From positions 1 through 64,000 of the IMG/VR virus record IMGVR_UViG_3300035695_000002: a stretch of 64,000 nucleotides of DNA. One strand, written 5' to 3'. The notes below the pieces were generated by a model. It was not told the DNA's origin. It saw only the letters and a program-made list of their open reading frames with translations, and did no database searches. A program made the translations under genes and the position numbers. Below, one piece after another: positions 1 through 64,000 of the stretch; position 1 is the first letter of the stretch, and the number at the start of each line of letters is the position of its first letter. The DNA is from a virus.

Positions 1-94
1 AATCAACTATAATCAAACACAAATATCCCCTCACCTCCTAGATAACTAGGGAGCGAATGCTGTTGTGAAGGGCGTAAGTATTGTTTCATAAAGG

Positions 95-126
95 CAAATA
101 TATGTAAAAGGATTGACATTTCCAAA
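95..126 (-). promoter_or_regulatory. Bacteroidota sigma-A type promoter firing leftwards
   Basis: Minus strand reads TTTG-N20-TATATTTG (-33/-7 consensus TTTG..TAnnTTTG). Confidence 0.8.
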
Positions 127-129
127 TAT

Positions 130-336
130 GAATATGTAAAAGGTGGGATTTAGAATAGAGGTTTATTACAGAGGGGTTTTTAGGGGAATTAGGAAATAAA
201 AAATTTTCCAAATTTTGGGGATTTTTTATGTTAAAGAGGGAATGGTGTACCTCCAACTTCCCACCCCTCCTAAGTTTGGGGAGTTGACATCACCCCCGTA
301 GGTCGAAATTAACATAAAACAAAAATTAAAAACAAA
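130..336. other. Divergent non-coding control region (candidate origin / early promoter region)
   Basis: Transcription diverges here; G-tracts, an A/T run AAAAAATTTTCCAAATTTT and C/G-rich hairpin-like segments in an otherwise AT-rich genome. Confidence 0.45.
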
Positions 337-732
337 ATGGTAGAATTTAAGAAGTATGAGGCCAGTACAGCAGAGCTTACTGACCTTGGCACAGTTAAAG
401 CCTTAGCTGGAAAAGGTGGAAAAATAGGGCTAATTCGCAAGAATTACAAAGACCTTACAAAGAGAGTGGTAGTTGTTGTTACCAAGAAAGATGGTACTTC
501 TGCTACTGTTCCATGTAGCAAGCAGGTGAGTGATGCTTTCAGGGCAAAACAACTCTCTGTTGCACAACTTGTAGGGTTGAACATCATTGAAACAGAGGCT
601 GAAGATGGTAGCTTGCGTCAATTTATTGCAATGCCAACAACTGGTGGATTGCATGAGATTGCTGTTGATAAGGTGAATGTTGAGGCCATTGAGGCTGAAG
701 CTGTCACCAATCCTGAAGAATTGGCTTGGTAA
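337..732 (+). CDS. First early protein, possibly ssDNA-binding
   Basis: Beta-rich 131 aa with acidic C-terminus ending in an aromatic residue (EELAW); own terminator; position like the first early ssb-like gene of crAss-like phages. Confidence 0.5.
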   Translation: MVEFKKYEASTAELTDLGTVKALAGKGGKIGLIRKNYKDLTKRVVVVVTKKDGTSATVPCSKQVSDAFRAKQLSVAQLVGLNIIETEAEDGSLRQFIAMPTTGGLHEIAVDKVNVEAIEAEAVTNPEELAW

Positions 733-746
733 TTGGGGTTTAGGGG

Positions 747-774
747 AAAGAGAGCTGTAATGGCTCTCTTTTTT
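747..774 (+). terminator. Rho-independent terminator
   Basis: AAAGAGAGC-tgtaatg-GCTCTCTTT followed by T run. Confidence 0.85.
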
Positions 775-912
775 ATACACCTATATACTAACACCAAATA
801 ATATTTGGACAACATTAACTTTCCCTATATACAGAATTGTACTTTTAGGCAGTTGATACCAAATAATATTCTGTTTGTTCCATTATTAGGGTTATTTCCA
901 TACACCTATATA
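775..912 (+). repeat. Two pairs of 13-bp direct repeats
   Basis: ATACACCTATATA at 775 and 900; ACCAAATAATATT at 793 and 858. Confidence 0.7.
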
Positions 913-1018
913 TAAGGAGTAATATACTAAATAGGATAAATCTAGGAGATTGATGAGATATGACCTACAATAGCTCATTAATTACGACTAGCTCTTTAAT
1001 ATACTACTCTATTATATA

Positions 1019-1034
1019 TGTTTCACGTAGAACA
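1019..1034. promoter_or_regulatory. parS-like palindrome
   Basis: TGTTTCACGTAGAACA, one mismatch from the parS variant TGTTTCACGTGGAACA; intergenic. Confidence 0.5.
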
Positions 1035-1187
1035 TTCACTGTAATATACACTGTTTGATGTCAAAATAGTGCGAAATTAAAGAGATTTGTGTGTTTTTAT
1101 GCGATGGTGTACTACCTCACTAATACACTTCTATTCATTATCAACTATCAAAATCATCATTGTTAATCATTATAATAGCATTAATCC

Positions 1188-1385
1188 ATGAAAAAGCCTA
1201 AGAAATTATATCTCTCTAAGACTAAGAAGTTCTTATTATCCCTTCCTAAGAATAGGGTATTTTATACTTCCTTGAGATATAGAGATGACTATTATAGGCG
1301 TGGATTACATGAGCTTAAAGAACATGGTTATTTTGAGCAATTAGGTAGATTTACCTTTAAACGCACAAATAAACAATTGAATTAA
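1188..1385 (+). CDS. Hypothetical early protein
   Basis: ORF in co-oriented early cluster. Confidence 0.6.
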   Translation: MKKPKKLYLSKTKKFLLSLPKNRVFYTSLRYRDDYYRRGLHELKEHGYFEQLGRFTFKRTNKQLN

Positions 1386-1405
1386 ACACACTAAACTCTA
1401 CACTT

Positions 1406-1663
1406 ATGGACTCATACGAATTAAAGAAATTGGAAGATTGTGAGGTGCTATTGGACAGTGTTAATGTTCATGGGAATAAATGTGTTGGTTGTAAAAAGAC
1501 CAATACAAACATTATGCTAGTCCTTAAGCATGAACATCATCCAAATAGGGGAGAATTGGGCTTGGTTGAGGTATTTATGACTAAAGAGCAAGCTTTACAG
1601 ATTATTCACCTTCTCAATGAGCAGCTTATTAAGAATGGGGATATTGCTGTTTCTGTCCTATAA
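1406..1663 (+). CDS. Hypothetical early protein
   Basis: ORF with CxxC, AT-rich leader. Confidence 0.65.
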   Translation: MDSYELKKLEDCEVLLDSVNVHGNKCVGCKKTNTNIMLVLKHEHHPNRGELGLVEVFMTKEQALQIIHLLNEQLIKNGDIAVSVL

Positions 1664-1695
1664 TTATTAAACAAACATTCTAAATTCCAACATTT

Positions 1696-1854
1696 ATGAA
1701 AGCACAAGTGAAACAATTAGCAGCCTATTATGGCTGTCAATGTAGTTATTCTGGCAATAAGAGAATAATGTACATACATGGAGATAATAACAAAGAGGCT
1801 ATTGTGGCCATTAAATCACAATTAAAGCCTGAATTTCAATTGATTGAAGATTGA
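1696..1854 (+). CDS. Small hypothetical protein (52 aa, below track cutoff)
   Basis: MKAQVKQLAAYYGCQCSYSGN...; followed by hairpin. Confidence 0.6.
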   Translation: MKAQVKQLAAYYGCQCSYSGNKRIMYIHGDNNKEAIVAIKSQLKPEFQLIED

Positions 1855-1858
1855 TATT

Positions 1859-1890
1859 AGGCAATAAGCTATTGGTTTAGCTTATTGTCT
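1859..1890 (+). terminator. Hairpin / possible terminator
   Basis: AGGCAATAAGCTA-ttggtt-TAGCTTATTGTCT. Confidence 0.6.
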
Positions 1891-1898
1891 CTAAATAA

Positions 1899-1989
1899 CT
1901 AGGTGTTCGATGAAGTATTATGGATTCGCATGTGTTGGTGAGGATTACATCCTACTATTACCTTGCGTTGTAATATGGAGAACACCTAG
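1899..1989 (+). ncRNA. Candidate structured RNA with kink-turn
   Basis: 10-bp closing stem CTAGGTGTTC/GAACACCTAG, K-turn pattern C-GAT-GAA...GGA-G, nested stems. Confidence 0.6.
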
Positions 1990-2037
1990 ATTATTGTTTT
2001 TAAACACATTTATACACACATCTTTATAGCATTTAAT

Positions 2038-2265
2038 ATGAAAAACATACATAATCCTAATAATGTGAGAGTGGGAGACACTGTAATATTGGATAAGACA
2101 TTCAATAATATGAGTAAAGTGGTGATATTAGGAATGACTGATAAAGAGGTGTATTCCACTGTATATGATGCTGAAGACCCAGAATTAAGTAAATCTCTTC
2201 CCAATTGGAATAATGTGCTTACATGGGATGTAATGACATACAGACTATCACAAATCAAATCATAA
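2038..2265 (+). CDS. Hypothetical protein
   Basis: ORF with VGDTV KOW/SH3-like start. Confidence 0.65.
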   Translation: MKNIHNPNNVRVGDTVILDKTFNNMSKVVILGMTDKEVYSTVYDAEDPELSKSLPNWNNVLTWDVMTYRLSQIKS

Positions 2266-2289
2266 TCACATTTTAAACCTCTAAATACA

Positions 2290-2490
2290 ATGAAAATATA
2301 TACAATGCCTGTAATATGCTCCATTTGTGGAGGAGAAGGTGCCGCAACTCCTAGAGATGCTGCTAGTGAATGGTTGGGAGTTGAATTAGTACATTCAGAT
2401 CCAAGAGTTTGTAGAGATAATCTAAAAGCTCAAATAGAGAAAGAAAAAAGAGAAGAGTTAAATAAGGGTAAATTTAAGCTTTCTATATGA
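2290..2490 (+). CDS. Hypothetical protein, possible Zn-binding
   Basis: CxxC...H...C. Confidence 0.65.
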   Translation: MKIYTMPVICSICGGEGAATPRDAASEWLGVELVHSDPRVCRDNLKAQIEKEKREELNKGKFKLSI

Positions 2491-2641
2491 AACCAGAAGC
2501 TATTATTCGTATATATTGGCATAAATGTGACTATAATGTTACATGTGTCCAATTGAAGCCTATGAACATGCAGGCTTATTATCTCCTATTAAGGCATAGA
2601 GCTGATAGACTTATTCATCAACCTGTTTAAACACCAATAAC

Positions 2642-2884
2642 ATGAAAATTTTAACAATAGCTAGAATTGTGGTTGTTTGCTTGTTGCTATTCTGCATAGG
2701 AATGGCAATATATGCTTTTAATGTTCCTGTAGAGCAAGATTGGAGGATTGTTCCTGCTTTGATTGGAACAGTTATCATACTTATCATACCGTTAGGAGCA
2801 TGTGTATACTTGTTCTTTATAATATGTGGAGCAATCGTGTGGTTTATAGAATGGTTGATAACAGGAAAATCTGAAATATTCTAA
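2642..2884 (+). CDS. Small membrane protein
   Basis: Two to three hydrophobic segments. Confidence 0.65.
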   Translation: MKILTIARIVVVCLLLFCIGMAIYAFNVPVEQDWRIVPALIGTVIILIIPLGACVYLFFIICGAIVWFIEWLITGKSEIF

Positions 2885-2885
2885 T

Positions 2886-3038
2886 ATGAGAAAATTAGCA
2901 TTTATTATTGTAATAATGCTCCTAATGATGTCATGTGGAGCTATTAAGAATATGCCTCAAAGGGATAAAAATGCCTATAAAATATCATTTGTTGTAGGTT
3001 TTGGGCTAGAAAGAGAATATCACTTCATTAAACACTAA
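2886..3038 (+). CDS. Small putative lipoprotein
   Basis: MRKLAFIIVIMLLMMSC signal ending in lipobox-like Cys. Confidence 0.5.
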   Translation: MRKLAFIIVIMLLMMSCGAIKNMPQRDKNAYKISFVVGFGLEREYHFIKH

Positions 3039-3261
3039 TACTATGAAAAAGCATAAATTAGCTATTCTAAAGGAAATATACAAAGAAGTGGTGAAGCATG
3101 GAGATGTTTCCAAGGCTTTTACATTAAGGCAACAGTTAGTAGAACAGTTAAAATAAACATGGAATAGGGTTTTATTATCATCACTAAGACTATTCAATTA
3201 GACACTCCTGATGGTATTTATAAAGCTCTATTCCTATTCAAATCTTAAAAGTAAACATTTT

Positions 3262-3930
3262 ATGACACTTAAAAGAATAACAGTAGTTATGCTTCCTACT
3301 AATGAAAAAACAAATTTGTTCATAGATAAAGGACAATTATTATATTTCCCAGATCATAAAAGAAGTTATGTTGAATGGAAAGATGTTCAATATCAACATC
3401 TTTATTTCCTTTCAGATGAAGAAATAAAAGAAGGAGATTGGTATATCTGGTGGACTATAGGTACTTCTGTTCAGTTTGGAACTGTAATACAAGCAAAAAA
3501 CGGAATGTTAGCTAAAGCAGCTAGAGCTAAAATCATAGCTACAACAGATAGTTCATTACAAGACTTTAATTTTGATCCAGAAAAGAAATTGGGTAATTAT
3601 TTACCTCAACCTTCTCAATCATTTCTTGAAGTATTTGTAAAAGAATACAATAAAGGAAATGTGATTAAAGAAGTGATGGTAGAGTATGAGGAAGTAAGAG
3701 AAATTAGAATTACAAACGACCATGATGGACAATATGATAATGATTGCTTAGTAGGATATTCCCCCAAAATCAATCTCAAAGACAATGCTATTACAATAAA
3801 GAGAGTAAAGGATAGTTAGACACGAGAGAAAGTGATTGAATTAATAAAGAGATGGAGTGAAGAGTCTAAAACTCCTTATTCTTTTGCCGATGTACACGGA
3901 ATTGATGAATGGATTGAACAAAATCTTTAA
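3262..3930 (+). CDS. Conserved phage protein interrupted by in-frame TAG at 3817-3819
   Basis: EIKEGDW..KIIATTD..LPQPSQSF family; frame continues after TAG as TREKVIELIK...DEWIEQNL*. Confidence 0.65.
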
Positions 3931-3955
3931 AACAACAACAAAAACCAATAAAACA

Positions 3956-4084
3956 ATGAAAACAACAAGAATAGTATTATTATTCCTTGTATTAGGACTA
4001 ATAGCATTGCTTTCTTCATGTAGCGAACATACATGTCCTACATATTCAGGAAGCACTCCTCATCATAACAATGTGTGGAGATAG
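3956..4084 (+). CDS. Small lipoprotein
   Basis: MKTTRIVLLFLVLGLIALLSSC lipobox, then CPTY. Confidence 0.7.
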   Translation: MKTTRIVLLFLVLGLIALLSSCSEHTCPTYSGSTPHHNNVWR

Positions 4085-4094
4085 TTAATAAATA

Positions 4095-4180
4095 GAGAAA
4101 ATAGATAGTGAGCGAAAACACTTGAGGTTGAGTAATATGAGGTAATACTTATACAACTAGTCGAGGAGACCTATTTTCCC
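4095..4180 (+). ncRNA. Candidate structured RNA
   Basis: Closing stem GAAAATAG/CTATTTTC with nested GTG/CAC, GTTG/CAAC and TATGAG/CTTATA stems. Confidence 0.5.
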
Positions 4181-4209
4181 TGTTTTACACATTTAAATCC
4201 TTAAATAAT

Positions 4210-4389
4210 ATGAAGACATATCCTCTAACAGAACTAATTAAATTCAGACCCAATCAGAAATTCCTCTATAATGAGAAAATATACACTATTTACACTCATG
4301 AAGGGAATATGGTGGAGGTATTTGATGGTGGTAAGTTCTGGGCTTGGCCTAATTGGGCTAAAGTGATTCCTGTAACATTTGATAACTAA
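4210..4389 (+). CDS. Small hypothetical protein (59 aa)
   Basis: MKTYPLTELIKF...WAWPNW. Confidence 0.6.
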   Translation: MKTYPLTELIKFRPNQKFLYNEKIYTIYTHEGNMVEVFDGGKFWAWPNWAKVIPVTFDN

Positions 4390-4400
4390 ACATTAAAATT

Positions 4401-4625
4401 ATGTTTAAAATAGGAGAAAAAATAATTGCTTTAATATCTCAAACAGACGAAGAGCAGCAAATATTTGAATGTTATTGTGGACAAGAGCACCCTCATAGAG
4501 GAAAATGGTGGAGTCACAGTAAGAAATTTGCTAAAATAGACGAATCCTCACTAGAAGAAGCTATAGAACAAGAAAATTATGAATTAGCATCAATTTTAAG
4601 AGACAATTTAAAACAATTAAAATAA
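4401..4625 (+). CDS. UVR (UvrB/C motif) domain protein
   Basis: C-terminal LEEAIEQENYELASILRD. Confidence 0.7.
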   Translation: MFKIGEKIIALISQTDEEQQIFECYCGQEHPHRGKWWSHSKKFAKIDESSLEEAIEQENYELASILRDNLKQLK

Positions 4626-4822
4626 TGGAAACTCATCCTTTTTACAAATACCGGAGAGAAGACTGCTCTGAAGCATATAGCTACAATCAGCTAATGGAAA
4701 TGGTGACAAAAATTGATTTTGGCTCTATGAGGAGAAAAACTCCTCAAGAAAAGCTAGAATTGAAGAATAGGATGGTAAACTATCCTAATAAGAGACATTG
4801 TCCTGTTCCTCCTAACAACTAA
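4625..4822 (+). CDS. Hypothetical protein
   Basis: Translationally coupled ORF. Confidence 0.6.
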   Translation: METHPFYKYRREDCSEAYSYNQLMEMVTKIDFGSMRRKTPQEKLELKNRMVNYPNKRHCPVPPNN

Positions 4823-4838
4823 TCATTAAAATCATTAG

Positions 4839-4867
4839 AAAATGGGTATTAACACTACCCATTTTTC
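4839..4867 (+). terminator. Rho-independent terminator
   Basis: AAAATGGGTA-ttaacac-TACCCATTTTT. Confidence 0.7.
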
Positions 4868-4897
4868 ATTAAATTTAAAGAATAAACCCACCAAATT

Positions 4898-5362
4898 ATG
4901 GATATTCGTGTAAAATGCGATAGACCTGGCTATCCTTTAGGAAGGAATATGAAGGGTGCTATGAAGACAATAGATGCTTATATAGCAGCTTTCAGTAAAT
5001 TGGGGTATGACACACATAAAGGAATTAACTTATGGTGTAGAGGCTCTAGTGGGGCTATATTGGCTGGTATGTTTGCTGTTAAATGTCAATATGAATGTAA
5101 AATATGTCATATTAAGAAAGATAATGAAAGTTCTCATAGTGGTAATTGGCAATCTTATGATGATAGGAATATTAATGTTATAATAGATGATTTTGTATCA
5201 TTCGGGCATACATTAATGGCTATTGTTGCTCATATTGAGAATATTAACAGGGAACATGCAGAACAACTTACATTTGATGTCTTAATGATATTAGATTGGG
5301 AAAATGCTCCTGAGACTACAGTAGACCAATTTACACACAGAATAGGAACTAGAATACATTAA
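4898..5362 (+). CDS. Type I phosphoribosyltransferase-fold protein (copy 1)
   Basis: RGSSGAILAG loop and PRPP-binding motif VIIDDFVSFGHT. Confidence 0.75.
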   Translation: MDIRVKCDRPGYPLGRNMKGAMKTIDAYIAAFSKLGYDTHKGINLWCRGSSGAILAGMFAVKCQYECKICHIKKDNESSHSGNWQSYDDRNINVIIDDFVSFGHTLMAIVAHIENINREHAEQLTFDVLMILDWENAPETTVDQFTHRIGTRIH

Positions 5363-5373
5363 ACATTACAATT

Positions 5374-5643
5374 ATGCAACAAGTATTATGTATAGAAACT
5401 GGCAGAGGACCAGCAAGAAAAAAGCCAATTAAAGGGAATATTTATAATTCTAAAGGGATATTCCAACAAAAAATATTCTACAAAGGAGTGGATGCATGGC
5501 ACTCCTTAGAAGAAATGATTCCTGGAGATATGGCTCATGTGTGTTTATTTATTGATCTCCCTTCTCAGGAAGGACAATCATTCAAAAAAGAAGAAACTGT
5601 GGAAATACCACAAGAATTAAAACCATTTTACTCACAAAGATGA
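5374..5643 (+). CDS. Hypothetical protein
   Basis: ORF in early cluster. Confidence 0.6.
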   Translation: MQQVLCIETGRGPARKKPIKGNIYNSKGIFQQKIFYKGVDAWHSLEEMIPGDMAHVCLFIDLPSQEGQSFKKEETVEIPQELKPFYSQR

Positions 5644-5934
5644 AAAGATATACTGTACAGCAAATAAGGAAATACATAGAATCATGTGATTCTTTAGGAG
5701 ATGTTCTTTATCTTTGTGCCTTCAGAGCACATAAGATTTCTATTATTTACATTGTAAATTAACTTAAAATATATGAAAACATTCATTAAATGTGCTTCTG
5801 TATTAAGAATAGCTCTTACACGCTCCTCAAGAAAGGAGAGAAGGAGAAAAGTGTGCGAAACCTTGGAGGAATATGTTAGAATACATGAACCTTATGGTAA
5901 TTTAGAATATTGTTTCGTTTAAAACATTCATGCT

Positions 5935-6105
5935 TAACGTGAATATCTGTGGAATTCAGAGCCTATATTTGAGTGAGGAACAAGATAGACCTAATATAGC
6001 AGACTAGGAGACCCTCCAGGCTATAATGGGTAGAAGTTCGACAGAGATGTCGATAGAATTAACTCTTAAGTCCTAATTGTGTATATAGTGAGTGAAAGTC
6101 TCTTT
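5935..6105 (+). ncRNA. Candidate multi-stem structured RNA
   Basis: TCGACA-GAGA-TGTCGA GNRA hairpin plus ACCC/GGGT, GACT/AGTC and CTATAT/ATATAG stems in an ORF-free gap. Confidence 0.5.
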
Positions 6106-6131
6106 TTATTTAATTTTAACCCTCTAAATTA

Positions 6132-6653
6132 ATGAAAATTCATACATTTGAAGAAATAAGTAGTTCCATATATCCTGTAGGGGAGAATATGGACATTGCT
6201 AAAGAATTTATAAGGAAAGCTATTCCTGTTTTAAAACCTCTCATTAAGAACAAATTAGTGAATATTTGGGTGAGAGGTAGTTCTGGAGCTATATTGGGAG
6301 GACTGTTAGTAGGAAAACTTACCAATGACTGTATTATATTCCATGTAAAGAAAGAGGGAGAAGATAGTCATCATGGTAATGATTTCTCTAATTGGTATAG
6401 TAGAAAACAAGGAATTAACATTATTTTAGATGATTTCATTCAAACAGGAAAGACAGTAAATGCTATTTGGGAAGAAATGAAAGCAAGAAAAGCTAAAGTA
6501 CATATACTCTTAGTTGTAAACAATAAAAGAGATATATGGTTTGCTGATTTTGTGCCCACACATTTAATCTCTGAAAAAGGAGATGCTCAACCAGGATGGA
6601 ATAAATTGGGTGTAAAGAAGAAAGAAACAATACAGGTAGATATAGACTTTTAA
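6132..6653 (+). CDS. Type I phosphoribosyltransferase-fold protein (copy 2)
   Basis: WVRGSSGAILGG and IILDDFIQTGKT; paralog of 4898..5362. Confidence 0.75.
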   Translation: MKIHTFEEISSSIYPVGENMDIAKEFIRKAIPVLKPLIKNKLVNIWVRGSSGAILGGLLVGKLTNDCIIFHVKKEGEDSHHGNDFSNWYSRKQGINIILDDFIQTGKTVNAIWEEMKARKAKVHILLVVNNKRDIWFADFVPTHLISEKGDAQPGWNKLGVKKKETIQVDIDF

Positions 6654-6774
6654 AACAATTGAATAAAACAATAAAAATTATGAAAACACAAACACATATA
6701 CTATGTGGAATAATGTTCCTCATAGACCTTTTAATAATTGTAATTGGTAATTGATTAAAAAACATGGACATATT

Positions 6775-7068
6775 ATGAAAACTATAATCATTTTAGTTAT
6801 TGTATTGTGTTCATGTAATACTCCTCAGCCTATTGTTTATTATAAGGAACCTAGAATAAAAATTGTAGAGAGCGGTATTCACCGTCATGGTAGAATGCCC
6901 TCTCCACATTATATTCCTAATAGGGATGAGGAAATGAGTCATTATTTAATAACTAAATACGACTTGTTTTACAGAAATAAACACGCTGAAAAAGGTACAA
7001 AAGCTCATAATTCAGCATGGAGCTGGCTTATAACATATTTATTAACAGTTTTGATTATATCAATATGA
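6775..7068 (+). CDS. Putative lipoprotein
   Basis: MKTIIILVIVLCSC signal; hydrophobic C-terminus. Confidence 0.55.
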   Translation: MKTIIILVIVLCSCNTPQPIVYYKEPRIKIVESGIHRHGRMPSPHYIPNRDEEMSHYLITKYDLFYRNKHAEKGTKAHNSAWSWLITYLLTVLIISI

Positions 7069-7219
7069 TAACATTAAAAGAAAAGAAGGAATTCCTTAAT
7101 TTCTTAATAGGAATCAGCACTCTTACAACAGACGAAAAGAAGATTCTCAGAGCTATTAAAAAAGATGTTATAGCTTGGAATAAACCATTAAAACTTCCTA
7201 AACCAGATAAAATAACAAA

Positions 7220-7429
7220 ATGAAAACACATGTAAAAGTAATATATTCTCTATGTATCTTAATGATGATAGCGGGGCTTTTATTAACATGGTTAGGAGCC
7301 ATGTTCTCTAATAGTGAGCTATTAGGATGGGCAGGAGTATCCTTTCTATCATCAATAATTCTCTTTATAATAGGAGATATAGAACAATATAAAGAACCAC
7401 CTAAAGACAATAATCCCTATAGTTTATGA
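7220..7429 (+). CDS. Small two-TM membrane protein
   Basis: Two hydrophobic helices. Confidence 0.6.
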   Translation: MKTHVKVIYSLCILMMIAGLLLTWLGAMFSNSELLGWAGVSFLSSIILFIIGDIEQYKEPPKDNNPYSL

Positions 7430-7611
7430 GAATAGTAACGATTTTAGGATATATAATACTAATCATTAGTGGTATATCTTTATTTATATGTGCTTTTTGG
7501 GCTATTTGGGGAAATTCTCCAGAGCTAATGCTCAAATTTAGCATAACATTTCTTATATGCTCTGTAATAGGATTTATACTCTCACAACTTGAAGAACTAC
7601 TATCATCATGA
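7426..7611 (+). CDS. Small two-TM membrane protein
   Basis: Two hydrophobic helices, similar layout to upstream gene. Confidence 0.6.
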   Translation: MRIVTILGYIILIISGISLFICAFWAIWGNSPELMLKFSITFLICSVIGFILSQLEELLSS

Positions 7612-7967
7612 AAAAAATAATTAATTTCATCAATAGAACAAGAGAACAACTCTGTTTAGCCCTATATACTTTAAAAATGAGGTATAAGAAGGTACTCATA
7701 CATTTCCATTATTACAATGGATGGTGGTGGGGATGGTTTGAAGTGGAAAAACGAATAAATAAACTAAAAACTATATAGAATGAGACTAAAATCTATAAGA
7801 AACAAGAAAACCTCTATGAAAAAGGGGAGTAAGAAGGTGTTAGCTAGGAAGCCTCATCGTTCGTATGAGAAGGTATTTAGGACAGATAAACCTCCTTTTA
7901 AAGAGGTCTATATTGTGGATGACTTTTGCTATCAACCGAGTTTTAAATCAGTTAAAACATAGAAATT

Positions 7968-9662
7968 ATGGAAATAAAAGATTTAAAAGTGGGAATGTGG
8001 ATTACTTTTAATTCATATCAGGTAGAAAGTAATCATAATCTCATTAAAATTGCCGAAATTAAGGCTGATGAAAGTGTCAAAGGCAGCAATTGGATATTTA
8101 AGGACTATAAACATAACACCGGTACATGGGGTAAGCAGTCAATGAGTAATATTCAACCTGCTTCTATGGAACTAGTGTACAAACATTTCCCTGAAGAACG
8201 TCCTAAAGAAGAATACAGATATCATTGTGTAGAATGTACCACAGAAGAACAATGGCTCTTTGTTAAAGGTAAAACTGGTAATAAATCAATTGGTGAATTT
8301 AATAGAGAAACTACAGAAGGTAAAGCCACTACAATATGCTTTGATGGAACAAATAAAGGTGATATAGGATGTTATTGCTCCAAAGAATGGTATTTAGCTA
8401 ATAAAGCTAATATTATCTCATTTGATGAATATTGTCAGAAATTTGGCTTTAAATTAGAAACTATGACACCATCTACAGAACTTTCTTCTCTTCCTAAGAA
8501 ATGGTTTATAGCTCTTAATAATGACAATAAAGAGACTGTTGGTAAATGGAGAACCAAATTAATGCCTGAAGGATTTGTTCCTCCTGTAGAACTGAAAGAG
8601 AAAGAATATATCATTGGAAAGTGGTACAAACAAGGAGGATATTATGGAAAGCTCACAGGACAGAAAAGAAGTAATGGAGAATTTCCTTCTACAGAGTACA
8701 TTGGTAGTACTGGAAAGTATACCAACACCGGAAGTTTCTTCAGTGGATGGTATTCTCCTGAAGAAGCTATGTTAGAGGAAATCCAACAATATCTCCCAGA
8801 GGGGCATGTAGATAAAATTAAAACTATGGAAACATTCAAAGAAGGAGATTGGGTGGTGCTTCAAAAAATGACCCAGAATCATAATTCTAGCGGTATGGAT
8901 TGTGATATTGGTAAATGTGTTCAATTAACAGATAAAAACTTTACTAATTCATATGATAGTCCCACTGTTAATGTACCTAATAAAAATGGAAGTTATTGGG
9001 TGTGGATATTAAAATATGGAGGTTTTAGAAGAGCACACCCTCATGAAATCCCTTCAATGGAACCTAAAGTAAATACACATGTATTTAAAGTGGGAGATGA
9101 AGTAATAGGTAATCATGACACTGCCTATGATATTACGAAGAAAGGTTGGATTGGGAAAGTAACAGAAGTAAAGGATTGGCAATTAGGTAATATATATGTG
9201 CAATCGCTTGATGGAAGACAAGGTCCCTATCCTGTGGAAAGTAAGTATTTTGACTTATATTCTCCTAAAGGAGTTATTTCAGAACAAACAGGTCTTCCTA
9301 AGATGTCAAAGGAAGAAGAGTTGTTGATCGAAGCCAAAAAACGTTACCCTGTAGGGACTATTGTTAAAAAAATGGGAGCAAATGTTGGTGGAAAGTTCGG
9401 ATTTGAATGTAGATTTACAGATTGGAAATATTGGTCAGATAGTGGAAATTTCTTCATAGATAACAATCTGTTAATATATATGAATGGAAAATGGGCTGAA
9501 ATTGTAGAAATGCCAAAAATCCATGTAGAAGAGCAGGAAAGCTACATTAAGAACATAGAACTAAAAGGAAGTAAAAAAGATGGGAGAATTGACACATCTG
9601 TAAATACTATTAATTCCGTAAGTGTACAATTAGTAAAACCAAAAAAAGTAGTGTATTTTTAA
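7968..9662 (+). CDS. Mosaic multi-module phage protein (564 aa)
   Basis: Chain of short modules (LKVGMW, FKEGDW, FKVGDEV, LEEIQQYLPEGH, EAKKRYPVGT..GKWAEI). Confidence 0.75.
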   Translation: MEIKDLKVGMWITFNSYQVESNHNLIKIAEIKADESVKGSNWIFKDYKHNTGTWGKQSMSNIQPASMELVYKHFPEERPKEEYRYHCVECTTEEQWLFVKGKTGNKSIGEFNRETTEGKATTICFDGTNKGDIGCYCSKEWYLANKANIISFDEYCQKFGFKLETMTPSTELSSLPKKWFIALNNDNKETVGKWRTKLMPEGFVPPVELKEKEYIIGKWYKQGGYYGKLTGQKRSNGEFPSTEYIGSTGKYTNTGSFFSGWYSPEEAMLEEIQQYLPEGHVDKIKTMETFKEGDWVVLQKMTQNHNSSGMDCDIGKCVQLTDKNFTNSYDSPTVNVPNKNGSYWVWILKYGGFRRAHPHEIPSMEPKVNTHVFKVGDEVIGNHDTAYDITKKGWIGKVTEVKDWQLGNIYVQSLDGRQGPYPVESKYFDLYSPKGVISEQTGLPKMSKEEELLIEAKKRYPVGTIVKKMGANVGGKFGFECRFTDWKYWSDSGNFFIDNNLLIYMNGKWAEIVEMPKIHVEEQESYIKNIELKGSKKDGRIDTSVNTINSVSVQLVKPKKVVYF

Positions 9663-9694
9663 TCAATTATTAACAATTTAAACAAAAACAAGTT

Positions 9695-10054
9695 ATGAAC
9701 ACAGTAAAATCTTTCGTAAAACAATTCACAGCTTTCATTAAAGGTGACGATGCTGAAGCACAAGCTCAAAAAGTACTACGTCAAGCAGATAGTGCTCTGA
9801 AGTCCCAAATAGCCTCCTTAAATGGGGATACCATTACTTATGAGGATGCTGTAACAGCAGCAGAAGAGAAAGAAGGACTTGCTATCATCAATAATGGAAA
9901 ACCCATTACAGATAGGAGTTATTATGTTTCTGGTCTTTTGAATGCTAAAAACCAAGTGACAAGTGCTCAAGAAGCCCTAAAAACCCATTTAGAGAAAATT
10001 GCTTTCTTACAAAGCAAATTGGATGGATTGGGTGAAGAGGAAGCAGCAGCTTAA
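9695..10054 (+). CDS. Helical hypothetical protein
   Basis: Coiled-coil-like; strong leader and own terminator. Confidence 0.75.
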   Translation: MNTVKSFVKQFTAFIKGDDAEAQAQKVLRQADSALKSQIASLNGDTITYEDAVTAAEEKEGLAIINNGKPITDRSYYVSGLLNAKNQVTSAQEALKTHLEKIAFLQSKLDGLGEEEAAA

Positions 10055-10062
10055 TTTATTAT

Positions 10063-10088
10063 AAAAGGGAGAGAAATCTCCCTTTTTT
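10063..10088 (+). terminator. Rho-independent terminator
   Basis: AAAAGGGAGA-gaaa-TCTCCCTTTTTT. Confidence 0.9.
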
Positions 10089-10106
10089 CACTAAAATTTA
10101 AACAAA

Positions 10107-10760
10107 ATGGCTAAAAAGACATATAGAAAAGCGGTGATGAAGAACAAAAAGAAAGAGATTCTCACACCAATACAAGCTAAGCGTGTAGCTATTGCTAAAG
10201 ATGCTCTAAATCAAATAAAGCTTGAGAAATATAAAGTACTATCGGGGAACGGATATGTAGTGAATGACAAACTGGATAAAGAGGTGATTAAATTACACGA
10301 ATCACTAGTAGCAGAAGGAAAAGATGTTGCTAAAGTGGAATTACGTACTCATTTGGATAAACTTTTAGGAAAAGTCAAAAAGTGCGAAGTTTGTGCAAAA
10401 GGTGCGCTGTTCCTCAGTGCTATTAGAAAGTTCAATAATTTCTCATTAAAAGATTCTGTTAACTTCAGTTTTGGAACTGAGTTTTGCGAAATTGATGATG
10501 CTGCTAGTGATGAAACTAGAAAAATATTTGGTAAAGCAAACGCAGATTTGATTGAGAGATATTTTGAAAAATCAGATCCTTACAAAGATTTGAAGGATAA
10601 AGATGGAGATCATGTTGGTTTTAAATGGTCACATGGATACGAAGATGACCAAGAACGTTTAATTGCCATTTTGAAGAATATTATTGCTAATAAAGGCACA
10701 TTTGCTCCCAAAAAACTAGTATGGAAGTCCATAGAACAAATGGAGGCATCAGGTTGGTAA
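10107..10760 (+). CDS. Hypothetical phage protein
   Basis: CEVCAKGALF and RLIAILKNII motifs. Confidence 0.75.
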   Translation: MAKKTYRKAVMKNKKKEILTPIQAKRVAIAKDALNQIKLEKYKVLSGNGYVVNDKLDKEVIKLHESLVAEGKDVAKVELRTHLDKLLGKVKKCEVCAKGALFLSAIRKFNNFSLKDSVNFSFGTEFCEIDDAASDETRKIFGKANADLIERYFEKSDPYKDLKDKDGDHVGFKWSHGYEDDQERLIAILKNIIANKGTFAPKKLVWKSIEQMEASGW

Positions 10761-10879
10761 GATAATGAGATTGTTACTTCTCTCAAAGCTGAAGTAAATG
10801 GGCTAAATTAGCCTAAATTAAGAGAAAAAGGTCAAATATTCTGTAATTGTAACGGGAATTCTTAGTACAATTAGGTAAA

Positions 10880-10911
10880 TTTGTATATTTCATATAAATT
10901 ACCTACCTTTG
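10880..10911 (+). promoter_or_regulatory. Bacteroidota sigma-A type promoter overlapped by inverted repeat
   Basis: TTTG-N20-TACCTTTG. Confidence 0.8.
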
Positions 10912-10938
10912 TCTCTTTCTTATTAAATTGAAAAAACT

Positions 10939-11559
10939 ATGAAGAAATTAGTCTTATGGATGATATTAATGTTTTTCTTGGCTATAGGGATAACATCTCC
11001 TAGTCCTGTTAACAAGTTCTCCTGTAAAATAGTGGAGAAAAAAAGGCTGGAAACAAAGAAATTACATATTGACACAACAATGGCTATAAACGATAGCCTT
11101 TTAATACAATATTTGACAATTAAGCAATTTAAGGATACATTAGGGAAATATGAATCCTGGAATACATATAATATTACAAATAAATGGGGATTTAAGGGTA
11201 AATATCAGTTTTCTGATTATATGATTAGGAGGTTTGCTAATGTAAAACCTTCATATTTCCTAAGAAATGCTCAAATTCAAGAGAAATCAATGGACAAAGT
11301 ATGTAAATTTTATGTTGGATACATATATAGATATAATTACACAAAATATATAAATACCGAAGTTGATGGGGTAACAGTGACAATGGAGGCATTAATGTTA
11401 GGTTGTCATTTTAGTCCTTTATATCTAATGTGGTGGCTAGAATCCAATGGACAATTAAATCCCAGAGATGCTAACATTACAATAAAAGAATACATGAAAA
11501 GATTTGAAAACAAGGGAAATATCCTCATATACAAGGAATTACAGTGCAAAAATCTATAA
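10939..11559 (+). CDS. Secreted lysozyme-like / lytic transglycosylase
   Basis: Signal peptide; catalytic ES motif (LGKYES..Y..N.WGFKGKYQF). Confidence 0.7.
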   Translation: MKKLVLWMILMFFLAIGITSPSPVNKFSCKIVEKKRLETKKLHIDTTMAINDSLLIQYLTIKQFKDTLGKYESWNTYNITNKWGFKGKYQFSDYMIRRFANVKPSYFLRNAQIQEKSMDKVCKFYVGYIYRYNYTKYINTEVDGVTVTMEALMLGCHFSPLYLMWWLESNGQLNPRDANITIKEYMKRFENKGNILIYKELQCKNL

Positions 11560-12149
11560 ATGTGGGAGAAATACTAGTGTATGGTCTCCGTGATCCTAGA
11601 ACAGACGAATATAGATACATTGGTAAAAGTATGTCTGGTTTAAATAGACCAAAAGCTCATTTTACTTATTCACATAATGATAGTGTAAACATATGGGTAT
11701 TAGAACTTAGAGAACAAGGACTTTGTCCAGTTATAGATGTATTAGAGGAATGTCTAGAAGAAGAACTAGTTTCAAAAGAAAAGTTCTGGATTAATTTTTA
11801 TGAATCGACTGGCTGCAAATTATTCAATATTACTAAATATCGAGGATGGCAAAATGAAAAGCTTGCGGAAGAACTTAATAAAGAAAAGAAAAAATTACAA
11901 GAAGAACTTGATGGTATAAGAAAAGAGTCTATTGAAATATCCTCTATTGGAGGTTTTATTAAAAACAGAAGAAAAGAACTCAATATTACTCAAGAGAATT
12001 TGGCTGAAATAGCTGGAATCTCCGAAAATTCCTTATATAAAATCGAGAGAAATAAATCTAATCCTACTTTTGCAACATTAGTTGCTATCTTAGACATTCT
12101 TGGATTTGAACTAAAACCAGTATTTAAGTTAAAGAAATCGGATAAGTAG
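11544..12149 (+). CDS. GIY-YIG nuclease fused to XRE-family HTH
   Basis: VYGLRDPR..YRYIGKS; C-terminal RRKELNITQENLAEIAGISENSLYKIERNKSNPT; start codon uncertain. Confidence 0.75.
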   Translation: MQKSINVGEILVYGLRDPRTDEYRYIGKSMSGLNRPKAHFTYSHNDSVNIWVLELREQGLCPVIDVLEECLEEELVSKEKFWINFYESTGCKLFNITKYRGWQNEKLAEELNKEKKKLQEELDGIRKESIEISSIGGFIKNRRKELNITQENLAEIAGISENSLYKIERNKSNPTFATLVAILDILGFELKPVFKLKKSDK

Positions 12150-12196
12150 AAGCAGAATTTAACTCCCTCATGGTATAAATAAAACCAACAAAGAAG

Positions 12197-12430
12197 ATGA
12201 ATAATTTAGAAAAGAAGATTTTTGAGATTTTAACAGATGGTTTTGATTATAATTCTATACATCCAGATCATCTCAACGGATGGAGCGAAGATATTAACCT
12301 TTCTAAAGCCGTCTCTCAGTTCTTACTTGAGAAAATAAAAGAGGCTATGGTATATGCAAGATTGAAAGATTCAAAAAGTCTTGATGAGACTATTGATGAT
12401 TACCTAAAATCAAAATATAACATCCAATGA
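12197..12430 (+). CDS. Hypothetical protein
   Basis: ORF. Confidence 0.6.
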   Translation: MNNLEKKIFEILTDGFDYNSIHPDHLNGWSEDINLSKAVSQFLLEKIKEAMVYARLKDSKSLDETIDDYLKSKYNIQ

Positions 12431-12636
12431 GCAAACACGTTCAGTTCACCGAGATTAAAGAAAACCAAGAAATTTATTGGAGATGGAGAAAAGACTCCGG
12501 TAAGTCAATTAACAAATCAACAGTTCAATCAAAAATTATTACAGAACAAGGGCAAGAAATTTTAGAACTAAGTGATGGAAGTTTTTGGACAAACTATCCC
12601 AATAGAATCTTGTTTAAAGATATTGAAATTTTATAA
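12427..12636 (+). CDS. Hypothetical protein
   Basis: ORF coupled by ATGA overlap. Confidence 0.6.
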   Translation: MSKHVQFTEIKENQEIYWRWRKDSGKSINKSTVQSKIITEQGQEILELSDGSFWTNYPNRILFKDIEIL

Positions 12637-12652
12637 CCCTCACCTCCTAAAA

Positions 12653-12928
12653 ATGGCAACTATGAAAACAGAATGGATAAGCGTTAAAGACAAACTACCA
12701 AGACAGGGTAAAGAAGTTTTGGTTCGTTGGAAAGAATATAAAGGTAATTATCGAACGGTAATCGGTAAGAAATGGAATGAGCCTCAGTATCCTGAAACTC
12801 CTTGGCATTTTAGTTATTATGACTGCGACGGCAATAACATGCTCGATCATTCACAAGTCACTCACTGGATGCCATTACCCGAACCACCAAAACAACGAAC
12901 CTTAAACTCACAGACTCTAAATGGTTAG
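12653..12928 (+). CDS. DUF551-like phage protein
   Basis: WISVKDKLP...VTHWMPLPEPPK. Confidence 0.8.
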   Translation: MATMKTEWISVKDKLPRQGKEVLVRWKEYKGNYRTVIGKKWNEPQYPETPWHFSYYDCDGNNMLDHSQVTHWMPLPEPPKQRTLNSQTLNG

Positions 12929-13136
12929 TAATATGAAAACAAAACTTACGGACGTTGGATTTAAGCGAGTTATCAATAAGAAAAATCCTCTATCTAAAGG
13001 ACGTGAAAGAGCCTTTGTAAAATGTAGAAAATGCAAAACACAATCTTATTATGATTTCGTGCCATATTCTCTCAGTAATCCAATTATGACAACTCCCTGT
13101 GGTCACAGTTATTATCAATACTATAAATCATTTTAG
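12921..13136 (+). CDS. Small Zn-ribbon protein
   Basis: CxxC...CGH. Confidence 0.55.
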   Translation: MVSNMKTKLTDVGFKRVINKKNPLSKGRERAFVKCRKCKTQSYYDFVPYSLSNPIMTTPCGHSYYQYYKSF

Positions 13137-13139
13137 ACT

Positions 13140-13430
13140 ATGAAAGTAAAATACACCTCTTCCAAATGGTTCTTAGAGAACAATGGAGAGTGGATTGAGA
13201 TTGCAGAAGAAGATAAGGGGAGAGTTAATCAACTAGTCTGCTATACTCTTTTCAATGGCAATAGTCCAACTCCCGACACCGAGTATCAGTTACCGGACGA
13301 TGTTGGGTTTGAGATTGAAACTACATGTATTAACAAAGGAGAAAGATTAAATTGTGCTAACGAAACTTGTTGGGATTTAAACGAGTGTCAGAGAAATCCC
13401 GAATTAAAAATTGCTCACTTAAAACTATAG
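13140..13430 (+). CDS. Hypothetical protein
   Basis: ORF. Confidence 0.6.
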   Translation: MKVKYTSSKWFLENNGEWIEIAEEDKGRVNQLVCYTLFNGNSPTPDTEYQLPDDVGFEIETTCINKGERLNCANETCWDLNECQRNPELKIAHLKL

Positions 13431-13433
13431 TTT

Positions 13434-14018
13434 ATGGAACCACATACTGAAGAATGGATTATGAAAATAAGTAGAGAAGCCGAAGATTATTTTTGGTTAC
13501 AAACTGGATATAGAGATTTACCACGTTTTCACTATAAAGAAAATATTTGGTTCGTAGTGCATGATGATAAATCTGTAACCGTGATTCAAGTACATCAATC
13601 TCATAGTTATGCTAATGGAGAAAGAAGAGGAGTAATGGATGAATGGGAAATATTATGGAAAACTACTATTGATATTAATTCTTGGGAATCTATAATGAAA
13701 TTTACAACTGAAAAGAAAGTTGCTCATTTGGAAGTAGAGCAAAAGCAAGAAGGTGTTAGTGCTTCTTATGATAAAATTCTACAACAGCAGGATTTGAAAA
13801 TAGAGAAGAAAGAAGGACAATATTTCAATTCAAATTTCAAGAAACAGGAACAAAGCGAAGTTGAAAGACTGAGAGAGGAGAACGAGGAACTCAAAAAATG
13901 GAAAGAAGATGCTTTAAAGTTATGGCAAAATTGGTTTGTTGGAAAGGATGTTGACCCTATTAAAAAAATCCGCGAACTCGAAAGCAAATTAAGCCAGTTG
14001 GAGGGAAAGAAATCATGA
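13434..14018 (+). CDS. Hypothetical protein with C-terminal coiled coil
   Basis: ORF. Confidence 0.65.
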   Translation: MEPHTEEWIMKISREAEDYFWLQTGYRDLPRFHYKENIWFVVHDDKSVTVIQVHQSHSYANGERRGVMDEWEILWKTTIDINSWESIMKFTTEKKVAHLEVEQKQEGVSASYDKILQQQDLKIEKKEGQYFNSNFKKQEQSEVERLREENEELKKWKEDALKLWQNWFVGKDVDPIKKIRELESKLSQLEGKKS

Positions 14019-14138
14019 AAATCACTAAGAAATGGGCAAAAAGGGCTATTTATACAGGAATAGCCTTTTTTATTGTCTATATGACTGTATATTTTTATTT
14101 CCTATATAGGATATTATCACCTTTTATACATTAAAATA

Positions 14139-14567
14139 ATGGAAACTCCAGAGAAGAAGAATTGTATTTTTGCTTATTATAAGAATAATGAGTTTATGGG
14201 GATGAGGTGCGACTCTTTTGGCACTCTTAGAAAGGATTTTGCTAAGGTGTACACTTATTCTCCTGAACAAGTGGAAGTTATAAAAGATAACACAAAGCAT
14301 GAATTAGGGATGTCAGGAACAGCTTTTATGAAACTTATTCTCTCAGATGAACCTGAAATTGTAGAAAAAGTGAATAAAGGAGAATTAGAGAAGAGAGAAT
14401 GGGGTGAATTTGAACTCAGGGTATATAATTGGATGAATAGAGATGAATTCTATGAAATGTGTACACCTGGAGAAGAATGGAAAAGAAATAAGATTATAGA
14501 AGATTTCCTCAAAGAAACTCCTTTGGAAGTGCATAAATTTAAGACAGTATTAGGACAGGAAAATTAA
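14139..14567 (+). CDS. Hypothetical protein
   Basis: ORF. Confidence 0.7.
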   Translation: METPEKKNCIFAYYKNNEFMGMRCDSFGTLRKDFAKVYTYSPEQVEVIKDNTKHELGMSGTAFMKLILSDEPEIVEKVNKGELEKREWGEFELRVYNWMNRDEFYEMCTPGEEWKRNKIIEDFLKETPLEVHKFKTVLGQEN

Positions 14568-14578
14568 CCAATAGAATT

Positions 14579-15400
14579 ATGTTTAAGAATATGATGAAAC
14601 AAGCAGAAAAAGCAATTACTTCTGCTAGCAAACCTACAATAGCTGTAGTATCACAAAAAAAGGTGATAGAAGAGATTCATGAAACTTTCTTTACAGAAGT
14701 AGATAGACTGTTAGCAGAGGCTAAAATAAGCAAATCTACAGAAACTCAATATGAGGATTTGTTGAAAAAACAAGAAAGATTGAAGAATTTAGGCTTTTCT
14801 CAAACAAAAGAGATGATAGCCGCTCAAGCTGAAATAGCCAGATTAGAAGCTATTAATAAGGAAAATGCTAATAAAGAGACTTTAATTAAGGCTATTGAGT
14901 ATTTCTCAATGAAATACCCTACATATAAGTTCATTACAGAGCAATCAGTAAAGAAAATATGTCAAAAATATGGCCTTATATATGGAGGAATTGATAAATA
15001 CAAAGGTACAGTTCCTGATAGGGCTATTGAGGATATGGAGAGGTTTAAAATTGAAGAAGTTGACGAAGCTTGGATAAAATCTAGTGATTTTGTTGGATTT
15101 CGAGGAATAAGTAACGAGAGAACTTTTGTTTCTCATTACATAGGAACTAAGTCAACTTCAACAAGCGGTCATTATTATCATGAAATATTTTATAAAGCTT
15201 CTTTAGAAATAGCTGCTCCTTTAAGTGATTTTGATACAAGAGGAATGGAGACAAAAGACTTCCAATTATGTAGAATAGAAGTACCAGATCCTATTGTACT
15301 ACAGCCTGTAATGTTCAATAATAACAAATATTATTTAATCGTTACAGCTTGGGGATTGGAAGCTAAAGATGAGCTTGTATTTAATCCTAAAATGAACTAA
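14579..15400 (+). CDS. Conserved phage hypothetical protein
   Basis: C-terminal DPIVLQPV..YLIVTAWG.EA.D motif. Confidence 0.8.
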   Translation: MFKNMMKQAEKAITSASKPTIAVVSQKKVIEEIHETFFTEVDRLLAEAKISKSTETQYEDLLKKQERLKNLGFSQTKEMIAAQAEIARLEAINKENANKETLIKAIEYFSMKYPTYKFITEQSVKKICQKYGLIYGGIDKYKGTVPDRAIEDMERFKIEEVDEAWIKSSDFVGFRGISNERTFVSHYIGTKSTSTSGHYYHEIFYKASLEIAAPLSDFDTRGMETKDFQLCRIEVPDPIVLQPVMFNNNKYYLIVTAWGLEAKDELVFNPKMN

Positions 15401-15428
15401 TTTATGGAAATCAAAGAATTTTACACTT

Positions 15429-15902
15429 ATGGCAACATTAATTATTACATCAGGACTACCTTTTTCCAAAAGGGACTCTTATGTCAGAAACTTAGACAAA
15501 TCATACACCATTATATCCAGAGAAGTAAGTAGAGGGCACTTATTTGGGTATGATAGAGAAACCTCTACAGCTAGAGAGGTGGAAATCACCAGAGACATGA
15601 AATTTAGGCTAGGGAAAGCTTATTTAAGTGGTTTGGACATATGTTATAATTCAACTAATTGTATGGGATGCTTTATTGATAAACTTATAGCTGAATGTCC
15701 TGCCGAATATGAAATAAGGGTGAAATTCTTTGATTGTTCCATATATAGAGCTATAATAGGTAATATTCTCCAATGGCTTAAGAACAGTAAATGGATACCC
15801 ATAGATGTCCTCTTAGCCTTAAAAGGAGGATATGACACTATCGATAAGGATAAATATAGGGTATTTAACAACGAACTTTCTATAGTTCAAAAACATTGGT
15901 GA
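15429..15902 (+). CDS. Degenerate polynucleotide-kinase/AAA_33-like protein
   Basis: PNK-like layout but P-loop reads GLPFSKRDS and RDD reads REV. Confidence 0.55.
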   Translation: MATLIITSGLPFSKRDSYVRNLDKSYTIISREVSRGHLFGYDRETSTAREVEITRDMKFRLGKAYLSGLDICYNSTNCMGCFIDKLIAECPAEYEIRVKFFDCSIYRAIIGNILQWLKNSKWIPIDVLLALKGGYDTIDKDKYRVFNNELSIVQKHW

Positions 15903-15903
15903 T

Positions 15904-16140
15904 ATGGAAGAATTAGGAATCATTAAAGGAATTAATGTAGGCATGAGGGATGCTTATAGTCCTATCTGTTGGTTTTCTGTAGATACGCTATCTGGAGGGA
16001 GCTTACAAGTACTTTCTATTGAAGAAATGGCTAAATTAATAGAAAAACACAATATCTACAAACTCTCTGATTTGAATGATAAACCTTGTATAATGAAAAG
16101 AGAAGGTTCGATAATGACATTTATAGGTTTAAAAGTATAA
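15904..16140 (+). CDS. Hypothetical protein
   Basis: ORF. Confidence 0.65.
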   Translation: MEELGIIKGINVGMRDAYSPICWFSVDTLSGGSLQVLSIEEMAKLIEKHNIYKLSDLNDKPCIMKREGSIMTFIGLKV

Positions 16141-16480
16141 ATATGGACGAAATATATGAATTTATGGAAGATTGGGACCACCCTAATCTACATGGAGAAT
16201 CTTGGGAATATCATATACTAGAAGCAGCTCATATTTACTATGAGAACCATCCTGAAAGGCGTGTAATGAAGGATAAGAACATTATTTCCAATTATAAGTC
16301 TTGGAAAAGAGAGAAATATGCACCAGAAATGTGAAATATTATGAAACCTTATGGAAGTTTAGCCAATAAAGCAAAACAATGGTATTATTGGGGAGACAAG
16401 ATACCTAAGAAATTTAGAAGGTATTTCAATAAAGCTGCTCGTAAACTATTTAAGTTCAAAATATATAAAGAATCATCTAT

Positions 16481-17041
16481 ATGAATACATATTTGAATAA
16501 AATCAAGAAAACTCCTTCCATAGAACAGAAAACGTTTGTTAGAGACTATTTGGCTACATTTTTTAGTGGTTATAATGTTCTACATGGATTAGCAGGTCCT
16601 AACATAAATAGTTATATTAAATGGGCTATAGCACATAAATTTAAGGAAATTAACATTTATGAGAAGGATAGGAATATAATGATAAAACAATTAGGGGAAA
16701 TTAGAGGGAAAGTTCCTATTTCCCTTAAATTGGGGGATATTAACAATGTAACGCCTGAAGAAGGCGTTTTTTATGACCTAGACTATTGTTGCACTGTAAA
16801 TGCTGTAGAGGAGGCTGTTAGAAAGTTTGATAAAAACAACTTTATAATGACCTTCTCTAGGAGACTTGTAGGGAATAAGACAATAGACAGGTTTTTTGAA
16901 ATAAGAAATGAAATAGTGAAGGTTAAAAAGGAATTATTATTCCCCATAGAGCATACAAGATATGCTACAAATAGAGGGGGATATATTTATGCTCCTTATT
17001 TCGATACTTCTGCAATGTGTTGTATAGCTAAAATAAACTAA
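16481..17041 (+). CDS. Putative SAM-dependent methyltransferase-fold protein
   Basis: GLAGP, acidic IYEKD, GDI and DLDYC in Rossmann MTase order. Confidence 0.45.
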   Translation: MNTYLNKIKKTPSIEQKTFVRDYLATFFSGYNVLHGLAGPNINSYIKWAIAHKFKEINIYEKDRNIMIKQLGEIRGKVPISLKLGDINNVTPEEGVFYDLDYCCTVNAVEEAVRKFDKNNFIMTFSRRLVGNKTIDRFFEIRNEIVKVKKELLFPIEHTRYATNRGGYIYAPYFDTSAMCCIAKIN

Positions 17042-17043
17042 TT

Positions 17044-17283
17044 ATGAATATATTTAAAAAGATAAATATTCCCACAGGAGACACTAAAGAGTTAGTTGCT
17101 TTAGAGAATTGGACAGTAAAATGGAGGTCTAGATATGGTGATTTCAGCCATGAGACTACTGAAGAATGTGAAGTATTTACATCAAGAGAAGATGCTAATC
17201 AATTTGCTGAAGCCTTAAGAGATGCATTTAAATTACTCAAATATTCTAATGGAACTGAAGTAAATGTTAAAAGAACGAAATAA
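17044..17283 (+). CDS. Hypothetical protein
   Basis: ORF. Confidence 0.65.
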   Translation: MNIFKKINIPTGDTKELVALENWTVKWRSRYGDFSHETTEECEVFTSREDANQFAEALRDAFKLLKYSNGTEVNVKRTK

Positions 17284-17284
17284 T

Positions 17285-17551
17285 ATGAAACTAAAATTTT
17301 GGACACCTGAAGAAACTAACAGGCTTACAGAGCTTGTAAGAACATGTAAAACTAAACAAGAAGCTTTTAGAACTCTGTCTAAGGAGACAAAAAGGAGTAC
17401 TGGATGTATTCTACAAAAATACTACTCTATATCTGGAGAAGGAAAAAGAAAACCAGCAAAGCAATCTATACAGCTTCCAGAGGGATTTGAATTTAATTTT
17501 GTCCCTAAGAGAGCAACAATGCAGAAAAATAGTGTAACTTTGTATTTTTAA
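17285..17551 (+). CDS. Myb/HTH-like small DNA-binding protein
   Basis: WTPEE...RS..CI.QKYY pattern. Confidence 0.5.
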   Translation: MKLKFWTPEETNRLTELVRTCKTKQEAFRTLSKETKRSTGCILQKYYSISGEGKRKPAKQSIQLPEGFEFNFVPKRATMQKNSVTLYF

Positions 17552-17557
17552 AGAAAT

Positions 17558-17682
17558 AAACTACGGGCGGCTCCCTTCCTCCCAAGAAAGTAGAGAGTAA
17601 ATAGGAAGTAATTTTAAATACAACCTATAGAAGAGTTAAGGCTGACCTTAAAGCATCGTATTACAGGGGGCGAAAGTAGTTT
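17558..17682 (+). ncRNA. Candidate structured RNA
   Basis: AAACTAC/GTAGTTT, GCTCCCT/AGGGGGC, GTAAT/ATTAC and TTAAGG-ctga-CCTTAA stems; ends in T run. Confidence 0.55.
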
Positions 17683-17721
17683 TTTATTATCTTATTAGAA
17701 ACCAATTAAACAAACAAAATT

Positions 17722-18174
17722 ATGGGAAAATTTAGATTAAATAGAGAGCAATTCAATAAATGGATAAAAGCTCTTAACTCAGGGAGATATAAACAGACAA
17801 CAGGACAATTACAAGATGAACATGGATATTGTTGTCTAGGAGTGGCATGTAAAGTGTTAATTCCTAAAAAGAAGCTTGTATTTGCGGAAGAAGGTGAATT
17901 TAACGATGAAGGAGAAGAAATATTCAAAAATACAGGATTGTTAGAAGGATATGAGCCAAAAGAACAACAATATGCTCCTAAATGGCTTGTAGATATAAAC
18001 AAAGATTTTGAAAATAAATACAGGGACGAGGATGGACATTTAAAAAGTTTAATAAACTTAAATGATGATGAGGGATATTCTTTCAAACAAATAGCAGAAG
18101 CTTTACAATTTACTTATCCTGAAAGAAAGAAAGCTAAAATATCTACTAAAAAACTGGTTAAAAAGAAGAAATAA
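17722..18174 (+). CDS. Phage protein of WIxALxSGxYKQ..YCCLGV family
   Basis: Motif shared with 28754..29092. Confidence 0.75.
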   Translation: MGKFRLNREQFNKWIKALNSGRYKQTTGQLQDEHGYCCLGVACKVLIPKKKLVFAEEGEFNDEGEEIFKNTGLLEGYEPKEQQYAPKWLVDINKDFENKYRDEDGHLKSLINLNDDEGYSFKQIAEALQFTYPERKKAKISTKKLVKKKK

Positions 18175-18175
18175 T

Positions 18176-20164
18176 ATGGATATAAAGGTTTTTTGCGGAG
18201 ATGTGGAAACATTAAAAGAACAATTTCTAATAGAAATCTTTATTCCAAAAACACAGGAATGGAAGGAGTTTGGTGTAAATAAATATGAGAACACACTAGA
18301 CTCCTTCCTTAAGTTTATAGAAGAATATAAAGAATACTATTTTGTTTCCTATAATGGACTTAGATTTGATAGTATTGTTGTAGAATACATAGTTAGAAAT
18401 CATGATAAATGGATAGATTGTAGCAATTTAGAGATATGTGCTAAAATATGCCAAAAAGCTCAAGATGTCATAGATGATGCCAATTATGAACTATTTCCTG
18501 AATATAGAGAATTTGAGCTATGTTTGAAGCAAATAGATTTAATGCGTGTCTCACATTTTGACAATAAAAACAGACTCGTCAGTCTTAAAAGATTGGAATT
18601 TGAGCTGGATTTAGAGAATATTGAAGAAATGCCTATTCACTTTCTAAAAGAAGGACTTACTATTGAGGAGGTGAATACAGTGAAATCTTATTGTAAGTCA
18701 GATGTTTGGGCTACTTATCAATTTTGGTTAGTATGTATAGGAGAAACCTCACATCCCATGTATAAGGAGAATAACCAAATACAGCTTAGGATGGATATTG
18801 AAACTGAATTTGGCATAAAATGCATGAATTTCTCAAATGCTAAAATCGGTGATGAAATCATTAAAAAATACTATTGTGAGACAAAAGGAATAGAATATAG
18901 AAATCTGCCTAAAAAGGGGATGTTCAGAAAGTCTATATTTTTGAAGAATTGTGTTCCTAAGAGTATAATATTTGAAACCAATCAATTACAGCTCTTTTTA
19001 AAGGAAATTAAAGCTAAAGAGCTTAAAATGAATGAGGACTTTGAGCATACAATTGAATTTTATGGTCAAAAATACACATTTGCTAAAGGAGGACTTCATA
19101 ATGTAATAGATGGTAAAACCTATGTTTCTGATGAAAATAATGATATTGTTGATATAGATGTAAGTGGATTCTATCCTGCTTCTATTATTAATGAAGCCTA
19201 CTATCCATATCATCTAGGAAAAGAGTTTCTAGTAGGGTATTCTAAGGTGTATTACAAAAGAATAGAGCTTAAACCATTAGCCAAGAAAGATAAGCGAATT
19301 AAGGGCATTGTGTTGGGTTTAAAGGAAGCAGGAAATTGTCCCTATGGTAAGAGTAGTGATATGCAAAGTTGGCTGTATGACAAGCAAATGACTCTTAGTG
19401 TCTGTATAACTGGAGAGCTATCCCTTTTGATGCTAATAGAGAAATGTGAATTAAGCGGCATTAAATGCATAATGGCTAATACTGATGGATGCTCATTTAT
19501 TGTTCCTAAGAACAAGTATGAAATATTCACTAATATTAAGAAAAAATGGCTTGAGAAAATATCAAATAGACTTTCCTATGAAACAGAGGAGGTGAAATAT
19601 GAAAAAATGGTGTTTTCTAACGTCAATTCTTATTTAGCTATTAAAGCGAACGACACTTCTGAAGACAGAGTTAAACTAAAAGGGGAATTTTTAAAGGATT
19701 GCGAGCTTCATAAGAACAAATCCAACCGCATAATAGCAATAGCACTAGAAAAGTGGTATGTAGATGGTATAAACATTGAAGAAACCATAAGAAACCATAA
19801 GAATATATACGATTTTTCTGCTAGAGCCAAAAGTAGCAAAGATTTCCATTATGAAGGAATATCCTCCAAAGGAACTAATATTTATAGGAAGCTAATAAGA
19901 TATTACATTTCTAATGAAGGGGAAAAACTCCTAAAAATAAAGAACCCTGAATGTTTAACAAATGCTGCTCCTGTTAGCCAAGTGAATGCAGGAGAATGGC
20001 TAGCTACCGTGTGTAATTTTCTTCCAAAAACAACAAAAATAGAAGATTGTAATTTAAATTACAGCTTCTACATTCAGAAAACACAAGAAATTTTAGATAA
20101 GATCAAATTAGAGGGCAAGAAAGCAGCTAAAAAACAACCAATTAACCAAACATCTCTATGGTGA
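18176..20164 (+). CDS. polB: Family B DNA polymerase
   Basis: Exo I/II/III (DVET, YNGLRFD, YCKSD); DVSGFYP, KxxxNxxYGK, NTDG. Confidence 0.95.
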   Translation: MDIKVFCGDVETLKEQFLIEIFIPKTQEWKEFGVNKYENTLDSFLKFIEEYKEYYFVSYNGLRFDSIVVEYIVRNHDKWIDCSNLEICAKICQKAQDVIDDANYELFPEYREFELCLKQIDLMRVSHFDNKNRLVSLKRLEFELDLENIEEMPIHFLKEGLTIEEVNTVKSYCKSDVWATYQFWLVCIGETSHPMYKENNQIQLRMDIETEFGIKCMNFSNAKIGDEIIKKYYCETKGIEYRNLPKKGMFRKSIFLKNCVPKSIIFETNQLQLFLKEIKAKELKMNEDFEHTIEFYGQKYTFAKGGLHNVIDGKTYVSDENNDIVDIDVSGFYPASIINEAYYPYHLGKEFLVGYSKVYYKRIELKPLAKKDKRIKGIVLGLKEAGNCPYGKSSDMQSWLYDKQMTLSVCITGELSLLMLIEKCELSGIKCIMANTDGCSFIVPKNKYEIFTNIKKKWLEKISNRLSYETEEVKYEKMVFSNVNSYLAIKANDTSEDRVKLKGEFLKDCELHKNKSNRIIAIALEKWYVDGINIEETIRNHKNIYDFSARAKSSKDFHYEGISSKGTNIYRKLIRYYISNEGEKLLKIKNPECLTNAAPVSQVNAGEWLATVCNFLPKTTKIEDCNLNYSFYIQKTQEILDKIKLEGKKAAKKQPINQTSLW

Positions 20165-20415
20165 TAAGTAGTAAATTTGTAAGAATTAGAAAACCTCATA
20201 GATGTTGGGGTTGTGCTATAGAATTTCCCAAGAACACCTTTATGGAGGCTCTTAATTGGGTGGAGGATGGAATAACCACCTATTATTGGTGTGAAATATG
20301 TAATGAATATTGGAAGAAGTATATGGATGGAGAATCGGACGGCATTTCTATGGGAGATTTAGCTGGAGAAGACCATTATCGAAATTTCAAAAAAGAAAAA
20401 CTAACTTTAACATGA
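20158..20415 (+). CDS. Small Zn-finger protein
   Basis: RKPHRCWGC...CEIC. Confidence 0.65.
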   Translation: MVISSKFVRIRKPHRCWGCAIEFPKNTFMEALNWVEDGITTYYWCEICNEYWKKYMDGESDGISMGDLAGEDHYRNFKKEKLTLT

Positions 20416-21503
20416 AAGAAATAAAACCTCATCACATTGACACATTTAATAATGGAGCATTTATTCCTAATATGTTCCTATTGGATGGAAATCCTACAAA
20501 ATGTATAACAGATGTGACAATTTCAGTAGATTATGACATAGACATTAAAAAGCTTGTAAAAGAGCTTGAAAAACTGTCTTTTTATATATTATTCAATAAG
20601 ATAAATTATGTAAAAAGGGATATTGAGCAAACTTCAGAAAGAGGATGGGTTAATCCTATTGATTCTCTCCCTGAATATCTAGCAAATGAACAGGGAACAT
20701 GTGTAATAGAATTCCATGCTTTTTATGAAGGAAGTAATGACAGTAACATTGTGATATGTTATATTGATAGTTATGATGCAAAGGATGTCACTAGTCTTCT
20801 ATTGAAATATAAGAAGAAAAAAGGAGAAAATCGTCATAATATATCATTCATTATAAAGAACAATAGAGGCCTTAGTCTAATAGAGAAACCTATTAGAAAG
20901 GAAAATATCCCCTTGGAAAACTACGATTTTACATTTTCTTATGAAAAGCTATTAAAATCATGTAATTCTCCAGATGGAGGACTAATATTGTTTTCGGGCA
21001 TACCAGGTACAGGAAAATCATGGTTTATTAGGCACTTAATAAGTGTTGTTAATAAGAAGTTTGTATATATTCCCACTAACACTGCTTCTATACTATCAGA
21101 TGAGGGATTTCTTCCGTTTGCCATTGAAAATTTAAAGGATTGTATATTAGTAATAGAAGATGCTGAAACTGTACTCATAGACAGACAGAAGGATATGAAT
21201 AGTGCGGCCTCTACAATACTAAATGTAACAGATGGTATATTAGGAGAAATATTGAATGCTAAAATATTAGCCACTATAAACGTAGCTGAAAATATAGACC
21301 ATGCTTTATTGAGAAAAGGTAGGCTTTTAGCTAAAGTGAACTTTGACAAACTTCCAACAGACAAGGCTAACATTGTATTAAAAAGGCTGAAAAAGAAGAA
21401 TGTGGTAGAAGAACCCACTATATTAGCTGATTTGTATACAATGGGAGAAGATAATGGAGGAGAGAATAGGAAAGAAAGAAAAATAGGATTTAGAGTAAAA
21501 TAA
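20412..21503 (+). CDS. AAA+ ATPase
   Basis: GIPGTGKS, LVIEDAE, DHALLRKGR, C-terminal KIGF. Confidence 0.9.
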   Translation: MKEIKPHHIDTFNNGAFIPNMFLLDGNPTKCITDVTISVDYDIDIKKLVKELEKLSFYILFNKINYVKRDIEQTSERGWVNPIDSLPEYLANEQGTCVIEFHAFYEGSNDSNIVICYIDSYDAKDVTSLLLKYKKKKGENRHNISFIIKNNRGLSLIEKPIRKENIPLENYDFTFSYEKLLKSCNSPDGGLILFSGIPGTGKSWFIRHLISVVNKKFVYIPTNTASILSDEGFLPFAIENLKDCILVIEDAETVLIDRQKDMNSAASTILNVTDGILGEILNAKILATINVAENIDHALLRKGRLLAKVNFDKLPTDKANIVLKRLKKKNVVEEPTILADLYTMGEDNGGENRKERKIGFRVK

Positions 21504-21588
21504 CTATGGCAACTGTAATATTTTTATTGTTATTTATGCTCCTTCTCACTATATTTACGCATAATAAACCTAAAGGAGGGCTTGAAAC

Positions 21589-21843
21589 ATGAAGGTGAGA
21601 AGGGAAAATTTAGCCAATCATCTTATTTCTTATCAACTAAAGATGATTGATAAGACTCCTAAAGATGCTTTTAAGGATAAGGAATGGTCATATAAATGGA
21701 CCATTCCTGAAGCCAAATATAAAGAATTTAGGAAATATGCATTAAATACTATTATGAAGGTGCTTAAATGTTCTCCTAGGAAAGCTAGAGGTATATTTGG
21801 AGCATTATATTTTTGTTTTGGACTTAATATTGAAAAATCATGA
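21589..21843 (+). CDS. Hypothetical protein
   Basis: ORF. Confidence 0.65.
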   Translation: MKVRRENLANHLISYQLKMIDKTPKDAFKDKEWSYKWTIPEAKYKEFRKYALNTIMKVLKCSPRKARGIFGALYFCFGLNIEKS

Positions 21844-22139
21844 AACTGACAAAAAAAGAAAGAAATAAGTATTATAAGAGAGCTATACGAAGAGTAAAGA
21901 AAGGCAAACATTATGAAAGATTTATATGTATAGCTCTTAGAAATATAGTTAATGATGATAAAGATGGATATTTTATATCATCAAGCGAAATTCCTGTAAT
22001 ATTTAAAGAGTTTGGTAAGAGAATAACTAAAATGGGGGAGTGTTGGATAAGTGGAAGATGGTGGCCTGAAGAAGATATTAAAAGCAGAGTTAAAGTACTT
22101 AATCAATGTATTAAAGAAACTAATCCTAAAACCAAATAA
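21840..22139 (+). CDS. Hypothetical protein
   Basis: FICIAL..WW..R motif. Confidence 0.65.
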   Translation: MKLTKKERNKYYKRAIRRVKKGKHYERFICIALRNIVNDDKDGYFISSSEIPVIFKEFGKRITKMGECWISGRWWPEEDIKSRVKVLNQCIKETNPKTK

Positions 22140-22141
22140 CT

Positions 22142-22342
22142 ATGAGAAATGAAGACTTTCTAGATCAAGAGGACGATTATTATAGAGAACAGGCATATTT
22201 GAATGCAGAAGCCGAATTTGAAGAATGGAAATGGGTTCAGGAGCAGATTAAATTCGATGCTGAAAGAAAACCTGCAAGAATTTTCGTAAAACGTGAAGAA
22301 CAGATAACTATAGAAAATGATAAAACAACAATTGACTTTTAG
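22142..22342 (+). CDS. Small acidic hypothetical protein
   Basis: ORF. Confidence 0.6.
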   Translation: MRNEDFLDQEDDYYREQAYLNAEAEFEEWKWVQEQIKFDAERKPARIFVKREEQITIENDKTTIDF

Positions 22343-22949
22343 CCAGTTTCGGGAATTGCATAAAAAAGGCTATTCTGCCGATATTGCACTTTTTCTGCAA
22401 TATATAGAAGAAGGAGAAGATGTCAATGAAATAGCCAAAGATGTGCCTAAATTAGGGAATATTGTACAATCTCTTCGCAGAAAAGGTCTAATAACAGAAG
22501 ACAATAAGGTTACGCTGGAGGGGAAGGAAATACTATCCTTCCTCTCTACAAAAGAGAGTAAAAAGATAGTTAAAAAGAAAAAGGGAGAAGATCATGATTT
22601 CCTTCTATGGTGGTCACATTATCCTTCTACAGATGATTTTACCCATAAAGGGAGACATTTTGCTGGTACAAGGGGACTTAGGAGTAAAAAGGATGATTGT
22701 AGGATAAAGCTCAATAAAATCCTTGGAGAAGGACAATTTACACTAGAGGAGATGATAAAAGCTCTAGATTTTGAAGTAGAGCAAAAGAAGGAGAATAGTG
22801 TAAAAACAGGTCAAAATAAGCTCTCCTATCTTCAAAACTCAATGACTTATCTAAACCAATACTCCTATGAGAACTATATTGATTTAATTAGAAAAGGTAC
22901 TAAAATGGAGAAATCTCCACAAACGGATTATGATGGAGTCAATATTTGA
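22317..22949 (+). CDS. Putative replication initiator / helicase loader
   Basis: wHTH-like N-terminus, F..WW..YP and TYLNQ motifs; overlaps helicase gene. Confidence 0.55.
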   Translation: MIKQQLTFSQFRELHKKGYSADIALFLQYIEEGEDVNEIAKDVPKLGNIVQSLRRKGLITEDNKVTLEGKEILSFLSTKESKKIVKKKKGEDHDFLLWWSHYPSTDDFTHKGRHFAGTRGLRSKKDDCRIKLNKILGEGQFTLEEMIKALDFEVEQKKENSVKTGQNKLSYLQNSMTYLNQYSYENYIDLIRKGTKMEKSPQTDYDGVNI

Positions 22950-24027
22950 TAAACTTAATAAAGAAATTACAGAAGGTATAGAAGGGAAAAATCAATCTCT
23001 TCCTATAGGGCTTCCTAAACTAGGTAGATATGCTAATATAAGAAAAAGAATTTTGACTCTTATAATGTCCACCACAGGGGCAGGAAAAAGTAGTATGGTA
23101 GATCATATGATGTTAAGTGCTTGCGATAGTTATATGAATAGTCCTTCAGAGTTCAAATTAAAGCCTGATTTTCAGCTATTTTCAATGGAAAGGAATAAAA
23201 CTATTAGAATAGCTAAATGGATATTATATTTCATATTTAAGAATGAGGGAGTGGAAATCGAACTTCCTAAGATGTTAGGTTGGTGGGACGAGAAACTATC
23301 TAAAGAGGAACATTCACTGATCATGAGTCAAAAAAAGTATATTGACTGCCTTTTAAATGATTACATTACTATTTATGAAGGAGCCAAAACACCCAATGAG
23401 ATATATAGAATACTAAAAGATCATTTTGAAGAGATTGGAATATATGACGTTGTAAAAGTTAAAGGGAAAGATGAAAAGATATACATTCCGAATAATTCCA
23501 ATATTGTAACTTCTCCTATATTTGATCATGGAAATCTAACTAAAACCACTCAAGCTCTACCTACTAAGAAACAATCTATAGATAAATTGGTAGAATACGC
23601 TCAAAATTTCAGAGATTTAGAACAGGCTGCTCCTATATGGGTGAGTCAAGTTAATAGATCTATATCAGGAATTAGCAGAATGAAAGATGGGGAACACGAA
23701 CTAGTATTGGAGGATGCTAAAGAATCGGGAGATATAGGCGATGCATGTGATATTGCTATTTCTCTATTTGATGCAGCTAAATATTCTCAATCTTCCAAAA
23801 CTGGCTATAATCCAACAGATTTTATAGATAAAAATAATGGAAAGAATTATTTTAGAAGTGCTCAAATCCTAAAAAGCAGCTACGGAGCCGATTCTTTGCG
23901 CATTCCGATAGCTTTTAATGGGTTTTGTGGGCAACTGAAAGAACTTCCTAAGAAGGCGGATTTGAACGATGGTCAATATCAAGATTTAATCACTTCTATA
24001 CTAAATAAAACATATTTTTTATCTTAG
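22930..24027 (+). CDS. dnaB: DnaB-like replicative helicase
   Basis: TGAGKS, FSME, SQVNR, ESGDI. Confidence 0.85.
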   Translation: MMESIFDKLNKEITEGIEGKNQSLPIGLPKLGRYANIRKRILTLIMSTTGAGKSSMVDHMMLSACDSYMNSPSEFKLKPDFQLFSMERNKTIRIAKWILYFIFKNEGVEIELPKMLGWWDEKLSKEEHSLIMSQKKYIDCLLNDYITIYEGAKTPNEIYRILKDHFEEIGIYDVVKVKGKDEKIYIPNNSNIVTSPIFDHGNLTKTTQALPTKKQSIDKLVEYAQNFRDLEQAAPIWVSQVNRSISGISRMKDGEHELVLEDAKESGDIGDACDIAISLFDAAKYSQSSKTGYNPTDFIDKNNGKNYFRSAQILKSSYGADSLRIPIAFNGFCGQLKELPKKADLNDGQYQDLITSILNKTYFLS

Positions 24028-24031
24028 TTTA

Positions 24032-24063
24032 TTTGGATATTATGCTTTTATTATATATCTTTA
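24032..24063 (+). promoter_or_regulatory. Near-consensus Bacteroidota promoter just upstream of ATG
   Basis: TTTG-N20-TATCTTTA; ATG at 24068. Confidence 0.6.
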
Positions 24064-24067
24064 CATT

Positions 24068-24727
24068 ATGATAAGAATAAATTATAATAAAGGAGATATA
24101 ATAGGAAAATTAATCTTCTTGGAAGATGTAAATATTAAAAAAGGGTCTAGGAAGGCATTTTTTCAATGTCCTTTATGTCAAAATCAATTCAAAACAGAGA
24201 TTTCTAGAGCCAAGTCCTTGAGAACCGTATCTTGTGGTTGCTACAGAAAGATAAACTCCTCAATTATCCATACAACTCATGGTCAGGTAAAAGGTGGTAA
24301 AATGTCTCCTGAATATGTATCTTGGCAAAGAGCTATTCAAAGATGTCAAAATCCTAATTATGGAGGATATAAAAATTATGGAGGGAAAGGGATAAAAGTG
24401 TGCGACAGGTGGAAATATTCATTTTCTGATTTTCTACAAGATATGGGTAAAAAACCATTTAAATCAGCTCAAATTGATAGAATAGACAGTAATGGAAACT
24501 ACGAACCTTCAAACTGTAGATGGGTAAGTTGTAAAGAAAATGCTAGAAATAGATCAAATAATTTAGTAATATCATGGAATGGAGAAAATAAGACTCTTTC
24601 TGAATGGTCTGAAATTCTTAAATTGGACAAAAATACATTAAGAAATAGATTATATTCTAAGAATTGGACATTAGAAGAATCTATGACAACCCCTTTATTT
24701 AAAAAAGGACAAAAACGAAACTTATGA
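24068..24727 (+). CDS. HNH-type homing endonuclease
   Basis: SCGC, RC.NPN, YGGKGIKVCDRW, IDRIDSNGNYEPSNCRW. Confidence 0.85.
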   Translation: MIRINYNKGDIIGKLIFLEDVNIKKGSRKAFFQCPLCQNQFKTEISRAKSLRTVSCGCYRKINSSIIHTTHGQVKGGKMSPEYVSWQRAIQRCQNPNYGGYKNYGGKGIKVCDRWKYSFSDFLQDMGKKPFKSAQIDRIDSNGNYEPSNCRWVSCKENARNRSNNLVISWNGENKTLSEWSEILKLDKNTLRNRLYSKNWTLEESMTTPLFKKGQKRNL

Positions 24728-24892
24728 AAACAATAATTTTATCAATATGTTCCTAAGAAGTAAGATTAAACAAAAATTCTTGGTGATAAAATATATATTT
24801 CTCTCCTATATTAGGAAAGAATATTGTTTTAATAAATACACCAGACCTAATGCTAAATTGATAGATTTGTATAAAATGATAAAATTACACAT

Positions 24893-25144
24893 ATGACTCG
24901 TGAGCAATATATCGAAGCTAGAAAAACAAATTCTATAGAAATCATGTATGATTATTATAGGGAACATTGGACGGAAGAGATTCAAAAGAAACATAAAATA
25001 CTCCTTGAATTTAAAGAATTTGTAGAATTCATACAAATGTATCCAGGTATACAGAATGCATTTAATGTTTCTTGTGAATATTATGATGCTAAATTTGCTA
25101 TTCTCAAGGTATTTCTAAAAGACAATAAAATATTATTTATATGA
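24893..25144 (+). CDS. Hypothetical protein
   Basis: ORF. Confidence 0.65.
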   Translation: MTREQYIEARKTNSIEIMYDYYREHWTEEIQKKHKILLEFKEFVEFIQMYPGIQNAFNVSCEYYDAKFAILKVFLKDNKILFI

Positions 25145-25446
25145 GAAATTTAGACAAAGAATCAAAAAATGAACTAGATGTTAAGTTTAAACCTTATTTC
25201 GATAAGCTTATAACTTACACTAAAAAGAATGGTATAGATACTATATTTGGAGAATGGAATGTGACTTTTACTAAAGAAGGAAAAGGTTTATCTATTTCTT
25301 ATAATTATCTTTATAGACAATCTGGAATATCAAAAGTTCACAAAGAACTTACAGAAAGTATGATTGAACTAGTAGATGTGACAGATGAAATGTTTTATAA
25401 TAATTATATAAAGACAATTATTGACCTAAATTTTCTTAAAAAATGA
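25141..25446 (+). CDS. Hypothetical protein
   Basis: ORF. Confidence 0.6.
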   Translation: MRNLDKESKNELDVKFKPYFDKLITYTKKNGIDTIFGEWNVTFTKEGKGLSISYNYLYRQSGISKVHKELTESMIELVDVTDEMFYNNYIKTIIDLNFLKK

Positions 25447-25655
25447 TAACATTTGCATGGATAGTGGTCTATTTAATAGGCTTTGGAATAGTATGGAAAC
25501 TTGACGATGGATCATATACAGGTGCTCCTATATTGAAAAATAGTGTAGAAAACTTAAGAAAAAGGCTAATATTATCACTATTTTCGTGGGTGATAGCACT
25601 TCCTTTCTTCATAATCTACCTCATAGCAGGAATAATTGATAAAGATAATTTATGA
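25443..25655 (+). CDS. Small membrane protein
   Basis: Two hydrophobic segments. Confidence 0.6.
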   Translation: MITFAWIVVYLIGFGIVWKLDDGSYTGAPILKNSVENLRKRLILSLFSWVIALPFFIIYLIAGIIDKDNL

Positions 25656-25836
25656 AAAGAACTGATTTTTTGAAAATATTAGCAGTTCCTCTTATAGTTC
25701 CATTTATACCAGATGAGAAGAAAGAAGAGGATATTAAACCTGTTTATAAAATGAGAGCAGGGGATATAGCCTATTTTGATGGTAAAATATTTCATCCAGT
25801 AAATACAGCTTATTCAGAACAATAAATATATAAACT

Positions 25837-26505
25837 ATGAAAATTTGGGCAATTAGCGATACACACGGAATGCATAGGAGAGCTATAGTTCCAGAGAACA
25901 TAGATTGTGTTATACATAGTGGTGATAGTACAAATTACAAAGATTTATTAAGAAATGAGGTAGAATTTAGAGACTTTCTTGATTGGTACAGTAAAATAGA
26001 TGTAAGACATAAAATTCTTATAGCTGGAAATCACGATGCTTGGGCTACTAAACTCTATTTGAAAGAAATGGTGGAGGAAGCAGATATTGTCTACCTAGAA
26101 CACGAATCTCATAATGTAGAGGGAATATCCATATTTGGAAGTCCTTATACACCAAATTTCCGTGATTGGTATTTCATGAAAGATAGAGGAAAATTAGATA
26201 GGTGGTGGCAAGAAATCCCTGAAAATACTGATATTTTAGTAACACACGGTCCTCCACAGGGAATATTAGACCTATCTAGAGATAGATTTAACAATCTTGA
26301 ATATCGCGGAGATAAGTCTCTTTTAAGACACGTTAATAGAGTAAAGCCAAAATATCACATATTTGGGCACTTACATGACTTTGAAGACTGTTTAAATTAT
26401 GGAATCCGTAAAATAGATGATATTACATTTATGAATGTATCTTCTGTCGAAGACGGTCGTTTTGATAAAGGATTGATTCATAATGGTATTGTCTTTGAAA
26501 TATGA
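25837..26505 (+). CDS. Calcineurin-like metallophosphoesterase
   Basis: SDTHG, GD, GNHD, HGPP, GHLH. Confidence 0.92.
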   Translation: MKIWAISDTHGMHRRAIVPENIDCVIHSGDSTNYKDLLRNEVEFRDFLDWYSKIDVRHKILIAGNHDAWATKLYLKEMVEEADIVYLEHESHNVEGISIFGSPYTPNFRDWYFMKDRGKLDRWWQEIPENTDILVTHGPPQGILDLSRDRFNNLEYRGDKSLLRHVNRVKPKYHIFGHLHDFEDCLNYGIRKIDDITFMNVSSVEDGRFDKGLIHNGIVFEI

Positions 26506-26954
26506 AAAAAACTTGTAATAAATGTAATATAGAGTATAATGTAACTAACTTCTTTTGTAGAAACAAGAAGAAAAGATATTATTCTCCTTACTGTAAATTA
26601 TGTTTTATGAGAATAAATAATGATTATAAGGAAAAGAATAAAGAAAAAATAAAAGCAATAAAAAAGAAAGAATATCTGAAAAATAAGAATAGGTATATAG
26701 ATAGAGTGTTATATAGAAAATATGGTATATCTTTAGAAGAATATAATACAATGTTGAAAATTCAAAATTATAGATGTTTTATTTGTAATAAACATCAAGA
26801 TGAATGTTCTAAAAATTTAGCTGTAGATCATAATCATAAAACTGGCAAAGTTAGAAAACTATTATGCAGAGAATGTAATTCCATACTCGGATACTCAAAA
26901 GAGGATATTAATATACTTGAAAATTGTATAAAATATATAAATATAAATATTTGA
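26502..26954 (+). CDS. Endonuclease VII-like homing endonuclease
   Basis: YGISLEEY..Q..RC.IC..LAVDHNH.TG.VR.LLC..CN. Confidence 0.88.
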   Translation: MKKTCNKCNIEYNVTNFFCRNKKKRYYSPYCKLCFMRINNDYKEKNKEKIKAIKKKEYLKNKNRYIDRVLYRKYGISLEEYNTMLKIQNYRCFICNKHQDECSKNLAVDHNHKTGKVRKLLCRECNSILGYSKEDINILENCIKYININI

Positions 26955-26957
26955 AAT

Positions 26958-27239
26958 ATGATAGAATATTTAATTACAGTTTGTGGAATAAACCGTATAT
27001 CTGAAATAAAGGATGGATGGTTTAGATGGAAAGGGAAAATGATGACTAAAAATTGTCAATCTAAGCCTCTAACTAAGGTTAAAGTGAGACATAAAGAGGA
27101 TAGTACAATTACAGGAGTAGCTCAAGAATATGGTTTATTAGAAACAGGCTACCTCTATGTTTATTGGGATAGAATACCCTCAAATAAACCTAGACCTTAT
27201 ACATTTGAACATATTGATAATTTAATATTTGAAGAATGA
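26958..27239 (+). CDS. Hypothetical protein
   Basis: ORF. Confidence 0.6.
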   Translation: MIEYLITVCGINRISEIKDGWFRWKGKMMTKNCQSKPLTKVKVRHKEDSTITGVAQEYGLLETGYLYVYWDRIPSNKPRPYTFEHIDNLIFEE

Positions 27240-28306
27240 ATCAAGATGAATTACAAGCTGATGTTATTAAGAAATCCTTAGAGTTCTATAAGGATTATAG
27301 GAAGGGATGGTTGGATTTAGCTATGAGGGCAGGAAAAACACGTATTTCTATTGAAATAATAAGAAATATGTTCCCTCATAGCTGCAAACTTCTTATAGCC
27401 TATCCAGATAATAAGCTAAAAGATACATGGAAAGAGGAGATGATTAAGTGGAAGTATGATAATATTGACATTACCTACACCAATTTCAGCTCTCTAAAGA
27501 AACATGTTAGTGGATGGTGGCAATTCTTCATTTGTGATGAATTTCACTCCTTAAGTGAAAATGAAGCTAGTTTAGTAGATCAAATATCTGCTGGATACAC
27601 ACTCTTCTTATCTGGAACTATAAGCAAGGAAACTAAGCAAAAATGGCCTAAATTTAGAGAAATATACAGATATACCACTTCTCAAGGAATTGATAATTCT
27701 ATTCTGGCTAATTATACTATTACAGTACATTTAGTAGATTTAGATAACACTATCAAAACTCCTAATAAGAAAGGGAAAATGCTCTCAGAGAAACAGAAAT
27801 ATGACAATTATACATACGTTATTCAACAAATGAAATATAATGGTCAAAATTCTATGCATTTGGCTTTAGCCAGGAACAGATTATCCCTATCCTCCATTGG
27901 AAAAGTAGAATATACTAAAAAACTTCTAAATAAATTAAATGATAAAAGAGTATTAGTGTTCACAGGACTTGCCGATGTAGCTGACAGCTTGGATATATAC
28001 TCCTATCATTCTAAAAGTACAGAAGATGGACATTTTAAGGCTTTCCTAGCTAGTAAGTTAAATCATTTAGCATTGGCTGAAATGGGAAAAATGGGTGTAA
28101 CTTACCCTATGTTAGATAGTGTAATTCTTCTCAATTTCACATATAATGCTGAAATGAGCAGTCAACTATTAAATAGAGCTATTAATCTCGACTATAAGGG
28201 AAAAATAGCAGATTTACATGTAATATGTTTAAATGAATCTCCAGAGCTTAAAAAGGTAAAAGAATCATTGAGTATGCTAGATTCATCCAAAATAAAATAT
28301 ATATGA
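27236..28306 (+). CDS. Superfamily 2 (DEAD/H-like) helicase
   Basis: RAGKT, DEFH, SGT, QLLNR. Confidence 0.85.
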   Translation: MNQDELQADVIKKSLEFYKDYRKGWLDLAMRAGKTRISIEIIRNMFPHSCKLLIAYPDNKLKDTWKEEMIKWKYDNIDITYTNFSSLKKHVSGWWQFFICDEFHSLSENEASLVDQISAGYTLFLSGTISKETKQKWPKFREIYRYTTSQGIDNSILANYTITVHLVDLDNTIKTPNKKGKMLSEKQKYDNYTYVIQQMKYNGQNSMHLALARNRLSLSSIGKVEYTKKLLNKLNDKRVLVFTGLADVADSLDIYSYHSKSTEDGHFKAFLASKLNHLALAEMGKMGVTYPMLDSVILLNFTYNAEMSSQLLNRAINLDYKGKIADLHVICLNESPELKKVKESLSMLDSSKIKYI

Positions 28307-28460
28307 AATTTGAAGAATTACCTAAAGAAGACTTAGCTTTGGCTTTGATTCTAAAAAGAAATCAAATGAAGAGAGAAACTTGGATAAAAAATGTTCAGAA
28401 AGTGTATCCTGAAATGACATTAGAGGAAATAGAGAAATTACATGATAAAATCTTCAAAAA

Positions 28461-28736
28461 ATGAATTACGAAGAAGAAATAAATAAACTAGTAAAGGAGA
28501 AAATACATGATCCTTTAGACGCAGAATTTGAAAGAAAGGTGAGAGATGAACTTTTACCAACTATGTTACTATCAGACTTTGTCACCACTGTAAGCGAAAT
28601 TCGTTGTGATGAATGTAATAAGATAGATAAGAGTTATATGGATGAATGGGAGGCAGCAGAACATTTCCTTGATGAAGGATGGGAGATTGTTGGAAAAAAA
28701 TGTTTGTGTAAAGATTGTATAAGTAAAAAAGATTAA
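28461..28736 (+). CDS. Small Zn-finger protein
   Basis: CDEC...GW...CKDC. Confidence 0.65.
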   Translation: MNYEEEINKLVKEKIHDPLDAEFERKVRDELLPTMLLSDFVTTVSEIRCDECNKIDKSYMDEWEAAEHFLDEGWEIVGKKCLCKDCISKKD

Positions 28737-28745
28737 TTAAATTTG
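28714..28745 (+). promoter_or_regulatory. Bacteroidota-type promoter
   Basis: ATTG-N20-TAAATTTG. Confidence 0.6.
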
Positions 28746-28753
28746 TAAAAATT

Positions 28754-29092
28754 ATGAAAAAGTTTAATATACCTAAAAAGGAAAGAAAAGATTGGATAAA
28801 TGCGTTATTGTCTGGAAATTATAAACAAACCACTAACACTTTAGCTCGAAGTGGAAAATATTGTTGTTTAGGTGTGTATGGAAAAGTAGTAGGAATAGAT
28901 GATTATGAAATGACAAATCGTGGTGTACCTGCTGAATTAAATTCTGATAATAGAACTAAATATCCTAGATGTCTTTTAGCTGAAAGTAATCAGAAAAGAT
29001 CATTTACAATGAAATTAGCTAATATGAATGATAACGGTAAAACATTTAAGCAAATAGCAACATATATTAAGAAAAACACTATAGGAGTATAA
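28754..29092 (+). CDS. Phage protein of WIxALxSGxYKQ..YCCLGV family
   Basis: Paralog of 17722..18174. Confidence 0.75.
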   Translation: MKKFNIPKKERKDWINALLSGNYKQTTNTLARSGKYCCLGVYGKVVGIDDYEMTNRGVPAELNSDNRTKYPRCLLAESNQKRSFTMKLANMNDNGKTFKQIATYIKKNTIGV

Positions 29093-29108
29093 ACAAAACC
29101 AATAAACT

Positions 29109-29966
29109 ATGGCAGTACAAGTAACACTAGAAAGCAAAGAATCTATTCTTCCAGGGGTGGATGAAATTACTCCTGTGACATCTACCAATCCAAGGGATTT
29201 AGTAGTAATTTCTATTCCTAAGATGGGAAAAGGATCAATTTTGGGTGAATTTACCAAGAAATACAACGCTCTTGTATTAGATTTAGAGAAAGGAGGATAT
29301 GAGTTTATAGAGGCTAGAAAGCTCTCCACATACACTTCCCAAGAGGATACTATATGGAATTCCTTTCAGAACTATGTCAAATATCGTAAAGCTCTATTAG
29401 AACAGAAAGGAAAATATGACTATCTTATTATAGATGGTCTTTCTGATTTAGATGAACTTTCTGTGATAGGAGGCACTATAGCTTATATGAACAGCATTAT
29501 AGGAAAGAAGTTTAATAGAGAAGGAGGAAATGAAGCTGGAAGGAAATATGAATTCGGAGAACCAGAATGGAAATCTGTACTTACACTTCCAGATGGTGCT
29601 GGTTATTATCATACAAGACAATGGTTTTTACAGCAAATCGAATTTTTTAGGCAAATTAGCCCTTATAGAATATATGCTGCTCATATAGTTGATAAGCTCA
29701 TTAAAGATAATGGGAAAGAGGAAATAATTGGTAGTGAAATAGCTCTTACAGGTCAATTAAAGCGTATATTTGCATCTAAAATGACCAGTTTAGCTAAATT
29801 AATAGCTGATGAGGATAGTAGATACTTAAATTTTGATGTATTAAATGACAGCATTATAGCTGGAAGTAGAGCACCTCATTTAAAAGGAAAAATTTTGATT
29901 TCTAAACAAGAGAAAGATGGTAAAATAACAACATTTTGGGAGAATATTTATAAACAAACTAAATAA
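29109..29966 (+). CDS. Sak4/AAA_24-like ATPase (recombination)
   Basis: PKMGKG, LDLEKG, LIIDG, LPDGAGY. Confidence 0.75.
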   Translation: MAVQVTLESKESILPGVDEITPVTSTNPRDLVVISIPKMGKGSILGEFTKKYNALVLDLEKGGYEFIEARKLSTYTSQEDTIWNSFQNYVKYRKALLEQKGKYDYLIIDGLSDLDELSVIGGTIAYMNSIIGKKFNREGGNEAGRKYEFGEPEWKSVLTLPDGAGYYHTRQWFLQQIEFFRQISPYRIYAAHIVDKLIKDNGKEEIIGSEIALTGQLKRIFASKMTSLAKLIADEDSRYLNFDVLNDSIIAGSRAPHLKGKILISKQEKDGKITTFWENIYKQTK

Positions 29967-29969
29967 ACT

Positions 29970-30929
29970 ATGAAAAAAGACAAGGAACAATTAATTAAGG
30001 ATTTCAAGAAATCTAACAAAGAACGTAGGGAGAAAATTGCTAAAGCTGCTGGATATAGCACAAGTGCTGAATATTTAGCTTCTTTGGAGACTAAAATTAA
30101 AGTGAAGAAAACCACTAAGAAGGCTACAAAAACAGCTAAAAAAGAGATGTTGGATTATGTAGTAGCTTTTGATACCACAGGGAGTATGATGTCATACATT
30201 GATGATGTTAAAAAACACGTAGAAAAGCTCATTCCTGAAATGTTTTCACAGGATATTGATTTAAGGATGAAAATTGTGGCATTTGGTGACTATTGTGATA
30301 TGCCAAGCAAAGATGTCTTTGGATATGCTTATCAGGAAATAGATCTTACAGATAATATTAGCGAACTTACAAATTTTGTAAAAGGTGCTAAAAACACCTC
30401 AGGTGGTGATAGTGAGGAATTCTATGAACTTGTAATTAAGAAAATTGTAGAAGAAACCCCTTGGAGGGAAGGTAGTAAAAAAGCTGTATTATTTATTGCT
30501 GATTATGATCCTCATAGAGTGGGGTATTCTTACAATCAAATAGTAAAAAATGCTCAAATTGACTGGAAAAAAGAGGCTCAAAAAGCTGCTGAAAAAGGTA
30601 TTGCATTTGATACATTAGCTGTACTAGGGGATACCTTCCCTTGGTATAAGGAGCTTTCAGCTATTACCAAAGGTGTATGGTTGCCATTTCAAAGTAGTGG
30701 TAAAACTTCTCACATATTTGCAGCTTCTGCATATGCTAGAGGAGGAGAGAAATCAAGAGCTACATTTATGTCAATGTCAGCTACAGCTTCTATGTCAGGA
30801 GATGCAGAACTCATCGGAACCTATAAATCATTAAGTACATTAATGGATACTCCTGCAACAGCTACAAGTAGCACAGGAACATTTACTAGCAGTACATCAA
30901 CAGGAACACGTAAAACTAAACTAAAATAA
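29970..30929 (+). CDS. von Willebrand factor A domain protein
   Basis: MIDAS FDTTGSM, FGDYCD, GGDSEE, IADYDPH. Confidence 0.88.
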   Translation: MKKDKEQLIKDFKKSNKERREKIAKAAGYSTSAEYLASLETKIKVKKTTKKATKTAKKEMLDYVVAFDTTGSMMSYIDDVKKHVEKLIPEMFSQDIDLRMKIVAFGDYCDMPSKDVFGYAYQEIDLTDNISELTNFVKGAKNTSGGDSEEFYELVIKKIVEETPWREGSKKAVLFIADYDPHRVGYSYNQIVKNAQIDWKKEAQKAAEKGIAFDTLAVLGDTFPWYKELSAITKGVWLPFQSSGKTSHIFAASAYARGGEKSRATFMSMSATASMSGDAELIGTYKSLSTLMDTPATATSSTGTFTSSTSTGTRKTKLK

Positions 30930-30934
30930 TAACT

Positions 30935-31465
30935 ATGAAGACAAAATTTGATAAGGTAAAGGTGGGAGATGTATTTTCCGAAGTACAACACTATAAAACA
31001 GTGAAAATTGCTGGCGGTAAGGTACAATTGAAGAATGGTTTAAATCAGGATATTGTAGTGGATAGCAAATATGTAGAAGATTGCCTAATTAGTGGTAACC
31101 AGTTTACTACAGAGGAGAAGGTTAATAAAACTGATCTCACTAAGCTATTTTTACAGAATCCTAACACTGTATTCACCGTTTCCTTTAATAAGCAAGTAAA
31201 GGAGGCTGATGTTGTGAAAGAAATCATGGAATCTTACGAAGGTTCTACACCTAAGACTATGGGAGATGCTATTAAGAAGGCTGTAAAACGTGGACTTACA
31301 GGTGAAGAAAGGGTGTTAGTGGGTTATCATACAGGATTGCAGGATGACTTCGGTAGGCTTCAAGTTTGGGATATGAATATCACAGATGGTAATCCAACTA
31401 GATTAGTTGATACGAGATCACTAAATTGGCTTATTTGTAAAGGAATCAAATATATTGTAAAATAA
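30935..31465 (+). CDS. Hypothetical protein, possibly WYL/SH3-like
   Basis: FTVSFNK...GEERVLVG...RLVDTRSL; immediately after vWA gene. Confidence 0.6.
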   Translation: MKTKFDKVKVGDVFSEVQHYKTVKIAGGKVQLKNGLNQDIVVDSKYVEDCLISGNQFTTEEKVNKTDLTKLFLQNPNTVFTVSFNKQVKEADVVKEIMESYEGSTPKTMGDAIKKAVKRGLTGEERVLVGYHTGLQDDFGRLQVWDMNITDGNPTRLVDTRSLNWLICKGIKYIVK

Positions 31466-31468
31466 GAA

Positions 31469-32188
31469 ATGATAGTAGATTCTGGTAAATACTTTCTATA
31501 TCGTCATATTCGTTTAGATAAAAATGAACCTTTTTATATTGGTGTAGGAACTAAAAAATCCTACATAAAGAACTGGGAAGCACCTAGTGCATATTCAAGA
31601 GCTACAGAGAAAGGAGGTAGAAATAAAATATGGAGGAATATTGTTAAGAAAACTAAATATGAGGTCGAAGTTTTGTTAGAGAGCGATAATGAAGATTTTA
31701 TCTTTGAAAAGGAGATAGAGTTTATTAAGTTATATGGTAGAATAAATCTAAAAACAGGTATTTTAGCTAATTTGACAGATGGAGGAAGAGGAACTAAATG
31801 TTTAATTCCATCTCTTAAATCTAAGATAGCTACTTCAATTAGAGCCAAAGGAAATACTTATAGAAGAGGAGTTAAACTCTCTAAAGAAACAAAGGCGATA
31901 ATAAGTGCTTCGCAATTAGGTAGAAAACTATTACCAGAATCTATAGAAAAAAGAACTAAAACAAGACAATTAAAAGGAAATTGGCATACTAAAAATAGTA
32001 AAGATAAAATAGGAAAGAGTAATTCTAAAAAGTTGATGAGACAGAATCTAATTGACAATAATATCGAATATTATGATTCTTGTCATGCAGCATCAAATAT
32101 TATAGGACTTTCTTATCAAAGAATATCCGAACTATGCAAAAATAATATGACTATGAAGGGATATAAATGGAGTTATGTAAAAAACTAG
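31469..32188 (+). CDS. GIY-YIG homing endonuclease with NUMOD3-like repeats
   Basis: LYRH..PFYIGVG, E..FIK.YGR, LANLTDGG, SKETKAIIS. Confidence 0.85.
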   Translation: MIVDSGKYFLYRHIRLDKNEPFYIGVGTKKSYIKNWEAPSAYSRATEKGGRNKIWRNIVKKTKYEVEVLLESDNEDFIFEKEIEFIKLYGRINLKTGILANLTDGGRGTKCLIPSLKSKIATSIRAKGNTYRRGVKLSKETKAIISASQLGRKLLPESIEKRTKTRQLKGNWHTKNSKDKIGKSNSKKLMRQNLIDNNIEYYDSCHAASNIIGLSYQRISELCKNNMTMKGYKWSYVKN

Positions 32189-32209
32189 AAAAAATTAAAC
32201 AAATAAATT

Positions 32210-33085
32210 ATGAGTGAAACAAAAAGTGGAATTGGTGGTAAAGTTAGGGAACAAAGTGATTTCTCAAAAAAAGTTGGATTATTCTGTGCAAAAGTGATTG
32301 CAGTGAATCCTGATAGAGAATCCTTCAAGGAGCTTCTAGGCATAGAGCTTAAAGCAGAAAGTAAGGCAGATGAATATGCTGGAGAGAGTAAAGATGGTAA
32401 TCCTACAATGAGGGTGAATTTCTGGCTGGAAGAAGCTAAATCTAAGCAAAAATTCAATGTTACATTCTTCTTAGAGAATAAAGTGAAAGAAAATAAGGAT
32501 GCTACAAAGAAGCAATATATTAACAATATTGGTGTATGTTCTTGGGCAGATGATGAAAATAACCTTCCTGATTGGTTTAAAAAGAGAGAATATAGAGAAG
32601 CTTATGTAGGAGAAGAGGAATTGTATAGTTTTATGCGTACATGGCTTGGAAAACTGGATTATAAAGATGCAGAAGCCACATTACAGCTAGAGTGGAAACA
32701 TCTCCTTAAAGGGAATATGAAGGACATTAGGAGTCAAATTAATGGAGAATTCTCTACAAATATTGTAGCTTTGGCTGTAGTTAAAAGCGTTGTAAAAGAC
32801 GAAGAAACTAAAGAATACCAAGGAGTGTATAATAGAGCCTTTTTACCTGAATATTCATTAAAACAGTTCAGATTGGTGGATTATAATAAACCTGAAATTA
32901 TTGCTGGTTTGAAAAAGAAGCAAAATAAGGACTTAAAACCACATGAACGATTTGCTGTACAGGTGAGTGATAGTGAATATGGCTGCAAAGATAGTTTTAA
33001 ACTTAAGGATTTAGCAGATTATAACGCTGAAGACTTCCTTGTAGGAACAAATGCTCCTATTAGTGCTGATGGTAGTGATTATTGA
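32210..33085 (+). CDS. Putative single-stranded DNA-binding protein
   Basis: Located between recombinase and primase; acidic/aromatic tail; own terminator. Confidence 0.6.
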   Translation: MSETKSGIGGKVREQSDFSKKVGLFCAKVIAVNPDRESFKELLGIELKAESKADEYAGESKDGNPTMRVNFWLEEAKSKQKFNVTFFLENKVKENKDATKKQYINNIGVCSWADDENNLPDWFKKREYREAYVGEEELYSFMRTWLGKLDYKDAEATLQLEWKHLLKGNMKDIRSQINGEFSTNIVALAVVKSVVKDEETKEYQGVYNRAFLPEYSLKQFRLVDYNKPEIIAGLKKKQNKDLKPHERFAVQVSDSEYGCKDSFKLKDLADYNAEDFLVGTNAPISADGSDY

Positions 33086-33105
33086 AGTTTAAATTGTTTA
33101 ACAAA

Positions 33106-33141
33106 AAAGAGGCTAGGGATAGAAATATTCCTAGCTTTTTT
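33106..33141 (+). terminator. Rho-independent terminator
   Basis: GGCTAGGGATA-gaaa-TATTCCTAGCT followed by T run. Confidence 0.85.
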
Positions 33142-33155
33142 ATTTATATTGCACT

Positions 33156-34166
33156 ATGATAAAAGGGAAGATTAAGACAGATTTGACGATGGATAGTATA
33201 CTAGGACTCATAAGTCCTTTTGACATCTATATGTATTATATGCCTAATAAGGATTGGAAACTTAATGATGTCACCTATAGCCCATTTAAAGTAGAAAATC
33301 ACCCTAGCTTCCTAATAGGGAATAAGTACGGAAACCTTTCACATATTGCCTTTAATGATACTTCTAAAAGAGGAGATTGCTTTAGTTTTGTAAAACAACT
33401 TTACAATCTTACTAATTTAGATGAGGTGTTAAGGAAAATTGATGGGGATTTTCAATTAGGACTAGGAAATGGTGTAAAAGGAGACTATAAAGTTATTACT
33501 TCCCAATATAAACAACCAGAAATTACCAAGAGAAATAGTCTTATTCAAGTGATTACAAGGAAGTTTCTAAAAGAAGAATTAGCTTATTGGAATGAATATC
33601 ACCAAGATTTACAGGATTTACGTGATAATAATGTTTATTCCATAAAAACGCTATATTTTAATAAACAGAAGTTTCCCTTAAAGGATACAGACTTAAGGTT
33701 TGGATATTATTATCCTAAAGGAGGATTCTGGAAATTATATATTCCTTTTGCTAAAAATAAGAAGAATAAATGGTTAGGTAATGTGCCCTTACAGACGTCT
33801 TGGGGACTAGAAAATCTAAATAAGGAGTATAATACTCTAATCGTAAAAAGTCTGAAAGATTATCTAGTATGTAAAAAGGTATGCCCTTATATATTTGGGG
33901 TGCAAAATGAATCATTAGCTGCTTTTTCTGGAGAGACTATAGATTATACAAAAGAACACTCTAAAGAAGTTTTTTATGGTGGAGATAGCGATGAACCAGG
34001 GAAAAAAGCTAGTTATTTAATAACTTCCACTTTAGGATATAGACATATAAACCCTCCAGATCATCTAAAAAATGAATGTTGTAAAGATTTTGCTGATATG
34101 GGTAAAATTAAAGGATTAGACAGTTTGAAACAACATTTTGTGTCTAAGAACTTATTATCTTTGTAA
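33156..34166 (+). CDS. DNA primase (Toprim, crAss-type)
   Basis: SPF..E.HPSF, GDCFSFV, KSLKD, DSDEPG, KDFAD. Confidence 0.85.
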   Translation: MIKGKIKTDLTMDSILGLISPFDIYMYYMPNKDWKLNDVTYSPFKVENHPSFLIGNKYGNLSHIAFNDTSKRGDCFSFVKQLYNLTNLDEVLRKIDGDFQLGLGNGVKGDYKVITSQYKQPEITKRNSLIQVITRKFLKEELAYWNEYHQDLQDLRDNNVYSIKTLYFNKQKFPLKDTDLRFGYYYPKGGFWKLYIPFAKNKKNKWLGNVPLQTSWGLENLNKEYNTLIVKSLKDYLVCKKVCPYIFGVQNESLAAFSGETIDYTKEHSKEVFYGGDSDEPGKKASYLITSTLGYRHINPPDHLKNECCKDFADMGKIKGLDSLKQHFVSKNLLSL

Positions 34167-34167
34167 T

Positions 34168-34818
34168 ATGAAGATTTGTAAAATTTGCAATTTGGATGAA
34201 ACTAAAATAACTTTTGAAAAAGTTAGAAAAATTTGTACTAAATGTAGAAGCAAGCAATTATTCATTTCTAAACAGAAATGGAAACAAATTAATAAAGAAA
34301 AAGTAATAAATACTTCCAAACTTTATTATATAAATAATAAAGAAAGATTAGATAGAAGGAATACAGATTATTATTTCAATAATAAGGACAAAGTCAAAAT
34401 AGCAAGAAATAAATATAGATCTAAAAATAGAGAAAAATTCAAATTAATAAAAAAGAATAGGTTAATTAATGATATTAATTATAAACTTTCTTTGAATTTA
34501 AGATCCAGAGTAAATTCGGCTATAAAAAGGACAAATTCTAGAAAAATAAGTAATACTACTAAGTTAATAGGCTGTTCAATAGATAAGTTAAAATTGCATT
34601 TACAGTCCAAGTTTCTTCCTACAATGAGTTGGGATAATTACGGGAAATATTGGCATATTGACCACATTATTCCTTGTTCTAATTATGATTTAACAAAAGG
34701 AGAAGAACAGAAAAAATGCTTTAATTACACAAATTTACAACCCTTATTTGCTATTACACAGATAATTAATGAAATTACTTATATAGGCAATTTAAACAAA
34801 AATGATAAAATATTATAA
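34168..34818 (+). CDS. HNH-like homing endonuclease
   Basis: CKIC/CTKC; MSWDNYG.WHIDHIIPC..CFNYTNLQPL. Confidence 0.85.
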   Translation: MKICKICNLDETKITFEKVRKICTKCRSKQLFISKQKWKQINKEKVINTSKLYYINNKERLDRRNTDYYFNNKDKVKIARNKYRSKNREKFKLIKKNRLINDINYKLSLNLRSRVNSAIKRTNSRKISNTTKLIGCSIDKLKLHLQSKFLPTMSWDNYGKYWHIDHIIPCSNYDLTKGEEQKKCFNYTNLQPLFAITQIINEITYIGNLNKNDKIL

Positions 34819-34821
34819 ATT

Positions 34822-35610
34822 ATGAAAATACAAACATATGAAACAACAAAACAACAGCTTATAAATACTACAATTCCTAGTGAAAGTAGGACATATAAGC
34901 CATTTTCACATGAAAATGTGATAGATTTAACTTTAGAAGCTATTAATAAAGCAGGATTTCAACTAGATAGAGAAAGTTATAGTGCTGCAAGAGGAAATAA
35001 TATAGCTACAGGTAAATATACTATCAAAAATGTAGCAGATAGCGAAATGCAATTACAGATTTCTTGGCTTAATAGTTATGATAAGTCTAAAAGGCTTACT
35101 TGGGGCATCGGAAATCAGGTCAGAATCTGTATGAACGGAATGATAAGTGCTGATTTAGGAGCTTTTAAGAAGAAACATCAAGGAGAAATCCAAGATTTTA
35201 CTCCTAAAGCTATTTCTGAATATGTAAAAAGAGCAGGAGATACATTCAAGGAAATGCAGAAAGAAAGAGAAGATATGAAGAAGGTTATTCTTTCAGATAG
35301 AGATAAATCTATCCTTATAGGACGATTGTTCTTAGAGGAGGAACTTCTTACTACTACACAACTTAATATTATAGCTAGAGAGGTTAAAATGTCCTCTTTT
35401 GATTATAAATCCAAGGATAGTGTATGGGAGTTCTATAATCATGTAACTCTATCATTAAAAGAATTACACCCCTCTCTATATATGGAAACATTAATGGGGG
35501 CACATAAGTTTTTTGTGAAGGAAACTGGTATTTCTGTACCCAATTCTCCTATATTTACAGACATATCTCCCAATCAACAAGTGATAGAATTTACTCCTGG
35601 TATAGTATGA
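34822..35610 (+). CDS. DUF932-like protein
   Basis: TYKPFSH, NSYDKS, ICMNGM, W.FYN.VT. Confidence 0.75.
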   Translation: MKIQTYETTKQQLINTTIPSESRTYKPFSHENVIDLTLEAINKAGFQLDRESYSAARGNNIATGKYTIKNVADSEMQLQISWLNSYDKSKRLTWGIGNQVRICMNGMISADLGAFKKKHQGEIQDFTPKAISEYVKRAGDTFKEMQKEREDMKKVILSDRDKSILIGRLFLEEELLTTTQLNIIAREVKMSSFDYKSKDSVWEFYNHVTLSLKELHPSLYMETLMGAHKFFVKETGISVPNSPIFTDISPNQQVIEFTPGIV

Positions 35611-36365
35611 CAAATTTAGATTGGGATAAATTCTCACCGTTATTTGGTACATGGGCTTCAAAAATCAAACCCTTCTTTGATAGAGGAGGGTTTGATCCTA
35701 TTTATACATTTCTTAAAAAAGAGAGTCTTCGTGGAAAATTACTCACTCCATTGAGTAATTTGGTATTCAGATGTTTCCAAGAGACAGATATAGATAATAC
35801 TCATGTAGCGCTATTATCAATGTGTCCTTATCATACCTACTATAATGGTTCTCCAGTGGCCGATGGTTTGGCTTTTAGCTGTGGTATAACTAATAAATTA
35901 CAACCAAGTTTGGAGAAGGTGTATGAAGGATGGGAGAATGAGTTATATGAAGGAATGAACCTAGATTATTATAAAAGTCCAGATTTAACATACCTTGCGA
36001 AAAGTGGTGTATTATTATGGAATTGCAGTCTTACTTGTGAAAAAGACAAGGCTGGTTCACACATAGAAATTTGGAGTGAATTTACCAAATTTATACTAGA
36101 GGAAGCATTAGCTTACACAGGAATACCTATTGTGTTTATCGGGAAGGATGCCCAGAAATTCAATAAATATGTTACTCCTCTAACTCATGGGCAAATATTT
36201 AATATTGAACATCCTAGTTTTGCAGCAAGAAGTCAGTCTATTTGGTCTACAAATGGTGTTTTTACTAAAATTAACAAAATAGTAAAGGACAATAATCATG
36301 TAACAATACCTTGGTTAGCTTCTAAGGAAGATATAGAATTAATAACAGCAGATTTACCATTTTAA
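35607..36365 (+). CDS. ung: Uracil-DNA glycosylase (family 1-like) with altered catalytic motif
   Basis: SMCPYH (cf. GQDPYH), ADGLAFS, PSL, GVLLWN, HPS. Confidence 0.85.
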   Translation: MTNLDWDKFSPLFGTWASKIKPFFDRGGFDPIYTFLKKESLRGKLLTPLSNLVFRCFQETDIDNTHVALLSMCPYHTYYNGSPVADGLAFSCGITNKLQPSLEKVYEGWENELYEGMNLDYYKSPDLTYLAKSGVLLWNCSLTCEKDKAGSHIEIWSEFTKFILEEALAYTGIPIVFIGKDAQKFNKYVTPLTHGQIFNIEHPSFAARSQSIWSTNGVFTKINKIVKDNNHVTIPWLASKEDIELITADLPF

Positions 36366-36367
36366 TT

Positions 36368-36598
36368 ATGACAAAAGAAGAATTAGTTAAAGAAGCTTTC
36401 AAATTCGCCAATGAAGAAGCAGACAAAAGAGGAACATTTAATACAAATGACTTAATTATATATGCATATAACCAAGCTATAGAAGATGCTGCAAATAATG
36501 CAATAGCCGACTGTAATATCCTAGCAGGAGATGCTAATTATAATAATATAGAAGTATATGTAATAAAAGGTTCAATTTTACAACTTAAGAAAACATGA
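36368..36598 (+). CDS. Hypothetical protein
   Basis: YNQAIEDAA..SILQLK. Confidence 0.65.
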   Translation: MTKEELVKEAFKFANEEADKRGTFNTNDLIIYAYNQAIEDAANNAIADCNILAGDANYNNIEVYVIKGSILQLKKT

Positions 36599-36948
36599 TA
36601 CTAGAGTGGAGATTTAAGCTATTAGAGAAATATAAGAGAATAGTGTGCGATGATGGGGATTTTTACACAACTAAGGGTAAAAAGCTTAATTTGAAGCCCT
36701 CTAGAGGAGGATATTTAAGAGTGAGAATATATAATAAAGGAAAAGAAATCTATAAATGGGCACATAGGCTTGTATATACAGCTTTTATAGGTGATTGTAC
36801 AAGCTTACATGTCCATCATATAGATAAAATTCAAACAAATAACTATTATTTAAACCTTTTAGGTCTTCCTCCTGAGAAGCATAGATATTGTCATAAGAAA
36901 AAAGTAAAACAATATACACCAGAGGAACTTAAAGAAGTTCCTTTTTAA
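36595..36948 (+). CDS. HNH endonuclease
   Basis: GYLRV..AHRLVY..VHHID...NN..NL. Confidence 0.8.
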   Translation: MILEWRFKLLEKYKRIVCDDGDFYTTKGKKLNLKPSRGGYLRVRIYNKGKEIYKWAHRLVYTAFIGDCTSLHVHHIDKIQTNNYYLNLLGLPPEKHRYCHKKKVKQYTPEELKEVPF

Positions 36949-36957
36949 TTATAGAAT

Positions 36958-37557
36958 ATGGAAGAAAATGTAAAATATGAACTAGAAATAGTACAAGATG
37001 AATATGCAGAATCTCCTGATAGTTGGGGTGATGATAATTTGTTTTTGGTATATGATCATAGACAATTTACTATTAAAAGAAAAGGATTTGAACCTAAGGA
37101 TATATTCAACCATTTAGATGCTAAAAGACATATTGAGAAACTAGTAGAAATCAATGGTCGACCATCTATAGAAGTGTATGGAGATGATTTAAATTCAGAA
37201 TATGAGAATTATTGGATATATGTAGTAAATGCTTATATTCATTCAGGAGTGGCTCTATCTTTAGGAAAACAATATCCTTTCAATGATCAATGGGATACGT
37301 CTACAACAGGATATATATTAGTAAGTAAGAAAGAGTGGAAAGATGAGGATAAGGCTAAAGAAACTGCTGAAAATCTTATAGAAACCTGGAATATGTATCT
37401 ATCAGGAGATGTATGGGGATATGTAATATCTAGAATTACCACTTGTAGTTGTTGTAATAAGGAAGATAAACAAGAGGTAGATAGTTGTTATGGATTCTAT
37501 GGAGAAGAGGAATGTAGAAAAGAAGGAGAGGATATGTTAAAACATAAGACTAAATGA
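36958..37557 (+). CDS. Conserved phage hypothetical protein
   Basis: YIHSGVALS..WD..YLSGDVWGY..DSCYGFYG. Confidence 0.75.
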   Translation: MEENVKYELEIVQDEYAESPDSWGDDNLFLVYDHRQFTIKRKGFEPKDIFNHLDAKRHIEKLVEINGRPSIEVYGDDLNSEYENYWIYVVNAYIHSGVALSLGKQYPFNDQWDTSTTGYILVSKKEWKDEDKAKETAENLIETWNMYLSGDVWGYVISRITTCSCCNKEDKQEVDSCYGFYGEEECRKEGEDMLKHKTK

Positions 37558-38411
37558 AAAAAGTATTCACAAATAGAGAACTTCCTCATATATGGGCTAA
37601 TCAGCTACAAAATGAAGGAAGAGGAAGTAATATGTTTTTTGAAGGACCTATTATATATTCCTATGGAAAGCATTTTCCTATAGCTGAAATATTAGAAAAA
37701 GAAAAAGTTATATTAGTAAACTCTAGTAATTATAGTATTACAACAAGTAAGCATAAAGGATATGTATGGAGAGCTATAAATAGAGAGAAATATAAGAGTT
37801 TTAGTGTTCCTGGTTGTTCTAATAACCATTCAAAGAATATAAGTATTTGGATGGATACATTTAATAATTATGTAGAATCTGCTTCTACAGCAAGGAATAA
37901 TAAAGAACTTTATCTAAATTCAGCTAAATACACCCTATCTACAATAGAAGAATATTTAGAGACTTTTAAACTTAATAAACTTAAGTTTAAAGGACTAAGT
38001 ATTATGCTAAGAAGAAAAGAGAATATTCTTCCTATAGAACTTGAAAATAAGATAAAAGAGCAAAAGAAAAGGAATAGAAGGCTTCTTTTAGAGGAAAAGA
38101 AACAGGATATTAAGGAATGGATAGAGGGAAATAGATCAAATCTTCCTTATAAAATAGATGATGTATTTTTAAGAGTGGTGCATCCTGCTGCTTTTGAGGA
38201 TGAAGATAGTCAAGTAGAAACATCTAAAGGAGCTAGAGTTGGATATAATAGTGCTAAATTGCTATATAGTATGATAAAAGCAGGAAAGGATGTAAAAGGT
38301 CATAAAATAGATGGATACACTGTAATAGGAATAAATGGTGTATTGAAGATAGGATGTCATCAAATAGAAAGAAAAGAAATAGATAGATTCGCAAAATCAC
38401 AAAATTGGTAA
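37554..38411 (+). CDS. Conserved phage hypothetical protein
   Basis: HIWANQ, YSYG.HFPIA, YS.TT.KH, IGCH. Confidence 0.75.
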   Translation: MKKVFTNRELPHIWANQLQNEGRGSNMFFEGPIIYSYGKHFPIAEILEKEKVILVNSSNYSITTSKHKGYVWRAINREKYKSFSVPGCSNNHSKNISIWMDTFNNYVESASTARNNKELYLNSAKYTLSTIEEYLETFKLNKLKFKGLSIMLRRKENILPIELENKIKEQKKRNRRLLLEEKKQDIKEWIEGNRSNLPYKIDDVFLRVVHPAAFEDEDSQVETSKGARVGYNSAKLLYSMIKAGKDVKGHKIDGYTVIGINGVLKIGCHQIERKEIDRFAKSQNW

Positions 38412-38477
38412 AAGTTAATAAAGACTAAGTATATTAGAATAATAATTCGTATATTTAGCCTTTTAAATGAGTAAAAA

Positions 38478-38666
38478 ATGAAATTTGAAGTAGATAAAGA
38501 TCAACTAGTAAAGTTGAAAAAATGGCAAGAATCTATAAAAGAAGTATTTGGAGAATATGGAAATTATGATTATATTTTCACACCCACAGGTATAGGAGAT
38601 GGTATAAAAGTAAGAAGTCACCTATCTAATACTATTATAGATTTAACAGATGTAAGTAAATGGTAA
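38478..38666 (+). CDS. Small hypothetical protein
   Basis: FTPTGIG..DLTD..W. Confidence 0.7.
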   Translation: MKFEVDKDQLVKLKKWQESIKEVFGEYGNYDYIFTPTGIGDGIKVRSHLSNTIIDLTDVSKW

Positions 38667-38669
38667 ATA

Positions 38670-39092
38670 ATGAATAAGAAAACAAAGAGAATTAAGGCTC
38701 CTAAGACAAGGAAAAGTAAGGTGGAGAAACCATTTAATAGTGGTACAATGAGTGTTAGTGCATTTTGGTCATTTATACGGTCTGCATTACGTCAGAAAAG
38801 TAGGTGGTGGAAACCCATCCTAGAATGTAAAAAGGCAGCTAGAAGGCCATACAAAGGTCCAATAAAGCGTCAAAAATGGGAGTACAAATGTAGTGTATGT
38901 GGTAATTATTTTCCAGAAAAACGTTGTTCTGTAGACCATATACATCCTTTAGGACAATTAAAAGATTATTCTGATTTACCGCATTTTGTAAAAACCTTAT
39001 TTTGCGAGGTAGATAATTTACAAGTGTTACATGATGAATGTCATAATAAAAAAACTAAATTAGAAAAAGATGCAAGAAATAGTGGAAGTTGA
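38670..39092 (+). CDS. HNH endonuclease
   Basis: RSALR..SRWW, CSVC, VDHI, NLQVL. Confidence 0.8.
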   Translation: MNKKTKRIKAPKTRKSKVEKPFNSGTMSVSAFWSFIRSALRQKSRWWKPILECKKAARRPYKGPIKRQKWEYKCSVCGNYFPEKRCSVDHIHPLGQLKDYSDLPHFVKTLFCEVDNLQVLHDECHNKKTKLEKDARNSGS

Positions 39093-39405
39093 GAATTTTA
39101 ATTACTATACAACAGAGGAGTTGTTTTACTACCTACTGGATAATCTAGTAATACCTCCAGATGAGGAATTTAAACAATGGAAGTACTATAAACAGGATAT
39201 GATTAGATTATGTGAAGAATATTATGATAAATATTATGGAGAAGGAAGAAAAGATTGATTTTGATGAAAATAATCCTTGTGATTTGCTAGAGGAGGCTCT
39301 ATTTTACCTGAATATGATTCCTAGGAAAAATATAAAGAGTGAAAATACAAAAGATAGCTACGAATTAGCTAGTTTGATAGATAAATACCTTAAAAATACA
39401 GAATA

Positions 39406-40452
39406 ATGATAAAAGGAAGCACAAAGACAGAAAAGGAATATAGGGCTACAGTAATGGATAGTAGTAGCAGTCTTAAGGAATTTTCCATAGACAGGAGAAA
39501 ATACTATAAAAAGTATGTCTTGGGAGAAAGAGTAACAGATGAAGAAGATACAAAAGCATCAGTTATTGGGCGTTTAGTGGAGACACTTCTGTTTGAGAAA
39601 GACGAATTTGATAATAGGTTTTTCATGAGTAGTACGGCTAAAGCTCCTACAGGTAATATGTTAGCCTTCGTTGAAGCTCTTTATAAGCATTCCAGAGACA
39701 ACAGTGATGAAGAGGGTAATATCACTATGGAATTTGGAGAAATAGTCAAATTAGCCCATAAAGACAGTGAGTATAAATGGAGTGTAGAAAAAGTGCTGGA
39801 AAAGTTTATTGGAACAGATAACGAGATATATTATAAGGAAATAAGAGAAGTGAGAAGTAAAGGACTTACGGTAGTTACAACAGATGATATTACTAACGCT
39901 GAGAGGATTGTAGAAGATCTCCAATCTAATGATATTACAGGTCCTATATTAAGTTTGGTTAATTCTGACAGATATACCATACTTAAACAGTTCCAGATAG
40001 AAGGATATGATATTGATGGGCTGCCATTGAAGTCCATGTTGGACTTGCTTATAATTGACCATAAGAAGAAAACTATACAATTCTATGATTTAAAATGTGT
40101 GTGGGCTGTAGAAAGTTTCTATGAAGAATATTATCTCTATCGTAGAGCATATATTCAAGCTTATTTGTATATGGAAGCTTGTAGAGAGTTAAAAGCAAGA
40201 GAAAATCTTGATTATTACACTGTTTTAGAGCCAAAATTCATTGTATGTGATAGTATCAACTATTACAGTCCATTGATTTATACACTAAATAGCGATGATT
40301 TACAGGATGCATATTTAGGGTTTGAACATAAAGGAAGGAAGTTTCCTGGTGTGAAGTCTATTATAGAGGACTTGGTTTGGGCTAAAAAGGAGAATAGATG
40401 GGCCATAAGCAAAACAAATTATCTAAATGGAGGATTAGTTCCTATAAAATAG
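39406..40452 (+). CDS. PD-(D/E)XK exonuclease (RecE/DUF3799-like)
   Basis: SSSSLK, G.LVE, KSMLD..DLK, Y.QA.LY. Confidence 0.8.
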   Translation: MIKGSTKTEKEYRATVMDSSSSLKEFSIDRRKYYKKYVLGERVTDEEDTKASVIGRLVETLLFEKDEFDNRFFMSSTAKAPTGNMLAFVEALYKHSRDNSDEEGNITMEFGEIVKLAHKDSEYKWSVEKVLEKFIGTDNEIYYKEIREVRSKGLTVVTTDDITNAERIVEDLQSNDITGPILSLVNSDRYTILKQFQIEGYDIDGLPLKSMLDLLIIDHKKKTIQFYDLKCVWAVESFYEEYYLYRRAYIQAYLYMEACRELKARENLDYYTVLEPKFIVCDSINYYSPLIYTLNSDDLQDAYLGFEHKGRKFPGVKSIIEDLVWAKKENRWAISKTNYLNGGLVPIK

Positions 40453-40454
40453 AA

Positions 40455-41207
40455 ATGGATATTTCTGGAATATATACTATCACTTGTTTAATTAATAACA
40501 AGATATATGTAGGTAAAAGTAAGAATCTTTTCACAAGAGAAGATGATCATTTTCAATCCTTAAAAAACAAATCTCATCATAATTATCATTTACAAAAAGC
40601 ATTTGATAAATATGGTGAGAAATGCTTTATATATGAGATTTTGGTCGAATGTGATGAAAATTTATTATATTCAGAAGAGCACTACTGGTGCAACTTATTA
40701 AATGTCCATAATAGAAATTATGGATATAATATTAGACCAACCCATCCTGAAGGTAAATCTGGGGTTTCGGAAAATACTAAAAAGTTAATATCTAATGCTT
40801 TTAAGAAACCGATAATAATTTTGAATCCAAGAGGAGAATTCATAGATAGGTGTGAAAGTATAACAGAAACTCATAATAAATTTAAAATAGGAACTTCTAC
40901 TATATCTAAAATATTACTAGGTAAATATAAAACTTATACTAAATATATTCTTCTTTACGAAAAGGATTATGAAAAAAATAAACAATACTCATTACCTACC
41001 AAACCTAAAGAAAGATATAGAAAAGGAGTAGAAGTTTTAATGTATGATTTGGAAGGAAATCTTATAAGAGAATGGAAAAGTTTAACTGAAGCTGCGAATT
41101 TTATTAGTTCTAAGGTATATAGTTTATTTAGAGTAATAAAAGGAAGAAGAGGTAAGAAAAGTAAAACAAACGAGTTCAAAAATTATGTATGGAAATATAA
41201 ACAATAA
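40455..41207 (+). CDS. GIY-YIG homing endonuclease with NUMOD1-like C-terminus
   Basis: SGIYTI..KIYVG.S, HHNYHLQ, YGYNI, YDLEGN.IREW.S..EAA. Confidence 0.9.
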   Translation: MDISGIYTITCLINNKIYVGKSKNLFTREDDHFQSLKNKSHHNYHLQKAFDKYGEKCFIYEILVECDENLLYSEEHYWCNLLNVHNRNYGYNIRPTHPEGKSGVSENTKKLISNAFKKPIIILNPRGEFIDRCESITETHNKFKIGTSTISKILLGKYKTYTKYILLYEKDYEKNKQYSLPTKPKERYRKGVEVLMYDLEGNLIREWKSLTEAANFISSKVYSLFRVIKGRRGKKSKTNEFKNYVWKYKQ

Positions 41208-41210
41208 TGA

Positions 41211-41762
41211 ATGGAATTAAAAAAATCAATTAACACTATATTCATAGTGCCGACGCTAGGAATAGATAGAGAAAAACTTAGAATTAACGGGTTTTTAAAT
41301 GGATATTCGCGTGATATAGATAAAGAAATAAATTATGAAAATTCGGTATATTTGCTCTTTAGACCTCCGAATATGGATAGGTTTAAGGAGTTTACTGATG
41401 ATGAGTATGATCGAACTTCATCATTAATAGATGATTATGATCCGTGTCCAAAATTCGTTGTTTTGGTATATTCTCTCAATCCTAAGTTTAAAGAGGATTT
41501 TGAGCTAATTAAGCAGGGAAAATATTCTAAGACTTCTCAGGAGTTTAAAGCTTTATTTCCTAAGATAGTGAAGGTGATTAAAAAAGGTGTCCCTAGAGAA
41601 GAAACATCCTTACAATATCAAATATTCAATAAATCTGATAGTTTGAGAGAATATTGGGAGAGTAGGATAGCTATGGATTTTAAGGATGATATGGAGGTAT
41701 GGAATAACTTCGATTTGGAAAAAGAGACATTAAATATAGATAGAGTTAAAGAATTAATATGA
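41211..41762 (+). CDS. Conserved phage hypothetical protein
   Basis: GKYSK motif; ORF in replication block. Confidence 0.7.
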   Translation: MELKKSINTIFIVPTLGIDREKLRINGFLNGYSRDIDKEINYENSVYLLFRPPNMDRFKEFTDDEYDRTSSLIDDYDPCPKFVVLVYSLNPKFKEDFELIKQGKYSKTSQEFKALFPKIVKVIKKGVPREETSLQYQIFNKSDSLREYWESRIAMDFKDDMEVWNNFDLEKETLNIDRVKELI

Positions 41763-42262
41763 AAATGGAATGGAAAGTATTAAAAGAATCTTCAAAAAAT
41801 CCATTACCTACAAATAAGCAAATAATTGAATTTATGGAACAAGAGAAACAAAAAGAGGAAATGAAGGGGTTATTAGAAAAATACCCAAAAGCAGCTAAAA
41901 TAGTGAATGAATACTATTTAGCTAAATTATTAGAGAGTTTGAACGATAAAGGGCTTCCTGATGATTTTAAAGAACATGTAAAACAGCAAGGACTCCCAGA
42001 GACACAAATAGTGAGTTTAATGGAGGTTAATCCTTATGCTCTAGTGGATGTATTTGATCAGAATAAGATACCCATACATATTGTAGTAAATAGTAAATTA
42101 GATGATGATAGGAATGTAAAAAGTGTTACTTTTGGTGTTATTATAGCTATGGGATCTAATGATATGAAAACTGTTACAGAATGGTTTCCTACCAGAAAAG
42201 AAGCAGAGAAAGTAGCAATTATTGAGGCATTTGGAATATTAGAAGAAAAATTAACCAAATAA
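41759..42262 (+). CDS. Hypothetical protein
   Basis: TRKEAE..AI.EAF motif. Confidence 0.7.
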   Translation: MKMEWKVLKESSKNPLPTNKQIIEFMEQEKQKEEMKGLLEKYPKAAKIVNEYYLAKLLESLNDKGLPDDFKEHVKQQGLPETQIVSLMEVNPYALVDVFDQNKIPIHIVVNSKLDDDRNVKSVTFGVIIAMGSNDMKTVTEWFPTRKEAEKVAIIEAFGILEEKLTK

Positions 42263-42265
42263 ACT

Positions 42266-42583
42266 ATGGGATTTAGAGTGATAGAAGAAGAAAATGAGAC
42301 AATAGTCAAAATGGCATCCACTAATGATATGTGGTATAATTTTGACAAAACTATTGAAGAATTATTTGAATTAGGAGAAGTGTTAATGAAAAAGAAGCTC
42401 AAAAAAGGAGCAGAGAAAGAACCTTCTGATCAAGCAATTATAGAAGAAATAGGAGACGTTTTCATTAGATTGGAAGTTCTTAAACTATTGTTTGGTTCTA
42501 TAGAAGTGGAAAAGAGAATAGAAGAGAAATTAGCCAAATTTGAAGGGTTTTATAAAGAAGGTAAATATATAGGGAGTATATGA
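42266..42583 (+). CDS. mazG: MazG-like NTP pyrophosphohydrolase
   Basis: EELFEL...EEIGDV. Confidence 0.75.
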   Translation: MGFRVIEEENETIVKMASTNDMWYNFDKTIEELFELGEVLMKKKLKKGAEKEPSDQAIIEEIGDVFIRLEVLKLLFGSIEVEKRIEEKLAKFEGFYKEGKYIGSI

Positions 42584-43254
42584 ATGTAAAATTAGTAAGT
42601 GTAACAAAATCATTAATTGAAGGAAAAGAACTAACAGCAGAAGAACTTCTAGTGTATATAGCAAGAGTATCAAATCCTTCAAATCAGATGAATACTGAGA
42701 CTTCTGATAAATTGATTGGTTATTTGATTAAGAATAAGCACTGGAGTCCTTTTGATATGATTAACCTAACAGTAGAAGTAACCACTAGTAAAGCTGTAGG
42801 TATTCAAATCTTGCGTCATTGGAGTATAAAACCACAAGAATTCAGTCAAAGGTATGCTGAAGTAGTGGATATTGAGCCAATTGAGCTTAGAAAACAAGGA
42901 GCTACAAATAGACAAGTAGGAGATGAAGTATTCGATCCTGTTCTTGAGTTAGCTGATGTAGAAACAAATGAGCCACAAAAAGCAAGTAATGTAATAAATG
43001 TTTATTTAAGTTATAGCAAAATGGTTTATCAATCTCTGTTAAAAGCAGGTGTGGCTAAAGAATGTGCTAGAATGATACTTCCTATGGCTACAAGTACAAC
43101 ATTATACTTGAATGGTAGTGTTAGAAGCTGGATACATTATTTAGAGCAACGCACTAGTCAACATGCTCAAAAGGAACATAGGGATGTGGCTAAATTAATA
43201 GAAAACATATTTAAACAACAGTTTCCAGCCACTGTAAAAGCTTTGAATTTATGA
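42580..43254 (+). CDS. thyX: FAD-dependent thymidylate synthase
   Basis: ARVS, HWSPF, RH-x7-S (RHWSIKPQEFSQRY), EHR. Confidence 0.95.
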   Translation: MNVKLVSVTKSLIEGKELTAEELLVYIARVSNPSNQMNTETSDKLIGYLIKNKHWSPFDMINLTVEVTTSKAVGIQILRHWSIKPQEFSQRYAEVVDIEPIELRKQGATNRQVGDEVFDPVLELADVETNEPQKASNVINVYLSYSKMVYQSLLKAGVAKECARMILPMATSTTLYLNGSVRSWIHYLEQRTSQHAQKEHRDVAKLIENIFKQQFPATVKALNL

Positions 43255-44048
43255 AAGAACAAGGACAGCGTTTTAATGAGGGGAAATTGAGGTATGATCT
43301 ATTGGAACCATATGCTATTGAGCAATTAGTGAAAATATTCACTATGGGTAGTAAAAAGTATGCTCCCCACAATTGGATGAAAGGGCTTCCTTGGATGGAT
43401 GTTATTTCCTCTTTAGAAAGACATTTGGCAGAATTCAAGAAAGGGGAAGACTTTGACAAAGAAAGTCAATTATTACACATGGCTCATTGTGCGTGGAATG
43501 CATTGGCTATTGTTAGCTATTATAAATATAGACCAGAATTTGATAATAGACAACATATGTATTTAAAAAGACCTAAAATAGGACTTGATATAGATGATGT
43601 TATCTGTGACTTTTTAGGAGGATATTGTGATAAATTTGGTGTAAATGAATGTAAACACTGGTATTCTCATTATGATACAGGAAAACATTTAGAAGAAGCT
43701 ATTAAAAACAGTGATTTCTATTTAGGATTGAAACCTAGGATTAAACCAGAGGATATTCCTTTTGAGCCTCATTGCTATATCACCTCTCGTAGTATCCCTG
43801 TAGAATGGACAGAAAAATGGATACAGGATAATGGATTTGCTACTAAAAAGGTGTATACTATACCGTTTGGAGCTTCTAAAGTGGAAATAGCCAAACAAGC
43901 AGGAATTGATATATTTGTTGATGACAGATATGAAAATTTCGTAGAATTAAATAATGCTGGTATTTGTACCTTCTTAATGGATGCTCCTCATAACAAAAAA
44001 TACGATGTCGGATATAAGAGGATTTATTCATTAAAAGAATTAGTATAA
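43251..44048 (+). CDS. dATP/dGTP diphosphohydrolase (DUF5664-like) fused to HAD 5'-nucleotidase-like domain
   Basis: GK.RYDL, G..KY..HNW.KG, RH, D.ES.L.HMAH; then DIDDV, ITSR, FVDD. Confidence 0.85.
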   Translation: MKEQGQRFNEGKLRYDLLEPYAIEQLVKIFTMGSKKYAPHNWMKGLPWMDVISSLERHLAEFKKGEDFDKESQLLHMAHCAWNALAIVSYYKYRPEFDNRQHMYLKRPKIGLDIDDVICDFLGGYCDKFGVNECKHWYSHYDTGKHLEEAIKNSDFYLGLKPRIKPEDIPFEPHCYITSRSIPVEWTEKWIQDNGFATKKVYTIPFGASKVEIAKQAGIDIFVDDRYENFVELNNAGICTFLMDAPHNKKYDVGYKRIYSLKELV

Positions 44049-44070
44049 CTGAGAATATTATGAGAATACA

Positions 44071-44101
44071 TTTGGAAAAGAGGATAAGGATGCTTAAATT
44101 G
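44071..44101 (+). promoter_or_regulatory. Variant Bacteroidota-type promoter for RNR
   Basis: TTTG-N20-TAAATTG. Confidence 0.55.
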
Positions 44102-44139
44102 TATCCCGTTTTTCTTTTAACAATTAAATTATATAAAAT

Positions 44140-46062
44140 ATGGTAGATGTAGAACAGCTTAGTAAAGAGGTGAGGACACCTTGGGGAGAACTTGGTTATA
44201 TTGTATTAAAAAGAACATATAGCCGAAGACTCAAAGAAGATGATCCTAATAGTAAAACTGAGGAATTTTGGCAAATTATTCAAAGGGAGTTAGAAGCATG
44301 TAGAAAACAACTAAAAGTGGGATTTACTCCTGAAGAAGAGGAGAAGTATGCCAGATATAGACTAGGGTTGAAATTTAGTACTGCTGGAAGATTTATGTGG
44401 CAATTAGGCACTAAAACAGTAGATAAATTAGGACTGCCAAGTTTGCAAAATTGCTCATTTGTCACTATCAATCAGCCAATTAGACCTTTTACATGGGCTT
44501 TTGAAATGTTAATGTTAGGAAGTGGTGTAGGATTTAATATTCAGAAAGAAAATGTCTATCAATTGCCCAAATTAAAAGGAAAGGTGAAAGTTGAAAGAGA
44601 AGACACTAATGATGCTGATTTTATAGTTCCAGATAGTAGGGAAGGATGGGTGAAGTTGTTAGGGAAGCTTTTAAAGGCTCATTTCTATAACGGTGAAGGA
44701 TTTACATTCTCCACTGTTTGTGTGAGAGGAAAAGGTGCTCCTATTAAGGGATTTGGGGGTACAGCTAGTGGTCCAGAAGAACTTTGTTGGGGAATCTTGG
44801 AAATTAATAAGCTTTTGAACGCCAGAGCTAATAAAAAACTCAGACCTATAGATTGCCTTGATATAATGAATATCATAGGATATATTGTGGTAAGCGGAAA
44901 TGTGCGAAGAAGTGCAGAAATAGCTATTGGAGACTATGATGATGTTGAATTTTTAAAGGCTAAACGATGGGATTTGGGAACTATTCCTAATTGGAGAAGT
45001 ATGAGTAATAACTCTATATATGCTCCTAGGGATATAGACGACCTTCCTCAAGAGTATTGGGATACCTATGAACAAGGTGAGCCTTATGGGCTTATAAACC
45101 TTGAATTAGCCAAGGCTTGTGGTAGAACAGGAGAAACTAAATATCCAGATATGGGTGTAGAAGGATTTAATCCTTGTGCAGAACAGAGTTTGAATAATTT
45201 TGAGACTTGTTGTCTATCTGAGATATATCTTCCTAATATAGAGAGTTTTGAGGAGCTTTTAGATGTTTTACAGTATACTTACAGAGTGAATAAACATTCT
45301 TTAGCTTTACATTGCTCTATGAAGGAAACTGAGGACATTGTACACAAGAATATGAGGATGGGTATAGGAATGACAGGTATTCTACAAGCTACTCCAGAAC
45401 AAAGAGAATGGCTTAAAGATGCTTATCAGGAACTTAGATATTACGATCAATATTATTCAAATTTAAAAGGATTTCCTACGTCTATAAAGCTCACAACAGT
45501 GAAGCCTTCAGGAACTTTAAGTTTGTTAGCTGGAGTAACTCCAGGTGTACATCCTAATCCTGCTGGACCTCACTATTTTAGAAGAGTGAGAATGAGCACT
45601 AATAGTCCTTTAGTGGATTTATGTAAGAAACACGGTTATCACACAGAGCCTGCTATAGAATTTGATGGTAGTATGAGTAAAACCACTATGGTAGTGACAT
45701 TCCCTTGTAAAATAGGAGAAAATGTCCCTGTAGAGAGTAATTTTACATATACACAGCAATTGAATATGGTGAGGAGGATGCAAAAAGAATGGAGTGATAA
45801 TTCTGTTAGTTGCACTGTATATTATAAAAAGGAAGATATTGATGGTATTAAGGAATATTTGAAGAAATATTTCTCAAATGAGCTTAAAACTGTATCTTTC
45901 CTACTAAGTCAGACACATGGATTTAAACAAGCTCCTTATGAAACTATTACAGAAGAACAATATAATGAAGCCATAAAAGGTGTCATTCCTATTACTTCTG
46001 GTAATATTTCAGAAGATAGTTTTGAAATTCAAGAATGCTTGGGTGCTTGCCCAATTAAGTAA
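44140..46062 (+). CDS. nrdJ: Class II (B12-dependent, monomeric type) ribonucleotide reductase
   Basis: RTYSR, LQNC, PDSREGW, NPCAE, VKPSGT, C-terminal CxxxCP. Confidence 0.93.
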   Translation: MVDVEQLSKEVRTPWGELGYIVLKRTYSRRLKEDDPNSKTEEFWQIIQRELEACRKQLKVGFTPEEEEKYARYRLGLKFSTAGRFMWQLGTKTVDKLGLPSLQNCSFVTINQPIRPFTWAFEMLMLGSGVGFNIQKENVYQLPKLKGKVKVEREDTNDADFIVPDSREGWVKLLGKLLKAHFYNGEGFTFSTVCVRGKGAPIKGFGGTASGPEELCWGILEINKLLNARANKKLRPIDCLDIMNIIGYIVVSGNVRRSAEIAIGDYDDVEFLKAKRWDLGTIPNWRSMSNNSIYAPRDIDDLPQEYWDTYEQGEPYGLINLELAKACGRTGETKYPDMGVEGFNPCAEQSLNNFETCCLSEIYLPNIESFEELLDVLQYTYRVNKHSLALHCSMKETEDIVHKNMRMGIGMTGILQATPEQREWLKDAYQELRYYDQYYSNLKGFPTSIKLTTVKPSGTLSLLAGVTPGVHPNPAGPHYFRRVRMSTNSPLVDLCKKHGYHTEPAIEFDGSMSKTTMVVTFPCKIGENVPVESNFTYTQQLNMVRRMQKEWSDNSVSCTVYYKKEDIDGIKEYLKKYFSNELKTVSFLLSQTHGFKQAPYETITEEQYNEAIKGVIPITSGNISEDSFEIQECLGACPIK

Positions 46063-46080
46063 AAATTTGTTTTTGTTTTT

Positions 46081-46113
46081 AGGAGGGGAATGCTTGCATT
46101 CTTCTCCTTTTTT
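46081..46113 (+). terminator. Rho-independent terminator
   Basis: AGGAGGGGAATG..CATTCTTCTCCT followed by T run. Confidence 0.8.
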
Positions 46114-46124
46114 ATTTACATTTG
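46093..46124 (+). promoter_or_regulatory. Bacteroidota promoter for recA operon, overlapping terminator
   Basis: CTTG-N20-TACATTTG. Confidence 0.8.
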
Positions 46125-46138
46125 TAAAAAATTAAACT

Positions 46139-47185
46139 ATGGCAAAAAAAATAGAGAAACTAGAAGGTAAAAGTAAATTACAAGAAGTATTGGATTCTTT
46201 AAATAAGAAATACGGGGAGAATAGTGTACTAACTTTTGATAATAAATCAGTGGGAAATTATGATATTATCTCTTCTGGTAGCATAGGATTAGACTACATA
46301 ACCCTAGGTATCGGAGGTTTTGCTAAAGGTAAAATGTATGAATTAATGGGGTGGGAAGGATCTGGTAAATCAACAATATGTGGTCATGTTGTAGCCGAAT
46401 GTCAAAAGCAAGGAGGTAAGGTACTCTATATAGATGGCGAACACGCAGTTGATAAGGATTATTTTAAAGCTCTTGGAGTAGATACAGAGAAAATGTTAAT
46501 CTCTCAACCCTCTTCAGGAGAAGAAGGTTTTAATATTGCTTTAGAGGTAATAAATAGTGGAGAAATAGACTTAATTGTGATTGATAGTGATAGTTCATTA
46601 ATCCCTAAAGCAGTGCTTGATGGCGATGTTGGAGATTCTTCAATTGGTAAAAAAGCTCGCCTGAATAGTAATGCTTATCCTAAATTGAAAAGTGCATTAT
46701 CTGAGAAAAATGTATGTTTGATTATTGTATCTCAATATAGAGAAAAAATTGGAATAATGTTCGGTAATCCTACAACGACTCAGGGGGGACATGCGTTAAA
46801 ATATTATACAGATTGTAGAATAGAAGTAAGTAAGTCTTTAGCTAAAGAGGGGGATGTGGCTTATGGTAATACAACCAAGTTAAAATCTACAAAAAATAAA
46901 ATGTGTGCTCCTTACAGATTAACATCCTTTGAGGTGAAATTTGGACAAGGAATAGATAGAATGAAAGAAATTATAGAATTAGCCTCTGAGTTTGAAATTA
47001 TCAAAAAATGGGGAAAATCTATCACTGTATCAGAATATAAAGGATTTCCAGAAGCAAAATATACAGAGGTTGAATTTATGGAAAAACTCCAAAATTATGA
47101 AACTTTCAACGATTTACGTCAAAGAATTATAGAGAAAATCCAACAATCGGATTTAAAAGTAGAAGAACCAATAGAAACAGAATAA
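46139..47185 (+). CDS. recA: RecA recombinase
   Basis: GWEGSGKST, IDGEHA, IVIDS, QYREKIG.MFG.P.T.QGG.AL. Confidence 0.96.
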   Translation: MAKKIEKLEGKSKLQEVLDSLNKKYGENSVLTFDNKSVGNYDIISSGSIGLDYITLGIGGFAKGKMYELMGWEGSGKSTICGHVVAECQKQGGKVLYIDGEHAVDKDYFKALGVDTEKMLISQPSSGEEGFNIALEVINSGEIDLIVIDSDSSLIPKAVLDGDVGDSSIGKKARLNSNAYPKLKSALSEKNVCLIIVSQYREKIGIMFGNPTTTQGGHALKYYTDCRIEVSKSLAKEGDVAYGNTTKLKSTKNKMCAPYRLTSFEVKFGQGIDRMKEIIELASEFEIIKKWGKSITVSEYKGFPEAKYTEVEFMEKLQNYETFNDLRQRIIEKIQQSDLKVEEPIETE

Positions 47186-47646
47186 TGAGAAAGATATGTA
47201 GGGAGGAGAAGTGTAATAACTATGTATGGGGAAGTGGTTATTGTATATGTCATCAACCTAAGAAACCATTAAAAAGATCTCCTCTTCCTAAAATAGGAAA
47301 ATCCATATATAAAGCAAAGGAAGAGGAAACGTTTGAAGAAACACTTACAAAAGCAATAAATACTATTTCTGAAAGAAACCTATTCTTTTTGTCTATATGG
47401 CAACAGAGACCTCATAAATCTGAGATTTCTGGAGAATGGTTATCACAAGACTTGGATGGATTACCCTCCTCCTCTGCTTACTTCCATCATATAATTCCTA
47501 AAAGTAAGCTAAAAGAGGCAGAATATGATCCAGACAATATAATATTATTAACTATAAATGAGCATTCGAATGTTGAAATGGATGTCTATAGATATGAAGA
47601 AATTAGCAAAAGACGAGAACAATTAAAAATTAAATACAAATTATGA
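47185..47646 (+). CDS. HNH-like nuclease
   Basis: SEISG, FHHIIPKS, NIILL...H. Confidence 0.65.
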   Translation: MRKICREEKCNNYVWGSGYCICHQPKKPLKRSPLPKIGKSIYKAKEEETFEETLTKAINTISERNLFFLSIWQQRPHKSEISGEWLSQDLDGLPSSSAYFHHIIPKSKLKEAEYDPDNIILLTINEHSNVEMDVYRYEEISKRREQLKIKYKL

Positions 47647-47981
47647 ACAAAAACCAATTTTTCTACACAAGAAAAGAAACAATTAAAATGCCCACAGGAG
47701 AACTTTCTCTTAGCTCCACACCTCCTTATGCGGAAAAGATTGTAGAATTCAAAGATAGCTTTAATTACAACAAGGTTATTAGAACTAGGGAGCTAGAAGA
47801 TCATACAATATTAGTAGTGTTAGACGATTTTCATGAGGAAATGAGGGAAGTACCAGGATTTCATCCTAAAACAAGGAAACCCACAGGTGTATATGTAAAA
47901 GAGCGCAATACATATCAAAGTGAGATAGTGCTTTCAAAAGAAGACGGAGATAGACTTTCTAAAATTATATCAATTGATTAA
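47643..47981 (+). CDS. Conserved hypothetical protein
   Basis: FFYTR, LDDFHE, QSEI. Confidence 0.7.
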   Translation: MNKNQFFYTRKETIKMPTGELSLSSTPPYAEKIVEFKDSFNYNKVIRTRELEDHTILVVLDDFHEEMREVPGFHPKTRKPTGVYVKERNTYQSEIVLSKEDGDRLSKIISID

Positions 47982-47982
47982 C

Positions 47983-48270
47983 ATGAAAATACTAGGAAAT
48001 AGGGTGTATTTAAATCTTCCTAAGATAGAGGAGAGTAAATTTAGCATATCTGATGAGCTTAAAAAGGAGCTGCGAGAAAAAGAGATTCAGAAATTTGATA
48101 AACTTACAGTGTATGCTGTGGGAGAAGGTATTCCTGGAATTACAATAAGTGTAAAAGTAGGGGATAAAGTATTTGCAGATCCAGTTGCTATACGTAGAGG
48201 AACCATCTTAAAAATAGAGGATAAGGAATTAATTTGTGTTAATTCTCAAGATATAATGCATGTATGGTAA
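47983..48270 (+). CDS. groES: GroES/Cpn10-like co-chaperonin
   Basis: LGNRV, V.AVGEG, VKVGDKV, DI. Confidence 0.75.
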   Translation: MKILGNRVYLNLPKIEESKFSISDELKKELREKEIQKFDKLTVYAVGEGIPGITISVKVGDKVFADPVAIRRGTILKIEDKELICVNSQDIMHVW

Positions 48271-49022
48271 GTTGGAAATGTACAACAATGGGAAGAGTGT
48301 CAACATTAGAGGAGACACTCTTCTCTTTTTTAAATCAGAGTGATTTAAATGACTGTGAAATGGTGATAGTTAATGACTATCCCTTACAAAACCTTATATT
48401 CAATCATCCCCAAGTAAGGATATTCAATATTAAGGAGCCGTTTAAAACTATTGGTGAAAAGGAGAATTTTGCTATAGAACAGTGTAAAGGGGATATTATA
48501 GCTGTTACAGATGACGATGATGTGTATTTATCCAATCACAATACTAATATAAGGAAGTATTTTACTCCAGAGAGCAGTGTATTACATTGGGATGGAGTAT
48601 ACTATAATGAGCCTGAAATCACATCTCTTGTATTTATAGGGAATTCAGGTATGGTGTATAGTAAAAGAGCTTGGGAAGAGGTGGGAAAATGTCCCATAAT
48701 GAATGCTGGAGGAGATACAACATTTGCTGACAGTATTCATAAATTACACAAATGGACACACGGAAAACCTCCTAGAGGAGAAGAGAGTGCATTTTACAGA
48801 TGGAGTCTTCCAGGTGGGGGCGGTATATATCATCAATCAGGGGCTGGTTTTGATGTAGAGGGAAAGCCTAATATCATCCAGAGACACAGTGCTCATGTAG
48901 AACATCTTAGAAGACTAGGACTTATTCCTACAGGGGATATTGTTCTAAAACCAAATTGGAAGTATGATTATGAACAATTATTAAAAGACTATGTTTCTAG
49001 AGATATTGCTACCAACGTATAA
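48264..49022 (+). CDS. GT2-family glycosyltransferase
   Basis: EMVIVND, IGEK.N, GDIIAVTDDDD. Confidence 0.85.
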   Translation: MVSWKCTTMGRVSTLEETLFSFLNQSDLNDCEMVIVNDYPLQNLIFNHPQVRIFNIKEPFKTIGEKENFAIEQCKGDIIAVTDDDDVYLSNHNTNIRKYFTPESSVLHWDGVYYNEPEITSLVFIGNSGMVYSKRAWEEVGKCPIMNAGGDTTFADSIHKLHKWTHGKPPRGEESAFYRWSLPGGGGIYHQSGAGFDVEGKPNIIQRHSAHVEHLRRLGLIPTGDIVLKPNWKYDYEQLLKDYVSRDIATNV

Positions 49023-49566
49023 TCGCATAAATGAGCTTAAAATGAGCCTTTCCTCATTAATGTGTCAATCTGATGAAGATTGGAAAGCTACTGTTATATT
49101 AGACCATCCCGAACAAGGAGATAGGGCTAAACTACTCAATGTTATACATTCCTTTTATGACGATAGAATTAATTATTTTATCACTCATAGACGATTTAAT
49201 GATTGGGGTCACTCTTTAAGAGAGGCTGGAAAACAAGCAAGTGAAGCAGAATATCTTATAATGACAGGAGACGACAATTATTACACTCCTCATCTTGTAA
49301 AAGAGCTTAAATTAGCTACTACTTCTAAGCCTGGAATGGTATATTGGGATATGGTGCATAGTCATTTTAACTATTCCTATTTTAAATGTTCTCCTGCACA
49401 TGGATATATAGATATGGGAGCCTTTGCTACAAGAACTGATTTAGCCAAACAAATACCTCTAACTACTAATTATGCAGCAGATGGAGATTTTATAGAAGAT
49501 TTCAAGAAAAAGTTCCCTAATGAACAAATAATTAAGATAAATAAGGTTTTATTTGTTCACAACTAG
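48991..49566 (+). CDS. GT2-family glycosyltransferase
   Basis: LPTYNR, WGH, TGDDNYY, IDMG, ADG. Confidence 0.88.
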   Translation: MFLEILLPTYNRINELKMSLSSLMCQSDEDWKATVILDHPEQGDRAKLLNVIHSFYDDRINYFITHRRFNDWGHSLREAGKQASEAEYLIMTGDDNYYTPHLVKELKLATTSKPGMVYWDMVHSHFNYSYFKCSPAHGYIDMGAFATRTDLAKQIPLTTNYAADGDFIEDFKKKFPNEQIIKINKVLFVHN

Positions 49567-49663
49567 CCCTTTTTTGAAATATTCTCTATCCATTGTCCTA
49601 TTTTGAATAGAACAGAGACAATAACAATACTCAATATAGCAGCTATTATTATCATTTAGACAT

Positions 49664-49694
49664 AAAAAAAGCTCTGTAGAAATACAGAGCTTTT
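49664..49694. terminator. Bidirectional terminator between convergent blocks
   Basis: A7-GCTCTGTA-gaaa-TACAGAGC-T4. Confidence 0.85.
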
Positions 49695-49708
49695 AGTTTG
49701 CAAGGAGG

Positions 49709-49846
49709 TTATTTAGATGTTCTTTTTGACTTCATTGGCCACATAGGACTTTTAAGTCGTAATTTTGTATCAGCTTCCTTCATATAATTGTCCTTTGGAT
49801 GAGGATTCTTTACTTTGGGAGCTTTTTTTGGTTTTCCTGATTTCAT
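49709..49846 (-). CDS. Small basic protein (45 aa)
   Basis: MKSGKPKKAPKVKNPHPKDNYMKEAD... Confidence 0.65.
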   Translation of the reverse strand: MKSGKPKKAPKVKNPHPKDNYMKEADTKLRLKSPMWPMKSKRTSK

Positions 49847-50031
49847 ATTCCTTTTTTATATTTCTTTATTGGTGTTACTTGTCCTAATACACGTTTTTGA
49901 TAATCAATCCAATTATCGTAGTTTCCAGCTTTACTCACCTTTCTCCAAGCATTTGTTGTAACACTTGTAGAAAGTGGACTGAATGCTTTTGGTGTCTGAT
50001 TTCCATGAAATTTGGACTGTTTCTTTGCCAT
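49843..50031 (-). CDS. Small basic protein
   Basis: Lys-rich ORF coupled to neighbour. Confidence 0.65.
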   Translation of the reverse strand: MAKKQSKFHGNQTPKAFSPLSTSVTTNAWRKVSKAGNYDNWIDYQKRVLGQVTPIKKYKKGI

Positions 50032-50032
50032 A

Positions 50033-50326
50033 TTATTTTTTAACTTCTTCTTTTGATTCTACCGCTATTCCTGCTTCTACAGCCCTAGCTAGAGTGGTTT
50101 CCATAATATCATTGGCCCTTTCTGCTAACATTATTACACGGGCTTCAGGAGTGCTTAAAACACTTCTAAGAGAATGTAGCAATATACCAAAATCATTTCC
50201 TGGAATATAGAAAACATCTGTAGGTTTCCATTTATATTGCTTACTAGGATCATATTCTATCCTAGTTTCTGCTTTTCCTACCAAAGGTTCTTTTTTTACC
50301 TCTTTATCATCTCTTACAATTTCCAT
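50033..50326 (-). CDS. Conserved hypothetical protein
   Basis: YDPSK.Y.W; preceded by promoter. Confidence 0.75.
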   Translation of the reverse strand: MEIVRDDKEVKKEPLVGKAETRIEYDPSKQYKWKPTDVFYIPGNDFGILLHSLRSVLSTPEARVIMLAERANDIMETTLARAVEAGIAVESKEEVKK

Positions 50327-50347
50327 ATTAATTGGTTTAAATTTCTA

Positions 50348-50379
50348 CAAAGATAAAAGGAGTTTTTTATAAATGCAAG
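50348..50379 (-). promoter_or_regulatory. Bacteroidota promoter
   Basis: Minus strand CTTG-N20-TATCTTTG. Confidence 0.8.
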
Positions 50380-50667
50380 TTATTCTGTAGAAATTTCGAA
50401 TGAAATGGTTCCTCCACTAGATTTAATCGACTTAGAGAGATCTAAATGTATATGAAAACGATTATTAAGCTTTAATATTTCCTCTAGAAGGAGATTTGTA
50501 TATTGAGGGGTTGATGGGGCTATTCTAAAGTTATAAGCTTTCGGAAGCCTTTTTACCTCTAAAGAACATAATTCATCCACTGATTCTAATACTCCCGATA
50601 AGAGGGTGAGATAAAGCTCTTCGTTATCTGGAATTATTGGGAAATCTCCTACTATCTGAACTTCCAT
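50380..50667 (-). CDS. Hypothetical protein
   Basis: ORF in late operon. Confidence 0.7.
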   Translation of the reverse strand: MEVQIVGDFPIIPDNEELYLTLLSGVLESVDELCSLEVKRLPKAYNFRIAPSTPQYTNLLLEEILKLNNRFHIHLDLSKSIKSSGGTISFEISTE

Positions 50668-51075
50668 TTACTCCTGTGTTAATAAATACAAAGTGAGAGC
50701 ACATTTAGCACTCAGTTTTTGACTATTTAGTTCTACACCACAATACATCTTATCTTCTCCAAATTCATATACAGCATGGCTATATTCTTCTAATGCTTTC
50801 ACTGTTTCTATAGCTGTTGCTTTTGAGGAAGGGGATTCTGTTTTAAATCCCTCTATAGTTTTCCCTTCATATCCCATTAATTGCTCTATAATTACATCAG
50901 TTTTTCCTACTAAATAATCATATAAATTTCCTAATGCAATATGCTGCGAATTATTCTTAGTTTTCCAATGAATGAGCTTAATCTGGGCCTGAAAAGTGTG
51001 CAATTTACTTGCAATAGACTCCAATGTAAAATTTTCTTCTTTGGGTTTAACCATTCTTTCTGGAAATATAGCCAT
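50668..51075 (-). CDS. Ferritin/Dps-like protein (DUF5856-like)
   Basis: LIHW.T, H.ALG.LYD, D.IIEQ.MG, YLLT. Confidence 0.75.
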   Translation of the reverse strand: MAIFPERMVKPKEENFTLESIASKLHTFQAQIKLIHWKTKNNSQHIALGNLYDYLVGKTDVIIEQLMGYEGKTIEGFKTESPSSKATAIETVKALEEYSHAVYEFGEDKMYCGVELNSQKLSAKCALTLYLLTQE

Positions 51076-51076
51076 A

Positions 51077-53020
51077 TCAATCAATTATTTCAAATTTTGG
51101 CAAACATACAATAAATTTCCCTTCATATCCTACATCTTTGGCTCTTTTTATAAGTTCTTCCTTGAAGTTTTCAGCAAGTATTACTAGATAATCAGGAGGA
51201 GTTTTTTGTAAATATCTCTTATGTACAATAGGAATTCCTGTACCAGGACTAAATTTCCCTATTTTTTCACTTGTTTCATCTATAATGACATCCATTATAT
51301 CTGTTGTAACATTACAAGCATTTAGAAGAGTGTTGCCTTTAGCACTTGCACCAAAACCGGACAGTTTATATCCCTTTTTCTTTAAGTTTAAAAGGTTTTC
51401 CCCTATAGAGGATATGCTGTCCTTTACCTTAGATTGCCATTTAGAATATAGTTCTAAGGAGGTATATCCTTTTTCATCCTCATTTTTTATGAATTCATGA
51501 ACAGAAGGAGAAACATCGTATCTGGATTCCTGTTTAGCTATTGTAATTCTTATTGTTCCTCCGTGTATATTATGCTTACTCACATCTATAATTTTCATTC
51601 CTAAAGTATCACATAGACTATTAATTGGAGAAATGGAAATATGAGATAAATGTTCGAAATAACATTGGTTCCATTCATTCTCCTCTATAAAGTCTCTAAG
51701 ATAAGGACATTCTATTATTAATATTCCATTAGGAGACAGAACATTTTTAGCTGTCTGTATAAACTCATTAATATTATCAATGTGAGCGAAGACATTGGTT
51801 GCAGAAATTAATTGAGCATTTCCGTATTTGCTAATAATTTCTATTCCTGTTTTTCTACTCCAAAAATCAGCAATTGTAGGAACTCCTATAGATTCTGCAA
51901 TAGCAGCTAGATTCTCAGCAGGATCTACCCCTAACACTTTAATTCCTATTTCTTCCTTAAACTCTTTTAAAAGAGATCCGTCATTAGAGGCTATATCTAT
52001 ATGGAAACTAGAAGATGACAGATGGTATTTTTCCCTTAAATCTTTAGCCATCTTTCTACAATGCTGTAAATATGGTTTATTTACAGAAGATCTATATGTA
52101 TAATAACTATACATCTCCTTAGGATCAATTACTACAGAAAGTTGTGTCAGAAAACACTGCTCACAAACCATCACTTGTAAAGGAAATCTTTGCTTATTTC
52201 TAGCTAATTTAGAAGAAGTTTCCAAGTTGTTGGACAGGGGCATGAGACCTAAATCTAAATATTTAGTTAGTTTTGTAGAATTACATGCTCTACAATGTGT
52301 ATGAGATTTGGCTATTGGGGAATTTGACTTATAATCTATCCATTTCTGGAGATTGAGAGAGGTATCGTAAGGAGTATTAAAACTTGTTTCTGATAGTTTT
52401 ATAGGAGAAACATCAGGATTGCGCTCTTTAGCATAAGAAAATAAAGTTTTTCTCTCTGTACCTAGATTTAATATCCCTATTAATGGACTTATTGAAGCTT
52501 CGTATATTAATGGGGCTATTTTGTCCACATAATCCTTAGAAGCCCATTTATCAATAAATGCTACAGAATAAGAAAATTCATTCTTTCCAAAGGATGTACG
52601 TATAATTAAATGGTTTTTTACAGCATTTACAGAGGCTTCTCCTCCCACTTTAGTCCAAGTATAGAGATTGAAAGGTAGAATAGGATCAGATTCCTTACAG
52701 TTTCCGTGATTTCCTTGATAAACATAGTCAGTGGATAAATATACAAGCCTAATGTCATATTTGGAGCATATAATAGACAGGTTTGCAGCCCCTATTATAT
52801 TAGTTTCAATGGCTTCTCTAGGATTGGTTTCAATAGCTCTATTATCGATTATAGCAGCACTATTTATAATTATATCTGGAGTATGTAGTTTAATAAACTC
52901 TTCAACCTGGCTTAAATTTCGTATATCCACATCATTTTTAGAAGGACATATTAAATTTCCATCAATTTTCTGTAATTCCTTCCCTAATGTCCCATTTCCT
53001 CCAAAAACTACTATTTTCAT
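51077..53020 (-). CDS. Fusion: RmlD-like NDP-4-keto-sugar reductase + NDP-hexose C3-methyltransferase
   Basis: N-term GGNGTLG, STDYVY, YxxxK; C-term CRAC, LDLG..PL.N, CEQC, DIASNDG, NVFAH, YFEH, HGG, GASAKG. Confidence 0.9.
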   Translation of the reverse strand: MKIVVFGGNGTLGKELQKIDGNLICPSKNDVDIRNLSQVEEFIKLHTPDIIINSAAIIDNRAIETNPREAIETNIIGAANLSIICSKYDIRLVYLSTDYVYQGNHGNCKESDPILPFNLYTWTKVGGEASVNAVKNHLIIRTSFGKNEFSYSVAFIDKWASKDYVDKIAPLIYEASISPLIGILNLGTERKTLFSYAKERNPDVSPIKLSETSFNTPYDTSLNLQKWIDYKSNSPIAKSHTHCRACNSTKLTKYLDLGLMPLSNNLETSSKLARNKQRFPLQVMVCEQCFLTQLSVVIDPKEMYSYYTYRSSVNKPYLQHCRKMAKDLREKYHLSSSSFHIDIASNDGSLLKEFKEEIGIKVLGVDPAENLAAIAESIGVPTIADFWSRKTGIEIISKYGNAQLISATNVFAHIDNINEFIQTAKNVLSPNGILIIECPYLRDFIEENEWNQCYFEHLSHISISPINSLCDTLGMKIIDVSKHNIHGGTIRITIAKQESRYDVSPSVHEFIKNEDEKGYTSLELYSKWQSKVKDSISSIGENLLNLKKKGYKLSGFGASAKGNTLLNACNVTTDIMDVIIDETSEKIGKFSPGTGIPIVHKRYLQKTPPDYLVILAENFKEELIKRAKDVGYEGKFIVCLPKFEIID

Positions 53021-53026
53021 ATTGGT

Positions 53027-54376
53027 TTAATTATGATTTACAAGGCATCCATTTACCTTCTTCCATCTATCCTCTCCATATTTGTCTATTATTCTTTTAA
53101 AATAAGTCCAATCACTACTATGTGACATATCTCCCCATCCACTACCTACAGCCACATCTTTTCTAATAATAACACAGGCAGAGTCTATATATCCTAATTT
53201 AAGCCTTGTATCAATGATTCCGTATTTATATACTTCCCAATTTATACCATTACAAGTTCTTTGATTATTTTCAATTATTGTAGTTTTCTGCCAACTATCA
53301 TAAGAATGGACAAATTGGCTGCAATAGGAGGCCAAAATATAAGGATTTTCAAACCCTTTTAATAAAAACTCACAAAAATGAGGAGAATGAAAATTGTCCC
53401 CGTTCGTTATACATACAAAGGATGTATTAGGAGAGAGAATTTCTAGATTATCTAAAGCAAACTGACGAATAGGATGGCCCCATTGTTGCTTCCTTTCCTC
53501 TGTTTCTATAAATTTAATTCTTTTGTCATTAATAACATCTATCACTTTTCTTAACCCTGTAGAATTTGGACCATCATGTATTAATAAAAGTTCCCAATTC
53601 TTATAAGTTTGATTAATTAAACTACTTACAATTTCTGGAAAAGTGTCAAAAATAGGGCAAATAAATGTAATTTTGTTCTCTTCTGAAGGGGGATTTAGGT
53701 CTATAACAATAGGAAGTTCTGGAAATATTTCTTTATGTTCTTTTTCCCTTCTTTTAAATCTTAATTTTCCATATATACCATCATGTCCTGAGTCCCATAG
53801 AGGGGAGGTTTCTATATTATCTACCTGAGCTATTCTACCTATCTTGACTATTTGCTCAAATAATGTAACTGTCTTACTCTTCCTTTTATGCTCAAATTCA
53901 TAACATTCTTCTTTATTTGTTATAATAGGAACAGCAAATGTAATATTAACTAAATCTCTTTTTCTAAGCATAAATCCTGTAGTACGTATATGTTGAGTTA
54001 CTTCTTGACTCAATTCATAACATACACAGGATACATCTTCCTTAAAGGGATATAGAAACCTTTGTATAAACTCCTTATTCATAGGGAGTAAATCGTCTGT
54101 ACACCATAAGAGATAGTCAAATTCTGTAGGAAACCCATCCAATCTTCCTCTACATACATCTTGAAAAGCCCCTATATCAAATCCTATATTAACTCTGGGA
54201 ACATATGTGATATTATTCTTTTTGCACAATTTTTCATATTCATTCTTATCGTTAATATTAACATAATTATGAATAATAACTAATTGGGCATCTGTAGTGT
54301 TACATTGATTCCAACATCTTATCCATTCCTGAACATTATTAAGTCTATTATGTACAATAACAGAAACAACCACCAT
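53027..54376 (-). CDS. Two-domain glycosyltransferase (GT-A + GT2)
   Basis: N-domain NIGFDIGAF, TDD; C-domain QTY.NWEL..IHDG, WGH.IR, NGDN, YID. Confidence 0.85.
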   Translation of the reverse strand: MVVVSVIVHNRLNNVQEWIRCWNQCNTTDAQLVIIHNYVNINDKNEYEKLCKKNNITYVPRVNIGFDIGAFQDVCRGRLDGFPTEFDYLLWCTDDLLPMNKEFIQRFLYPFKEDVSCVCYELSQEVTQHIRTTGFMLRKRDLVNITFAVPIITNKEECYEFEHKRKSKTVTLFEQIVKIGRIAQVDNIETSPLWDSGHDGIYGKLRFKRREKEHKEIFPELPIVIDLNPPSEENKITFICPIFDTFPEIVSSLINQTYKNWELLLIHDGPNSTGLRKVIDVINDKRIKFIETEERKQQWGHPIRQFALDNLEILSPNTSFVCITNGDNFHSPHFCEFLLKGFENPYILASYCSQFVHSYDSWQKTTIIENNQRTCNGINWEVYKYGIIDTRLKLGYIDSACVIIRKDVAVGSGWGDMSHSSDWTYFKRIIDKYGEDRWKKVNGCLVNHN

Positions 54377-54411
54377 AAAATGTAGTTAGATTGGTTTAGA
54401 ACAAAGAAATA

Positions 54412-54588
54412 TTAAGGATGGGAGGTAGTTGTAGTCAAAGGATCACAACAAGTGTATCCTTGTATCTGTCTCCATTTACCCACCTTGGGCATCTTTAATC
54501 TTCCAATTAAGGAACCAGCTACATCTCTGCCACTACCATCGATTCTCACATAGAAATTAAGTACTCTCTTGTCTACGCTATTTGCCAT
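54412..54588 (-). CDS. Small protein with Thr-rich tail (58 aa, below track cutoff)
   Basis: MANSVDKRVLNFYVRIDGSGRDVAGSLIGRLKMPKVGKWRQIQGYTCCDPLTTTTSHP. Confidence 0.75.
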   Translation of the reverse strand: MANSVDKRVLNFYVRIDGSGRDVAGSLIGRLKMPKVGKWRQIQGYTCCDPLTTTTSHP

Positions 54589-54589
54589 T

Positions 54590-55246
54590 TTAATTTAAAT
54601 TTATATTATTTATAATCGAATTATCTTTCTTTACATAAGACCACATATATCCGTTTCTAGGTTTTCTTATATTATTACACCATTTACCTATCGCCTCATG
54701 ACTGTATCCTTCAATTCTTTCGGCCTCCATCGCAGATGAATAGGTTTTAATAAGGTTGTAATCATTATCATATTTATATACTTTCTTACTATTAGGATTC
54801 TCATATCCTTTTTTGTATTTTTCTTTCTGAACCTTACTTAAATATTCTTTTCTGATTTCTGAAAATTTAACACCTTTTCTTGTTGTAAATCTTTTAACGT
54901 TGCCTTGAATATTTAATACATTATATCCATTTTTCAGATATTCAAGAATCAGTTCTTTTTCTCTAATTCTAGCTTCTTCTATATTCTTATATTTTTCTTT
55001 TTCCAACACTCTAAACAATACCTTTTTCTTTTGAATTTTGATTACATCATTCATCCATACATATATTGGGTAATGACTCATTTTTCCTTTTCTTGTATCC
55101 CTAGAGTGAGTCCATGCTCTCCCCATAAAATCTTCTGTTATCCCTATATACACAGATTTATCTTTTATATCTTCTGAATACAGTATATATGTGCTATAGG
55201 GGTTTTCGGGGTAATCTAAATTTACTAATCCATTATATTCCTTCAT
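54590..55246 (-). CDS. GIY-YIG homing endonuclease with NUMOD1-like C-terminus
   Basis: TYIL..VYIGIT, E..LI..Y, LN; KVYKYD..LIKTY.SA.EA. Confidence 0.8.
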   Translation of the reverse strand: MKEYNGLVNLDYPENPYSTYILYSEDIKDKSVYIGITEDFMGRAWTHSRDTRKGKMSHYPIYVWMNDVIKIQKKKVLFRVLEKEKYKNIEEARIREKELILEYLKNGYNVLNIQGNVKRFTTRKGVKFSEIRKEYLSKVQKEKYKKGYENPNSKKVYKYDNDYNLIKTYSSAMEAERIEGYSHEAIGKWCNNIRKPRNGYMWSYVKKDNSIINNINLN

Positions 55247-56253
55247 AGGTTATATTTCTGTTTTAATTCAATCATTTTCGATACATAGTACCAATTACAG
55301 AGAGTTTTAGACTGTTCATTATTATACACCAGTTCTAAATGAGAGTCCTCAAAAGGATTAGCTCCCATGTGATATTTTCCTTTATAAAAAACAGGAATTT
55401 CTCCTTGTTTCTCTCCTACAATTCCTGCATTATGAAATATAGGACATGTTTCTAATTTAGAAATAGGATCACTGCTCCATGCAAAGTTAAGTTCTTCTAC
55501 TATTCTAGTTTCCTGATTTCTGTCCCATAATCCCCATAGCACAGCCCACATATCAGCACACCAGCTTTGAAACCCTTTATTTTCATTTTCAAAGAAGTAT
55601 TTATTTATTTCCTGGAGATATTGTCTGATTTTGATAGAATCTGTTATTATTTTGTCCCAAAATTGCCAATCTATATTTTTTAACAGATATTGTGCCCCTC
55701 CCGAATTCAAATTATTCTTTTCTGCTATTTCTCTGGAAACTCCTACTAGTTTACAAGCCTCATTTAATATATCCCTAGTTTTATATTGCTCTAGTTTCTC
55801 CGGAATAACATCCTTTATTTTACTATCAAAATAAGAAGCATTTATATAACTTAATGTATTTGAGAGATAACAGACATCATCATTTAAGAACTTATCAATA
55901 TTAAATTTTTCTGTGAAAAGAACATCACAATCACTATAAAATACAGCTTTTTCCTTTAATTCTGGATGTAATTTGAAATATTTCATAAGAATATACGGTC
56001 TTATAAGAGGTATGTATATTCCTAAGAGTTTAGTTATATTGTCTGTATCTTTGTAAAAGAAAAATTCAGATTCTGGGTATAATTCTTTTAATTTATCCCA
56101 TTTAGGGTTTCTATCTCTATAATTAGGGGTAAATATTAGAGAGACAGCTTTATTTGACTTTCCTATTGATTTTAGGCTTTCCAACCATAAATGGGTTTGC
56201 CACCAGTAGTAATCATCACAAGGGGCACATTGCATAAATACTAAATCTCTCAT
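55243..56253 (-). CDS. GT-A glycosyltransferase resembling HPAT/SGT1 (GT95/GT96) peptidyl O-glycosyltransferases
   Basis: YYWWQ near N-terminus, YIPLIRPY, DCD, GGAQY, WCADMWA, H near C-terminus. Confidence 0.65.
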   Translation of the reverse strand: MRDLVFMQCAPCDDYYWWQTHLWLESLKSIGKSNKAVSLIFTPNYRDRNPKWDKLKELYPESEFFFYKDTDNITKLLGIYIPLIRPYILMKYFKLHPELKEKAVFYSDCDVLFTEKFNIDKFLNDDVCYLSNTLSYINASYFDSKIKDVIPEKLEQYKTRDILNEACKLVGVSREIAEKNNLNSGGAQYLLKNIDWQFWDKIITDSIKIRQYLQEINKYFFENENKGFQSWCADMWAVLWGLWDRNQETRIVEELNFAWSSDPISKLETCPIFHNAGIVGEKQGEIPVFYKGKYHMGANPFEDSHLELVYNNEQSKTLCNWYYVSKMIELKQKYNL

Positions 56254-56280
56254 GTAATTATTGGTTTTTACTTAAATTTG

Positions 56281-56385
56281 CTATTTTGTAGAAAGAATCT
56301 TTGTCAAAGTCTCAATTTGCATTGATATTCTCTGTAACCATTTCACTTTTCTACTAGATCCTATTTGTTGATTTTGTGTAGCCAT
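56281..56385 (-). CDS. 34-aa mini-protein homologous to fibre N-terminal anchor
   Basis: MATQNQQIGSSRKVKWLQRISMQIETLTKILSTK vs MSVPNRQIG..WLSFISKQMERLTQV. Confidence 0.65.
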   Translation of the reverse strand: MATQNQQIGSSRKVKWLQRISMQIETLTKILSTK

Positions 56386-56387
56386 AA

Positions 56388-57893
56388 TTAATCGTTTGTT
56401 GTTTTAGCAGTTAAGAAATATGTAGTTCCTCCTATATTTACAGTGATGGTTCTATTTTGCGCTGTTGGAGAAACAACATTTACAGCACTTTCTGTTATAA
56501 CTCCTTCTCTAGTGGTTCCTGTTCTTGTAAAGAATAAATTAGTTCCATCATATTCCATACATCCAGCCACTGCTGTTGTTAAATTGGTTCCGGAAGTAAA
56601 CTTTAAAGGAGCTAATATTGTTGTTCCTGCTCCTATTACAGCTAGTGCATTTGCTGGCGTTGCTCCTGCTCCTAAACTTGTGATTCCTCGTCTAACTAAA
56701 AGACCGTACTCAATACCAACAACTGCTATAATAGCAGGATTAATATCTAAATATGTGATAGATCCATTTGATCCACCTGTTTGATTTATTGCGGTTGTTA
56801 TTGATACAGCAGTAAATGCTGCAGTACCAGAAGCAGGGCTAAAAAATCCAGCGAAAGATGAACCTGTGATTGCTCCAGAAGTTGGAGTTACTGTATTTCC
56901 TGGGTTAATAGTAATACCGATCCCACTAGTAGCATTCCATGTACTGGGTTGATTAATAATAAACCCTGTATTTACTTGTATTTGATTTGCTACAGCGCTA
57001 GATCCGTTTAGAGTTATACCCCCAACATTACCTAATCCGGCAGCATCATTTATTTTTAATCCGTGAGCTTGAGTTAGTAATATTGCTCCATCTGATGCCA
57101 GTGTCAATCCTCCATTTGTAGAACTACCAGCAACCTTAGATTGAAATATTAAATTAGTAGTAGGGTTTGCAGATCCTTGAACCGGAAGATTATAAATTTG
57201 CCATAATGTTTGAACACTTGCTGTTCCTGTTGTTTTCCACCCCTGACCCTCAAATGTTATTATAGGAGAAATCTGTTGAGCACCTGCTGCTGCTGCTGTG
57301 GAATTTGAAAACCATAAGCCAGCACCATCTACTACAGTAGTTCCTAAAGAAGCAAAGGAATATTTTATAATATTAGTTGTTGTACCTACTATTGTATTTG
57401 GTCCAGATAATGTTCCTCCAGAAGCTAAAAGCCAAGAAAGTCCTGTAGATTGTTTACCATTAAATGTATTCCAATCGGCAGAGGATAAATATCCATTAGT
57501 TGATGTAGTAGCTTGAATAACTTGAATAGTAGTATTTGCTAATAAAGTACTAGATCCTGTTATAGTAAGAACTGCTGAAGTAGCCTCTGTCAAATTACCA
57601 GCAGCAGTGTATGAAGGAGCAGCAGATCCTCCTGTATTATTACCAAACCATGTGTGTGCTCCAGCATTAGACAATGAGAAAGATAGAGATGGAGTAGTGG
57701 TGGGAGTGCCTACAGAAGTAGTAAATAAAGGAGATAGATTTCCACTAGAAAAAGAAGAAACTGTACCTCCTCCACCACCACCTGATATATTAGAAGCTAC
57801 TTGTGTCAACCTTTCCATCTGTTTAGAGATGAAAGATAACCAATATTCTTCTGGTGCTGATTCTGCTCCTATTTGTCTATTAGGTACGGACAT
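56388..57893 (-). CDS. Virion fibre protein (Ser/Thr/Gly-rich)
   Basis: Short anchor, poly-Gly linker, NGYLSSADWNTFNGKQ fibre repeat, beta-rich body. Confidence 0.75.
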   Translation of the reverse strand: MSVPNRQIGAESAPEEYWLSFISKQMERLTQVASNISGGGGGGTVSSFSSGNLSPLFTTSVGTPTTTPSLSFSLSNAGAHTWFGNNTGGSAAPSYTAAGNLTEATSAVLTITGSSTLLANTTIQVIQATTSTNGYLSSADWNTFNGKQSTGLSWLLASGGTLSGPNTIVGTTTNIIKYSFASLGTTVVDGAGLWFSNSTAAAAGAQQISPIITFEGQGWKTTGTASVQTLWQIYNLPVQGSANPTTNLIFQSKVAGSSTNGGLTLASDGAILLTQAHGLKINDAAGLGNVGGITLNGSSAVANQIQVNTGFIINQPSTWNATSGIGITINPGNTVTPTSGAITGSSFAGFFSPASGTAAFTAVSITTAINQTGGSNGSITYLDINPAIIAVVGIEYGLLVRRGITSLGAGATPANALAVIGAGTTILAPLKFTSGTNLTTAVAGCMEYDGTNLFFTRTGTTREGVITESAVNVVSPTAQNRTITVNIGGTTYFLTAKTTND

Positions 57894-57915
57894 TATATTT
57901 TTTATTTAAATTTTC

Positions 57916-60435
57916 TTAAACATTTTCTATTGTTGCTATCGGTAATCTGGAACTGTTAGTTATACCTGACTGTGTAATCCTCCACTTATAAACTGTAGGA
58001 TTGCCTATGAAATCGGTATTATAAATAATATCCCCCTTTTTATAACCAATTGAGTTTGCATTACTCGCCACAAATACCCCTTGTTCTATTCCTTGCCAAT
58101 CTACCCCAGTAACCTCAACAAGACCATTATCTATTGCATTATTGCTTACAGTTATTGTTGTACTTGTCACAGATATAATATGAGTGCCTTCTGGAAAATA
58201 AGGACTGAATATCGTCATTCTTGGAGCAGCAGAACTAATAGGAGCTTCTCCTACACAATTTGTTATTACATTACTACCACTTATAGCATCTCCTATTACA
58301 AAAAATGGATAAACATTTGGTATTCTACCTATATAAAAATTGTAATTAGTTACAGCATCAATCCCCTTCCCTATATAGGAGAGGGTTATAGTGGATGTTG
58401 CGTCGTTTTTAGCTGTAACTACACCACAACACAAGTACCTATTCGCAATTCCGTATTCATCAAGAATATTAGTTGTTCCATTAAGGAAGATAGTGTCCTG
58501 AATATATACTTTGTTGTAATCATCCCCTGCACTCATCACTATATCTGCTGTAAGATTTATAGCATCTATATTGCTAAAACTTAATGTCCCTGACTTTAAA
58601 GGGAAAAAATACCATTCTTCAGGAGTTCTTGTTGTAGAAGTGGGATTTGTTATATTTGTATTTCTTTTCCTTTTGCGTATCAAAGAACTTGTATTACCAA
58701 GTGGAGTAGATCCATTTCTCCTATTATAACTAATAATCATATCTGATAGTAATAGATATGGAGTATTTTCTGATAATTCTTGTGGTTTAGATACTGTTAT
58801 AATATCAGAACTTCCAAACGGTAAAGTACTTTGAGCACTTGAACAATTAACAAATTCTAATTGTCCTTGTAAATAATAATTAATTGGAAGTTGATTGAAA
58901 TAACATTTATCGAAATAAGCACTTTGACAATCAACTGCTAAAGGTGTATAATAAATAGCTCCGTAAGTAAAGAACATCGAATCAACAACTTTGAGGTAGC
59001 CCCCTTTAAATATTGTATATGCATTATGTATTGCCGGACTTCCGTATACAGGAGCTTGAAAATTGATTCTACAACCCTCTAATGTCATATGACCAAAAAC
59101 AGTAGAACCATTGAGCATATAAAAGCTCTCCAAATGTCCTCTTTTTATAATTATTCCTTTATTTGCAAAAGATGTTAGTTTAGCTATATATCTAACACTC
59201 CCTGCCACATTAAGCCCATCTACTTCAGGATGATCCCCCGTACCGTTACCATAATCAAAAGAATTAAAGATGGTTTCGGTGTGCCCCCAACACTTAAAAT
59301 TATTTATCTGGCATGACCTATTCTGTGATTGTCCAATAGATACTGCACTTCTACAACTATCTCCCCAACAATTATTGATACAGATAGCATCTCCGTTTTG
59401 AGGAGTGATGTGGGGACTTAAGCAATATCCAACAACTAAATTAGCTACTCTACAACTATCGAAAATAATATCTGTAGAGCCTCCATTACCGTCTGCTGAA
59501 TTATAATATGAAGCAAAATCAGGATATATATCAGTTGCTGAAGAATCATTAATAAAAGGATCAACTACAAATCCTGCATGAGGAGAATAAGGAGTATCTC
59601 TACATCCTCCTGAAAAATTAGTTGCTGGATTTTCTAAAACATCATAAACCGATAAGTTAGCAATAGCTGAATTAGCACCATTTAAAAAAATACCATAAAC
59701 CCTCACCCCTTTACATTTATGTAATCCTACCATAAAAGTATTTTTATTGGTTGTAGTTAATTTTGTTTGTCCGGCAGTCCCATCATATACATTCGTCTCT
59801 CCTTCTAATCTAAAACTATTACAGAATTGATTCAGTCCTTGTCTAACCAGTATGCCAATCCCTATTTTATAATTACCAAATGGTAAATAAACATATTTTA
59901 ACTTAGAAACAATAGCACTATCTATTGTCTTTTGAATTGCGGGTTGGTCATCTTGAATACCGTCCCCTAATGCTCCAAACCATCTTACTGACCATTTTCC
60001 TAAAGATAACGCCTCTGGAACAATTGTTAAAGTGGTGTCGAATATTTTACTTCTAAAAGGACCATCAATAATACCACCATTAATAGTTCCTATTCCTGTT
60101 AAATATGTTCCATTTTCAAAAATTAAATATTTTCCAGAAGGAACTGTCACTGTACCACTTATTGTTATTGCTCCTCCTCCTTTTATATCAAATTTAACCC
60201 CTTTTACATTTGAACTTGATAAAATTGTATTTAATTTAGTGGTCATATCAGAGCCATTAGCATAAATACCGGCATTTCTACATGGCACTATACCATTTAA
60301 TTCTAATGCAATCCATTTATTAGTACCGTCATCATAACCAAATACTCCATCATTAGAGTATCCGGCAGGAAATGCAGCCACTTGCATCATTATATTTCCT
60401 CTATCTTGAATAAATGCTCCAGAAGCTACTGACAT
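57916..60435 (-). CDS. Tail spike / polysaccharide depolymerase (beta-helix)
   Basis: SVRWFGALGDGIQDDQPAIQKTID..VYLPFG.Y pectate-lyase-3-like start. Confidence 0.8.
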   Translation of the reverse strand: MSVASGAFIQDRGNIMMQVAAFPAGYSNDGVFGYDDGTNKWIALELNGIVPCRNAGIYANGSDMTTKLNTILSSSNVKGVKFDIKGGGAITISGTVTVPSGKYLIFENGTYLTGIGTINGGIIDGPFRSKIFDTTLTIVPEALSLGKWSVRWFGALGDGIQDDQPAIQKTIDSAIVSKLKYVYLPFGNYKIGIGILVRQGLNQFCNSFRLEGETNVYDGTAGQTKLTTTNKNTFMVGLHKCKGVRVYGIFLNGANSAIANLSVYDVLENPATNFSGGCRDTPYSPHAGFVVDPFINDSSATDIYPDFASYYNSADGNGGSTDIIFDSCRVANLVVGYCLSPHITPQNGDAICINNCWGDSCRSAVSIGQSQNRSCQINNFKCWGHTETIFNSFDYGNGTGDHPEVDGLNVAGSVRYIAKLTSFANKGIIIKRGHLESFYMLNGSTVFGHMTLEGCRINFQAPVYGSPAIHNAYTIFKGGYLKVVDSMFFTYGAIYYTPLAVDCQSAYFDKCYFNQLPINYYLQGQLEFVNCSSAQSTLPFGSSDIITVSKPQELSENTPYLLLSDMIISYNRRNGSTPLGNTSSLIRKRKRNTNITNPTSTTRTPEEWYFFPLKSGTLSFSNIDAINLTADIVMSAGDDYNKVYIQDTIFLNGTTNILDEYGIANRYLCCGVVTAKNDATSTITLSYIGKGIDAVTNYNFYIGRIPNVYPFFVIGDAISGSNVITNCVGEAPISSAAPRMTIFSPYFPEGTHIISVTSTTITVSNNAIDNGLVEVTGVDWQGIEQGVFVASNANSIGYKKGDIIYNTDFIGNPTVYKWRITQSGITNSSRLPIATIENV

Positions 60436-60438
60436 AGA

Positions 60439-60654
60439 TTAATTTAAATTAAATACTGTGAAAGCACTTCCTCCTGAAAATCCTACAACATTTATAGTGA
60501 GATCAGGATAAATCCCTGTGATAGATATATTTGCTCCAGGAAGAATATTAGGAAGAGGACCTATAGTAGATGTAATAAGCCTATCTAAATCAAGATAATC
60601 ATTATATTTCTTCGCAGAAGTTATCCAAAAACCCGTTTTTATATAATGAGGCAT
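60439..60654 (-). CDS. Small putative structural protein
   Basis: IKTGFW..LDLD; G.NISITG.YP..TIN fibre-like repeat. Confidence 0.6.
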   Translation of the reverse strand: MPHYIKTGFWITSAKKYNDYLDLDRLITSTIGPLPNILPGANISITGIYPDLTINVVGFSGGSAFTVFNLN

Positions 60655-60657
60655 ATT

Positions 60658-61290
60658 TTATTTTTTACCCACTTTTAACTCTAATATTTGAGGAATATGT
60701 ACATGAGGATTAGAAGAGGTCATTTCTGAGAAATATTTCTTCTTTCCTAAAAACCATTTCCTTTTCCAATATAATACTCCATCTATAGGAGCATCTACTT
60801 CGTACTTTAGTACTGCACTGTCTGGAGAAACTTGTTTATAATCGAATTTTGACCATTTGTCTTGTTTTTTCCAATCTTTAGCTACAAATTTGATAGTGTC
60901 TCCTTTTTTATCTATATATGTGATAGTTGTGTCTTTTGGATGGATACGTAAACTATCTATAGATTGAGATTGGACTTGGAAAGCATACTCTAGATTTTTA
61001 TAACTTTTCTTTAATCCTTGGAATTCCTTTAGAAAGGAGAGATTTCCATCTTTTACAAGTTGTTTGATTGTGTTATTTTCAAGAACAACAGCTTGGTTTT
61101 TAGCTACTTCTTCCCCTGACTTATTTTTATAATATTGAGTTTTCATTTGCTCTTTACTAAAAAGCTGTTCTACACCCTGTTTTTGAGCCTTTTCTTCTCT
61201 ATATTTGTTGTAAAATGTATAAAGTAGAACACCAGTTATGATTAGCAATAATACTAACCCTGCTTCTATTTTAAGTCTTAAAGATAACAT
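60658..61290 (-). CDS. Putative spanin (Rz-like)
   Basis: N-terminal TM, coiled coil, KRKWFLGKK; in lysis cluster. Confidence 0.55.
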   Translation of the reverse strand: MLSLRLKIEAGLVLLLIITGVLLYTFYNKYREEKAQKQGVEQLFSKEQMKTQYYKNKSGEEVAKNQAVVLENNTIKQLVKDGNLSFLKEFQGLKKSYKNLEYAFQVQSQSIDSLRIHPKDTTITYIDKKGDTIKFVAKDWKKQDKWSKFDYKQVSPDSAVLKYEVDAPIDGVLYWKRKWFLGKKKYFSEMTSSNPHVHIPQILELKVGKK

Positions 61291-61292
61291 AA

Positions 61293-61490
61293 TTACTCGT
61301 CTATTTTTTCTCCTGATTGTAATTTGAAATATAGAGCTGTTTCATGCCCCACCCATGTAAGAAATAATGATAGAAATACCCACCATTTGTTATCTTGGAA
61401 TAGTAATACAGCACTCATAGCTGATCCCAGTCTACTAACACTGGCTCCTAGGAAAGAATATTCTTTAGGTGTATCAGGAAGATATTTCAT
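61293..61490 (-). CDS. Putative holin
   Basis: Small, two hydrophobic segments, near endolysin. Confidence 0.5.
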   Translation of the reverse strand: MKYLPDTPKEYSFLGASVSRLGSAMSAVLLFQDNKWWVFLSLFLTWVGHETALYFKLQSGEKIDE

Positions 61491-61819
61491 TACTTTACTA
61501 TAAACTTATCTATTATATATATAATAAGTCCCAATGTCATTACAATACCTTGCCAATTACCTTTTAAAGTGTTCATGAAGGATTTATTTTCTTCTACTTT
61601 TGGAGAAATGTCGTCCAAATCTCTATCCAATACTCTAATTTTCTCTCCTACAGTGGCTCTAAGGACAGCTAAGTCTGTTTTTAGGTCATTGTGACTGGTT
61701 TCCAACCCTGTAACTCTACCATTGGTTTTTCTACATTCTGTTAGAGTGTTTTCTCCTGTAATTTTTATTACAGCCAACTGTTCTCTTATTGTTGATAATT
61801 CTTCAGCAATATCTGCCAT
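61490..61819 (-). CDS. Coiled-coil protein with C-terminal TM (holin/antiholin-like)
   Basis: TNGRV motif, C-terminal TM. Confidence 0.55.
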   Translation of the reverse strand: MADIAEELSTIREQLAVIKITGENTLTECRKTNGRVTGLETSHNDLKTDLAVLRATVGEKIRVLDRDLDDISPKVEENKSFMNTLKGNWQGIVMTLGLIIYIIDKFIVK

Positions 61820-61844
61820 TATTATAATAATTAAGGGATTTATA

Positions 61845-61876
61845 CAAAAGTATGACTAAAAAAGCAAATTTCCAAG
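61845..61876 (-). promoter_or_regulatory. Bacteroidota promoter
   Basis: Minus strand CTTG-N20-TACTTTTG. Confidence 0.75.
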
Positions 61877-61922
61877 GATTTACTTGGAAATTAATGCTAT
61901 AGAGAAATTGAATTATATGGAA

Positions 61923-62429
61923 TTAAACTAATCCATCCCAAGTGGGATCTGTGGATTTAACTATTGAAAATTTATCTAAATTTGGGAGATATTGCCAATG
62001 CCATCTCTCTGATAGTACTGTTCTTACAAAACCGTAAGTTTTAGCATTATGAAACATCCATTTATAGACATCTGGAGGAACATTGAAATCATAAGCATCT
62101 CCGTTTTGATGATTGGAATATCCAGGTTTAGCTGTTCTAGGACTAAATAGTCCATTATCTGCATTTATTAGATATGTCCTATCGTTTATTTTAGTCTTAT
62201 CTATTACATTCCTTTGACGAAATCCATATTGCTCTTCCCAAGTTCTGAATCCTTCATTTAAATGGAGAGTGATATTGTCCTTTTTAGCACCGTTAATGAT
62301 TGATTGTACAAAAGAAAGATAAGAATTAACGACCTTTTTACCATCAATTAAGGAAATCCCCTCATATCTTAGGAGTTTTCCATTGTCATATAAGGCATAT
62401 TCTCCTTTTCCGTTTTGAGATTCTATCAT
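61923..62429 (-). CDS. Endolysin, peptidase M15 (VanY-like)
   Basis: GFRT.EEQ, A.PG.SNH..G.A.D, E.WH. Confidence 0.9.
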   Translation of the reverse strand: MIESQNGKGEYALYDNGKLLRYEGISLIDGKKVVNSYLSFVQSIINGAKKDNITLHLNEGFRTWEEQYGFRQRNVIDKTKINDRTYLINADNGLFSPRTAKPGYSNHQNGDAYDFNVPPDVYKWMFHNAKTYGFVRTVLSERWHWQYLPNLDKFSIVKSTDPTWDGLV

Positions 62430-62878
62430 TAATAATTTAAAAATAATCGTTCAAATAGATAGATATAATTATAACTTAAGTTTTGTTTGGTTTCTTCTAA
62501 TCTTTTATTCATTATTTCCCAATCTGGGAGTTCTTCAAAAACAATAGTCACTTCACTATCTAACAATTCTTTAGTTTTAGATTGCTTTAAAATACCTAAT
62601 TTTAGATTGTCTTCATCATTTTCCTTATAATCTTCAGGAAGAGTTCCATTATATAATTCAGCAAACCCCAGAAGATTAATAGCTTGAAATTGTTCCCTAG
62701 ACACATTCTCTCCAACTTTCTTAAGGGTTTTATTGGCTATTCTCCTCACTCCTTCACTTATAGATTTTTCATTACAAAACCCTAAAATCTTAACATCTTC
62801 CTTACCATTATTGAAAGATACTCCAGCTAGGAGATTTAAGCATTCATATAATTCTTCTACCTTTAACTTTTTTTCCAT
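62429..62878 (-). CDS. Hypothetical protein (possible fibre-associated chaperone)
   Basis: Acidic helical ORF after tail fibre; ELLD.EV.I. Confidence 0.6.
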   Translation of the reverse strand: MEKKLKVEELYECLNLLAGVSFNNGKEDVKILGFCNEKSISEGVRRIANKTLKKVGENVSREQFQAINLLGFAELYNGTLPEDYKENDEDNLKLGILKQSKTKELLDSEVTIVFEELPDWEIMNKRLEETKQNLSYNYIYLFERLFLNY

Positions 62879-62899
62879 ATTTAATTGGTTTAATTTTCG

Positions 62900-62930
62900 C
62901 AAATATAGTAAAATAATTCAATAATACAAA
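62900..62930 (-). promoter_or_regulatory. Bacteroidota promoter
   Basis: Minus strand TTTG-N19-TATATTTG. Confidence 0.8.
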
Positions 62931-62933
62931 TAG

Positions 62934-64000
62934 TTAGCTCCAATTTCCCACATTTGTTACAGAATTAGTACCTACAGGCCAAATTCTGAAATAAGAATTC
63001 ACTCCCACTATGGCTGCTGAGGCTACACCTAAGCTAACTTGAGGAATTAGTGTTCCTCCTGCATTGATTCTCACAATTCCCCATATTCTAGCATGACCTG
63101 TAGTAGTGGTATTAGCTGCACTTATAGCAACATTGGCTGCCGTATTAAATGATATTAAAGGAGCACTAGCTGTAGCTAAAGTACTTTTAGTAGCTGAAGA
63201 TTGCCAAGTTTGTGAGGTAAATGTAGCCGTTCCTCCAAAAGAAAAACCAAAAGCCCCTGACGTAGAGGACATGGAAGTTAAGGAGAAAAAACACTCAAAA
63301 TAGTAAGATTTTGAACTTGATACTGTTAAAGCCCCATTAGTGGAAGAATTAAACAGTTTTTGTGCTGCTGTTTGAGATGTAAGAGTATATGCTCCTGTTA
63401 AGGATATGAATTGTTCACTGTCTACTACAGATCTTTCACTGGTAGCATGAGTCCAATATCGGATACCGTTAGCATCCACTTCTCCTACACCTGCTATTGC
63501 TGATGTTAATAAAGCAGCACTTGTTAATATAAAAGTTTCTGCTCCAAAAGAAGCAGTTCCAGCAGCATGTATTAATACACCAGGATTAAATGTCTTATTT
63601 CCTGTAACTGTTTGTACAGAGGCTAATACCATATCTCCACTACCACTAGGAGACCCCCAACTTACATTAGATCCATCTGTAGTGAGATATTTTCCTGTAT
63701 TTCCTATTTGAGAAGGTAGAAGATTGGTTATAGCTCCTGCACCGAAAGATGTAAGAGAAGAAGCAGTGACTCCTGATGCTAATGTGATTCCTGTTAATGT
63801 TCCTGCTGCTGCTGCGATAGTAATATTTCCACTACCATCAAAACTTACACCATTAATAGTTCTTGCAGTCTGTAACACTGTAGCACTACCAGCGTTTCCT
63901 GTAATTGTAGTGATTGTTATATTTGATGATAGAGCACTTCCATTAATAGTCCTGGAAGAAGGAACAGCATCTGTAATACCATATCCTCCTAATGTAGTTG
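62934..64000 (-). CDS. Tail fibre protein (5' part outside window)
   Basis: Frame open to window edge: TTLGGYGITDA, LQTARTINGVSFDGS, GKYLTTDG fibre motifs. Confidence 0.85.
   Translation of the reverse strand, partial: TTLGGYGITDAVPSSRTINGSALSSNITITTITGNAGSATVLQTARTINGVSFDGSGNITIAAAAGTLTGITLASGVTASSLTSFGAGAITNLLPSQIGNTGKYLTTDGSNVSWGSPSGSGDMVLASVQTVTGNKTFNPGVLIHAAGTASFGAETFILTSAALLTSAIAGVGEVDANGIRYWTHATSERSVVDSEQFISLTGAYTLTSQTAAQKLFNSSTNGALTVSSSKSYYFECFFSLTSMSSTSGAFGFSFGGTATFTSQTWQSSATKSTLATASAPLISFNTAANVAISAANTTTTGHARIWGIVRINAGGTLIPQVSLGVASAAIVGVNSYFRIWPVGTNSVTNVGNWS

Follow-up and report, generated by a model that had tools for sequence, protein, structure and literature searches.

What would a crAss-like phage glycosylate with a cluster of four glycosyltransferase genes? 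The genome is 120,724 bp with direct terminal repeats, and has Pfam matches to Crass_capsid, crAss_MUZ, Ring 1, Ring 2 and Ring 3/4; the window analyzed here is the 64,000-nt stretch at positions 1 to 64,000 of the record (IMG/VR IMGVR_UViG_3300035695_000002). The first-pass annotation had read the cluster as a protein O-glycosylation system with four glycosyltransferase genes encoding five GT-A domains, a 58-aa protein with a Thr-rich end and a fused sugar reductase/C-methyltransferase. All of these were recovered at the same positions (Table 1; genes are named below by first coordinate or by the names given there). Their placement in a single late operon had to be revised, since they form the ends of two convergent operons: 48264 and 48991 (GT2a and GT2b) close the + strand replication operon, while 51077, 53027, 54412, 54590 and 55243 close the - strand structural operon. 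The hairpin at this junction was found once, against 0.2 sites expected in shuffles. Also within the cluster, and absent from the earlier description, is a homing endonuclease gene that separates 55243 from the 58-aa gene; it occupies that site in only 7 of the best 80 related loci.

Table 1. Features of the glycosyltransferase locus, and candidate acceptor genes elsewhere in the genome
Feature	Position	Strand	Details
GT2a, small soluble GT2-family glycosyltransferase, candidate chain extender	48264-49022	+	252 aa; Pfam Glycos_transf_2 E 1e-8
GT2b, small GT2-family glycosyltransferase, accessory gene	48991-49566	+	191 aa; Pfam Glycos_transf_2 E 3e-7
Palindromic hairpin, terminator-like	49667..49694	none	flanked by A and T runs; convergent operons either side
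97-aa gene, conserved neighbor	50033-50326	-	
95-aa gene, conserved neighbor	50380-50667	-	
DUF5856 gene, Dps-like	50668-51084	-	Pfam DUF5856 E 1.5e-11; phrog_858 E 2e-12
Fusion of RmlD-like NAD(P)H 4-ketoreductase (~1-235) and NDP-hexose 3-C-methyltransferase (~237-645)	51077-53020	-	647 aa
Bifunctional two-GT-A-domain glycosyltransferase	53027-54376	-	449 aa; N domain 1-219, GT2-type C domain 233-449
58-aa protein, candidate acceptor or minimal glycan-bearing stub	54412-54588	-	ends CCDPLTTTTSHP
GIY-YIG homing endonuclease, mobile insert	54590-55246	-	Pfam GIY-YIG E 3e-6
Glycosyltransferase, proposed poly-Thr protein O-glycosyltransferase (priming enzyme)	55243-56253	-	336 aa; phrog_4417 E 2e-50
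Ser/Thr/Gly-rich fiber protein	56388..57893	-	N-terminus EEYWLSFISKQMERLTQV
106-aa protein, candidate acceptor	genome 64301-64621		ends STTTTTTTHP
220-aa protein, candidate acceptor	genome 90433-91095		
crAss muzzle tail protein, C-terminal part a candidate acceptor	genome 91108-95991		

Pfam does not recognize the 55243 protein even with the threshold relaxed to E<=10. Its AlphaFold model (pLDDT 97.8) has a GT-A fold with an invariant DxD motif (D108/D110), and the family extends to 751 clusters at 50% identity (E<=1e-3). Judged by the model it is a GT8-like retaining GT-A enzyme of the unnamed family phrog_4417. Its nearest folds include the cytoplasmic protein-glycan enzymes Skp1 alpha-GalT (VIA Z 14.2), glycogenin (14.1) and GlyE (13.2), along with UGGT (14.1) and LgtC (14.0); PBCV-1 A64R is also similar (Z 11.2). 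GlyE is an enzyme of serine-rich-repeat adhesin glycosylation. Fusions to methyltransferases and to domains of GT2, GT6, GT7C and GT32 type occur within the family. Membership of GT95/GT96 is not supported: the window protein gives no hit to the Pfam HPAT model, and its fold lies nearest the retaining enzymes of GT8 type. HPAT matched only 2 of 49 family members (best E 0.012), and any kinship to the plant enzymes is a faint lead at best. Action of 55243 on Thr-rich tails is supported by comparative genomics.

The pairing of the 55243 family with poly-Thr is the strongest result of the analysis, and the remainder of the earlier reading is weaker. Relatives of 55243 were found in 292 viral stretches, of which the best 80 loci served for the context counts. 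A homolog of the 58-aa gene directly follows the transferase in 79 of these, and the 80th locus stops short of that site. A T5+ threonine run lies within 1.5 kb downstream of the transferase in 66/80 loci. This downstream portion, 10.5% of the bases, holds 177 of the 279 T5+ runs of the 80 loci; none of the 279 is in an opposite-strand frame. A second small Thr-tailed family sits just upstream of the transferase in relatives. In all nine named phages examined (Chryseobacterium MA9V-3, phiFL1A, 1706, iLp84, phiCTP1, 9183, Iacchus, PT94 and R3.3) the 55243 homolog adjoins a gene whose product, a capsid, tail-tube or small protein, contains a poly-Thr tract; in phiFL1A and 1706 it comes after the major tail proteins. 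The (ACN)6 runs of phiFL1A are confined to the 3′ ends of its major head and major tail genes, and the 55243 homolog is the sole glycosyltransferase-like gene annotated in that record, hence the family is likely to be the priming enzyme.

Enzyme and tract also occur, or are missing, together. Thr runs were present in 13/13 records with the enzyme (8 whole records and five 12.8-kb loci), and an (ACN)6 run in 0/10 records without it, three of these being only 54–64% complete; Fisher p = 9e-7 over the 23 records, which are not phylogenetically independent. The cleanest presence/absence test is a matched set with phiFL1A-like tail proteins: four phages, whose tail proteins are 50–60% identical to those of phiFL1A, have neither enzyme nor Thr tail, while R3.3 has both. 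Gene context and co-occurrence thus favor, as proposed earlier, an action of 55243 on the Thr-rich tails that late proteins carry, and most likely it O-glycosylates poly-Thr tracts on virion proteins.

The 58-aa protein of the window matches no Pfam or PHROG family. It consists of a conserved 48-aa N-terminal module closing in Cys-Cys, then a TTTTSHP tail, and in relatives the same module is followed by threonine runs, often in 2–4 tandem paralogs. Of the family's 103 distinct sequences, T5+ runs occur in 67 and the CC pair in 94; the window's own protein has just four threonines. Some paralogs carry large C-terminal domains: BspA-type LRR (up to 1292 aa), collagen repeats or beta-propeller. 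Judging by its position and these fiber-like domains, the family would belong to the virion. The N-terminus of the neighboring fiber protein matches a second docking module, which in relatives is encoded immediately upstream of the transferase and bears poly-Thr tails; the small upstream proteins there take the form ...NLLWQISKQLExL...TTTTTTTAAP. GGGGGG stands in the fiber where the relatives' module has its Thr run. Small tandem paralogs beside a transferase, with a conserved N-terminal module and a near-invariant Cys-Cys ahead of the Thr run, could also be glycocin-like ribosomal precursors that 55243 modifies on Cys or Thr, yielding a glycopeptide natural product released at lysis. We regard this as very improbable: the big C-terminal domains of the paralogs are typical of fibers or adhesins, a leader peptidase or exporter gene was not found nearby, and elsewhere among phages the partners of this enzyme family are capsid and tail-tube proteins.

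Next to the 58-aa gene is a cassette of two genes. Pfam detected only the C-terminal GT-A domain of the 53027 protein, while the AlphaFold model has both (pLDDT 90.9). Residues 233–449 match GT2 enzymes (VIA Z 21.0 WrtF, 20.8 SpsA) and residues 1–219 match Manic Fringe (Z 12.9) and GnT-I (12.7), also GT-A enzymes; matches over the whole length are K4CP (Z 16.6), CHSY3 (15.4), Mimivirus R699 (13.6) and LARGE1 (11.9). There are 555 full-length homologs. In the 51077 fusion, Pfam places RmlD_sub_bind at residues 1–150 and Methyltransf_13, Methyltransf_23 and Methyltransf_14 over 243–641. Its motifs are GGNGTLG at 7, STD at 96, YTWTK at 120, CRAC at 243 and CEQC at 286, and its PDB sequence matches are 4rv9 (E 1e-75), which is TylC3, the D-mycarose 3-C-methyltransferase, TcaB9 (E 7e-53) and RmlD 3sc6 (E 1e-16). 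Such fusions are widespread in metagenomes. The enzyme is predicted to make dTDP-3-C-methyl-6-deoxyhexose, which it would do by converting host dTDP-4-keto-6-deoxyhexose. Pfam found no RmlA, RmlB or RmlC encoded in the phage genome, so the sugar pathway depends on the host.

The cassette is a mobile pair, its partners adjoining in 35/40 other viral loci. A 55243 relative was present in only 2 of 50 viral loci found with the two-domain transferase. Five other carrier records (two of them complete genomes, three with the methyltransferase alongside) have neither a 55243 relative nor a poly-Thr or (ACN)6 run; in such phages the cassette lies between replication or DNA-methylase genes and terminase. 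It can clearly work on an acceptor other than a poly-Thr glycan. The locus may accordingly be split, with 55243 glycosylating poly-Thr virion proteins and the cassette, perhaps with GT2a/GT2b, working independently on another acceptor, for example further virion-protein sites, a glycan of the host envelope or a free polymer. Consistent with this, K4CP, CHSY3 and LARGE1 are repeating-disaccharide polymerases, and the insertion site also harbors the homing endonuclease and, in relatives, many unrelated genes. We hold such a split to be possible but rather doubtful, since this genome and two other crAss-like ones (L006/L095 and L107) have the cassette at the identical site, between the Thr-tailed 58-aa gene and DUF5856 and on the same strand as 55243, other glycan-tailoring genes occupy the junction in relatives, and 55243-family proteins are fused to extender transferases and methyltransferases.

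Those junction genes encode GT2, GT6, GT11, GT25, GT32, Fringe-like and GT77 enzymes, methyltransferases, acyltransferases and one DegT aminotransferase. GT2a (DDD at residue 83) is in 29 of 34 related loci that extend beyond the junction, GT2b in 7; the Pfam matches of both are above the Glycos_transf_2 cut-off. The DUF5856, 95-aa and 97-aa genes accompany 55243 relatives in 78, 74 and 69 of the best 80 loci, respectively, and are listed as context only, with no demonstrated tie to glycosylation.

O-antigen and capsule loci typically contain GT2 and RmlD/C-methyltransferase homologs, and the cluster might instead alter host LPS, capsule or S-layer glycan, for instance to block superinfection or stop progeny from re-adsorbing, the Thr-rich proteins being flexible linkers. 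The fold matches of the 53027 GT2 domain include TarP (Z 19.3), a wall-teichoic-acid transferase from a prophage, and NCBIfam gives weak matches to WcaA, TuaG and EpsE that fall far short of the cut-off. Serotype-altering phage glycosyltransferases are well known (PMC12619734). However, Pfam found no flippase, polymerase, initiating phosphoglycosyl transferase or membrane-bound GtrA/B-type gene in the genome, and family searches placed none of the four transferases in a membrane-protein family. Remodeling of the host surface would also leave unexplained the joint occurrence and joint absence of 55243 relatives and poly-Thr tracts, and the gene's location, in small siphophages, within the head and tail modules; we consider it unlikely.

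Glycosylation of modified phage DNA bases, for restriction evasion, was weighed as well. DNA-hypermodifying virus glycosyltransferases are known (Pyle et al. 2024, as cited in PMC12619734); the cassette adjoins DNA methylase and replication genes in other phages, and the window encodes ThyX, RNR and a MazZ-like domain of nucleotide metabolism. Yet the genome has no ThyA-family hydroxymethylase, a family that the control search found in 10 of 14 reference genomes, which makes DNA glycosylation unlikely. Pfam saw no other known base-modification gene, the 55243 fold and its structural-gene context indicate protein, and TylC3, TcaB9 and KijD1, C-methyltransferases of the 51077 family, use nucleotide sugars. 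We would give DNA as the target very little credence.

We slightly favor, at somewhat better than even, a virion protein O-glycosylation core with 55243, plus accessory genes that lengthen or decorate its glycan. What was observed is which genes are present, how their products fold, which families they belong to and what co-occurs; from this we infer what is modified, which sugars are donated, in what order the steps run and that the accessory enzymes work on one and the same glycan. Soluble 55243 would work in the cytoplasm of the infected cell with a host nucleotide sugar, adding sugars to the hydroxyls of threonine runs on late proteins; the 58-aa protein, as docking module plus Thr tail, is a candidate acceptor. 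The modified proteins would then assemble into the particle, giving mucin-like glycosylated tails or linkers. The core would be surrounded by changeable glycan-tailoring genes, here GT2a, GT2b, the two-domain transferase and the fused C-methyltransferase/4-ketoreductase, whose products probably lengthen and decorate the glycan. Parts of the phage's own particle are thus probably sugar-coated, and the coat possibly includes an unusual methyl-branched sugar. Among published systems, mycobacteriophage virion glycosylation comes closest.

Poly-Thr runs in the whole genome are limited to late-strand proteins, including the Pfam-identified muzzle protein; these supply the further candidate acceptors of Table 1. 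Weighing against the favored reading, the best Thr tracts in this phage lie 35–40 kb away from 55243, its 58-aa protein has few threonines and its fiber has glycines in place of the relatives' Thr run.

Direct terminal repeats flank the 120,724-bp virus record, of which the window is the first 64 kb. The assignment to crAss-like phages made in the first-pass annotation was upheld by crAss-type major capsid, muzzle and tail ring proteins encoded beyond the window (Pfam Crass_capsid, E 1.6e-23; crAss_MUZ, E 4e-41; Ring_1, E 1e-9; Ring_2, E 5e-17; and Ring_3_4, E 3e-6, just below its Pfam cut-off). The only isolated phage with a detectable capsid-protein relative is the cyanobacterial Leptolyngbya phage Lbo-JY46 (25% identity), and the gene cluster had no megablast match among isolated phages. 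Replication and nucleotide genes (ThyX, class II RNR, RecA, a Cpn10-like protein) make up a + strand block from 337 to 49566, and structural proteins, lysis genes and fibres a - strand block from 117912 down to 49709; the two blocks converge at a hairpin. The cluster had been described as part of one late operon, which is not so: its genes occupy the 3′ ends of two operons. The two GT2 genes 48264 and 48991 close the + block; the proposed priming transferase 55243, the homing endonuclease gene 54590, the 58-aa protein gene 54412, the two-domain transferase 53027, the reductase/C-methyltransferase fusion 51077 and four small genes close the - block.

Features of the gene cluster and Thr tracts of this phage; the last column gives homologues among the best 80 of 292 loci with a 55243 relative
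Feature	Position	Strand	Remark	Loci
GT2a, 48264	48264-49022	+		33/80
GT2b, 48991	48991-49566	+		7/80
Hairpin	49667-49694		Convergence of + and - blocks
DUF5856 protein (Dps-like, phrog_858); 95-aa gene; 97-aa gene	50033-51084			78/80; 74/80; 69/80
Reductase/C-methyltransferase fusion, 51077		-		1/80
58-aa protein	54412-54588	-	T4	79/80
GIY-YIG homing endonuclease	54590	-	Pfam	7/80
Proposed priming transferase	55243-56253	-
Fibre protein	62934-64454	late	T4 near C-terminus
106-aa ORF	64301-64621 of genome (L003 1401-1721)	-	Ends STTTTTTTHP; just past window end
220-aa protein	90433-91095	late	T6, T7
Muzzle protein	91108-95991	late	T7, T5, T4
385-aa structural-block protein		late	Ends ...TTTSTTTTVWPTTSTTSTLTP

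Gene 55243 belongs to PHROG phrog_4417, whose function is unannotated (E 2e-50, residues 6-313 on profile positions 3-279 of 293); it has no Pfam match at E ≤ 10, no NCBIfam match and, among solved structures, no sequence match at E ≤ 10. Exhaustive search at E ≤ 1e-3 yielded a family of 751 clusters at 50% identity. Alignment of 55243 with 48 of these clusters (49 sequences, A1) has D108 and D110, the DxD motif, and H274 invariant throughout. The predicted structure (pLDDT 97.8, pTM 0.93) was matched by Foldseek most closely to xyloside xylosyltransferase, glycogenin and alpha-1,3-galactosyltransferases, at modest TM scores of 0.37-0.49. VIA-align, which covered 48,161 chains, gave Z scores of 14.2 for Skp1 alpha-galactosyltransferase, 14.1 each for glycogenin and the UGGT catalytic domain, 14.0 for LgtC, 13.8 for WbbM, 13.2 for GlyE, 13.1 for LARGE1 and 11.2 for PBCV-1 A64R; the matches to GT8-type enzymes at Z of about 14 align 218-248 residues. 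By fold and by its conserved DxD motif, 55243 is thus a metal-dependent GT-A enzyme of GT8-like, retaining type. Pfam Glyco_transf_8 has no match to 55243 at E ≤ 10; the likeness is at the fold level only, and the protein is therefore named GT8-like rather than GT8. Extra domains (GT2, GT6, GT7C, GT25, GT32-type, methyltransferase or radical SAM, some of these matches being weak) were found in 12 of the 28 long family members scanned, and no additional domain in the other 16.

Kinship with the plant enzymes HPAT (GT95) and SGT1 (GT96), invoked at first pass, was not established. The Pfam HPAT model (PF23452) is silent for 55243 at E ≤ 10, and has no match in the genome in six frames, the control genomes being silent too. 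It does match 2 of the 49 family members (best E 0.012), and HPAT appears on 10% of one neighbouring Atlas cluster; sequence kinship to HPAT or SGT1 would be faint. The likeness lies in the job proposed for 55243, the priming of an O-glycan at the hydroxyl of a peptide within a low-complexity tract, and the difference in its structural neighbours, which are GT8-type, GT95 and GT96 being without a solved structure in the comparison set.

A viral contig scan found 292 stretches encoding 55243 relatives, and the best 80 (60-87% identity) were kept. The co-occurrence of 55243 homologues with Thr-tailed proteins, which the first-pass annotation had named as a check across crAss-like genomes, is borne out: the 58-aa protein has a homologue in all but one of the 80 loci, and the exception stops right past the endonuclease gene. 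The 58-aa protein has no Pfam match at E ≤ 10, and its Atlas matches, at only 0.84-0.85, are at chance level. The family, frequently present as two to four tandem copies, has a module with the consensus LKAYVRFDGSGRIVAGSLILRxxKPKVGKWxEIxAYECC, followed by runs such as TTTTTTTAAPTTTTTTT. Among 103 distinct family sequences, 67 have a run of at least five threonines (T5+), and in 41 larger domains follow: BspA-type leucine-rich repeats (up to 1292 aa), collagen repeats or a beta-propeller. The 80 loci hold 279 T5+ runs, 177 of them within 1.5 kb downstream of the transferase, a zone containing 10.5% of the bases, and a further 87 at most 3 kb upstream; opposite-strand frames of the same loci gave none to set against these 279. 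Three other small genes accompany the transferase in most of the loci, those for the DUF5856 protein and for the 95-aa and 97-aa proteins, the latter two with no Pfam match at E ≤ 10.

The majority of the upstream runs (53) lie less than 100 nt from the transferase start. We rejected the idea that the upstream runs are fibre C-termini, as they belong to a separate small-protein family. This second Thr-tailed family, found just upstream of the transferase in relatives, has the pattern ...NLLWQISKQLExLIKVT...TTTTTTTAAP, and the N-terminus of fibre 56388-57893 (EEYWLSFISKQMERLTQV) matches its module, with a glycine run in place of the threonines. From their architecture, both small modules look like docking domains with exchangeable, variable distal parts. 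A glycocin-like reading of the 58-aa family, in which it would supply small modified peptides, is suited to small tandem Cys-Cys peptides; we rank it low, as it is incompatible with the fibre-like paralogues and with the capsid and tail partners seen elsewhere. The Cys-Cys pair directly before the Thr run is kept in 94 of the 103 family sequences (alignment A2) and may be a disulfide, a metal site or a modification site.

Runs of at least four threonines in this genome are confined to late-strand proteins. The 106-aa ORF is overlapped by an over-long, TTG-start call of the fibre gene 62934-64454, whose start is more likely the Met at 64298. Runs of six Thr codons, (ACN)6, number 7 in this genome; three complete enzyme-carrying relatives have 5, 30 and 29, which lie on one strand only.

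The family extends beyond crAss-like phages to phages of Enterococcus, Lactobacillus, Lactococcus, Staphylococcus and Clostridium. By tblastn, 77 isolated-phage records have a 55243 homologue (Lactobacillus 23, Enterococcus 21, Staphylococcus 11, Lactococcus 8, and others); with one Chryseobacterium phage and many Firmicutes phages, the family is common to phages of at least two bacterial phyla. Nine of these isolated phages were examined, and in all nine the homologue adjoins a poly-Thr-bearing protein. The partner is a 429-aa protein with TTTTTTSTTTTTTSSTTTTTT in Chryseobacterium MA9V-3, the major tail protein in Enterococcus phiFL1A (ending ...NGTTTTTSTTTTTTSSTTTTTTTQASSK) and Lactococcus 1706 (ending ...GVTTTTTTTTTTHHD), the tail tube protein in phiCTP1, a 128-aa poly-Thr protein in Iacchus, a 109-aa protein with T14 in Staphylococcus PT94, and in R3.3 a protein upstream of the transferase ending ...TTTTTTKAPTTTTTSSHA. 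Phage iLp84 has head and tail proteins ending ...TTTTTTTSK as well as a 125-aa poly-Thr protein, and in Enterococcus 9183 the Thr tract overlaps the major head gene at its end. In phiFL1A, every (ACN)6 run of the genome lies at the 3′ end of either the major head or the major tail gene; in 1706 such runs close the protease/capsid gene and the tail gene, and one more site lies elsewhere. In phiFL1A no other glycosyltransferase is found among the 61 genes as annotated by the depositor; the 55243 family is therefore likely to be the priming enzyme, on the basis of that annotation.

In phage 9183 (NC_055907.1; locus L090, 5728-5850), a 40-codon frame that lacks a start codon (...RVEPTTTTSTTKATTTTTSTSTSTTTTTLAEG) lies directly ahead of the 55243-family gene and, in the -1 frame, shares the final 30 nt of the major head gene. 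This looks like a programmed -1 frameshift that would put a poly-Thr tail on some of the capsid subunits.

Phages whose tail proteins share 50-60% identity with that of phiFL1A served as matched controls. Javan47, 315.6, phiJL-1 and ATCC8014 lack a 55243-family gene (profile A1, E ≤ 0.001), are free of (ACN)6 runs throughout and have tail proteins ending without Thr runs; R3.3, from the same matched set, carries the gene together with a tail protein that ends ...VTTTTTTSHA. Both the gene and a Thr run are missing from Leptolyngbya phage Lbo-JY46. Overall, Thr runs were found in 13 of 13 records with the enzyme (eight whole records and five 12.8-kb loci) and in 0 of 10 without it (Fisher p = 9e-7 across records that are non-independent lineages, three of the negatives being only 54-64% complete). 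The observation is real and far beyond chance, and a putative priming step by 55243 on Thr tracts is well supported by comparative evidence. In structure prediction, the complex of 55243 with the 58-aa protein (A1 with A2) scored 0.01 against a mark of 0.32, the partner's fold being uncertain, a value that counts neither for nor against the pairing.

The accessory genes could act after priming, and extension and capping of the glycan by them is plausible. The GT2 assignment of 48264, 48991 and the C domain of 53027 stands, with Pfam Glycos_transf_2 scores of 35.7, 30.9 and 36.0 bits, all above the gathering cut-off of 23.3; NCBIfam gave sub-threshold matches only for the GT2 genes. The AlphaFold model of 53027 (alignment of 41 homologues, pLDDT 90.9) was compared by VIA. 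Residues 233-449 match GT2 enzymes (WrtF, Z 21.0; SpsA, 20.8; TarP, 19.3) and residues 1-219 other GT-A enzymes (Manic Fringe, 12.9; GnT-I, 12.7), while whole-chain alignments were found with K4CP (16.6), CHSY3 (15.4), Mimivirus R699 (13.6) and LARGE1 (11.9), at a high rmsd because domain orientation differs. D94/D95 and D327 are invariant in the 41 sequences. By the model and these domain-wise matches, the single chain of 53027 holds two full GT-A domains, and both carry an acidic metal-binding motif. Two weak Pfam matches in its N half (E 0.13 and 0.16) were taken as chance.

Residues 1-150 of 51077 match RmlD (GGNGTLG at 7, STD at 96, YTWTK at 120), these being the only residues aligned by Pfam; TIGR01214 scores 106.9 bits for the reductase part, against an equivalog cut-off of 224. 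Residues 237-645 form a full-length NDP-hexose 3-C-methyltransferase (TylC3 4rv9, E 1e-75; TcaB9, E 7e-53; Pfam Methyltransf_13, E 1.5e-18; Methyltransf_23, E 1.4e-11; Methyltransf_14, E 1.4e-42) with CxxC pairs CRAC at 243 and CEQC at 286. Enzymes of this family are established to add a methyl group at C-3 of a dTDP-4-keto-6-deoxyhexose; 51077 would accordingly be expected to methylate first and reduce next, with a dTDP-3-C-methyl-6-deoxyhexose as the predicted product. RmlA, RmlB and RmlC were not found in the phage genome by Pfam, so the sugar precursor must come from the host. In the TylC3, TcaB9 and KijD1 pathways of antibiotic producers, to whose methyltransferases the C-terminal 400 aa correspond as a full-length member with Zn-binding CxxC pairs, a separate 4-ketoreductase acts after the 3-C-methyltransferase, whereas the phage protein has the reductase fused in front; an adjacent 4-ketoreductase step is expected because of the C-methyltransferase chemistry. 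Compared with RmlD, this phage-borne reductase is short (about 235 aa) and below the NCBIfam RmlD cut-off. No 2-deoxygenation or amination genes lie alongside 51077, and the product would therefore be a plain 3-C-methyl-6-deoxyhexose.

Thirty-four related loci extend past the convergent junction, with GT2a in 29 and GT2b in 7. Gene content at the junction varies among relatives, including GT2, GT6, GT11, GT25, GT32-type, Fringe-like and GT77-type transferases, several methyltransferases, hexapeptide acyltransferases, a DegT aminotransferase, homing endonucleases and unrelated genes, which fits a conserved primer with a diversifying glycan. The branched-sugar side of the reading stands on less secure ground. 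The 53027 family has 555 full-length homologues, and the reductase/C-methyltransferase fusion is likewise common. A single-sequence locus search with 51077 gave only 2 loci; an alignment-based scan with 53027 gave 50 viral loci. In 35 of the 40 loci with a match of at least 34% identity, a C-methyltransferase is alongside the two-domain transferase. Only 2 of the 50 loci, both crAss-like, have a 55243 relative. Five other carrier records, of which two are complete genomes (54 and 35 kb), hold neither a 55243 relative nor an (ACN)6 run; in three of the five the methyltransferase is alongside. Transferase and C-methyltransferase are therefore a mobile cassette able to work without poly-Thr acceptors. 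In many small phages (loci L096-L134) the cassette is placed between replication or DNA-methylase genes and the terminase, with neither poly-Thr nor a 55243 relative.

Such a cassette may serve to remodel the host envelope. That explanation leaves the pairing of the enzyme with Thr tracts unexplained, and no flippase, polymerase or initiating transferase is encoded according to Pfam. In three crAss-like genomes the cassette is at an identical spot, between the Thr-tailed gene and DUF5856 and on the transferase's strand, which we counted in favour of the cassette being part of the poly-Thr system. The novelty of this window lies in the co-located branched-sugar cassette and in the evidence of its separability from that system. 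Glycosylation of the phage DNA by the transferases of the cluster is unlikely and ranked low: a ThyA-family hydroxymethylase was not found in the genome by a search whose control was valid.

Virion O-glycosylation in mycobacteriophages (Freeman et al., 2023, Cell Host Microbe; via PMC12619734) is the closest precedent: phage-encoded transferases are reported to modify the phage's own structural proteins in the cytoplasm, with glycans on the C-termini of capsid and tail-tube subunits. By this account the glycan sites share the position, at capsid and tail-tube C-termini, of the Thr tails that accompany 55243 relatives in Firmicutes phages. The Che8 genome has no 55243-family match (profile A1, E ≤ 1), none of the 77 records with a 55243 homologue comes from a Mycobacterium phage, and the capsid and tail proteins of Che8, which end ...NKTGS and ...YSDGS, are free of Thr runs at that end; the principle is therefore common to both, the enzyme and acceptor not. 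The candidate acceptors here differ in also including dedicated mini-proteins and fibre linkers.

The serine-rich-repeat adhesin system of streptococci (GtfA/B, then GlyE, GlyD and others) is alike in the cytoplasmic glycosylation of low-complexity hydroxy-amino-acid tracts by soluble enzymes, and in extension by several accessory GT-A enzymes, GlyE being among the best fold matches of 55243. Its priming enzyme is a GT-B pair, and its substrates are exported Ser-rich-repeat adhesins rather than phage proteins with pure Thr runs. Giant viruses also decorate their particles with a virus-encoded set of soluble GT-A enzymes, in part with unusual sugars that the virus makes; examples are A64R of PBCV-1, which acts on the major capsid protein, and R699 of Mimivirus with its fibril glycans. 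The similarity of A64R to 55243 (Z 11.2) and of R699 to 53027 (Z 13.6 over 1-449) is at the fold level, with 9-10% identity. They differ in having eukaryotic hosts, N-linked or fibril glycans and no poly-Thr acceptor. A full-text literature search returned nothing about the 55243 family, about phage proteins with poly-Thr tails or about crAss-like phages and glycosylation; poly-Thr receives only a passing mention in a survey of low-complexity regions. As far as found, the experiments that document glycosylated phage particles concern mycobacteriophages (PMC12619734).

A fuller picture, which we consider improbable as a whole, is a mucin-like sugar coat on "glyco-stub" proteins (a 48-aa docking module plus a Thr run), primed by the 55243 family and elongated by the K4CP/LARGE-like two-domain transferase into a repeating polymer with the phage-made 3-C-methyl-6-deoxyhexose; this would be a matriglycan-like chain on a virus. 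If the main reading, in which 55243 glycosylates poly-Thr tracts of virion proteins, is right, one unannotated family would mark sugar-coated virions in several phage groups. A coat of this kind would affect how stable phages are, how they adsorb, bind mucus and are recognised by antibodies, and would matter for phages used in therapy or dairy work. As 55243 is small and soluble and its acceptor would be a simple poly-Thr tag, it could serve as a cytoplasmic glyco-tagging tool. With the methyl-branched sugar cassette of this window, which is found in poly-Thr-free phages too, a phage would make a branched-chain deoxysugar, something rarely seen.

In the + block, Pfam places a dATP/dGTP diphosphohydrolase (MazZ-like) domain at the N-terminus of a 265-aa protein (43251-44048; E 2e-30), whose gene adjoins ThyX and the B12-dependent ribonucleotide reductase; no PurZ-like gene was seen by Pfam. 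The late block (L005 and L004, genome 70746-82838 and 64689-70283) includes a 4030-aa ORF without a Pfam match, neighboured by an 1864-aa protein with a histidine-phosphatase domain and a CAAX-protease-like protein of 151 aa.

Follow-up and report, generated by a model that had tools for sequence, protein, structure and literature searches.

A soluble GT-A glycosyltransferase of a crAss-like phage belongs to a family that accompanies threonine-tailed proteins

Results

The glycosyltransferase gene and its family

The DNA analyzed (IMG/VR virus record IMGVR_UViG_3300035695_000002, positions 1 to 64,000, hereafter referred to as the window) is part of the 120.7-kb genome of an uncultured crAss-like phage. 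A gene present in one copy in this genome (55243..56253, minus strand) starts with ATG and codes for a 336-aa soluble GT-A glycosyltransferase, hereafter GT, of the PHROG 4417 family, whose annotated function is unknown. A preliminary description of this DNA had assigned five motifs to the ORF, and all five are found in the translated protein in the claimed order: CAPCDDYYWWQT, YIPLIRPY, DCD, GGAQY and SWCADMWA. They fall on invariant or near-invariant columns of three alignments, A1 (75 relatives), A2 (a divergent alignment of the family, 18 rows) and A3 (78 rows), and this coincidence indicates that the motifs are not due to chance. Conserved positions include Y80, R85, D108, D110, G185, G186, Q188, Q229, D234, H274 and K291 in A1 and W18, Q19, Y80, D108, D110, G186, Q188, Q229, W231, M235 and W236 in A3. 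Among 150 cluster representatives, [FYW]xDxD was present in 138, GGxQ in 134 and QxWxx[DE]M in 104. The family comprises 2511 proteins at E≤0.001 (90% clusters), which form 751 representative clusters at 50% identity.

Searches with the 336-aa protein revealed no Pfam match (E≤1 and E≤10), no NCBIfam match and, with the single protein as query, no match to PDB sequences; the A1 profile matched two PDB sequences, both designed proteins, by chance (E 0.029 and 1.3). A homologue search with A2 gave 4461 matches, and the 120 of these that were listed are all family members without annotation. Megablast of window positions 44000-64000 against GenBank phages gave no match. In full-text literature searches, for which most subscription papers and supplements were outside reach, we found neither a description of the family nor a glycan, mass shift or enzyme activity for any member.

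GT has a GT8-type fold

An AlphaFold2 model of GT (pLDDT 97.9) showed the entire chain as one globular domain, with the N-terminus being the first β strand of the fold. Fold comparison recognized a Rossmann-like α/β/α domain and a GT8-type three-dimensional architecture. The twelve best VIA matches were all retaining GT-A enzymes (Z 11.8-14.2, 208-250 residues aligned), among them the GT8 structures Gat1, LgtC, glycogenin, LARGE1, GlyE and 3tzt as well as UGGT, WbbM and GT6. Foldseek agreed (XXYLT1 and glycogenin, E about 5e-6). Glycogenin-like self-priming by GT has nothing in its favor beyond the fold.

The DxD motif (D108-C-D110; 55924..55932, minus strand) follows directly after the strand formed by residues 103-107 in the model, and both aspartates are invariant in A1, A2 and A3. 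By analogy with GT-A enzymes generally, it is presumed to bind the metal and the nucleotide sugar. A second block (HNAG...FxK, spanning H274 to K291; 55381..55434, minus strand) is conserved in A1, where H274 and K291 are invariant, and in A3, where K291 is invariant and H274 nearly so; these residues may correspond to the His and Lys at the C-terminus of GT8-type enzymes. Given the GT8-type fold, GT would probably use a metal-bound NDP-sugar through D108xD110 and act with retention of configuration, the latter being predicted from its fold neighbors. The highest Kyte-Doolittle 19-residue mean in GT is 1.09, in agreement with the earlier statement that the protein has neither a signal peptide nor a transmembrane helix. 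The GT-A fold and the invariant DxD likewise bear out its assignment as a glycosyltransferase.

GT nevertheless differs from GT8 enzymes and their neighbors. Identity to Gat1 (6mw8), LgtC (1g9r), glycogenin (3u2t), GlyE (5gvv), LARGE1 and UGGT is only 8-13%, and Foldseek TM-scores reach only 0.37-0.62. Unlike GT8, the family has conserved blocks of its own (YxxWQ, GGAQY and QxWCADMW). The Pfam model Glyco_transf_8 did not match GT at E≤1 or E≤10, and GT8 was absent from the Pfam families listed for the relatives (25 of 30 for the set of 75, 25 of 31 for the set of 78).

Relationship to plant HPAT/SGT1 enzymes

The preliminary description had compared the motif order with that of plant HPAT/SGT1 enzymes (GT95/GT96) and proposed a structural comparison as a check. 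The model and Foldseek confirmed the glycosyltransferase fold, with the best matches being GT8-type and other retaining GT-A enzymes. The Pfam HPAT model (PF23452, cut-off 23.9 bits) did not match GT at E≤10, nor any of the 77 bacterial relatives scanned. It did match two of the 75 relatives weakly (best E 0.012) and was the only Pfam family matched by more than one of them. Searched over DNA, PF23452 gave no match in the phage's own genome or in five phage records, no significant match in ten bacterial genomes that encode a family member (best E 0.175), and nothing past the cut-off in two samples of 401 genomes. The model matched no control genome in any of these searches, and therefore absence of the HPAT family from the searched DNA is not established. 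In protein-language-model space, some members of 22 of the 30 named Atlas clusters nearest to GT carry PF23452, as do some members of 11 of 30 for the relative P0069; the member shares quoted are 10% and 58%. HPAT is thus the nearest named family by such features, which we regard as a lead.

A distant link has leads, but true membership of GT in GT95/GT96 with the same chemistry, i.e., arabinose on hydroxyproline or galactose on serine, appears very improbable. The weak profile matches and the Atlas neighbors speak for it, as does the description of GT95 and GT96 as related peptide O-glycosyltransferases in a review (PMC8012813). The same review describes plant HPAT/SGT1-type enzymes as Golgi type II membrane proteins, whereas the phage GT has no membrane anchor. 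In addition, PF23452 misses both GT and the bacterial relatives, the tags described below are Thr runs and not Pro/Hyp-rich tracts, and no prolyl hydroxylase was detected among the 17 window ORFs scanned with Pfam.

A threonine-tailed mini-protein accompanies GT

Downstream of GT on the same strand lies a gene for a 58-aa mini-protein (54412..54588, minus strand), which consists of a conserved β-sheet module of about 45 aa, a CC pair and a short Thr tail, TTTTSHP. AlphaFold2 predicted three strands (pLDDT >90 for residues 11-40) and a disordered tail. No Pfam, PHROG or NCBIfam match was found for the mini-protein. Clustering places a member of its family in 75 of 81 related viral loci, and a strict motif finds one in 74 (113 ORFs); the tails of these ORFs have a median length of 28.5 aa and a median Thr content of 54%. 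In 49 of the 81 loci the mini-protein gene is less than 150 bp downstream of GT. Seven loci lack a mini-protein downstream, and in three of them a mini-ORF with poly-Thr lies immediately upstream. ORFs containing 6 or more Thr within 8 residues occur in 75 of 81 loci, and four loci (L106, L113, L152 and L158, two of them with little contig room) have no poly-Thr ORF near GT. These co-occurrence counts were obtained with a simple ORF caller and chosen clustering thresholds on the best 80 of 292 viral loci. The tail in the window, with four Thr and one Ser, is the weakest in its clade, and no ORF of the window reaches 6 Thr in 8 residues. A complex prediction for the enzyme (A1) and the mini-protein (A4) gave a score of 0.01, which counts neither for nor against binding.

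Four more poly-Thr ORFs lie beyond the window, in the late arm of the genome: 64301-64621, which ends T7-HP as the mini-protein does; 90433-91095; 91108-95991, the crAss muzzle protein (Pfam 4.2e-41); and 104219-105376. The poly-Thr late proteins of 385 and 220 aa have no PDB match, and the former has no match in GenBank phages.

Between GT and the mini-protein there is a GIY-YIG homing-endonuclease gene (54590..55246, minus strand; Pfam GIY-YIG E 3e-6), the start of which overlaps the GT stop by 4 bases. This family is found in 39 of 81 loci and occupies the position between GT and mini-protein in only five; the gene is a mobile passenger outside the mechanism.

Further sugar-related genes surround the pair. 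A 449-aa protein (53027..54376, minus strand) has a C-terminal GT2 domain (Glycos_transf_2, residues 244-378, E 8.3e-9), and a 647-aa protein (51077..53020, minus strand) is a fusion of an RmlD-like NDP-sugar reductase and a C-methyltransferase (RmlD_sub_bind 2.3e-32, Methyltransf_13 1.5e-18, Methyltransf_14 1.4e-42). Each occurs in two of 81 loci, the former only in the window and in L088. Two overlapping GT2 genes of 252 and 191 aa (48264..49566, plus strand; Glycos_transf_2 E 1.1e-8 and 3.2e-7) belong to a family found in 31 of 81 loci. Judged by their domains, the GT2 proteins are possible glycan-extending enzymes and the fusion a possible supplier of an unusual donor sugar; the 449-aa protein and the fusion would be lineage-specific accessories.

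GT homologues and poly-threonine tails are gained and lost together

In all six GenBank loci examined, which come from phages unrelated to this one, capsid, tail or small proteins adjoining the GT homologue carry poly-Thr tracts. In four siphophages these tracts are C-terminal tails: on tail protein gp50 and gp45 of phiFL1A, on capsid, tail and a 126-aa protein of iLp84, on gp18 of phiCTP1, and on orf10 and orf13 of 1706. The other two phages are Iacchus and Chryseobacterium phage MA9V-3. In small temperate Firmicutes phages, GT homologues are located within head/tail modules. Literature searches, with subscription papers mostly outside reach, revealed no report of Firmicutes or Bacteroidota phages in which a transferase lies next to poly-Thr tails.

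We compared 27 IMG/VR loci whose tail-tube genes are homologous to the gene for the tail protein of phiFL1A. All 12 loci with GT have a Thr tail on the tail protein and a second poly-Thr ORF; in the 15 loci without GT, neither a Thr tail nor a second poly-Thr ORF was found (0/15 each). On a tree of 26 tail proteins, built with the Thr tails trimmed off and with L193, cut by the contig end, omitted, the GT/Thr-tail state changes at least four times, always jointly.

This joint gain and loss is left unexplained if GT alters a glycan of the host envelope (LPS, capsule or teichoic acid) to block superinfection, like GT8 LPS transferases and seroconverting phage enzymes. Such a role could be suggested by the presence of the LPS/LOS transferase LgtC and the O-antigen enzyme WbbM among the best fold matches, and by the glycerophosphodiester phosphodiesterase gene that adjoins GT in Lactobacillus phage Iacchus. 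It does not account for the position in head/tail modules, the conserved mini-protein partner or the bacterial peptide-cluster context described below, and GT is soluble. We consider it highly unlikely. Glycosylation of modified bases of phage DNA is less probable still. Phage-encoded glycosyltransferases of DNA hypermodification pathways do exist, according to one paper (PMC13326640), but no base-hydroxymethylase was detected among the window ORFs scanned, and the present family also occurs in structural modules of small temperate Firmicutes phages and in bacterial peptide clusters. Both roles were rejected on these grounds.

Bacterial relatives are associated with ribosomal peptide clusters

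The A1 profile detected one protein per locus in 79 bacterial loci, with E-values of about 1e-90 to 1e-110 among the 40 matches listed. RiPP hallmarks, those of clusters for peptides with double-glycine leaders, were found in 54 of these loci: a C39-ABC exporter in 35, precursors in 29, thioredoxin-type genes in 25 and LanB in 9. There are 33 Cys-rich double-glycine precursors, in which Ser and Thr make up 30% of the first 15 core residues vs 18% of the rest (p 3e-5); four further precursors have Thr runs at or near the C-terminus. All 53 RiPP-context enzymes included in the tree form one clade (support 0.998). The clusters also hold GT2 and LanC/LanB enzymes. The family enzyme could extend a glycan begun by GT2 in these bacteria, and Thr runs in LanB-type clusters could be sites of dehydration and not of sugar attachment. 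No report of the family enzyme in Bacteroidota peptide clusters was found in the literature, subscription papers being mostly outside reach.

The GT2 enzymes bring up the question of which enzyme places the first sugar. GT might take part in a glycosylation system and add a later sugar to a Thr already modified by another enzyme. Three more genes with GT2 domains in the window, GT2 in the bacterial RiPP clusters and the many GT8 enzymes that extend glycans (LgtC, XXYLT1, LARGE1) are consistent with this possibility. To our knowledge, the transferases of known glycocins and other peptide-glycosylating RiPP pathways also belong to GT2 (SunS type). However, PF00535, the sole glycosyltransferase family searched there, had no match in the five GenBank phage genomes that combine GT with poly-Thr tails, while a control matched in 14 of 14 genomes; GT therefore has no GT2 partner in those phages. 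Furthermore, the accessory glycosyltransferase genes of the window recur in just two and 31 of 81 loci, whereas the pair of GT and mini-protein is kept. We therefore regard addition of a later sugar as unlikely, and prefer GT as the enzyme that would initiate the glycan.

Discussion

GT pairs with Thr-tailed phage proteins and, in bacteria, with secreted-peptide clusters; therefore it most likely glycosylates such peptides. We propose, with a probability of about 0.7, that GT is a soluble cytoplasmic GT-A enzyme of an uncharacterized family whose acceptors are most likely Thr runs on phage-made proteins. Of the peptide O-glycosyltransferase suggested in the preliminary description, the peptide acceptor is thus favored by comparative genomics, with Thr-run proteins including the TTTT-tailed 58-aa neighbor as substrates, and the plant-family identity is not. 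In this phage the candidate acceptor would be the mini-protein encoded downstream, and further acceptors would probably be the four other poly-Thr late-arm proteins, the muzzle among them. The sugar, presumably O-linked, would be attached in the cytoplasm, either before assembly or while it proceeds, and the product would be mucin-like, sugar-coated tags carried on the virion. In this lineage, the products of the neighboring GT2 genes, together with the reductase/C-methyltransferase fusion, may lengthen the glycan or make it more varied.

A broader proposal, to which we give slightly less than even odds, is that one GT-A family, perhaps prokaryotic and viral kin of plant HPAT, is a general poly-threonine tag O-glycosyltransferase with which phages of at least three bacterial phyla coat capsids, tails and mini-proteins with mucin-like glycans, and one branch of which was recruited by Bacteroidota into RiPP pathways. 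If so, sugar-coated virions would be common among phages that infect lactic acid bacteria, enterococci, staphylococci and Bacteroidota, the crAss-like phages included, and their production would take just two simple components, a soluble enzyme and a Thr tag. This would bear on phage persistence and on recognition of phages by antibodies and mucus, and could shape the dealings of crAss-like gut and environmental particles with mucus, hosts and antibodies. The tag being short and genetically portable, the pair would constitute a self-contained cytoplasmic O-glycosylation system, and it offers a candidate for a compact bacterial O-glycosylation tool that can be tested directly. In Pedobacter, Chitinophaga and Sphingobacterium, the link to clusters for peptides with double-glycine leaders suggests that these bacteria make glycosylated ribosomal peptides of a class not yet described.

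The closest known system is that of mycobacteriophages. In Che8, Corndog and Myrna, glycans are reportedly O-linked to C-terminal extensions (Freeman et al. 2023, Cell Host Microbe 31:1216). Another paper states that phage-encoded glycosyltransferases modify the phages' own capsid and tail-tube proteins, and that mycobacteriophages are the only phages whose particles have been shown experimentally to be glycosylated (PMC12363180). The likeness lies in the gene layout, with the enzyme encoded within or next to the structural module and with structural proteins that carry tags: the present phage, too, combines a glycosyltransferase with Ser/Thr-rich tags on its own late proteins, the mini-protein and four late-arm ORFs. 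In contrast to mycobacteriophages, the present phages infect Firmicutes and Bacteroidota, their enzymes form a distinct, unnamed family without Pfam or NCBIfam match, the tags are nearly pure Thr runs, and the main partner in the crAss-like clade is a dedicated mini-protein and not the capsid or tail tube.

The bacterial clusters resemble those of glycocins (sublancin, glycocin F) in the C39-peptidase ABC exporter, HlyD, thioredoxin/VKOR and Cys-rich double-glycine precursors, an arrangement that we take to be the glycocin layout. They differ in that their enzyme is GT8-like, carries an uncharacterized C-terminal domain as a fusion and is often accompanied by GT2, and in having Bacteroidota as hosts. 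The phage locus itself is not of this type: the mini-protein has no double-glycine leader, and no C39 exporter was detected among the 17 window ORFs scanned with Pfam. With plant HPAT/SGT1 enzymes the phage system would share the logic of placing a sugar onto a run of hydroxy-amino acids within a repetitive tract; the plant acceptor is Hyp or Ser-Hyp4, whereas that of the phage GT would be Thr.

Fold and family of the late-arm enzyme

The gene at 55243-56253 is an ATG-started minus-strand ORF of 336 amino acids. All five motifs listed in the preliminary description (C..DDYYWWQT, YIPLIRPY, DCD, GGAQY and SWCADMWA) are present in its product in the order claimed, and alignments of 75 (A1), 18 (A2, divergent) and 78 (A3) rows reveal that they coincide with the conserved core of an extensive family: one database yields 2511 homologues at E≤0.001, and a second contains 751 clusters at 50% identity. 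Among the 75 relatives of A1, Y80, D108, D110, Y136, F257, H274 and K291 are invariant and R85, G185, G186, Q188, Q229 and D234 nearly so; this pattern is repeated in A2 and A3. The maximum 19-residue hydropathy is only 1.09 and there is no hydrophobic segment, in agreement with the earlier claim that signal peptide and transmembrane helix are absent. Searches of Pfam and NCBIfam returned no match, and PDB sequences none naming the enzyme; in PHROGs it falls into family 4417, annotated 'unknown function' (E 2.2e-50). The phage genome carries one copy of the family.

An AlphaFold2 model built with the 75-row alignment (pLDDT 97.9, pTM 0.94) was compared exhaustively with 48,161 solved chains. 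Retaining GT-A enzymes occupied the top of the ranking: Skp1 galactosyltransferase Gat1 (Z 14.2; 3.5 over 217 residues), LgtC (Z 14.2; 3.5 over 229 residues), glycogenin (14.1), UGGT (13.9), WbbM (13.6), LARGE1 (13.0), GlyE (12.9), a GT8 protein of unknown function (3tzt, 12.4) and two GT6 enzymes (12.4 and 11.8). The first inverting enzyme down the ranking was Manic Fringe (Z 10.9). Foldseek, proposed earlier together with AlphaFold as a check, was concordant, although at modest TM-scores (0.37-0.62). Identity to any solved enzyme is 8-13%. Among predicted viral structures the sole close matches were two unannotated phage proteins, followed by GT8-like enzymes of giant viruses. In the model the DxD motif lies directly after strand 103-107. 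Given the fold ranking and this placement, the enzyme is a soluble GT-A glycosyltransferase of GT8-type architecture; the GT-A fold and conserved DxD thus support the original glycosyltransferase call. Its fold neighbours suggest that the chemistry is probably retaining.

In four metagenomic relatives (P0134, P0173, P0240 and P0256) the transferase domain is fused to methyltransferase (Methyltransf_24, Methyltransf_23) or to GT2 or GT32-like (Gly_transf_sug) domains, which suggests that single polypeptides build glycans in several steps.

Relation to plant HPAT and SGT1 enzymes

The likeness to plant HPAT/SGT1 enzymes (GT95/GT96) put forward in the preliminary description is unproven as family membership. 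The Pfam HPAT model, PF23452, did not match the enzyme at E≤10 or any of 77 scanned bacterial relatives; two of the 75 relatives gave weak matches (best E 0.012), PF23452 being the sole family with more than one match. Genome searches with PF23452 found nothing and carry little weight, since the model was silent in every control genome too. In the ESM Atlas, PF23452 is found on part of the members in 22 of the 30 nearest named clusters of the enzyme, and for a 64%-identical relative in 11 of 30, with DUF7164 in 4 more. Plant HPAT/SGT1-type enzymes are described in an excerpt of PMC8012813 as membrane-anchored Golgi proteins, whereas the phage enzyme is soluble. We conclude that it is not a demonstrable HPAT/SGT1 member, HPAT possibly being its nearest named kin.

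Genomic surroundings

The enzyme gene sits in a minus-strand late arm. First in transcription order is a pectate-lyase-like tailspike (57916-60435), separated from the enzyme by a 501-aa Ser/Thr/Gly-rich fibre (56388-57893). After the enzyme come a GIY-YIG homing endonuclease (54590-55246), whose start overlaps the enzyme stop by 4 bases, a 58-aa ORF ending in TTTTSHP (54412-54588), a 449-aa protein (53027-54376) whose C-terminal part is a GT2 domain and whose N-terminal half has no assignment, a 647-aa fusion of an RmlD-like NDP-sugar reductase to a Zn-binding C-methyltransferase (51077-53020) and, last, a DUF5856 protein (50668-51084; PHROG 858, annotated as 'starvation-inducible regulator'). 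The same strand carries two short ORFs with no match to any family (95 aa, 50380-50667; 97 aa, 50033-50326), and two plus-strand GT2 genes converge on the row.

The genome is a complete virus record of 120,724 bp with terminal repeats. Its 1627-aa protein matches the crAss muzzle protein (Pfam 4.2e-41), so this is a crAss-like phage. The muzzle homologue (91108-95991) is one of four more poly-Thr ORFs found in the late arm outside the window, all on the minus strand. The others are a 106-aa ORF (64301-64621) ending in seven Thr and then HP, an ending shared with the 58-aa protein, an ORF at 90433-91095, and a 385-aa ORF with a Thr/Ser-rich tail (104219-105376) without match in Pfam, PHROGs, PDB sequences or GenBank phages.

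Two contigs in bacterial MAGs carry transferases that fall in the window's clade on the tree: a 111,986-base contig from Sediminibacterium (L076; 62% identical to the window's enzyme), similar in size to related phage genomes, and one from Cytophagales (L072; 58%). Each is probably phage DNA caught in the binning, and they hint only weakly at Bacteroidota hosts.

A Thr-tailed mini-protein accompanies the enzyme

The best 80 of 292 viral loci (59-87% identity) were compared together with the window, 81 loci in all, using ORFs called by a simple script and clustered. Only 1-2 loci have the window's fibres, and both sugar genes (449 aa and 647 aa) are confined to 2 loci: the window itself and L088, its nearest relative. 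Downstream of the transferase module, the DUF5856 gene is conserved in 77 loci, the 95-aa ORF in 73 and the 97-aa ORF in 56. The family of the 58-aa mini-protein is present in 75 loci by clustering; a stricter motif finds 113 ORFs in 74. In 49 loci it follows the enzyme within 150 bp, frequently as a tandem array of two or three copies. GIY-YIG family members are found in 39 loci, yet just 5 have one separating enzyme from mini-protein, so the gene looks like a mobile insertion.

Every member of the mini-protein family has the same ~45-residue module, predicted by AF2 as three strands (pLDDT >90), for which fold comparison gave no meaningful match. It is followed by a CC pair and a tail of highly variable length (median 28.5 residues, 54% Thr), and no other tail in its clade is as short as the window's. 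In some members additional domains come after the Thr run. In 75 of 81 loci some ORF has 6 or more Thr within 8 residues, and three of the seven loci that lack a downstream mini-protein have a poly-Thr mini-ORF just upstream. Complex prediction for enzyme and mini-protein gave no answer.

Enzyme and Thr runs co-vary in unrelated phages

Homologues were detected by tblastn in 77 GenBank phage records at 26-34% identity, mostly from Lactobacillus, Enterococcus, Staphylococcus and Lactococcus phages. Poly-Thr tracts were present in proteins adjoining the homologue in all six phages examined: major tail protein gp50 and gp45 of phiFL1A; the major capsid protein, a 126-aa protein and the major tail protein of iLp84; gp18 of phiCTP1; orf10 (capsid/protease) and orf13 of Lactococcus phage 1706, each ending in a Thr run and then HHD; and two ORFs each in Iacchus (both small) and Chryseobacterium phage MA9V-3. 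A GT2 search of five of these genomes (phiFL1A, iLp84, phiCTP1, 1706 and MA9V-3) gave no match, with the positive control detected in 14 of 14 genomes. In the 2913-6627 region of Iacchus, a large Lactobacillus myovirus of the Herelleviridae, the homologue lies outside the head/tail module, after the two poly-Thr ORFs and before a glycerophosphodiester phosphodiesterase gene.

A natural experiment is provided by 27 viral loci with homologues of the phiFL1A tail protein (64-100% identity). The enzyme gene is directly downstream in 12, and in every one the tail protein ends in a Thr run, as does a second ORF at the capsid position. No Thr run was found anywhere in the 15 loci without the enzyme. 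On a tree of 26 tail proteins with tails trimmed (L193, cut by a contig end, was omitted), the enzyme/tail state changes at least 4 times by parsimony, and sister pairs differ in both jointly.

Many bacterial relatives lie in peptide clusters

A pattern scan of species-representative genomes with A2 yielded 79 loci, mostly chromosomes of Pedobacter, Chitinophaga, Sphingobacterium, Mucilaginibacter and Elizabethkingia. Each has one full-length match to the A1 profile (E about 1e-90 to 1e-110 among the 40 matches listed), often as the N-terminal domain of a 500-590-aa protein; the usual C-terminal fusion partner (190-270 aa) is without Pfam match. At least one RiPP hallmark was found in 54 loci: C39-peptidase ABC exporters (35), HlyD (24), C39/VKOR/thioredoxin fusions and thioredoxin-like proteins (25), LanB dehydratases (9), and 72-101-aa precursors with a double-glycine leader (29, including four Thr-run precursor loci), a leader type as in the Bacteroidetes class I lanthipeptides of Walker et al. 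(excerpt of PMC7268733). The 33 distinct precursors are Cys-rich (6.1 Cys on average), and their Ser+Thr fraction is 0.30 in the first 15 core residues versus 0.18 in the rest (p 3e-5); four other precursors have Thr runs at or near the C-terminus. A midpoint-rooted FastTree tree of 179 family members gathers all of the 53 RiPP-context enzymes placed on it into a single clade of 59 (support 0.998), and the window's clade is in the other half.

On Bacteroidota chromosomes among these loci (L007-L085, e.g. L033:1-12927) the family occurs in peptide clusters, some with LanB/LanC and GT2. Since GT2 and LanC-like genes are also present, the glycan-starting enzyme there need not be this transferase. 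The products of the Bacteroidota clusters may be glycosylated ribosomal peptides of a class not yet described.

A possible role in glycosylation of Thr runs

Three independent settings link the enzyme family to ribosomal peptides or proteins with runs of hydroxy-amino acids: mini-proteins of crAss-like phages, capsid and tail proteins of Firmicutes siphophages, and secreted Bacteroidota peptide precursors. They support the peptide acceptor first suggested for the enzyme. The fold, conserved catalytic-type motifs and co-variation are established; we infer the donor, the linkage, initiation versus extension, and the location in the virion. In the simplest mechanism, Thr runs would be O-glycosylated directly, in the cytoplasm, by the metal-dependent GT8-like enzyme, probably with retaining chemistry, and additional enzymes specific to this phage's lineage may lengthen the glycan.

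A full-text literature search, which excludes supplements and most subscription journals, turned up neither the enzyme family nor, for these phage groups, Thr tags. In mycobacteriophages, glycosylation of capsid and tail tube by the phage itself has been reported (Freeman et al. 2023, as cited in an excerpt of PMC12363180). Phage self-glycosylation as such is known; here it would rely on a simple tag and on an enzyme family not yet characterised, and is directly testable.
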